IMG/VR virus record: IMGVR_UViG_3300012942_000114 | Span: 1-28,213 of that record | Reading direction: 5' to 3' (one strand) | Length of the DNA: 28,213 bases | DNA from: a virus | Lineage: Duplodnaviria > Caudoviricetes | In this document: one piece after another, positions 1-28,213 of the stretch | Position numbering within the stretch: the first letter of the stretch is position 1 | Layout: every line of letters starts with the position of its first letter | The notes under the pieces: generated by a model | What the model was told of the DNA's origin: nothing | Seen by the model: the letters and a program-made list of their open reading frames with translations, nothing else | The model's database searches: none | Made by a program: the position numbers and the translations under genes

Positions 1-135
1 GTGACCGATCGTCTTGAAGAAGTTCACGAACGGGCCCGCGAACCAGTGACCGATCGTCTTGAAGAAGTTCACGAACGGGCCCGCGAACCAGTGACCGATC
101 GTCTTGAAGAAGTTCACGAACGGACCGGCGAACCA
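1..135. repeat. 45-bp tandem repeat x3 (15-aa WFAGPFVNFFKTIGH unit in tape measure)
   Basis: 1-45 and 46-90 are identical; 91-135 has two synonymous changes. Confidence 0.97.
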
Positions 136-2364
136 GCTGGCAACGGTCTTCGACGTCCTCATCAGGTAGACCGTCACGATCATCCACGCCACCAGCACCT
201 GGTTCGTGAAGTCGATCAGAAGGTTGAGGAACGCCCCGATCATCGGCATCGCAACCTGCAACGCCAGCATCACGTTGTCGAAGACCTCCACCAGCTTGGG
301 GAGCAGAGGAGCCAGCATCTGGACGAACTGCGTCAGGGTCGTGAACATGTCCTGGATTGCCTGACGGGTCTTCTTGTCTGCGAAGACCTTCAGGAAGATG
401 GGTAGAAGCTGGCCGAGGAGATCGAAGGTTCCCTGAATCAGCAGCAGCAGGTTGCCGAAGGCGTCCTGGAGCGTCTTCATGTTCTTCGGGTCTTGGGTCC
501 ACCGGTCGAACGAATCGGCGACCTTGGTGATGAGGTCGGCCATGTTGTTCAGGAACGGCAGCGACGCGTCCACCAGGCGCAGGAAGCCGTCCATGAAGGG
601 GATCATCGACTTCATCAGCTTGTCGAACACGCCAGACATGCCGCCGAGCAGCTGCGTGATCAGCATGACCTGCGGCATCTGGTTCAGCCACTTCAGAAGC
701 GCGTCGATCCCCTCGCCCAGGGACTTGGCGACATACCCCAACCCCTTGGCCAGACCGGGAATCAACTTATTCGCCAGCGGCTTGATGTCCTTCGCGAACG
801 GTCCGAAGAAGTTCTTCGCGACGATGTCCTCAAGCTTCTTCAGGGGCTTCTTTAGGCCCACGATCGCCTCGGCGAAGTGCTGGGCCTGGGGCGTCAGGTT
901 CTTCAGGTCCTTCTTGAACTGCTTCGCGTTGCCACCCCAGCCGTCCCCGATGGCCTTCCCGACGTTCTTGAACGCGATGACCAGCACGCCGATCGCTGAC
1001 GCGGCGCCGAAGATGATCCCCGGCAACGCCGCCAGGGCGGTCTCCAGACCGCCGATGGCGATCGTCAACGCGCCGGCCAGGGCCTGGACGCCGACGATGA
1101 TGCCACCCATCTTGTACAGCTGGATGGTGAACTGGAGGACCGCGCCGACCGCACCGCCGGCACCACCGCCGGCGCCGCCTACCTGCGACGCCATGCCCGC
1201 GGCCTGCGTGCCCATGTCCTGCATTCCCTTGCCGGCCTGCATCGCCTGCTGGGCCGCGTCGCCAAACAGCCCGCCGACCGAGGTGACGACCCTGCTGAGG
1301 CTGGAGAAGATGCCGGCGACCCCTTCGCCGAAACTGCCCAGCAGGCCGCGGGAGCGACGCAGGTTCGGCTCATCGACGCCGACATGGATGGTCTCCCGCT
1401 TGCGGCCCAGCTTGTCAGCCTTCAGCGCCAGCAGATCCATCTCCGCCTTGGCCCGCGCGTCGGACACGGAGGCCCGGATGGTGGGGTTGCTGCGGCCCAG
1501 CTTGGTGACCTGCTGCTCGATCTTCGTCAGCTGCGCCGACGCGGCAGCGGTATCGGCCGCCACGCGGATCGATGGGGACGCCTTGGAGATCCGGTCCAGG
1601 CGGATGTTGAGGTCGTGGATCTTCTTGATGGCCTCGTCTTCGTCGATGTCGACGCCGATGGTCTTGCCGGAGAGTTCGGTCAGCTCCTTGCGGATGTGCG
1701 CCAGGTTCCTGTCCACATTGGACGAGTCGGCCTTCAGGTTGACCGCCGGAATCGTCTTGAGCGCCGTCTCGATGCGCCGCTTGGTCTCCTCGGCGAAGAC
1801 CAGGACGCGGGAGAAGCTTCGCTCGGCCGGCTTCGGGTCGGCCTTGACCTTGATGTCTGGGTTCAGCTTGTCGATCTTCTCGGCCTGGGTCCGAATCAGC
1901 TCAAGCTGCTTCATCGCCTTGGCGATCTTCGCAGACACCGTGACGGTCGGAGCCTCCCGCTTCAGCCGATCAAGCTCCCGCTCGATCTGCTTCAGCTGCG
2001 CCTCAACCTCTTCGCGGTTGATGTCGATGCCTATCCGCTTGCCGGACAGCTCCTTCAGGTCACCGCGGATCGCGGCCAGCTTCGTCTCCGCCTCGGAGGT
2101 GTCGGCGTCAATCTTCGCGTCAGGAAGCGTCTTCAGCGCCAGCGCGATGCGCTTCTTGACGATCAGGGCGAACGCGTCGCCGAACTTGTCGCCCTGCTCG
2201 GCGCCCTCCTTCGTGGCGTCTCCGCCCTGGTAGCCCTCCTTCAGGCCTCGCTCGACGGCGCTCTCCAGCTCCTTAGCGATGATTTCGGCCTGCTTGCGGA
2301 TCTCCCGCTGGATACCGCGGAAACTGACCGTGATCTGGAGGGCCGCCGTGCCGGCGTCATACAC
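1..2364 (-). CDS. Tape measure protein (runs off the window at 3' end)
   Basis: Manually translated open frame from GTG 2364 (or 2373): VYDAGTAALQITVSFRGIQREIRKQ... It is long, helical and Ala/Leu/Lys-rich, follows the tail chaperones, and has Trp/Phe-spaced repeats at the window edge. Absent from the ORF track, probably because it has no stop in the window. Confidence 0.93.
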   Translation of the reverse strand, partial: MYDAGTAALQITVSFRGIQREIRKQAEIIAKELESAVERGLKEGYQGGDATKEGAEQGDKFGDAFALIVKKRIALALKTLPDAKIDADTSEAETKLAAIRGDLKELSGKRIGIDINREEVEAQLKQIERELDRLKREAPTVTVSAKIAKAMKQLELIRTQAEKIDKLNPDIKVKADPKPAERSFSRVLVFAEETKRRIETALKTIPAVNLKADSSNVDRNLAHIRKELTELSGKTIGVDIDEDEAIKKIHDLNIRLDRISKASPSIRVAADTAAASAQLTKIEQQVTKLGRSNPTIRASVSDARAKAEMDLLALKADKLGRKRETIHVGVDEPNLRRSRGLLGSFGEGVAGIFSSLSRVVTSVGGLFGDAAQQAMQAGKGMQDMGTQAAGMASQVGGAGGGAGGAVGAVLQFTIQLYKMGGIIVGVQALAGALTIAIGGLETALAALPGIIFGAASAIGVLVIAFKNVGKAIGDGWGGNAKQFKKDLKNLTPQAQHFAEAIVGLKKPLKKLEDIVAKNFFGPFAKDIKPLANKLIPGLAKGLGYVAKSLGEGIDALLKWLNQMPQVMLITQLLGGMSGVFDKLMKSMIPFMDGFLRLVDASLPFLNNMADLITKVADSFDRWTQDPKNMKTLQDAFGNLLLLIQGTFDLLGQLLPIFLKVFADKKTRQAIQDMFTTLTQFVQMLAPLLPKLVEVFDNVMLALQVAMPMIGAFLNLLIDFTNQVLVAWMIVTVYLMRTSKTVASWFAGPFVNFFKTIGHWFAGPFVNFFKTIGHWFAGPFVNFFKTIGH

Positions 2365-2379
2365 GGCGACCACCCCCCG

Positions 2380-2876
2380 TCAGTCGGTATCGCGGTTGGG
2401 CAGCACTGCGGAGACGATCGACTCGTGGATCCGCTTCTTCTCGCGTTCCTCCAGCTGCCGATACAACCGCTCGAACGCCGTTTCAGGACGCTTCAGCGGC
2501 CTGATCTTCGGCGGCTTGACGCCCTGCGCCGCGTAGATCGACGAGATCGTCGCGCCTTGCCGGTCAACAACTCCGGCCAGCATGTCGACCGCCGGGGTCC
2601 AATCCCGCAGCAGGGGAGCCGGCTCCGCGGGCTTTTGCCCCATGGACTTCCGGGCCGACCACGCCGCCTCAACCTGCGGCCGGGCCAGATCCTCGTCGGC
2701 CAACATGGCGGCACGCAGGCGCGACGTGGACGGCAGCTCATCGATCAGGTCGAGCAGCCGCCGCCAGCGCCGCCCCCGCCACTCCGTGCCGAGATCGAGA
2801 CCGTTGTAGGTCTCGATCAGATCCGCCTGGATCGCCTTGCCGTATCGCTGGATCAGCGCGGCAAGGCGGGCACTTC
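2380..2876 (-). CDS. Tail assembly chaperone, frameshifted extension (gpT-like part of gpGT)
   Basis: The -1 frame is open from the GGGGGAA site: GSARLAALIQRYGKAIQADLIETYNGLDLGTEWRGRRWRRLLDLIDELPSTSRL... and continues into ORF 2380..2706. Confidence 0.88.
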
Positions 2877-3182
2877 CCCCGCGGACTCGTTCAGCCCGAA
2901 GTGCTTCCGGTAGGCCGTCATGAGCTTCCCGACCTTCCAGGACGGGATCTCGATCTTCCGGAACTTCGCGAACGCGTCATCGCCCAGCGCGGCGTGGAAG
3001 AACGTCTGCGGCGACTGCTCCGCGTACTCCAGCACGATGTAGTCGATCTCGCGGGCGTCCTTCAGGGCGAAGCTCTGCCCGTCCACGTGGACGACGAACG
3101 GCTCGTACGACTGCTCCGCCTCCAGGGTGTCGAGGTCGATGGAGATCTTCGGCGGAGTGTCGCCGTGCGGCTTAGCAGGCAT
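2853..3182 (-). CDS. Tail assembly chaperone (gpG-like)
   Basis: 109 aa, RBS AAGGAAGGA, lies between major tail and tape measure, slippery site near its 3' end. Confidence 0.9.
   Translation of the reverse strand: MPAKPHGDTPPKISIDLDTLEAEQSYEPFVVHVDGQSFALKDAREIDYIVLEYAEQSPQTFFHAALGDDAFAKFRKIEIPSWKVGKLMTAYRKHFGLNESAGEVPALPR
2874..2880 (-). other. Programmed -1 frameshift site G GGG GAA
   Basis: GCG GGG GAA in frame 0; a -1 shift joins the downstream open frame. This is the standard siphovirus chaperone arrangement. Confidence 0.85.
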
Positions 3183-3196
3183 GGGTGGTTCCTTCC

Positions 3197-3436
3197 TTAC
3201 TTGGACTTGCCCTTGGGGGCGGGCTGGTCGTCCGCCGGCGGCGGAACGTCATTGGCCGGCACGCTCGGCGCTGGCGGCGGAGGGTTGTCCTCCACCTTCT
3301 TCGCCACCGAGGTCGGCTCCGGCGGCTGCGGCACATCCTCGGCCAGCTTCCAGCCGCGGGCGATTAGGTTCACCCGCTCCGCAGCGGTGTCGGCCGTGCG
3401 CCGACGGGATCCCTTGATGAACACGCCAAACGACAT
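3197..3436 (-). CDS. Small hypothetical protein with Pro-rich C-terminus
   Basis: ATG 3436 with strong RBS AAGGAGGTG; 79 aa MSFGVFIKGSRRRTADTAAERVNLIARGWK... Confidence 0.8.
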   Translation of the reverse strand: MSFGVFIKGSRRRTADTAAERVNLIARGWKLAEDVPQPPEPTSVAKKVEDNPPPPAPSVPANDVPPPADDQPAPKGKSK

Positions 3437-3454
3437 GTCGCACCTCCTTCTGTG

Positions 3455-3525
3455 TGGCGCCGCCCGGATTCGCACCGGGGTCTGCTGGGTATGAGCCAGC
3501 CGTGGAACTTCTCCACTACGGCGCT
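3455..3525 (-). tRNA. tRNA-Met(CAT)-like, atypical
   Basis: AGCGCCG TA GTGG-AGAAGTT-CCAC G GCTGG-CTCATAC-CCAGC AGAC CCCGG-TGCGAAT-CCGGG CGGCGCC A. All four stems pair; 1:72 mismatch; no encoded CCA. Confidence 0.8.
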
Positions 3526-3589
3526 AGGCCCCGCACCGCCGCCGGCCCACCCAAACCAGGACGGCGATGCGGGAGTTCGGGGGCTCGGC

Positions 3590-4249
3590 TCAGGAGCTGA
3601 AGCCCATGTCGGTCAGCAGCGCGGCCCAGCCGGGGCCGCCGAAGAAGGTCTTCTCCGAGAAGCCCAGCACCGAGTCGGTGAACGAGGAGAACGTCACCGA
3701 CCACATGATCGGGTCGTCGCCGCTGTTCTGGTTCTGGTCGTCGAACGCGGTCACCTTCGCGTTCGGCAGGAACCGGGCGATGTAGATCTCGCCGTCGTCG
3801 GTCTCGTCGACCGCGATCGACAGAACCCGGTAGTGCCGGGCGACCGGGGTAGACGGCTTCGCGATCGACACCTCACCCGAGGACGAGTCGGCGGTGATGG
3901 TCGACGTGTCGACGCCCAGGTACAGGCCGATCGTGGCCAGCTTCGTCTCCTGGCAGGCCACCTGGAGAGTGGTCTGGTCCTTGGTGACGTCGGACCGGGT
4001 CGGCTCGGTCGAACCCCACGACGTGACATCCGAGGTGTCGGTGTCGCGGGAGAACTGGGCGCCGTCGTCGGTCAGCCAGCCGAGATCGGTGTAGCCGGCC
4101 GGCAGCGCCGCCAGCTTCTTGTCGCTGGAGTCGGTCAGTGCAGTGATCGCCGTGGCGTCCACGTCCGCGATGAACACGGAACCGTTGAGCGCCTTACGGA
4201 TCAGCTGGTTCTTCTTGGTTGCAAGTGCCGAGTAGCTGGATCCAGCCAT
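3590..4249 (-). CDS. Major tail protein
   Basis: Motifs LGWLTDDG, DVTSWG, TRSDVT are typical of actinophage tail tube proteins; ATG 4249 with RBS GGTGGAG; synteny. Confidence 0.92.
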   Translation of the reverse strand: MAGSSYSALATKKNQLIRKALNGSVFIADVDATAITALTDSSDKKLAALPAGYTDLGWLTDDGAQFSRDTDTSDVTSWGSTEPTRSDVTKDQTTLQVACQETKLATIGLYLGVDTSTITADSSSGEVSIAKPSTPVARHYRVLSIAVDETDDGEIYIARFLPNAKVTAFDDQNQNSGDDPIMWSVTFSSFTDSVLGFSEKTFFGGPGWAALLTDMGFSS

Positions 4250-4281
4250 CGACTCCACCCCCTTCAAGGGTCAGGGCATTG

Positions 4282-4304
4282 AAAAAGCCCCGAGAAGACG
4301 GGGC
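4282..4304 (-). terminator. Intrinsic terminator-like hairpin upstream of major tail gene
   Basis: GCCCCG-tcttct-CGGGGC followed by TTTTT on the minus strand. Confidence 0.65.
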
Positions 4305-4332
4305 GGATTGGGTGGGTGGTGATGGGTGGAAA

Positions 4333-4437
4333 CCCCGCCAATCCCGGAGGAAGGCGGGGAACTAGGTGGCCGCACCGGCGCTAGGCGTTGGCGGTGCGGC
4401 CCGTCCCCGGCTCGCTACGCCTAGCCGCGTCCGGGGA
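4333..4437 (-). ncRNA. Putative structured RNA: three hairpins, two with complementary loops
   Basis: Stems 4404-4410/4431-4437, 4368-4377/4392-4401 and 4333-4339/4353-4359; loop segments 4417-4425 and 4380-4388 are 9-nt reverse complements. Confidence 0.55.
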
Positions 4438-4441
4438 ACAG

Positions 4442-4813
4442 TTAGGACTGCCGCCTCACGACGGCGGTATAGGTCGATGCCCACAGGCGGACATCGTCGG
4501 ACGGCCACGGCGTCTCCTGCGGGGGAGACTGCACGTCGATCCGGTCGAACGGGTAGTGCCGGGACACCGACATCGTCAGGTACTCGCAGATGTCCTCCGC
4601 GCGAGCCAGGGCCCCGCGGTCCTTGCCGTACACGGCGACCTGGATGCCCGGCTTCCACTGCAACCGGTCCTGCTGGCCGCCGCCGGCCTTCACCACGATG
4701 TAGTAGTCGCCGGCGGCGACCACGTCCTGGAGGTCGACGTCGGTGAACGTCTTGACCGTGCCGTACGGGGCGAGCAGGTCTACCAGCTTCGCCTCGACGT
4801 CGGGGAAGCTCAC
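4442..4813 (-). CDS. Tail terminator / tail completion protein
   Basis: GTG 4813 overlaps the upstream TGA; VSFPDVEAKLVDLL N-terminus; directly upstream of major tail. Confidence 0.82.
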   Translation of the reverse strand: MSFPDVEAKLVDLLAPYGTVKTFTDVDLQDVVAAGDYYIVVKAGGGQQDRLQWKPGIQVAVYGKDRGALARAEDICEYLTMSVSRHYPFDRIDVQSPPQETPWPSDDVRLWASTYTAVVRRQS

Positions 4814-5157
4814 TTCTCCGCCAGCCACTGGAGCGTACGGGTGAAGATCAGCGCCGGGTCCGAGTGCGCGTCGGGGCCGTGCCGGTTACCGGTGTTGCCC
4901 CACTCCAGGGCGGCGGCCCGGTTGTCCCAGTTCTCCACGCGGACCGCGGCCCGGGGGTGCCCGTTGAGGAACAGGGTCGATTCGACGACGCGGAAGGAGT
5001 TCTCGTAGTGGCCCGTCTTCCAGTGCGGCATCGCGAGTTCCTTGGCGTGGTTCATCGCCCGGAACCCCTCCTGCAACAGGGCCTCGCGGATGAACGGGTT
5101 CGTCGCCAGCTTCCGCCACTCGGCGGCATTCGGGGGCGTGTAGCGCACGTCAGCCAT
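4810..5157 (-). CDS. Neck / HK97 gp10-like head-tail connector protein
   Basis: 115 aa with P-x-x-TG-x-Y-x-x-S and AAALEWG motifs; synteny. Confidence 0.75.
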   Translation of the reverse strand: MADVRYTPPNAAEWRKLATNPFIREALLQEGFRAMNHAKELAMPHWKTGHYENSFRVVESTLFLNGHPRAAVRVENWDNRAAALEWGNTGNRHGPDAHSDPALIFTRTLQWLAEK

Positions 5158-5160
5158 GGC

Positions 5161-5493
5161 TCAGCCCCCCCGCTTGCGGTTCAGGTTGAACTGGAACCCG
5201 ATGTCGGCCCATGGGCGGATCGGGCCGTACACCTTGAAGCGTTCTCCGTTGATCTCGGCCTCGTCGTCGGCCCGCACATCGAAGTTCGCCGGGTCCTGCC
5301 AGATGAAGGCGGTGAAACCTTCCTGCGTCCACTCAGACTGCTCGGTGTTTCGCTCGTACGACGACAGGGGCGCCAGCCACACCTGCGTCAGCGTGTACGT
5401 GGTCTCCGACCCGACGCGGTCACCGAGCTGGTTCTTCGCCGCGGGCCGGTACATCGTCACCGACGCGGTGGCGCCCAGTGGCCGGAAGCTCAT
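5161..5493 (-). CDS. Head-to-tail stopper
   Basis: ATG 5493 overlaps the upstream TGA; beta-rich, with D-x-x-EING-x-x-F-x-V-x-G-P-x-x-W; synteny. Confidence 0.78.
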   Translation of the reverse strand: MSFRPLGATASVTMYRPAAKNQLGDRVGSETTYTLTQVWLAPLSSYERNTEQSEWTQEGFTAFIWQDPANFDVRADDEAEINGERFKVYGPIRPWADIGFQFNLNRKRGG

Positions 5494-5948
5494 GCCCTCG
5501 CCGCCCGGTACCGGTCCCACTCGCTGTTCCAGCACCACTCCGCACGCTGTCCACGTACCTCCAACCCCGCGGTCATTGAGATCGTCCCGAACCCGAGTGG
5601 GGCCGCCGGCTTCAGCCAGGACAGCTCCTCGTCGGTGAACGTGCCCTGCTCGGAGCGGGTGTCCGCCGAGTGCGTGATCGACTCGACGAACGGGCCCGAC
5701 GACACCGAGTGCTGCGAGGACCGTTCCGGGTTCAACAGGATCCGTGCCACGCACATTGCGATCGCGAAACCCACCAGATCTTCATCGACACGGCCATCGG
5801 AGATGTACGTGTCGAGCTGGGGGACCTTCTTGCGGGCCAAGGCAGCGGTCTTGGCCAGCAGTGTGTCCACATAGGTGGACTCTTCGGTGGTGAGGGGGCG
5901 CACCAGGACGGCCGCCACATCATCAGATGTCGCGTACGGGCTCGTCAT
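5490..5948 (-). CDS. Head-to-tail adaptor
   Basis: YAT-x-x-DV N-terminus, VARILLNPE, GPF and ELSWL motifs; follows the capsid gene. Confidence 0.85.
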   Translation of the reverse strand: MTSPYATSDDVAAVLVRPLTTEESTYVDTLLAKTAALARKKVPQLDTYISDGRVDEDLVGFAIAMCVARILLNPERSSQHSVSSGPFVESITHSADTRSEQGTFTDEELSWLKPAAPLGFGTISMTAGLEVRGQRAEWCWNSEWDRYRAARA

Positions 5949-5965
5949 GATGCGCCCCCCTCAGC

Positions 5966-7012
5966 TCAGGACGGGTCCAGAACCGTGGCAACCATCGCCA
6001 GGTTCGGGTTCGCCAGCACCGGCATGCCCAGCGCGGACACCTTGGTCCACACCGACACCGGGTCGAAGGTGTGGTACACGCCGGCAACGATGCCCGCGCC
6101 CACCCCGGCGTAGCCGGACTCCATCGACTCGGCCGTGGTGCCGTAGAACGTCTGGCCCATCTGGCTCGCGTCGTGCGAACCGTTCGCCGGCAGGAGAAGG
6201 ATCTTCTCCTGCGGGATGAACCGCGTCGCGGTACCGCCCACCGAGTACACGGCGTCGTACAGGGTCAGCGGCGGCAGACCGAACAGGCCCAGGGCCTGGG
6301 TCACCGACGCCTCCGAAACCAGGTGCGGCTGCGTCGACATGGTCGACGGGTACACGATGTTCCGGATCTGCTCGTCGCGCATCAGCAGAGACAGGACCTT
6401 CCGGTTGGCCAGGATCTGGCCCGGAGGGACACCGTTCTTCGCCACGTAGGCGTCACGCCACTTGAGCAGGTTGTCAAGCGGAGAGATCGTGCCGCTCGAC
6501 GCGTCCCAGTAGGCAGTGCCGCCGTCGGTGGCGGAGACCTCCATGGACGAGTCGCGGCCGAAGTCCGCCGACAGCGACAGGCCGTTCTCGTTGAACGTCA
6601 GCTCGGCGTTCACGAGAGCGTCCGCGCGGGCCTTCTCGAACCGGGCCTCAACCTGCCGGGTCAGCCGAACCGCGTCAGCCAGCAGCGCCGAACGGATCTC
6701 GCCGTCCAGGCTCCGCTGCTTGAGGCGGTAGAACTCACCCTGCCGGATCTTCCGGCTGATCGGGGGCAGCTCACCGGACACGCGGCTCACGCCGGGCCGG
6801 TTGGTCACCGGGGCCTCGGTGTCGAACGCGCGGTACTCCGCGGCCTCCATCAGGCCCTCGCCGCCCCGGTTGAACCGGAACTCCAGGTCGTCGAGTTCCT
6901 TCGCCGGCAGCTGCGCCGACAGCGTGAACTCGTTGACCCGCAGGTCCATGGCCGCGGTGCGGATGTAGCCCGTCAGCTCCTGGGGAGTGACGTAATCAGT
7001 GATCAGAAACAT
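5966..7012 (-). CDS. Major capsid protein (lambda gpE-like family)
   Basis: 348 aa; YRAFDTE, LPPIS and C-terminal LGMPVLANP motifs; RBS GAGGAG; follows scaffold and decoration genes. Confidence 0.92.
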   Translation of the reverse strand: MFLITDYVTPQELTGYIRTAAMDLRVNEFTLSAQLPAKELDDLEFRFNRGGEGLMEAAEYRAFDTEAPVTNRPGVSRVSGELPPISRKIRQGEFYRLKQRSLDGEIRSALLADAVRLTRQVEARFEKARADALVNAELTFNENGLSLSADFGRDSSMEVSATDGGTAYWDASSGTISPLDNLLKWRDAYVAKNGVPPGQILANRKVLSLLMRDEQIRNIVYPSTMSTQPHLVSEASVTQALGLFGLPPLTLYDAVYSVGGTATRFIPQEKILLLPANGSHDASQMGQTFYGTTAESMESGYAGVGAGIVAGVYHTFDPVSVWTKVSALGMPVLANPNLAMVATVLDPS

Positions 7013-7027
7013 GATTGCTCACTCCTC

Positions 7028-7459
7028 TCAGACGAAGATGACGTGCGGAAGATCCGCCGCATAGGTGGTGGTCCCGTTGTCGACGGACACGGAACCCTTC
7101 TTGGCCACGTCGGTCACCGGCAGCTTCGAGCTGTCGACGAAGCAGTGGAAGACGGCCGCGCCGGCAACCGCCGTAGAGGTCGACTTCACCTGGACGGCCT
7201 CCAGAAGGATCCCCACGGGGCCCTTCGCGTTGCTGCCGTCGCCGGTGTTGACGCTCGGGTCGTACGGGCCGTACTTGCCGGCGGAGCCGTACTGCGCCAG
7301 GACGATGCCGGACTTCAGATACCCATCCGGGTAGTGATCAGCCTTGGTGAACTTGGAGACGTCCAGGGTCACAGTGCGGCCAGTGTCGGCGCCGTGGTCG
7401 GAAACCAGCCACCGCTGGTCATCCTGACTGAACGTCTCCGTGTTGAGAGTGAGGTCCAC
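7028..7459 (-). CDS. Head decoration protein
   Basis: DQRWL, HYPDGYLKSG, YGPY motifs; sits between scaffold and capsid; RBS AAGGAGG. Confidence 0.82.
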   Translation of the reverse strand: MDLTLNTETFSQDDQRWLVSDHGADTGRTVTLDVSKFTKADHYPDGYLKSGIVLAQYGSAGKYGPYDPSVNTGDGSNAKGPVGILLEAVQVKSTSTAVAGAAVFHCFVDSSKLPVTDVAKKGSVSVDNGTTTYAADLPHVIFV

Positions 7460-7477
7460 TGTGGACCCCTCCTTTCA

Positions 7478-8104
7478 TTACGAAGAAGTGGGTTGCGGGT
7501 GCAGCTGCCGGTACAGCGCGGCTCCCGCCTCAACACTCGGCACAGTGCTGCCCTGACGGCTTCCCTGACCGAACTCGTGACGCTGCTCCTGCTGCTTCTG
7601 CGCGGGGGCAACGGAATCGACGAACGACTTCACCTTGTCGGCATCGGCCGTACCGTCTTCCTTCATGAACCGCGAACGGTCCACGCCATCCAGCAGGGCC
7701 TTTAGACGTTCCTCGTCCATGCGCCCCGCCGCAGCGACCGTGAACTGCGCGTCCACCAGCCGCGAACCGACCTCCCGCAGCGTGGCCTCGCGCGCATCCT
7801 TGGCGGCGGCGGCTACGGCCTTTTGCTGCTCGGTCATGTTGGCCTCTTCGATCTCCGCCAGCTTCTCGGCCTTAGCCTTCAGCTCGGAGTAGTCGGCCAT
7901 AGAGTTGGCGCGGCCCTCATGCTTGCGGGACTGCGCCTTCCAGTACTCGACCTGCTGCCCCAGAGTCATGTCACGCCACGGCGTGTTCTCCGGGAAGCCC
8001 TGGTCGTTGTTCTGCTCGGCAGGCTTGACGGCCTCGCCGGCCGGGTCCTGGGTGCCCTGCGCATCGGTACCCTGGTCCGTGTTCTGTGCGTCCTCAGTGG
8101 ACAT
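7478..8104 (-). CDS. Capsid scaffolding protein
   Basis: GFPENTP, YWK-x-x-SRKHE and a coiled coil; ATG 8104 with GGGAG. Confidence 0.88.
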   Translation of the reverse strand: MSTEDAQNTDQGTDAQGTQDPAGEAVKPAEQNNDQGFPENTPWRDMTLGQQVEYWKAQSRKHEGRANSMADYSELKAKAEKLAEIEEANMTEQQKAVAAAAKDAREATLREVGSRLVDAQFTVAAAGRMDEERLKALLDGVDRSRFMKEDGTADADKVKSFVDSVAPAQKQQEQRHEFGQGSRQGSTVPSVEAGAALYRQLHPQPTSS

Positions 8105-8155
8105 ACTCAACTCCCATGTCGGGACTGTTGGGCAGCCCTGGCGGCGCCCAGACGA

Positions 8156-9052
8156 TTAGCGGTTCAGAGCGTCCTGAATGGACTCTCGGTGGTGCGTCAG
8201 CTTCGGAAGCTGACCGGGCGACACCCAGTGCTGCCCGCGGACTCCGAGCACGTGGCCCAGCTCCGAGTTGTTGTGCACGATGATCAGATCCCGGTAGTCG
8301 CCCGCGGTTCTCGCATCGGCCGAGGCGGTGCCGAACGTGTCCCGGATGACCTCATGCGCCCCGGCGAGGGTCTTGTCGGCCGCGGCCTCGTGCTCGGCCA
8401 GGGCGTCCTCGTCGTAGATCGGCTGCACCGAGCAGTCGCACCCGTGGTGAATCGGCAGCAGGGAGTCCTTGCTGTACGTGTTCGTCGAGGCGACGATGCA
8501 CAGCCCGCACGAGTACGAGCCCTCCAACTGCCGGCGCCACGCGATCGCCTTCGAGTCGGCCTTCAGGATGTCCGCCGACACGTTCCGCTTCGCCAACTGG
8601 AGATCGGTCGTCGCCAAGTTCTCCGCACGCAGCCCGGCCAGATCCACGGCCTCTTCGAGCGTCTTGCCCTTCGACTGCTTCCACCGCAGCGTCTCGCCCG
8701 GCCGCCGGTACACATCCACCGGATCCACGCCAACCCGGAGGGCCGTGTAGCGCCGCGGGTTGATGCCCACCGACCGCTGCGGCGCTCCCAACGCCAACGA
8801 CCGGTACTCCGACAAGAACCCGGCCGTCAGATCCGCCATCTGCTGCTGCGCCGACGCAACCGCCGACGACGCGTCCCTCGCGAACGTGTCCACATCGGAC
8901 TGCTGCCACGACGTCAGCGCATCCCACATGCTGCGGATCAGGCCGCCCAGGGCCCCGCGGAGCCCGTCGGTACTAGCTTGATACCCGTCCACCAGAGCTG
9001 CCAGAGCCGCCAGACTTTCCGCCCCGGGCCGACCTTGGCGCGTTGTTGCCAC
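8156..9052 (-). CDS. MuF-like minor head / capsid maturation protein
   Basis: WRR...CGLC...PIHHGCDC motif; follows portal. Start GTG 9052 has GGAGG at 7 nt (alternative 8992). Confidence 0.8.
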   Translation of the reverse strand: MATTRQGRPGAESLAALAALVDGYQASTDGLRGALGGLIRSMWDALTSWQQSDVDTFARDASSAVASAQQQMADLTAGFLSEYRSLALGAPQRSVGINPRRYTALRVGVDPVDVYRRPGETLRWKQSKGKTLEEAVDLAGLRAENLATTDLQLAKRNVSADILKADSKAIAWRRQLEGSYSCGLCIVASTNTYSKDSLLPIHHGCDCSVQPIYDEDALAEHEAAADKTLAGAHEVIRDTFGTASADARTAGDYRDLIIVHNNSELGHVLGVRGQHWVSPGQLPKLTHHRESIQDALNR

Positions 9053-10619
9053 CAGTGGACCTCCCGCCAGACGGAGAACTAGACCCACCCGACGGCGCCG
9101 GCTTCCCAGACGATCCGCCGCCGGCCGGAGAAGGCTTCGGGGCCAGGGCCGCCTGAGCCTTCATCATCGACATCTGCTGGGCCTGCTGCTTCAGCTCCTG
9201 CGCCTGCTGCTCCTTGGCCAGCCGGTCCACCTCGGCCGGGGAGAACTTCCAGATGTTGCGCCAGATCCCCACCTGCGGTAGCGAGCCCGCCTGGGCCGCC
9301 GCCTGCGACTTCTCGATGATCGACGCCTTCTCCGTGTCGTCCCACATCAGCTCCAGAGCCGCCAGGTCGGCCCGCTCCTGGTCCCCCATCCACCGGAAGC
9401 ACAACGAGATGACCTTCGACCACTTCGGGTCCACCCGGTCGATCCGGTCATCGGCCTTGCCGACCTGGCCCTCCCGCGACAGGCTCGCGCCCTCCGCGGT
9501 CTGGTTCGCCGAGTCCGGCGAGAACACGTACATCGGGGTGCTGGAGGCCGCCGACAGCTGCTGCTGGGCGTCCTTGACCGACTGCAACACGCCGGTCATG
9601 TCCACCGCCGGCGCCACCCACATCTGCGAGTCAGCCGGCAGCTGCCAGAACCCGCCAGGGTCGGTCGTGAAGATCTTCTCGTAGTCGATCTCTTCGCCGG
9701 CCTGCGGATGGTCGTCCGGGTAGGTCGCCGGCAGGCCAATCGCCGCCATCCGCTGGAATGCCTGGTAGGTGGCGATCACCATCTGGTTCAGGATCAGCCG
9801 GTTCAGCCGGTCCAACAGGTCGATGTGCGGCTCGAACTCCGACACCCCGGCCCGGTTGGTGAACTTGACGACGGGAACCATCCCGCCCAGCTTCTCCAGC
9901 GTCGCCGACCGCGCGGGGTCCCAGTTCCACTCCTGGTTCACGAGGATGTCAGAGTGCTCGTCCAGCCGGGAGCATTCCTTCCACGCCACCAGGAGCCGAG
10001 TGTGCGGGCCCTGCGCCGGCAGCCCCAGCGAGTCCGTGGACGGCCCATCGCCCTCCGGATCAACATTCGGGTCGCCCCGCAACAGCAGGATCGCGTAGTC
10101 CCGGCGCTGAACCCCGTCGTGAAACGCCTTGAACGCCGCCAGTGTGGACCCCGTCGCCGGGTCCTCCTCAACCACGGCCTCCCGCGGGTCCTCCGCCGTC
10201 ACCAGCGGCACCCCGGTCTCCGGGTTGACATCGCCGACCCAGACGACGCCCTCCGACAGGCCCAGCATCATCTCGTGCGCGTCCCGGAACACCGTCTTCA
10301 TCCCGGCGCGGCCGATGATCTTCCACGCTTCGACGTCGCCGGCCTCGTCGTCGTCGACACCGGTGCGCACCCCGATCGGCCGCATCCGGTTCGCCAGCGA
10401 CAACACCACCGGCTCCGCCAGGTTCACCCGGCACGTCTTCTGGAACGCCTCGAATGCCGGCCGGCACGCCTCCCGCTCCACCGGCAGCGGCGGGTTGCCC
10501 CGCAGGTACTGGTCGAGCCGGTTGAGCCGCTTCAGCCGCTTCGGGTCGCTTCGCTTCAGCGACAGCCGGACCATCCACCAGCCCGGCGAGAGCGGGGTCT
10601 CGATATCGCCAAGGGACAT
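8973..10619 (-). CDS. Portal protein (SPP1 gp6-like)
   Basis: 548 aa after terL; PVVKFTN, SEFEPHIDLLDRLN, QAFQR motifs. Confidence 0.93.
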   Translation of the reverse strand: MSLGDIETPLSPGWWMVRLSLKRSDPKRLKRLNRLDQYLRGNPPLPVEREACRPAFEAFQKTCRVNLAEPVVLSLANRMRPIGVRTGVDDDEAGDVEAWKIIGRAGMKTVFRDAHEMMLGLSEGVVWVGDVNPETGVPLVTAEDPREAVVEEDPATGSTLAAFKAFHDGVQRRDYAILLLRGDPNVDPEGDGPSTDSLGLPAQGPHTRLLVAWKECSRLDEHSDILVNQEWNWDPARSATLEKLGGMVPVVKFTNRAGVSEFEPHIDLLDRLNRLILNQMVIATYQAFQRMAAIGLPATYPDDHPQAGEEIDYEKIFTTDPGGFWQLPADSQMWVAPAVDMTGVLQSVKDAQQQLSAASSTPMYVFSPDSANQTAEGASLSREGQVGKADDRIDRVDPKWSKVISLCFRWMGDQERADLAALELMWDDTEKASIIEKSQAAAQAGSLPQVGIWRNIWKFSPAEVDRLAKEQQAQELKQQAQQMSMMKAQAALAPKPSPAGGGSSGKPAPSGGSSSPSGGRSTGGNNAPRSARGGKSGGSGSSGGRVSS

Positions 10620-10629
10620 GCAGACCCCC

Positions 10630-12324
10630 TTAGCGAATCCGTTTCGGCACGTAGTGTCGGTTGTCGACGTTGGCCAGGCCCTTCGCCACCGCGTCGTTAC
10701 GCGCCTGCCACGCCAACACCGCGGCGATGAACGCGTCGATCTTGCGGGGGGACTTCGGGAAGTCCTTCTTCACCGTCAAGTGGTTGTGGTCGATGCGGCG
10801 CCGGCCCTGCACCGTGTGCTTCCACAAGATCGGATGCCCGTCGTGCGACAGCTCCTTCTGCACCACGGCCTCCTGGAACGACAGGAACGCCCGCTCCGCC
10901 TTCATCACCGAACCGCCGGTCATCCACCACTCGATCGGATGCGCCTTCGGGCCGATTTGCAGCCGCTCCCCGTACCGGGCCTCCCATGTGCTGACCCAGC
11001 CCTCCCAGCGGGCCGGGTCGGCGTAGAAGCCCACCACGCGGTACTTCTTGAAGCACTGCGCCACCGCGGCATCCACCTGGTCCGCGGGCGGGGTCCAGCC
11101 CTTGCCCTTCGGGCCCTCCGGCTGCTCCCACACGTCCACCAGGAACAAGTGCCCGTCCTTCACCCGGCAGCCCACCAGGGCCGTCGAGTCCGCCACGCCC
11201 GACTTCACGCCGCGCGAGCCGTCGAAGCCCAACACCACCGTGTCGCCAGCCGCGATCTCCGGGATGTCCCGGGCCAGCTTCTCCGCGTACACCGCGTTCC
11301 ACTCGTAGTTGGCGATGAACTGGTCAGAGGCGTGCGTGATCTGGTTCAGGAAGTTGCCGCGGGCCATCTGAAGGTCGCCGTTCGGCGACCGGATCGAGTT
11401 CATCCGGTCTTCGAGGTCCGCCCAGCCCGGCCGAATGCACGGCGGGTCGTGGATCACGCACTCGTCGATGTCCGCCGAGTCGCCGTACGCGACCGCCAGG
11501 CCATGCAGCAGCGACGCGTCGTCATCGATGTCCGTGTCGCCCGGCGCCTCGCGGTGGTCGTACAGCAGCGTGTTCGGAACCTTGCGGCCCTCCACGATCG
11601 CCGACCAGAACGCCGCCGTCTCCTCCGCCACCGAACCCTCGCCCGGCACGAACGCGTTCGGCGACTCCAGCGTCGAACCGCCGATCTTCGTCGCGTTGTC
11701 CCGAAGCACCTGAGCCAGCCGCAGCCCGCCGTTGGTGGCGACCCACTCCTCCGTCTGGTCCATGATGCTGAACACCGCGCGGGCGCCCTTGATGGACCGA
11801 GCCGATGACGGCATGGGCTCAATCCGGCCGCTCGGAAGGTTCACGAACCCGCCCAGCGGCTCAGTGCCGGGGTAGTTGTCCAGCACCGGGCCCTCAAGCA
11901 GCTCCAGGATCGGCGTCCACGAGTTCCGCATGACCTGCTTGTCGGAGACCGCGGCCACCAACACCAGCGGCGTCCGGATCTCCGACCACGGGATCCCCAC
12001 CGGCTGCCCGTCGGCGTCCCAGCCGCCCGGCACCACCGGGCCCAGAGCCTCCGCGCACGCGATCGCCGCCAAAAACGGCGACTTCCCCCAACCACGAGGC
12101 CGCGACAGCACGCCCTGGCGGATCTTCCGCTTGCCCTGGCCCCGCTTGCCCTCCGGGTCAATCTCGTAGAACCGCAGCAGAAACTCGGCCTGCTCCCGGG
12201 TCACGATGTACGGCCTGTAGCGGCCGCTGCCGGTGTCCGGGGCCGCCAAGTTCTCCGCCATCCAGTCGATGACGTCGTAGCCCAGCGTCGGCCGCTCACC
12301 CTCGAACGTCGGCTTCCACGGCAT
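10630..12324 (-). CDS. terL: Terminase large subunit
   Basis: Walker A RPRGWGKS, Walker B-like IMDQTE, nuclease LGFDGS, C-terminal SPRKIDA. Confidence 0.96.
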   Translation of the reverse strand: MPWKPTFEGERPTLGYDVIDWMAENLAAPDTGSGRYRPYIVTREQAEFLLRFYEIDPEGKRGQGKRKIRQGVLSRPRGWGKSPFLAAIACAEALGPVVPGGWDADGQPVGIPWSEIRTPLVLVAAVSDKQVMRNSWTPILELLEGPVLDNYPGTEPLGGFVNLPSGRIEPMPSSARSIKGARAVFSIMDQTEEWVATNGGLRLAQVLRDNATKIGGSTLESPNAFVPGEGSVAEETAAFWSAIVEGRKVPNTLLYDHREAPGDTDIDDDASLLHGLAVAYGDSADIDECVIHDPPCIRPGWADLEDRMNSIRSPNGDLQMARGNFLNQITHASDQFIANYEWNAVYAEKLARDIPEIAAGDTVVLGFDGSRGVKSGVADSTALVGCRVKDGHLFLVDVWEQPEGPKGKGWTPPADQVDAAVAQCFKKYRVVGFYADPARWEGWVSTWEARYGERLQIGPKAHPIEWWMTGGSVMKAERAFLSFQEAVVQKELSHDGHPILWKHTVQGRRRIDHNHLTVKKDFPKSPRKIDAFIAAVLAWQARNDAVAKGLANVDNRHYVPKRIR

Positions 12325-12330
12325 GGTGGG

Positions 12331-12849
12331 CTAGCCCGCGTCGTCAGGGTCTGACTCGGGGGCCGGCTTCCTCAGCGGCAACACCAGGCCGGTACCGCGG
12401 GAATCGTTCGGGTGCGACGAATCCAACCTGATCCCGCCGAACCGCTTCCGGGCCTCCTCCGGCGTCACCCGGCCCATGCGCTTCTCGTCCTTCTCGTCCG
12501 CGTCAGCGAACTGCATCCGCAGCCGCGCACGGTCCTCAGGAGTCGCGCCGAACTTCGCCACCCGCAGCCGCACCTCGGCCGCGAGGGTCCACTGGCCCTT
12601 CTCCCACATCGCGTGGTGCATCAGGGCCGTGTCCATCAGGAACGACCAGTCCGTCGCAGTGAACGTGTCCGACTGCGCCGAGTCGATCCACATCTGCCAC
12701 CACGCCTTTGTCATCGGATGCCAGTCGATCTCCTTGGGGAGATCCGGCGCATCCGCCGGCACATACCGCAGCACGGTGTTCGGCACTGGGTCAGCATTGC
12801 GCCGGGCCCGCCTGGACGGGTCCTTAGGCGCTGGACCACGTCCAGCCAT
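12331..12849 (-). CDS. terS: Terminase small subunit
   Basis: MAGRGPAPK N-terminus, WHP-x-T-x-x-WW, ATDW, FGATPEDRARL; ATG 12849 with GGAGG; directly upstream of terL. Confidence 0.9.
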   Translation of the reverse strand: MAGRGPAPKDPSRRARRNADPVPNTVLRYVPADAPDLPKEIDWHPMTKAWWQMWIDSAQSDTFTATDWSFLMDTALMHHAMWEKGQWTLAAEVRLRVAKFGATPEDRARLRMQFADADEKDEKRMGRVTPEEARKRFGGIRLDSSHPNDSRGTGLVLPLRKPAPESDPDDAG

Positions 12850-12912
12850 CTTGGTTCCTCCCATGGCGGGCGCGCTGAGCCCCATGTCGGGGCCAAACGC
12901 TACGGAAAAGGG

Positions 12913-13788
12913 CTACGAGCCCTGCACATACGACCGCAACGGAACCAGCCGCGGATCCGTTGACGGAGACTGCAACTTGTCCATCGACCAGGCGCACACG
13001 CCCCGAAGGCCCAGCGACTTCGCCGAGGCGACCTTCGCCGCCACCGCCGCCTGCGTCGTGTCCACATAGGACGGGTCCAAGCCGATGCCCAGCATGATCT
13101 TCGACGCCGGAACGCCCCCCGAGATGTACGCCGACACGTCGACCACCCCGTCGTTCCAATACGTCATCACGTTCACCACATCAACCGACGAGGCCGCCGC
13201 CGCCACGATCGGGACCGGATGCTGCCCCAGGTCCACCGCCGTCGACAGCTGCTTGCCCGCCGGGCGGGCCGCGTTCAGCTTCGACAACAGCGACACGAAC
13301 GGAGCCTGCGTAACCGACTCTTCCCAGTCGATGTCCACCCCGTCGTACCCGTAGTCCGTGCACGCCGCCCAGATCGCCGACACGAACCCGTCGATGCGCG
13401 CCGACGCCGTGCTCGCCACGAACTGAGAGCCGAACCCCTCCGACCCGATCGTCAACACACACGACCGGCCCGCGGCATGCACCGCGGTGATCGTCGCCGA
13501 CCGGCGGGCCGCCGTGATGTCGGTGAACGTGACCGTCCCGGTGTTGGTCGGGTAGCAGCCGAAGTGCGACACCTGCGTCCACGCCGAGTAGTCCGGCGCC
13601 GTCGCCGGAATGCTGCCCTGCGTCCAGCCCGGGAACCACACCAGGGCCTCACCGCCGGCCTCCGGATCCTCCGGCGGGTCCTGCGGGGCCAACGCCGCCA
13701 CAGTCGCCTCCAGGGCCGCCACGCGGCCCTCCAGGTCCGTCACCCGCCCGGCCAGCTGCGTCACGTCACCGGGGCCCACACCGATCAC
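12913..13788 (-). CDS. Glycoside hydrolase family 18 (chitinase-like) with N-terminal coiled coil
   Basis: DGVDIDWE (DxDxE) catalytic motif, VNVMTY, SKIMLG, GLRGVCAWS; GTG 13788 overlaps the HNH stop. Confidence 0.88.
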   Translation of the reverse strand: MIGVGPGDVTQLAGRVTDLEGRVAALEATVAALAPQDPPEDPEAGGEALVWFPGWTQGSIPATAPDYSAWTQVSHFGCYPTNTGTVTFTDITAARRSATITAVHAAGRSCVLTIGSEGFGSQFVASTASARIDGFVSAIWAACTDYGYDGVDIDWEESVTQAPFVSLLSKLNAARPAGKQLSTAVDLGQHPVPIVAAAASSVDVVNVMTYWNDGVVDVSAYISGGVPASKIMLGIGLDPSYVDTTQAAVAAKVASAKSLGLRGVCAWSMDKLQSPSTDPRLVPLRSYVQGS

Positions 13789-14093
13789 GGAAGGTCCCCC
13801 ATCCCCGGATGCTGCTCCGGCGGCCGTTTGATCGAAACCCGCTTCTTCGCGTCGTTGCCCTCGCGGGACGACTTGTAGCGGTGGCACCACGGCTCGACGT
13901 TCGTGTGCGCCCAGTCCAGGTTCGCCAACCGGTGGTCGTCACCGCGGACGATGTGGTCCAGCTGGTCGCCGCCCGGCTTCCCGCACAAGTGGCAGATATG
14001 CTGCGGGTTCTGGCGGTGCTTCGCCGCCCTCAGCTGATCCCAGTTCGCCGGGAGCCGGCGCCGACGAGACGAGCCAGCCCAGTTACCGGGCAT
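13785..14093 (-). CDS. HNH endonuclease (packaging-associated)
   Basis: RLPANW, CHLC, DHI...DDH...NL...CH-x-x-KS-x-x-EG, RPPEQHPG. Confidence 0.9.
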   Translation of the reverse strand: MPGNWAGSSRRRRLPANWDQLRAAKHRQNPQHICHLCGKPGGDQLDHIVRGDDHRLANLDWAHTNVEPWCHRYKSSREGNDAKKRVSIKRPPEQHPGMGDLP

Positions 14094-14361
14094 CGCCCAG
14101 AACTCGGGCCTTCTCCGCCTCGTTCAGCGGGCGGCGGTTCTTGCCGGACAGCATGTCCAACTTCCTGCGCCACAGCTTCCGCTCGCGGCGATCGCGCCTG
14201 GGCGCGCTCTGCACATAGAAGCCGATCAGGCCGCGGATCCCGACGCTGAAGTGACCCCGGGCCACCTTCACGCCCACGATGCCGCGAGTCGGCGTGTAGA
14301 GGCCCAGATACCAGCGCGGCTCATCAAACGGCCCCGTCGAGATCACAGCGTGCCTGCGCAT
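14083..14361 (-). CDS. Hypothetical basic protein
   Basis: ATG 14361 coupled to the upstream stop (TGATG); 92 aa. Confidence 0.7.
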   Translation of the reverse strand: MRRHAVISTGPFDEPRWYLGLYTPTRGIVGVKVARGHFSVGIRGLIGFYVQSAPRRDRRERKLWRRKLDMLSGKNRRPLNEAEKARVLGDAR

Positions 14362-14690
14362 CAGACGGTCATCGCCTGGTACTTGACCGACGCGGTCGAC
14401 GCCTTGAACACCAGCGTGCCGCCGAACACCGAGCTGTCGAACCCACCGAACACCCTCGTCTCGCTCGCGGCGAGGGTCACCGTGTAGTCGGCGACGTCGA
14501 AGCCGCCCACCGTCGCCGGGGTCGTGAACACCACCGTCGCCGAGGACGCGTCGGTGTTCGACAGGGTCAGCTGCAACGTGTGCGCGTTGACCACGCGGTT
14601 GCCGTTCGTGGCGTCGCACGCCGCGGCAGCAGCGGCAGTCGCCCCGGCCTTCGTGACGGCCACTGGCGTGATGACAGTGGGAGTTGGCAT
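14361..14690 (-). CDS. Hypothetical Thr/Ala/Val-rich beta protein, possibly virion-associated
   Basis: 109 aa, RBS AGGAGG, beta-sandwich-like composition. Confidence 0.75.
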   Translation of the reverse strand: MPTPTVITPVAVTKAGATAAAAAACDATNGNRVVNAHTLQLTLSNTDASSATVVFTTPATVGGFDVADYTVTLAASETRVFGGFDSSVFGGTLVFKASTASVKYQAMTV

Positions 14691-14700
14691 GAGGGTCCTC

Positions 14701-15441
14701 CTACGCGATAGCGCGCTGTACGGCCCTCTCGGTCGAGCGGCCGATCCGTGTCCAGCCGCCGCAGGTGTTGCAGCGGAACCTTTTGAACATCCCCAGCCGC
14801 GTGTACGCGTACCCGCGGGACTGGAAGCTGTGAGAGCCGCACCGGTCGCAGGCGCCGGGGTCGCCGTCGATCAGGCCGACGTGCGGGTGGTTGGTGATCC
14901 AGGGCAGCATCTTGACGTACAGCTGCTCGGTCAACGTGACGTCCCGGCGGTTGTACTTGCGCATCTTGTCCTGCGCGGCGGCCTGCCGGCGGATCACGCC
15001 CAGCCACAGCTCGAAGCCGCCGGTGTCCATCTTGTGGCCCAGGTTGCCGTCGGCGGCGACGAAGTCGAGCTTGTTCGACAGGAACCGGAACTTCGACTTG
15101 GCGACCTGGTACAGGTCGACCTGCTGGTAGGGCGAGGGCGGCAGCATGTCCGCGTGCCAGAACTCCCGGTTGATCGTCGGCATGTCGAACCGCTTGCCGT
15201 TGTAGTGCACCACCACGTCGGCCTCGTCGAGCAGTTCCCAGATGATGTCGAGCATCCCCTGGCGGCCGTCGGTCCATTCCGAGGTGAAGTAGACCTTCTT
15301 CTCGCCGTACCATTTCCAGGCCATACAGACCATTTCGCCAACCCGCTCGATCTGGTTGACGCCGATGTTCTGCTTCCACAGCGAGTACGCGTAGGCCAGG
15401 CTCGGGACGGTTTCGATGTCGAGGATCAGGATGCGGGCCAC
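14701..15441 (-). CDS. DnaQ/RNase H-like 3'-5' exonuclease with C-terminal Zn ribbon
   Basis: ILDIET, HYNGKRFD, KYN-x-x-DV, CDRC...CNTC; GTG 15441 with AAGGGGA. Confidence 0.88.
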   Translation of the reverse strand: MARILILDIETVPSLAYAYSLWKQNIGVNQIERVGEMVCMAWKWYGEKKVYFTSEWTDGRQGMLDIIWELLDEADVVVHYNGKRFDMPTINREFWHADMLPPSPYQQVDLYQVAKSKFRFLSNKLDFVAADGNLGHKMDTGGFELWLGVIRRQAAAQDKMRKYNRRDVTLTEQLYVKMLPWITNHPHVGLIDGDPGACDRCGSHSFQSRGYAYTRLGMFKRFRCNTCGGWTRIGRSTERAVQRAIA

Positions 15442-15490
15442 GTGAATCCCCTTCCGGGGTCGCGCCGCACCCTGTCTGCGGCTGAAGGTG

Positions 15491-15572
15491 CTTGCCCCGC
15501 CCCACTGGCGGTTACCCACAAGGTCCGCTTGCGCCGTTCACCCCGATACGGCGCGTCGCAGGGCGGGGCAAG
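15491..15572 (-). ncRNA. Putative three-way-junction RNA
   Basis: Perfect 12-bp stem 15491-15502/15561-15572 enclosing a 7-bp stem (15531-15537/15548-15554) and a shorter stem (15508-15528). Confidence 0.4.
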
Positions 15573-15587
15573 AGAGCGTCCCCCGCG

Positions 15588-15658
15588 GTCCCCGTCCAGG
15601 AATCGAACCTGGGACCAACGGCGTTTAGGCCGGCACTCTCCCACTGAGTTAACGGGCG
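15588..15658 (-). tRNA. Degenerate tRNA-like element, anticodon unassignable
   Basis: D arm ACTC-AGTGGGA-GAGT, perfect T arm CCAGG-TTCGATT-CCTGG, 5-bp acceptor CCCGT/ACGGG, anticodon arm CGGC-CTAAAC-GCCG with a 6-nt loop. Confidence 0.65.
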
Positions 15659-15761
15659 GGGGGACGATTGCGGACCGCCCACCGAAGCGCGGCGGCCGAG
15701 ACCGCGCCGCCCAGAATGGCGGCGGCGAGGGGGGCGTGGAAGATCACCCAGGCGGGGATTC

Positions 15762-15959
15762 TCACCGGAAGCCGACCTGGGTGTCGGCGGCCTCCGCGGG
15801 GGCCAGGTCGTCGAGCAGTTGCGCCAGCCGCATCCAGGCGTCGGCCTGGGCGATGGCGGGCTCAGTGAGGTTCCAGTACGTCTGGGCGGACCGCAGGATG
15901 TCCGCGGCCTGCGCCAGGGCATCCTCGACGGTGATCTTCATCGTGTCACTGGCAGTCAC
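15762..15959 (-). CDS. Hypothetical protein
   Basis: GTG 15959 with GGAGG (or ATG 15941); helical, A-x-AW-x-x-LA motif. Confidence 0.7.
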   Translation of the reverse strand: MTASDTMKITVEDALAQAADILRSAQTYWNLTEPAIAQADAWMRLAQLLDDLAPAEAADTQVGFR

Positions 15960-16022
15960 GGGCGGACCTCCGGGGTGCGGGGCTCTGACCTGCGGGAAGA
16001 TAGTCTGATCTCCCCCCACACC

Positions 16023-16682
16023 TCACCCTACGGTCACCCCGGGTGATCGACAAGGGGTAACCCCTCCAAAATGATCTTGGGCCTCCTGGGACCCCGTGAT
16101 GTGCGCCGCCAGCAGCCCGATCGTGTCCCGATCCCACGTCGCCCCGCAGTGCCCGCACAGGGCGTTCACGTCCGCCAGGTGCACGTGCAGCGCCCGCTGC
16201 TCGCAGTGCGGGCACTCCGCGTTCGGCCGCCACGGCGGCGTCGTCCAGCCCGTCACGATCCGCGCCCACGTCACCCAGCGCCCCACGTCGTGCGCCAGGA
16301 CGTCCAGCTCGTCGTCGCCCATCGACAAGCAGTCACCGACGAGGATCCGCAATTCGTCCTCCAGCCGATCCAATTTCCGGCGGCCCCGCCAATGGCGCAC
16401 CCCGGCGTGAATCGCGGCCAGCCGGTCGATCGCCTGGATGTTGATCGGGGGCTTCGAGCCGAACGTGTCGAAGCTGCCGCCGTCATCGTCCGGGGCGCCG
16501 GTCCCGTCGTGAGTCTGGTCCCGCATTTGATTCAGCAGCGACGGGAATTGAATTCGGTGAGAACGCGTCACCATTTCTTTCCCGACCTGCACCGTGTACG
16601 GCTGCACGTGGGTCGACGGCTCGACCAGCGCGTCCACGTCGGCGGCAATCCGCTGGAGCAGCGTGTCCCGGCCGGCGCTCAC
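16023..16682 (-). CDS. Zn-finger protein (CPHC...CGHC), possible late-gene regulator
   Basis: 219 aa; PSLL-x-Q, SKPP, C-terminal CxxC pairs. The regulator role is inference from position. Confidence 0.75.
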   Translation of the reverse strand: MSAGRDTLLQRIAADVDALVEPSTHVQPYTVQVGKEMVTRSHRIQFPSLLNQMRDQTHDGTGAPDDDGGSFDTFGSKPPINIQAIDRLAAIHAGVRHWRGRRKLDRLEDELRILVGDCLSMGDDELDVLAHDVGRWVTWARIVTGWTTPPWRPNAECPHCEQRALHVHLADVNALCGHCGATWDRDTIGLLAAHITGSQEAQDHFGGVTPCRSPGVTVG

Positions 16683-16693
16683 GCTGCGGCCTC

Positions 16694-17080
16694 GGTTCCA
16701 TGGTTCCCGCGGTTCCCCCGGGGCTGCGCCGCCTGGCGCTCTCTATGGTTCCAAGGTTCCCCCCCTTTAGGGGGGGGGAACCTCTGGAACCTTAGAGAGA
16801 GGCGGCTCGCCTGGTTTCCCGGGTCAAGATCAACTGTCAGTTCGGAACCTAGGTTCCATGGTTCCGGAACCGACAAACCGGACTGGCCAGATGCCGTCTG
16901 ACCTGCGGAAACGCTTCGGGTGGTGTGGTACGTCAAGATCCACTCCTGGGTCTCGATCGGCCATCCACACGGGGTCTAGGATGTCTGTTATGGGCGAAAC
17001 GCCCGACCGGGAACCTAGGTTCCATGGTTCCGAACCGAACATTTCGGGCGGCCCCCAGATCTCTGACCTGCGGAAACGCT
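16694..17080. repeat. GGTTCC/GGAACC iteron-like region, candidate replication origin
   Basis: 14 GGTTCC/GGAACC hexamers; 23-bp direct repeat at 16844 and 17010; 19-bp direct repeat at 16897 and 17062; C7/G9 hairpin at 16754-16783. Confidence 0.8.
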
Positions 17081-17178
17081 CCGTAGCCGACCCTACCGTC
17101 CGTGACGGCCACCGGACAGGGGTAACCCGTTCGTGAACTGCCCACAAACCGGTCAGAACCGTACCAGACGTCCTGCTG

Positions 17179-17273
17179 GTTCGATGATCATCGAACTCCC
17201 AGACCCGTACGCATGATTAGGGGCAGCACGCCCCGGTCGCGGATGATATGGGGGGTAGGGGGTCTCCACCCCC
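17179..17273. other. Candidate cos / packaging region
   Basis: Minus strand GGGGGTGGAGACCCCCTACCCCCC...GTACGGGTCTGGGA plus a perfect 18-bp palindrome at 17179-17196. Resembles, from recollection only, sequence near HNH-terS junctions in actinophages. Confidence 0.4.
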
Positions 17274-17287
17274 TCTTGGGGTGTAGT

Positions 17288-18002
17288 AGATTCCTTGTGC
17301 CTGCCTGTCCGTTGTGACGTTGCGTTAGGTCTTCACGCTGTGTGACTCACTCGATTGTGTTTAAGGGATCCCTTGACAGGCTCAAGGTTCTGTGCTCAAG
17401 GAATGCTTGCAAGAATTGTTAACAGATTCCTTTGTCTAATAGATTCCTTAACATCGTAAAAGCATTCTTATAATAGATTCCTTAAGAGATTCCTTATTAA
17501 GAGATTCCCTTTAACAAATCCCTTAATGACAATGCATCATCATTGATACATGCTTACATACATCATGCTTACTTGATACATACATCATTCATGCTTACAT
17601 TGTTCATGCTTATTGATTGTTACATTCATACATTAATCTATTCATTCATGCTTACTTAATCATTGATATAACAATCATGCTTACTTATATCAATCATGCT
17701 TACTTCATATTCATTGTCATTCATTGTTATTCACATACAAATAAGCATGAATGAACATAGATTAACTACATTCAATCATGCTTAGTTGTTTGTACTACCT
17801 AAGCTTGCATGCTTACTTTGTATCTAACCATGCATGCTTACTTATTCTTCCTACTCTGTCCGTTCTTAATGCCTTTGCGGCTACTCTTACTTCCGCCCTT
17901 ACTGCCTGCCTGTTTGGCACTGTTGCCCTTACCGAACCCCGGCTTGCCCTTACCCGTCACGCTCCTCACCTCCCATCACGCTTACTTGACCGGCACGCTT
18001 AC
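17288..18002. repeat. AT-rich non-coding array of AGATTCCTT and CATGCTTAC motifs
   Basis: AGATTCCTT x5 exact, CATGCTTA x10 forward plus 1 inverted, CACGCTTAC x2; 17581-17640 is 16/60 G+C. Confidence 0.92.
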
Positions 18003-18071
18003 TTCAATCCTACGGGCGCACAGCACTGCGCCCCACCCTCGCGTACAGGATGGGGCGCGTTAGGCGCATGC

Positions 18072-18116
18072 TCCGGCCCCGGTCCGACGTTTGGTGGCGT
18101 CGGTTCCCGGGGCCGG
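18072..18116 (-). terminator. Long hairpin after the last early-module gene
   Basis: CCGGCCCCGG...CCGACG/CGTCGG...CCGGGGCCGG immediately after the stop at 18120; a second hairpin lies at about 18028-18058; no U-tract. Confidence 0.5.
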
Positions 18117-18119
18117 TTG

Positions 18120-18377
18120 TCAGTAGGCGGTGCCGTTGAGCGCCGCCGCGTAGCTGGGCGAGTCGCCGCACTCGGGGCAGGCTGCGTGCAGGTCGGAGGC
18201 GACGAGTGCGCCGCACCTAGGGCAGTCTGTGACGTCGAGTGGGTCTAGGATTTCGTACGGCTCGATCTCGGCGGCGACGGCTTCTGAGATCTTGGCGAAC
18301 GTGTCTGCTAGGTCGGTGAGGCCGCGTGCGTCGAGTCGGTCGGATGCGTTGAGGTAGGCAATGCTGGTGCGTGTCAT
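18120..18377 (-). CDS. Hypothetical Zn-ribbon protein, probably leaderless
   Basis: CPRC...CPEC; ATG is 7 nt after the -10-like TACTCT. Confidence 0.75.
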   Translation of the reverse strand: MTRTSIAYLNASDRLDARGLTDLADTFAKISEAVAAEIEPYEILDPLDVTDCPRCGALVASDLHAACPECGDSPSYAAALNGTAY

Positions 18378-18384
18378 GCACCTC

Positions 18385-18405
18385 AGAGTACAGCGCGGGT
18401 TGTAC
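18385..18405 (-). promoter_or_regulatory. Operator 1 overlapping -10 box TACTCT
   Basis: GTACAGC-GCGG-GTTGTAC at 18388-18405. Confidence 0.65.
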
Positions 18406-18469
18406 GTTGGGATCCCCCCGGCGGTGGACATGGTGCGGCCCCGGTATGCGTCCCCGGGGCCGTGTGGTG

Positions 18470-18724
18470 TCAGTCGTTGTCTACGGTGTGCGTGGCATGG
18501 TGCGCCTCCGCGTATTCGATCAGGTCGGACAGTTCCCGCTCACATTGCACGGGGTCGTCGTAGTGGTCGGGGTGCATCCGCACGTCGCCAAGCTCTCGGC
18601 GCAGTTCGTCTGCCAGATCGGGGCGGTGCCTGCCGGCCGTGGCAAACGCTGTGATGGCACGGCTGTACGGGCTGGGCGAGATCCACCCTGCGGCGGTCTC
18701 TCGCGCTTGCTCGGTAGTCATCAT
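18470..18724 (-). CDS. Hypothetical protein
   Basis: MMTTEQARETAAGW...; GGAGG RBS, ATGA overlap. Confidence 0.72.
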   Translation of the reverse strand: MMTTEQARETAAGWISPSPYSRAITAFATAGRHRPDLADELRRELGDVRMHPDHYDDPVQCERELSDLIEYAEAHHATHTVDND

Positions 18725-18933
18725 GACTGATCCTCCCCGGTGATCTCCCATGACCCGACGCGGTTGCCGTTGGCATCGCGTACGTTGGCGGATTTGGTCA
18801 TGCCGCCTTCGATCAGCGCCGCTTGTGCGCGCAGGATGTGGGCCAACTCCGGGCCGGGGTCGAACACTTCGGTGTCCCCATCGGTGGCGTAGAACGCGGC
18901 GTTGCCGGTGTCGACGTGCAGTGTGAATGCCAT
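18721..18933 (-). CDS. Hypothetical phage protein
   Basis: MAFTLHVDTGNAAF...RDANGNRVG; RBS GAGG. Confidence 0.78.
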   Translation of the reverse strand: MAFTLHVDTGNAAFYATDGDTEVFDPGPELAHILRAQAALIEGGMTKSANVRDANGNRVGSWEITGEDQS

Positions 18934-18934
18934 G

Positions 18935-19135
18935 TCAGTTGTCCTCTCCGACTTCTTCGACGTCGGCCGAGTTGACCGGCGTTCCTGCGTGGTTGTGTGC
19001 CTCCGACACGTAGTCACCGGGTATCCCGCCGAATACGGTTGTGATGCGCTGGCCGTCTGTGGTGTGTACCCAGTGGCCGGTGTCGGTGTCGAATGAGACT
19101 TCACCGAGGCAGTAGGTGCACCGGTATTCGCTCAT
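18935..19135 (-). CDS. Hypothetical protein (CxxC...H)
   Basis: 66 aa, RBS AGGGAG. Confidence 0.7.
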   Translation of the reverse strand: MSEYRCTYCLGEVSFDTDTGHWVHTTDGQRITTVFGGIPGDYVSEAHNHAGTPVNSADVEEVGEDN

Positions 19136-19215
19136 GATCTTGTCTCCCTGTCTGCTACGGGTTGATCACCCGCGGCACCGGGCGATGATCTCACACCGTC
19201 CGGCACCGTGAATGG

Positions 19216-19494
19216 TCACTCCGACATGGGCTTGTCGTCACCGATCTGGCCGGCGTTGTACCGGGCGGTTGCCTCCGCTTGCCGTCCGGCGTTGTACGCG
19301 GCTTGCCGCCATTTCTTCAGGTTGGCCTGCCACGCGTCCGGCAGGAAACCGCCCCCGGACAACCACTTGTCAAGGTCCTCTGCGTACTCCACTGCACGGT
19401 CTCCGGCGTCGGTGCCGTCCACTAGCAGGCGTTCGCCCCGCCGGTAGGCACGGATGGCCGCGCGCATCCGGCGCAGCGTCTCGTTTGGGTCCAT
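19216..19494 (-). CDS. Hypothetical actinophage protein
   Basis: MDPNETL...LDKWLSGGGFLPDAW. Confidence 0.78.
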   Translation of the reverse strand: MDPNETLRRMRAAIRAYRRGERLLVDGTDAGDRAVEYAEDLDKWLSGGGFLPDAWQANLKKWRQAAYNAGRQAEATARYNAGQIGDDKPMSE

Positions 19495-19499
19495 CGTGT

Positions 19500-19760
19500 T
19501 CACTCTCCCTTTCCGTCCAACCAGGCGAGGGTGGATTCGAATCCTTGCTGCCAGGCCAGCGCCAGGTCTCCGGTTGCCTGTACCCCGAGCATGGCCACGC
19601 CGTGGGACATGACCGGGACGAAACCGCCGCGTCCCTGCGAGCGGATGAACGCGTCTTGTCCGGCTGAGGTCATGCGGTCGCCCAGCAGGTGGTACCACAG
19701 TGCGTCGGCCTCTCCGGCGTCGTGTGCCAGCGTCAGCAGCGACTCGGTCTCTTCGTTCAT
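19500..19760 (-). CDS. Hypothetical protein
   Basis: MNEETESLL...; ATGA overlap with the upstream gene. Confidence 0.7.
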   Translation of the reverse strand: MNEETESLLTLAHDAGEADALWYHLLGDRMTSAGQDAFIRSQGRGGFVPVMSHGVAMLGVQATGDLALAWQQGFESTLAWLDGKGE

Positions 19761-19978
19761 GACTGCCCCCGTTCGGTGTTGCAGGTGCCGGCCAGTTGCA
19801 GCGGCTGGGCGGTGCACGGTCCGGCGTACACGGCCGTCTGTGTGCCCATGGGCACGTAGCCGATCACGTCGTGCGCGTACAGGCTGTAGCCGGTCAACGC
19901 GGCCAGCGCCCCGGTGACCAGGATTGCCAGCGATACCAGCCGGATTACCCAGCGGCCCCGGCGATCGGTGATGATCAT
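19757..19978 (-). CDS. Small membrane protein
   Basis: Basic N-terminus then hydrophobic LVSLAILVTGALAALTGY; RBS GGGGAG. Confidence 0.72.
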   Translation of the reverse strand: MIITDRRGRWVIRLVSLAILVTGALAALTGYSLYAHDVIGYVPMGTQTAVYAGPCTAQPLQLAGTCNTERGQS

Positions 19979-20021
19979 TGGAAGTCTCCCCGTGACGGTT
20001 GTGACAGTTGCGGTTGGGTCG

Positions 20022-20042
20022 AGTGTACAACGCGGGTTGCAC
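20022..20042 (-). promoter_or_regulatory. Operator 2 overlapping -10 box TACACT
   Basis: GTACAAC-GCGG-GTTGCAC at 20025-20042. Confidence 0.65.
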
Positions 20043-20063
20043 CTCGCGCGTACCCCGGATGGG

Positions 20064-20972
20064 TTACGCGGCGCGGTAGTTGCCGGCCCGGTCCTTCACC
20101 ACCTGATGAGCCTTGAGCATGCGGCGCAGCAACTGGCGAACGTGATCTTCGGTGAGTCCGGTTGCCATGGCCAGTGCCGCACCGGAGTCGCCCACGTTCG
20201 GATCGTTGAGCGCATCGAGAATCTGGCCGCGCGCCCCGGTGATCCCGCGATGTTCGGCAGTCTCCCGGGTGACAACCCACCGCCCATCTTGCAGTGCCAG
20301 CGGCACCATGGCGTCCGGTACGTCTTTGCCGGTCATGAGTAGGGTGGCAACTTCCGACCCCCGGTCGCGCAGCATCATGAGAATCGTGTCGGATGCGGAC
20401 GTGAGACCCTTACTGCCCTGAATACTCGACGTAGGGTCATCACGGTCAATGTGCTTGTTGGTGTGCGTGACCAGAACGATCGGTACACGGTTGTGTTGAT
20501 CCGACAGGTTTTTGAACGAATTGACCAGATCATAGTCACGCTGGTACGTCTGTGGGATGTCCCCGCGGATACGCGCCAGAACGTCCACGATTACCAACCC
20601 GGCATCCGGGTGGTCATCCAACCACTGCGCGATGTCCCCAATCCCGCCGTTCGCCACGGTGGGCATGTCGTACGCCCAGTGCAACTCAACGGGCTCCGGG
20701 CGGCCGTGGAGCGCCATGGCGACGCGTTGCTGTGCCCGGCGGGGTGAGTCTTCTAGTGCGCAGTACAGGACGGGGCCGGACGTGCACTCCAACTTGCCGA
20801 GTGCGGTGGTGCCGGACGCCACCCCGATACCGCAGTCGATTGACACCCACGACTTGCCGGACTTCCACGGTGCGGCGAACAGCGTGATCCCTTCCGGGAT
20901 CAGCCCGTCAACCGCCCATCGAATCGGCGGGTAAGTCTCCCGCATGAGGTCGGTCGTGTCCTGAATCTCCAT
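20064..20972 (-). CDS. RecA-fold AAA_25 ATPase / RepA-like helicase with C-terminal wHTH
   Basis: WAVDGLIPEG, Walker A APWKSGKS, LEDS, Walker B VIVD, HTNK, GS-x-G; ATG 20972. Confidence 0.88.
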   Translation of the reverse strand: MEIQDTTDLMRETYPPIRWAVDGLIPEGITLFAAPWKSGKSWVSIDCGIGVASGTTALGKLECTSGPVLYCALEDSPRRAQQRVAMALHGRPEPVELHWAYDMPTVANGGIGDIAQWLDDHPDAGLVIVDVLARIRGDIPQTYQRDYDLVNSFKNLSDQHNRVPIVLVTHTNKHIDRDDPTSSIQGSKGLTSASDTILMMLRDRGSEVATLLMTGKDVPDAMVPLALQDGRWVVTRETAEHRGITGARGQILDALNDPNVGDSGAALAMATGLTEDHVRQLLRRMLKAHQVVKDRAGNYRAA

Positions 20973-20976
20973 TGCG

Positions 20977-21180
20977 TCACTTCTCCTCTCGCGCGAGCGC
21001 GTGCCTGTAGTCCCAATAACGCGCGTAGACCCCCAGGCCGAACCGTGTCCAGGCTTGCGACGTAGGCACGTTGACGGCCGCCAGTAGGTCCTCGCGGGTG
21101 CGCGACTGCATCGGCCCGTACCGGTCGTCTGCCTCCGCCACTGCGCGGATGGCCGTGTCAAGCTCCGACATGGCACTCAC
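20977..21180 (-). CDS. Hypothetical protein
   Basis: GTGA-coupled; VSAMSELDTAIRAV... Confidence 0.65.
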   Translation of the reverse strand: MSAMSELDTAIRAVAEADDRYGPMQSRTREDLLAAVNVPTSQAWTRFGLGVYARYWDYRHALAREEK

Positions 21181-21743
21181 CGGAACGTCACCGCCATAGC
21201 GTCGGCCGACCCCTGCCACACAGTGAAGTCCGGATGCGCATCCGGTTCGGTGCCGGTCGGATCACATGTGCACGCCCGGTACAGCGCACCCGTCAACGGG
21301 TGGCGGCCGTTCGTGAACGTGTCGCGGTACGTGCGCCGGAAGTGCGAGGCACCGACGTACCGCGCGAGTGCCGTGTCTGCTACGGCGTATGGTTCCCGTT
21401 CGAACATGGCAGATAGGAAGTCCCGGAACCCGTGCCAGCACACCGCATAGATACGCCGCGGACGTCCAAACATGATGCCAGCGACCACGCGGTACCGGTC
21501 AAGTCTGGCCGGCAGGACACGCACCCGGTATCTCTCCCACATGCCCGCCGGGGCACCGGCCGGGCGTACGCGGGCCCGCACCATGGTTGCGGATGCGTTG
21601 TCCCGCACCCGGTAGCGATTCCACGGCTCGATTCCGTTCATGTTGGACGGACCGACTTCAACTTTCAGACCGTGCTCGGCCGCCACAGTGCGCATGATCT
21701 CTGCGCCGTGGTTGGGCGGACCGGCCGGTAGCGTGATGATCAT
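21177..21743 (-). CDS. Hypothetical actinophage protein (AVCWHGFRDF motif)
   Basis: ATG 21743 with GGAGG; 188 aa. Confidence 0.75.
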   Translation of the reverse strand: MIITLPAGPPNHGAEIMRTVAAEHGLKVEVGPSNMNGIEPWNRYRVRDNASATMVRARVRPAGAPAGMWERYRVRVLPARLDRYRVVAGIMFGRPRRIYAVCWHGFRDFLSAMFEREPYAVADTALARYVGASHFRRTYRDTFTNGRHPLTGALYRACTCDPTGTEPDAHPDFTVWQGSADAMAVTFR

Positions 21744-21797
21744 GGGATGCCTCCCTGGACAGAGTTGTGGTTGCGGTACGGCCAGCGTAGCCCAGGT

Positions 21798-21815
21798 GGG
21801 CAACCCGCGCTGTAC
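21798..21815. promoter_or_regulatory. Operator 3 (opposite orientation)
   Basis: GGGCAAC-CCGC-GCTGTAC. Confidence 0.55.
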
Positions 21816-21967
21816 ATCGCGCGGGTGATCCGTTGCGGCGACCGGGGTCTGTCCACCGTCACAACTGTCACGGTCGTCATGCGGACCGGGATGCGTTGAG
21901 CGGCAACGGATGTCACCCGAAAGGGTACACGCCATGTCGGGCCGAGTGTGCCTACACTGACCCCTTC

Positions 21968-21985
21968 ATGCAACGCGGGTTGTAC
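21968..21985. promoter_or_regulatory. Operator 4
   Basis: ATGCAAC-GCGG-GTTGTAC. Confidence 0.55.
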
Positions 21986-22076
21986 CGATCGGAGGTGATG
22001 CCGTTTGACGACAAGGGATTCTGGCTACGGGGTCCCGTGTTCACCGGTTCTGTCCCGGGCCGGATGATCGCGGGAC

Positions 22077-22325
22077 CTAGCCCCGGAATCGCGGCCCCAA
22101 CCGCGGCCAGTTGTGCCACGGCACGACGGTAGCGAGGGCAGCCATGCCGCGGGACTGGCCGCGACAGAAGGAGCACTCTTCGATCATGATGTGCGTGTGG
22201 TTGTGGTTGGCGCAGAAGGTGTTCGCGCACGGCACATCGTATGCGATGGCGCCCGCGTCGCCGCATCGGGGGCAGTGCCCGTCGAGGAGGGTGGCGACGA
22301 TCCGCGTCCACGCGTCGCCTGTCAT
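22077..22325 (-). CDS. W-helix family small protein, Cys-rich
   Basis: MTGDAWTRIVATLLDGHCPRC; ATGA overlap. Confidence 0.7.
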   Translation of the reverse strand: MTGDAWTRIVATLLDGHCPRCGDAGAIAYDVPCANTFCANHNHTHIMIEECSFCRGQSRGMAALATVVPWHNWPRLGPRFRG

Positions 22326-22726
22326 GGCATCGCCGTCGGGTGGAAACCCGGGTGGTCGCCGCCGTAGCCGCGGCAGCGTGGGCATGTCTTGGCGAAATGC
22401 CAACCGGGGCCGATCGGCACTTGGCCACCGTCGGAGGCGAGTACGACCCCGACGCCGTCGCACACGCGGCACATGGTGCCGGGGTACATGGCGTTCATGA
22501 TGCGTGCCCACGCTTCTCCGGTCACCGTCCTCCTCCTCTCCATGGCGACGGCTGCCTCGACACGGACCCGCTGGATCAGGTTCATGTCCGTCACCCCGCG
22601 TGCAAGAAACCCGATACCCCCCATGGGTTCCCACACCCTGAGGTTGGCTGGGGTGCAGGTCCAGTCGGCGGCGGCGAGGATGTCGAGCACGGCATCCCAT
22701 CCTTCCGGTGGCGTGTACGGTGTCAT
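22322..22726 (-). CDS. W-helix family protein (two motif copies; DnaJ-like CxxCxG)
   Basis: MTPYTPPEGWDAVLDILAAAD...VTGEAWARIMNAM...CRVCDG...CPRCRG. Confidence 0.72.
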   Translation of the reverse strand: MTPYTPPEGWDAVLDILAAADWTCTPANLRVWEPMGGIGFLARGVTDMNLIQRVRVEAAVAMERRRTVTGEAWARIMNAMYPGTMCRVCDGVGVVLASDGGQVPIGPGWHFAKTCPRCRGYGGDHPGFHPTAMP

Positions 22727-22929
22727 GTCGGTTCCCTTCTGCTGCCCGCACCCCTTCGCAAGGGCTTGTTTACGGCGGTCGTTGTGTGGATCGGAGGCCA
22801 CCCCTTCGCAAGGGGTTGTTTGCGGCGACGCCGTATCGTCCGGATGGCCCCGGCCAGGTCGTGCCGGGCGAGGATGTCGAGGATCCTGTCCCAGCCCTTC
22901 GCAAGGGGTTGTTTTGGGGAGTCGTTCAT
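22723..22929 (-). CDS. W-helix family small protein
   Basis: MNDSPKQPLAKGWDRILDILARHD; ATGA overlap. Confidence 0.62.
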   Translation of the reverse strand: MNDSPKQPLAKGWDRILDILARHDLAGAIRTIRRRRKQPLAKGWPPIHTTTAVNKPLRRGAGSRREPT

Positions 22930-23157
22930 CGGCATGAGGCCCCCGGTTCGTTGTCTTGGTGCGCCCAGTACTGCTCCCACGCGTCGGAGCGAATCCGTTG
23001 CAACCGCCTTGCTTCGGCGACATCGCCGCGGAAGTAGTTGGCGTCTTGGATCCGGTAGTACCGATGGGATGTCGAGTTGCCGATAAAGTCAGGAACGCAG
23101 AGTACGTCGAGCAGCTGGTTCCACTGATGGTTCGCAAGGGGTTGATTTCGCAAGGGG
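22751..23157. repeat. TTCGCAAGGG(G) motif x5
   Basis: Copies at 22755, 22805, 22898, 23131 and 23147. Confidence 0.85.
22926..23153 (-). CDS. W-helix family small protein
   Basis: ...NHQWNQLLDVLCVPD; TTG start uncertain. Confidence 0.58.
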   Translation of the reverse strand: MRNQPLANHQWNQLLDVLCVPDFIGNSTSHRYYRIQDANYFRGDVAEARRLQRIRSDAWEQYWAHQDNEPGASCR

Positions 23158-23162
23158 TTCTC

Positions 23163-23351
23163 CTAGTCGAGGGCGGCCAGTTGCCGGGAGTACTCCCACC
23201 AGCGCGAGCTGACTTCCGCCTGCACCTTGTAAAGCCGCCGGCCGGGATGCATGCTGTCCACCAGCTTGTACCACCGGCGGTCGTTCATCCACGACCAGGC
23301 TTCTTCGTCGGCGGCGCCGAGCACATCAAGCACCTGCCCCCAGCCGGTCAC
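23163..23351 (-). CDS. W-helix family small protein
   Basis: VTGWGQVLDVLGAAD; GTGA overlap. Confidence 0.68.
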   Translation of the reverse strand: MTGWGQVLDVLGAADEEAWSWMNDRRWYKLVDSMHPGRRLYKVQAEVSSRWWEYSRQLAALD

Positions 23352-23434
23352 CACCGGTCCCACCACCCCCTGCACACCGGGCACACCGGCACCCGAAGCG
23401 CCTCAAGGATCTTCCGCCAGTCACTGCCCACCAC
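23348..23434 (-). CDS. W-helix family micro-protein (28 aa; not in ORF track)
   Basis: VVGSDWRKILEALRVPVCPVCRGWWDRW*; fills the gap and is coupled to the next gene. Confidence 0.55.
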   Translation of the reverse strand: MVGSDWRKILEALRVPVCPVCRGWWDRW

Positions 23435-24932
23435 GGTCCCACTCCCTCCGGTAGTGCCCCAGGTTCGTCAGGATCGACATCCTGCCCCGCTGCACACTCG
23501 ACACGTACCCCTCCGCCACCAGGCAGTCGATCGCCCGCAGCTTCAGCTGTTTCTGCCCCGACACCGCCTCGCACACCTGCGTCTTCGTCGCCCCCGCATG
23601 CGTGGCGAGGTACCGGGAGATCGCCTCCATGAGGATCGTGGGGCGGGGCTGCCCGTCCTCACCCTCGGGCATCTCCTCCGGCACCCGCAGCTCCCACTTC
23701 AGCTCGCCCTCGGTGCGTTCATCCAGCACCAGCTCCCCCACCGCCTTGCCGGCGGCGCCCACCTGGTTCGGCCGATCCTTCGACACCCGCACGATCGCCT
23801 TACCCTCGGCGCCCCGGTCGAACGGCGTCACCACCTCGAACATGTACATGGCGCCGTCCAGCCCAGCCAGCTTGTGCTGCCCGCCGATCGCCCACCGGCC
23901 CCGCGAATCCCGGTCCTTCGCCACGTGGTCAACCAGCACCACCGACGGCCCGGCCTGGTGTTCACCGGCCAGCCGGGCGATGTAGCGGGGCAGCAGATCG
24001 TAGAAGGTGGCGACCTGATGGTTCGGGTCGCCTTGGGTTTCCAGGCCCTGCGACATCATCGCCTCGGTGACACCGTCGATGACGACGAACGCCGGCAGGA
24101 TCTGGTCGTGCTCGGCCCGCAGCAACGCCTTCGCCGGGGAGTCGATGCCGCGGATGGGCCGGTGGTACTTGAGGTGCCGGCGGATCGCGTCAGCTGGCAC
24201 CCCGAGCTTCAGGAGGCGCGACACGATGCCTTTGGCGGAGTCCTCGTAGTCGATGTACACGACGTTGCGTCCGCGCAGCAGGCACTGGGCGGTGGCGACG
24301 AGCACCAGCCACGACTTGCCGGAGCCGGGTTCCCCGGCGACGGAGTGGACGCGGCCGGGGTAGAACAGGAACTGCCCGTCCACGCGCATCAGCACGTTCG
24401 GCGGGTCGACATCTTCGCCGCCTTCGATCGCGGCTTCCAGGTCCACCGGCGCCCAGTCGTCGTCGTCGAGGTGGGTGTGGTGGTCGAGCTTGTCGAGGGC
24501 GTCGCGGGCTTCGGTGGCGGCCAGGTCGAGGGCTTCGACATCGGCGTGCCGGATGGCCCGCTGCATCCGCATCGCGGCCTGGTCGGCGGCACGCAGCCGG
24601 GCAACCTTCGCCGCCTGCTTCAGGTAGTAGTCGAGCTGGACGGGCAGGGGCGCTTCGGAGACGAGGGTGTGCGCGTAGGCGAGGTCTTCGGGGGTGAGCC
24701 CGTCGGCCTGCAACAGGGCGTACAGGTCGGTGCCGTAGCCGTCGTCGTCCTGTTTGAGGATGACCTGCCAGATGCGCTGGTGGCGGGGTTCCCAGCACCA
24801 GTTGTTGGGGAGGGCCTGCCGGGCCCGGACGACGGGTTCGCGGTCGCCGCGGAGGAGCGCACCAAGCACCGCACCCTCGCACTGTGGGTCGTGCGGGGTC
24901 GTTGCCTCTTCCTCTTCGGCGGGTGCCGTCAC
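23421..24932 (-). CDS. Replicative helicase-like protein: DnaB N-terminal-like domain + AAA_25 + wHTH
   Basis: PHD-x-x-x-E-x-AVLG N-terminus, Walker A GEPGSGKS, YIDYED, Walker B VVIDG, DHVAK; GTG 24932 overlaps the upstream stop. Confidence 0.88.
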   Translation of the reverse strand: MTAPAEEEEATTPHDPQCEGAVLGALLRGDREPVVRARQALPNNWCWEPRHQRIWQVILKQDDDGYGTDLYALLQADGLTPEDLAYAHTLVSEAPLPVQLDYYLKQAAKVARLRAADQAAMRMQRAIRHADVEALDLAATEARDALDKLDHHTHLDDDDWAPVDLEAAIEGGEDVDPPNVLMRVDGQFLFYPGRVHSVAGEPGSGKSWLVLVATAQCLLRGRNVVYIDYEDSAKGIVSRLLKLGVPADAIRRHLKYHRPIRGIDSPAKALLRAEHDQILPAFVVIDGVTEAMMSQGLETQGDPNHQVATFYDLLPRYIARLAGEHQAGPSVVLVDHVAKDRDSRGRWAIGGQHKLAGLDGAMYMFEVVTPFDRGAEGKAIVRVSKDRPNQVGAAGKAVGELVLDERTEGELKWELRVPEEMPEGEDGQPRPTILMEAISRYLATHAGATKTQVCEAVSGQKQLKLRAIDCLVAEGYVSSVQRGRMSILTNLGHYRREWDRGGQ

Positions 24933-25090
24933 AGGGGCTCGCCCGTCAGCTCCTGGTGCCACTTGCGTGCAAGCTGCTCGGCTCCGGGGTACCTGAACAT
25001 GCGCGTATAGGCGCGCACGTGGTACGGGCCTATCGCGACCTCGTTGGCGGCGAGGACACCCAGCACCCTGCTCCACCCCCTGCGGTTCAT
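24929..25090 (-). CDS. W-helix family small protein
   Basis: MNRRGWSRVLGVLAANE; ATGA overlap. Confidence 0.68.
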   Translation of the reverse strand: MNRRGWSRVLGVLAANEVAIGPYHVRAYTRMFRYPGAEQLARKWHQELTGEPL

Positions 25091-25254
25091 GCCCACAGCG
25101 CCAGCCACCTGTCCCATGTCTGTTCGCAGATCCGGCGCAGCCGCACAGTCGATCCGTCGTCCGGGTACAGACTGGCGTAGGCATCGAACACGCCGCGGAG
25201 ATATTCCGCGGCGTGCAGAACCCGGCACACCTCGATCCAGTCCCTGCGGTTCAT
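25087..25254 (-). CDS. W-helix family small protein (55 aa; not in ORF track)
   Basis: MNRRDWIEVCRVLHAAE...EQTWDRWLALWA*; ATGA overlaps at both ends. Confidence 0.72.
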   Translation of the reverse strand: MNRRDWIEVCRVLHAAEYLRGVFDAYASLYPDDGSTVRLRRICEQTWDRWLALWA

Positions 25255-25439
25255 GGCGCCCACCCCCTTCGCTCACAGAACCGTTGGTACGTCTCGTACT
25301 CGATATCGGCCAACACCCCAGGCAGCGGCCCCTTCTTGGGCGGAAACAACCGCCGGTACCGCTGGTACGCGTTGCAGGGCGCCTCGTGGTCGGCGGCGCA
25401 CAGCACCTGGCACACCGTGATCCAGTCCTGCCGGCTCAT
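25251..25439 (-). CDS. W-helix family small protein
   Basis: MSRQDWITVCQVLCAAD; ATGA overlap. Confidence 0.72.
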   Translation of the reverse strand: MSRQDWITVCQVLCAADHEAPCNAYQRYRRLFPPKKGPLPGVLADIEYETYQRFCERRGWAP

Positions 25440-25633
25440 CGTCCGTCCTTCCGTCGGCATGCGGTGCAGCGGATGCGGTGGTACTTGGATCGCCGGGATG
25501 GGCTGAAGTGTGAGATCCAGCGACCACTCGCGATGTCCACGTCTACGGGACCTTCACCGAGCATTGTTGGCCCGCCCCAGATGATCCCGGCGTGCAGCAG
25601 CCCCACCAGGTCCGCCCATTCGCGCCTAGTCAA
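25436..25633 (-). CDS. W-helix family small protein
   Basis: LTRREWADLVGLLHAG; TTG start. Confidence 0.62.
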   Translation of the reverse strand: MTRREWADLVGLLHAGIIWGGPTMLGEGPVDVDIASGRWISHFSPSRRSKYHRIRCTACRRKDGR

Positions 25634-25641
25634 CGCTCCCA

Positions 25642-25818
25642 CTAGCCCGGCACCTTCCACTCCCACTGCGCCTCCCGCACTGTGCGGGTCAGCTTCTCCA
25701 ACGCCGCAACGAGACACCGATTCTTCGCCCGGTAGGCGTCGAGCCACGGCTGCCCGAACCCTTCGGTGTCGTGCGCCTTCAGCACGGGCAGGATCGCCTC
25801 GAACTGCTCCCGGTTCAT
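25642..25818 (-). CDS. W-helix family variant (Phe)
   Basis: MNREQFEAILPVLKAHD; ATGA overlap. Confidence 0.68.
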   Translation of the reverse strand: MNREQFEAILPVLKAHDTEGFGQPWLDAYRAKNRCLVAALEKLTRTVREAQWEWKVPG

Positions 25819-26030
25819 GTGACCGACTCCAGAAGCCGCAACCGCCACCCGATCTGACCCAACCAGAACGCGTGATCACCCGGGCGACAGTTCAAGTCCC
25901 AGTCGTACGCCATCAGCGTCGTCAGCAGCAGCTTCCAGCAGAACTGGACCTTCAGCCGTCCAGCGCCGACCGTGGCATCCGGTCCAGCCGGTAGATCATT
26001 CCGTTCGGTAGATGCGCCCACTTCCTGCAC
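25815..26030 (-). CDS. W-helix family small protein (start uncertain)
   Basis: ...VQFCWKLLLTTLMAYD; no good start codon near the motif. Confidence 0.45.
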   Translation of the reverse strand: MQEVGASTERNDLPAGPDATVGAGRLKVQFCWKLLLTTLMAYDWDLNCRPGDHAFWLGQIGWRLRLLESVT

Positions 26031-26128
26031 TCCCTCCAGCCAGACTCGGTCACCCTGGCGTACTCGACGATGTCCACGTTGTGCTCGATCAGCGGCTCAA
26101 TGATCCGCAGCCAGTCCCCGCGGGTCAC
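25952..26128 (-). CDS. W-helix family small protein
   Basis: VTRGDWLRIIEPLIEHN; GTGA overlap, GGGAGG RBS. Confidence 0.7.
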   Translation of the reverse strand: MTRGDWLRIIEPLIEHNVDIVEYARVTESGWRECRKWAHLPNGMIYRLDRMPRSALDG

Positions 26129-26334
26129 AGCCCCTCCCCGTGCGCGAACCGGCGGTGCATCCGCCAGCCGTACGGCCCGTCCAGCAACTGGGTCTTCGAC
26201 CAGTCCACGGCCACCCAGTCGCAGTCCGGGCAGATAATCCGTAGCCACCGAGGCTTGTGCCCCGGGTAGTTCGGCTCGATCCACACCGGAACACCGGCGC
26301 CCCGCAGCACGGCGACAATGCCGGCCCAGTTCAC
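26125..26334 (-). CDS. W-helix family protein with C2H2-like motif
   Basis: VNWAGIVAVLRG...CPDC...H-x-x-x-x-H. Confidence 0.7.
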   Translation of the reverse strand: MNWAGIVAVLRGAGVPVWIEPNYPGHKPRWLRIICPDCDWVAVDWSKTQLLDGPYGWRMHRRFAHGEGL

Positions 26335-26594
26335 GACGCCGCCGCCCACCGCCACCGCAGCCTCGCCGCAGAAAACGCCTCAGGATGCTTCTCCGCCAGG
26401 TGCCCGTTCATCGCCGGGCCGAACTCGGCCGCGTCCTCCGGATGCCCCACGCAGCCCTCGGTGCATCCCCGTACCGGGCAGCGCATCTGGATCTGCGGCA
26501 AGTTGAAGAACTTGGCCAGCGGGCTGAACTTCTCCGTCGAAGGCACCGGCATCGGGTAGCCCCACAACACCGCCACGATCGCGTTCCAGTTCAC
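26331..26594 (-). CDS. W-helix family protein with C2H2-like motif
   Basis: VNWNAIVAVLWGYP...CPVRGC...HLAEKH. Confidence 0.7.
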   Translation of the reverse strand: MNWNAIVAVLWGYPMPVPSTEKFSPLAKFFNLPQIQMRCPVRGCTEGCVGHPEDAAEFGPAMNGHLAEKHPEAFSAARLRWRWAAAS

Positions 26595-26896
26595 GACGCC
26601 CACCTGCCCAGCAGCCGGTGCGGATACAGCCACCGCCGCCACGTGTGCGACGCCCGGTAATGCCGCCGCATCTCCCTGCGCCACGCGTGCCGCGGCCCCA
26701 CGCCGGCCATGCCGTTCTGGCAGCCGCGGTGCGGGCACTCCATCACCTTCACCTCTTCGACCGGCACCAGCATCAGACCCATCACCATGTTGGCCCGGAT
26801 GTTCGCCGCCGCACCAGGATCCGCCGGGACCGGCACCGGGAAGCCGCGCAGCACGGCCGTGATCTTCGCCCAGTCCGTTACTCGCTCAGCCACCAC
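26591..26896 (-). CDS. W-helix family protein with C2H2-like motif
   Basis: VTDWAKITAVLRGFP...CPHRGC...HYRASH. Confidence 0.7.
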   Translation of the reverse strand: MVAERVTDWAKITAVLRGFPVPVPADPGAAANIRANMVMGLMLVPVEEVKVMECPHRGCQNGMAGVGPRHAWRREMRRHYRASHTWRRWLYPHRLLGRWAS

Positions 26897-27066
26897 TTCG
26901 CTGTCTCCTCATCTACTGGCCGGGCCTTCCGGCCGCGTTCTCCGACCAGCCACTGCATGCTGCCCTGGTCGTACATGACGATCGTCTCGTTCGACGCTTG
27001 GCCGCCCCAGTCGTCGTGCTTCCGCAGCACCTTGAGCAGGTCGCACCACATCGGTCGCCTACTCAT
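26878..27066 (-). CDS. W-helix family small protein
   Basis: MSRRPMWCDLLKVLRKHD. Confidence 0.68.
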   Translation of the reverse strand: MSRRPMWCDLLKVLRKHDDWGGQASNETIVMYDQGSMQWLVGERGRKARPVDEETAKWWLSE

Positions 27067-27169
27067 CGGCGTTCCACCCCAGGTACACGTCGGCGCTCGC
27101 ATTGATGATCATCTCGACGGTCGTGTCGTATTCCTCCAGAACGTCGAGGATCGCGTCCCAGTCAGTCAT
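27059..27169 (-). CDS. W-helix family micro-protein (36 aa; not in ORF track)
   Basis: MTDWDAILDVLEEYDTTVEMIINASADVYLGWNADE*; RBS GGAGGTG. Confidence 0.7.
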   Translation of the reverse strand: MTDWDAILDVLEEYDTTVEMIINASADVYLGWNADE

Positions 27170-27374
27170 CGGTGGTCACCTCCACCGACAGCTCCTTGAT
27201 GCCGCCCCGCATGTTCACCGTGCACCGCACCGGCGTGACGGTCGCAGACCCCGACCGGTTGTACGCCTCCTGCGCCATGTCGTCCACAGCGTGCGCGAAC
27301 TGGGCCACCTCGAACCAGTCCATGCCGTGCTTGAGATCCACAGCCTTGCGCTTCACGATCGTCCTAGTCGTCAT
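27162..27374 (-). CDS. Hypothetical protein
   Basis: 70 aa, coupled to neighbours. Confidence 0.7.
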   Translation of the reverse strand: MTTRTIVKRKAVDLKHGMDWFEVAQFAHAVDDMAQEAYNRSGSATVTPVRCTVNMRGGIKELSVEVTTDD

Positions 27375-27552
27375 CCTCAGTCGCCTTCCGTAGCGCCGGC
27401 CCCGGCAGGGCGAACGAGTCGCCGCCCTCGTTCACCAGGGCCAGCTCGCCGTTGTCGTGGATCTCCTCAACGTGGTACCGAAACGAGGGCCACTCGATGA
27501 ACACCACGTCGTCCCCCGGCCCGTAGTCCAACGGGATCCCAGATCCGATCAT
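27364..27552 (-). CDS. Hypothetical protein (SH3/KOW-like GD-x-V pattern)
   Basis: MIGSGIPLDYGPGDDVVF...; ATGA overlap. Confidence 0.68.
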   Translation of the reverse strand: MIGSGIPLDYGPGDDVVFIEWPSFRYHVEEIHDNGELALVNEGGDSFALPGPALRKATEDDD

Positions 27553-27923
27553 GAGATGTCCACCGTCACCACGAGGCAGCCGGCCGGGATGGCGAAGTTC
27601 CAGCCCTTCTTCAGCCGCATCGGGCAGATCAGCTGCTGCACCTTCACGACCAGCCCGCGGTCGTCGAAGCACACCACTCCGCTGATCTCGCCGGCTGGCA
27701 TGTTCGTCCACTCCATATCGTTCAGGTTGGTGCGGCCATCCTTCGACCACACCAGCTCCCTCGCGTCTACCCGCCGGCCGTCGGTGTACAGCGGCGCCAC
27801 CTTGCAGATCGACGCGTACGCCTCCCGGATCTGCTGCTCCACCCGGGCAAAGAACGGGTCCCCGACATCCCTGTCGAACCGCCACGTCCGCCGGGCCGGC
27901 TTCAACCACCGCAGGAATCTCAC
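27549..27923 (-). CDS. Hypothetical protein
   Basis: GTG 27923 overlapping the upstream TGA, RBS GGAGG. Confidence 0.68.
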   Translation of the reverse strand: MRFLRWLKPARRTWRFDRDVGDPFFARVEQQIREAYASICKVAPLYTDGRRVDARELVWSKDGRTNLNDMEWTNMPAGEISGVVCFDDRGLVVKVQQLICPMRLKKGWNFAIPAGCLVVTVDIS

Positions 27924-28174
27924 GGCTCGTACACCTCCTCGCCGTCCTCCATCGGCACCACCAGCCGCAGCCACAGATCCCGCGCCATCTTCTGCGCACG
28001 GTCCTCCGGGAAGCCGCCCTCCAACAGCCGGGCGTACACGGAGTTGATGCAGTCCGCGTACCCGACCAAGGTGGCCTTCAGCTGATCCATGTCCGACGTC
28101 AGCTGCGGCAACCCGATCCGCTCGAACAGGGACCGCTCGTCCTCCGGCTCCGGGGCGTCATCGTCGTCGTGCAT
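27920..28174 (-). CDS. Hypothetical protein
   Basis: 84 aa; Y-x-x-L-x-x-x-GF-x-x-x-x-A motif. Confidence 0.72.
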   Translation of the reverse strand: MHDDDDAPEPEDERSLFERIGLPQLTSDMDQLKATLVGYADCINSVYARLLEGGFPEDRAQKMARDLWLRLVVPMEDGEEVYEP

Positions 28175-28213
28175 CCGTTTACTCGCAATCGTCCGCGACC
28201 TTGGCGGGCATCA

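Follow-up and report, generated by a model that had tools for sequence, protein, structure and literature searches.

Among the closest described counterparts of the locus analysed here are the internal proteins (Ip) of the T-even phages, which carry a short N-terminal leader, the capsid targeting sequence, in front of unrelated bodies (PMC12373910, PMC9026906, PMC3012670). According to the sections of these reports drawn on here, Ip1–3 of T4 have only this leader in common and differ in the GmrSD that they block (PMC12373910); T-even Ip-like proteins are basic, and their leader ends in an L/I-x-E site for the prohead protease (PMC9026906). The SPO1 host-takeover module is a cluster of small phage genes without assigned function, and Gp53 of this phage docks on a host hub, binding ClpC in competition with MecA, as the consulted part of that account describes (PMC6873191). 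In the RIIK helix-and-hook of SaPI1 CpmB and the 80alpha scaffold, a short shared helix plugs different proteins into one site, in the part of the report considered (PMC5644958). Finally, in the hyperplastic regions of T4-type phages, repeated short elements (PeSLs) are described in the relevant section as bounding modules that are gained, lost or replaced from one close phage to the next (PMC2839356).

The window, i.e., the whole stretch of 28,213 nucleotides analysed here, belongs to a soil virus with siphovirus-type family matches for the head and tail genes and with a capsid protein that matches those of Streptomyces phages at 40–43%; its host is likely an actinobacterium. On the minus strand, 18 tiled ORFs of 28–134 aa occupy 27169–22077 on both sides of the helicase gene, within the helicase operon and not the virion block (Table 1). 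As with the T-even Ip, a short N-terminal leader (here called the tag) precedes unrelated bodies, the genes are small, non-essential-looking and placed in hypervariable loci, the bodies differ between close phages, and the predicted proteins are neutral to basic (net charge of at least zero in 16 of 18 members vs 3 of 13 other small ORFs). However, the tag of about 14 residues is anchored by Trp and Leu and lacks the L/I-x-E cleavage motif as described for the Ip, with Glu at +9 after Leu+7 in 2 of 30 copies. In addition, the phage is no T4-like myovirus but a siphovirus whose head is of the scaffold type, and its single operon around the helicase comprises 18 or more array genes. The likeness to SPO1 lies in the clustering of small genes without assigned function and, for the docking reading proposed below, in Gp53 as a phage protein on a host hub; that account, as far as consulted, concerns one adaptor and no family with a shared tag, and there is no sequence match (PMC6873191). 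The SaPI1 CpmB helix is C-terminal and common with the scaffold (PMC5644958), whereas the scaffold of the array phage carries no tag; PeSLs are non-coding promoter-terminator units in the section cited (PMC2839356), whereas the array repeat lies in coding sequence, with selection acting on the protein. The tagged family is new, and its architecture is already known. The preliminary description knew of no such family, which stands in that no family match was found and needs amending in that the architecture has a precedent in the T-even internal proteins, as partly described in PMC12373910 and PMC9026906.

Table 1. Tagged genes (m01–m18), helicase and repeats of the array.
Feature	Position	Strand	Remarks
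m01	27059..27169	(-)	36 aa; tag, then short acidic tail
m02	26878..27066	(-)	62 aa
m03	26591..26896	(-)	101 aa, start uncertain; tag + C2H2-like payload; alleles P0138, P0140
m04	26331..26594	(-)	87 aa; tag + C2H2-like payload; alleles P0135, P0137; ortholog L062:103-378
m05	26125..26334	(-)	69 aa; CPxC..H-x4-H; alleles P0132, P0143
m06	25952..26128	(-)	58 aa; ortholog L062:766-939 (z 27.9)
m07	25815..25955	(-)	about 46 aa; CTG start uncertain; weakest tag (2.9 bits)
m08	25642..25818	(-)	58 aa; Phe replaces Trp; allele P0124
m09	25436..25633	(-)	65 aa; TTG start
m10	25251..25439	(-)	62 aa
m11	25087..25254	(-)	55 aa; three helices predicted; allele P0134
m12	24929..25090	(-)	53 aa; 4-nt overlap with helicase start
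Helicase, DnaB-N + AAA_25	23421..24932	(-)	503 aa; untagged, embedded in array
m13	23348..23434	(-)	28 aa; tag + CxxC
m14	23163..23351	(-)	62 aa
m15	22926..23153	(-)	75 aa; leader overlaps dyad repeats
m16	22723..22929	(-)	68 aa; dyad repeats encode parts of leader and tail
m17	22322..22726	(-)	134 aa; CxxC pairs
m18	22077..22325	(-)	82 aa; CxxC pairs; allele P0131
Five copies of AACCCCTTGCGAA	22755..23159	(-)	three form CCCTT-GCG-AAGGG dyads

All 18 motifs listed in the preliminary description were recovered at the positions given there and at ORF N-termini, within the first 3–13 residues, and the 4-nt overlaps reported for most genes join 12 of the 18 ORFs to the preceding gene, with m07 among these only if it starts at CTG. 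The other six are spaced at -8, -8, -19, -14, +8 and +9. Start codons are doubtful for m03, m07, m09 and m15. Third-codon-position GC of the array ORFs is 0.71–0.92, and a contig of run X1, possibly the source sample, spans 21573–28213 with 3 differences. The AACCCCTTGCGAA copies (5 observed vs 0.05 expected) have two counterparts in the related locus L062, and the dyad repeats may be operator- or origin-like.

The motif common to all 18 members reads [WF]-x-x-[ILV]-h-x-h-L. Leave-one-out scoring tells 18/18 window members apart from 0/36 other N-termini: the members score 2.9–27.5 bits (median 16.6) and the 36 other genes at most 0.8. The form first proposed, W-x-x-h-h-x-h-L, is satisfied by 12 of the 18 with strict h and by 16 when h includes A and T; in 20,000 shuffles, the corresponding averages were 0.04 and 0.12, and no shuffle exceeded 2 and 3, respectively. 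A loose pattern derived from the array ORFs has 21 matches in the six frames of the 28 kb, 18 of them at array N-termini. An internal AWARIMNAM in m17, listed earlier as an extra motif, was dropped since, by eye, it lacks the invariant Leu. The pattern itself is a generic amphipathic one: on the tag profile, a conserved helix of the terminase reaches 15.3 bits. This helix was rejected as a model of the tag, being kept in array-less phages as well, with an estimated 0.2 such windows expected among 6680. The phage scaffold and capsid protein are without the motif, the best scaffold window reaching 0.9 bits.

Conservation of the tag is at the protein level. Leu+7 is present in 30/30 copies through four codons (CTC 16, CTG 12, TTG 1, CTT 1), Trp in 27 and I, L or V at +3 in 29. 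I, L and V interchange freely at positions near Leu+7, which itself stays constant. The information is concentrated in second codon positions, synonymous change is free, and DNA identity over the 39-nt tag averages 50% (range 33–79%), in line with the low DNA similarity claimed earlier. Adjacent tags are closer to each other than distant ones (0.56 vs 0.50, p 0.0014), and neighbouring members are in part diverged paralogs.

Two relatives, L062 and L063 (helicase 70–74%), share the array but differ from it in most payloads: of their 12 tagged genes, only two resemble a window member in the payload closely enough for clear homology (z>=13). A tag near-identical to that of m08 is joined in L062 to an unrelated payload, and m09 keeps its tag with a different payload in L062, L063 and runs X4–X7. 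In run X4, m18 keeps the tag and loses likeness at Leu+7, and one contig is missing m17. Allele P0134 speaks against a payload swap at the tag, as it differs immediately behind the tag and retains the C-terminus. In other soil runs, 12/14 joints (a joint being the point where 80% likeness ends, not a proven crossover) end within W..W+16, a tag window chosen after data inspection that makes up 27% of the stretch; after merging, 7/9 do so (p 0.002). Likeness resumes at a gene start in 12 of the 14 joints, and one joint connects the Trp codons of m01 and m03, with 6 letters in common. Together with the protein-level conservation and with structure models that differ after the helix, these relatives bear out the earlier picture of a constant tag and a variable payload. 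The search for similar arrays proposed at that stage succeeded within 261 loci, where more than 2 tags per 2.5 kb are seen in L061, which is the window itself, and in L062 alone, and came up empty in 50 more distant phage records, in which the tag occurs in 0/50; helicase loci at 32–48% identity are likewise without the array.

Payload similarity at z>=5 is seen in 1/153 member pairs, so that the C-termini, described earlier as unrelated, are mostly so; m03–m05 are the exception, a C2H2-like subfamily with a common C-P..H-x4-H, paralogous along its length. In this payload type, the first C, the P and both H are invariant in 6/6 and the second C is absent in one ortholog; there is no Pfam match, and a search with the subfamily gave 10 matches, none a tagless full-length protein and one a gene call beginning inside the tag. 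With some payloads paralogous, the family may in part reflect divergence of whole domains. The 28-, 36- and 39-aa members consist of hardly more than tag and tail, payloads are rich in Trp and Arg, and m17 matches DnaJ/anti-TRAP only below threshold. In the low-to-medium-confidence models of m05 (pLDDT 59) and m11 (pLDDT 74), the tag lies in an opening helix (H4-12 and H3-19, respectively), followed by predicted beta strands in the former and helices in the latter; the best fold match of m05, from this low-confidence model, has Z 5.2 and is uninformative.

No array member exceeds a curated Pfam cut-off, matches PHROGs or NCBIfam at E<0.001 or is matched by PADLOC. The first helices of DnaA domain I and winged-helix domains, which we take to be look-alikes of the tag helix, were rejected as its identity: the rest of the domain is absent after the helix, and no member matches DnaA_N or HTH at E<=1. 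The tag profile reaches a best E of 0.25 against PDB sequences, and a C-terminal look-alike in LINE-1 ORF1p (E 0.64; Z 3.3-3.5) was rejected as chance. The ESM Atlas returned nothing for m14 and, for m04, only unnamed clusters at 0.91 or lower. Among GenBank phages, m06 and m04 have no match at E<=1, and the 6.7-kb region matches one record, over the helicase only. A search of 1.84 billion proteins gave 8 matches: 2 window proteins, 3 alleles and 3 repeat proteins, the last rejected as false. Scans of viral contigs found nothing with m11, with the second ATPase or with a tag DNA pattern; searching with the dyad pattern yielded 2 loci, both unrelated, and with the M-N-W pattern 26 loci, 0 with an array. 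No matching RNA data set was listed, and a search of the main texts of openly accessible papers found no described family of this kind.

The reading favoured here, at a rough probability of 0.55, is that the tag is a docking helix for a single shared partner, whatever its nature. Because the payloads are mostly unrelated and differ between close relatives, the predicted amphipathic helix likely plugs many effectors into that partner. M-[NTSD]-[RP]-x-[DQE]-W would serve as the helix N-cap, positions W0, +3, +4, +6, +7 and +10 may form one broad hydrophobic face, and the invariant Leu+7 with the near-invariant Trp would suit recognition by a shaped pocket in a second protein. The array probably grew by local duplication, with roughly 50 nt of tag DNA as a possible handle for payload gain, loss and swap. 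The payloads are likely fast-evolving counter-defence or host-takeover effectors; dN/dS of 0.4-0.75 in three member pairs counts against this (m06 vs its L062 ortholog: dN 0.41, dS 0.76), and no Pfam, PHROG, NCBIfam or PADLOC match favours an effector role. Against docking stand the generic amphipathic character of the pattern and the paralogy of some payloads. The prohead (scaffold or capsid protein) is the leading guess for the partner, although, taken alone, an unlikely one; payloads docked there would be packed and injected, as are T-even internal proteins. It counts against this step that, unlike the helix which CpmB shares with its scaffold, the tag is absent from scaffold and capsid protein.

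The alternative that survives best, itself unlikely, is that the tag is a private structural leader, a tandem-duplicated helix that packs on its own body or aids expression or stability, with no common partner. The greater likeness of adjacent tags, the full-length paralogy of m03–m05 and a tag that is merely the first helix in both models suit such a leader, and ordinary core helices, the terminase helix among them, match the pattern too. However, payload classes differ (z>=5 in 1 of 153 pairs), several members are too short for helix burial, and Leu+7 is constant across unrelated payload contexts.

Within the docking reading, the partner could instead be a host machine (ClpC1 unfoldase, RNA polymerase) to which payloads bring host or defence proteins, a rather doubtful proposition. 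It would agree with genes in the helicase operon, outside the virion block, with zinc-finger-like and Trp-rich payloads that suit binding modules, and with the SPO1 Gp53 precedent, known here from part of its account (PMC6873191); yet no sequence tie to any adaptor was found in Pfam, PHROGs, NCBIfam or PDB sequences, and Gp53 is a single 25-kDa protein with no tagged array. A plug-in library in the stricter sense, with the helix on a machine such as ClpC1 and each swappable payload bringing a different defence or regulatory protein, is slightly more doubtful still. The phage's own helicase, or tag-tag binding, with effectors escorted at the replication fork, is an improbable variant: in the window as in L062, the helicase has overlapping tagged genes to either side, and helicase loci at 32–48% identity do without the array, but gene adjacency alone is a weak argument, and 18 proteins would presumably compete for the few sites of one hexamer.

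A membrane anchor or export-signal mimic is less probable again. Twin-arginine signal peptides carry R-R-x-F and then a hydrophobic core. The amphipathic helix with Trp first and the Trp- and Arg-rich payloads would suit an anchor or mimic, and the R-R-x-W start of m09, m11 and m12 resembles such a signal, but R-R-x-W occurs in just 3/30 copies and is followed by a charged helix instead of a hydrophobic core, the tag net charge is <=0 in 14/18 members (-6 in m01), and a lipid-facing position would need no invariant Leu. Least probable is a conserved DNA or RNA element (recombination site, translational-coupling signal) with the peptide as by-product, since the second-codon-position information and 50% mean DNA identity oppose it, even though likeness blocks begin at gene starts and stop in tags, one joint falls on the m01 and m03 Trp codons, and PeSL cassettes shuffle in this way in T4-type phages, as the cited section describes (PMC2839356).

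Small phage genes are mostly orphans, each of which has to be studied separately. With 18 or more genes on one handle, one pull-down or one virion proteome would be enough to classify them all. Should the tag load proteins into heads, it would represent a second capsid-targeting system, independent of the first, and offer a tool for delivery in actinomycetes. Should a host protease or polymerase be its docking site, the array would be a modular adaptor library in which every payload points to a defence or regulator of the host. Payload turnover among wild relatives is visible in the array as well.

The array is a real family of predicted ORFs. Eighteen small ORFs of 28–134 aa (m01–m18 in gene order; GC3 0.71–0.92) tile its stretch of the minus strand around an embedded 503-aa helicase, with twelve tagged ORFs before it and six after, and 12 of the 18 overlap the preceding gene by 4 nt. 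Their shared N-terminal motif, the tag, has the form [WF]-x-x-[ILV]-h-x-h-L, counted from Trp at position 0 to Leu at +7. The pattern of the preliminary description, W-x-x-h-h-x-h-L, was borne out in 12 or 16 of the 18 ORFs, whereas shuffled sequences reached at most 2 and 3, respectively. Of the 21 places where a loose pattern derived from the array ORFs occurs in any of the window's six frames, 18 are array N-termini. Leave-one-out tag scores reach 2.9–27.5 bits for the window members and at most 0.8 for the N-termini of 36 other genes, and several array ORFs were already called as genes in public protein sets. Further features of the window and its relatives are collected in the table.

Coordinates of the array and of neighboring features (window positions unless L062, a related locus, is named)
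Feature	Position	Strand	Remarks
Tagged array, m01–m18	27169–22077	(-)	
Stretch within the gene directly upstream of m01	27283–27332	(-)	72% like m11 tag DNA; Trp present, no Leu+7
AACCCCTTGCGAA repeats	22755–23159	(-)	Five copies (0.05 expected), three perfect dyads; in m15 and m16, copies encode the Q-P-L-A leader; resembling an operator or origin
AACCCCTTGCGAA sites, L062	about 3840–3875		
CAACCCGCG[CT]TG sites	18391, 20028, 21971; 21801	(-); (+)	Near starts of untagged gene blocks; four copies reached in 1 of 100 shuffles; possible phage promoter or operator
Second RecA-like AAA_25 ATPase	20064–20972	(-)	Weak C-terminal winged-helix match; no close relative among viral contigs
AT-rich stretch	about 17150–17990		Many TCATGCTTA copies, no convincing gene; GC 46% in 17001–18000; perhaps a genome end or an origin
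325-aa gene between HNH and small terminase	12913–13890	(-)	DxDxE-type motif, presumably like that of family-18 glycoside hydrolases; no PHROG match
Terminase helix, residues 135–147	about 11885–11922	(-)	15.3 bits on tag profile; likeness probably chance, helix conserved in array-less phages
Tape-measure gene at contig end	1–135		Three 45-nt tandem repeats
Untagged Cys/His-rich ORF and member with Ala for Trp, both inside the L062 array	605–844 and 936–1214		

Across 30 aligned tag copies (18 from the window and 12 from relatives), Leu+7 is present in all and encoded by four codons, Trp is found in 27, and I, L or V occupies +3 in 29. Since tag DNA is on average only 50% identical, the suggested conservation at the protein level despite low DNA likeness holds, and the motif is, on this comparison, under selection as protein. 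The leader M-[NTSD]-[RP]-x-[DQE]-W is, by general helix rules, what we take to be a helix N-cap, and in helix geometry tag positions 0, 3, 4, 6, 7 and 10 share one 160-degree arc. The predicted models of m05 (pLDDT 59) and m11 (pLDDT 74), each built on just 2–3 sequences, both place a helix over the tag, followed by strands in m05 and by two more helices in m11.

The payloads, i.e., the remainders behind the tags, had been described as unrelated. This stands between payload classes, where tag-removed comparison of 153 window pairs gave one at z ≥ 5 (m03–m04) and three at z ≥ 4, and fails inside neighboring clusters: m03–m05 and their relatives have C-P and H-x4-H in common, a C2H2-like pattern. 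CxxC motifs occur in m13, m17, and m18, and m10, m11, m12, and m14 share, by eye and below statistical support, a second helix with a terminal Pro. Tags resemble each other more between neighbors than when far apart (p 0.0014), which points to growth of the array through local duplication. Array members are neutral to basic in 16 of 18 cases, whereas other small ORFs are acidic (non-negative in 3 of 13). Trp content is 5.5% versus 2.1% in the other small ORFs, an excess for which the ribosome-binding site of the next gene may partly account.

Payload turnover behind a fixed tag is directly evident in populations, upholding the proposed build of constant tag and variable payload. The helicase clade comprises seven members at 50–87% identity (next matches ≤47%), and two of its loci were examined for arrays. 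L062 (helicase 74%) carries nine tagged genes before the helicase and one after; L063 (70%) carries two before it. Only two of their twelve payloads are clearly homologous to window payloads (m04, m06) and one more weakly (m05), while tags of m08 and m09 type recur at similar places with different payloads. Comparison of four further soil runs over 24935–27200 at 80% likeness listed 14 joints, which are losses of likeness rather than proven crossovers, some with short sides. Their ends fall inside W..W+16, an interval picked after data inspection, in 12 of 14 cases (stretch share 27%; 7 of 9 with nearby ends merged, p 0.002), and likeness restarts at a gene start in 12 of 14 (merged 7 of 9, p 0.0003). 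One joint, seen in two runs, connects the m01 Trp codon with that of m03. For run X4 (15 joints and one further table listed, another 49 joints beyond the listing), six array joints were hand-picked; five end in a tag and one removes m17 whole. At loose ends translated by hand, +3, +4, +6, and Leu+7 are kept behind the Trp of m04, and Leu+7, His+10, and Asp+11 behind the tag of m01. An m11 allele (P0134) is altered directly behind the tag, yet keeps its C-terminus. In three pairs of array members dN/dS is about 0.54, 0.40, and 0.76 (helicase 0.29), and synonymous changes make up 19 of the 40 variants listed out of 220; the predicted array genes are constrained but fast-evolving.

As far as searched, the tagged family appears confined to the helicase clade. 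Tag clusters among 261 loci were limited to the window and L062, and the tag profile matched none of 50 more distant phage records (12 of them ≥90% complete), with 8 matches in the window's own record. Protein sets of 1.84 and 5.8 billion entries, searched with profiles, yielded window proteins, members of the clade, alleles, and three repeat artefacts. At such sizes a 22-position profile is weak (true members score E 0.06–520), and remote arrays may have escaped it. The window record (28 kb, estimated at ~49% complete) holds siphovirus-type head and tail genes along with a partial early or replication region. Its host is likely an actinomycete, since its capsid protein shares 40–43% identity with those of Streptomyces phages Samy, VWB, SF1, and SF3, and its terminase 53–59% with proviral copies from the genomes of Streptomyces, Embleya, Micromonosporaceae, and Jiangellaceae. 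All 24 runs listed with part of the array region derive from soil or rhizosphere DNA; seven were compared with the window.

The tag helix would dock in a pocket on another molecule, which best explains a Leu+7 unvarying across unrelated payloads in proteins of as few as 28 aa. We put the probability that the tags dock on one common partner at roughly 0.55. That the tag is instead a purely structural leader is rather unlikely, given that same Leu. As the common partner, a host machine of whatever kind has a precedent in SPO1 Gp53 (PMC6873191) and is unlikely even with all machines taken together; docking on the embedded helicase, or assembly of the tags with each other, is improbable. A membrane anchor is disfavored by the tag charge, ≤0 in 14 of 18 window members. 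Scaffold mimicry of the CpmB type (PMC5644958) is not supported, the window scaffold having no tag. For a common partner, the prohead is the leading single guess, a doubtful one, because the T-even internal proteins are the only characterized system of this build found. Ip1–3 have in common only an N-terminal leader responsible for packaging, and every one of them inhibits its own, distinct GmrSD (PMC12373910); ten leader residues are enough for targeting (PMC9026906).

The array proteins differ from these in leader, cleavage motif, and phage type and so fall outside the Ip family. None of the libraries searched names the tagged family, and no description of one was found in the open-access literature. 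It is, at the level of sequence, an undescribed family with a known type of architecture, whose members may, by analogy, work like Ip proteins.
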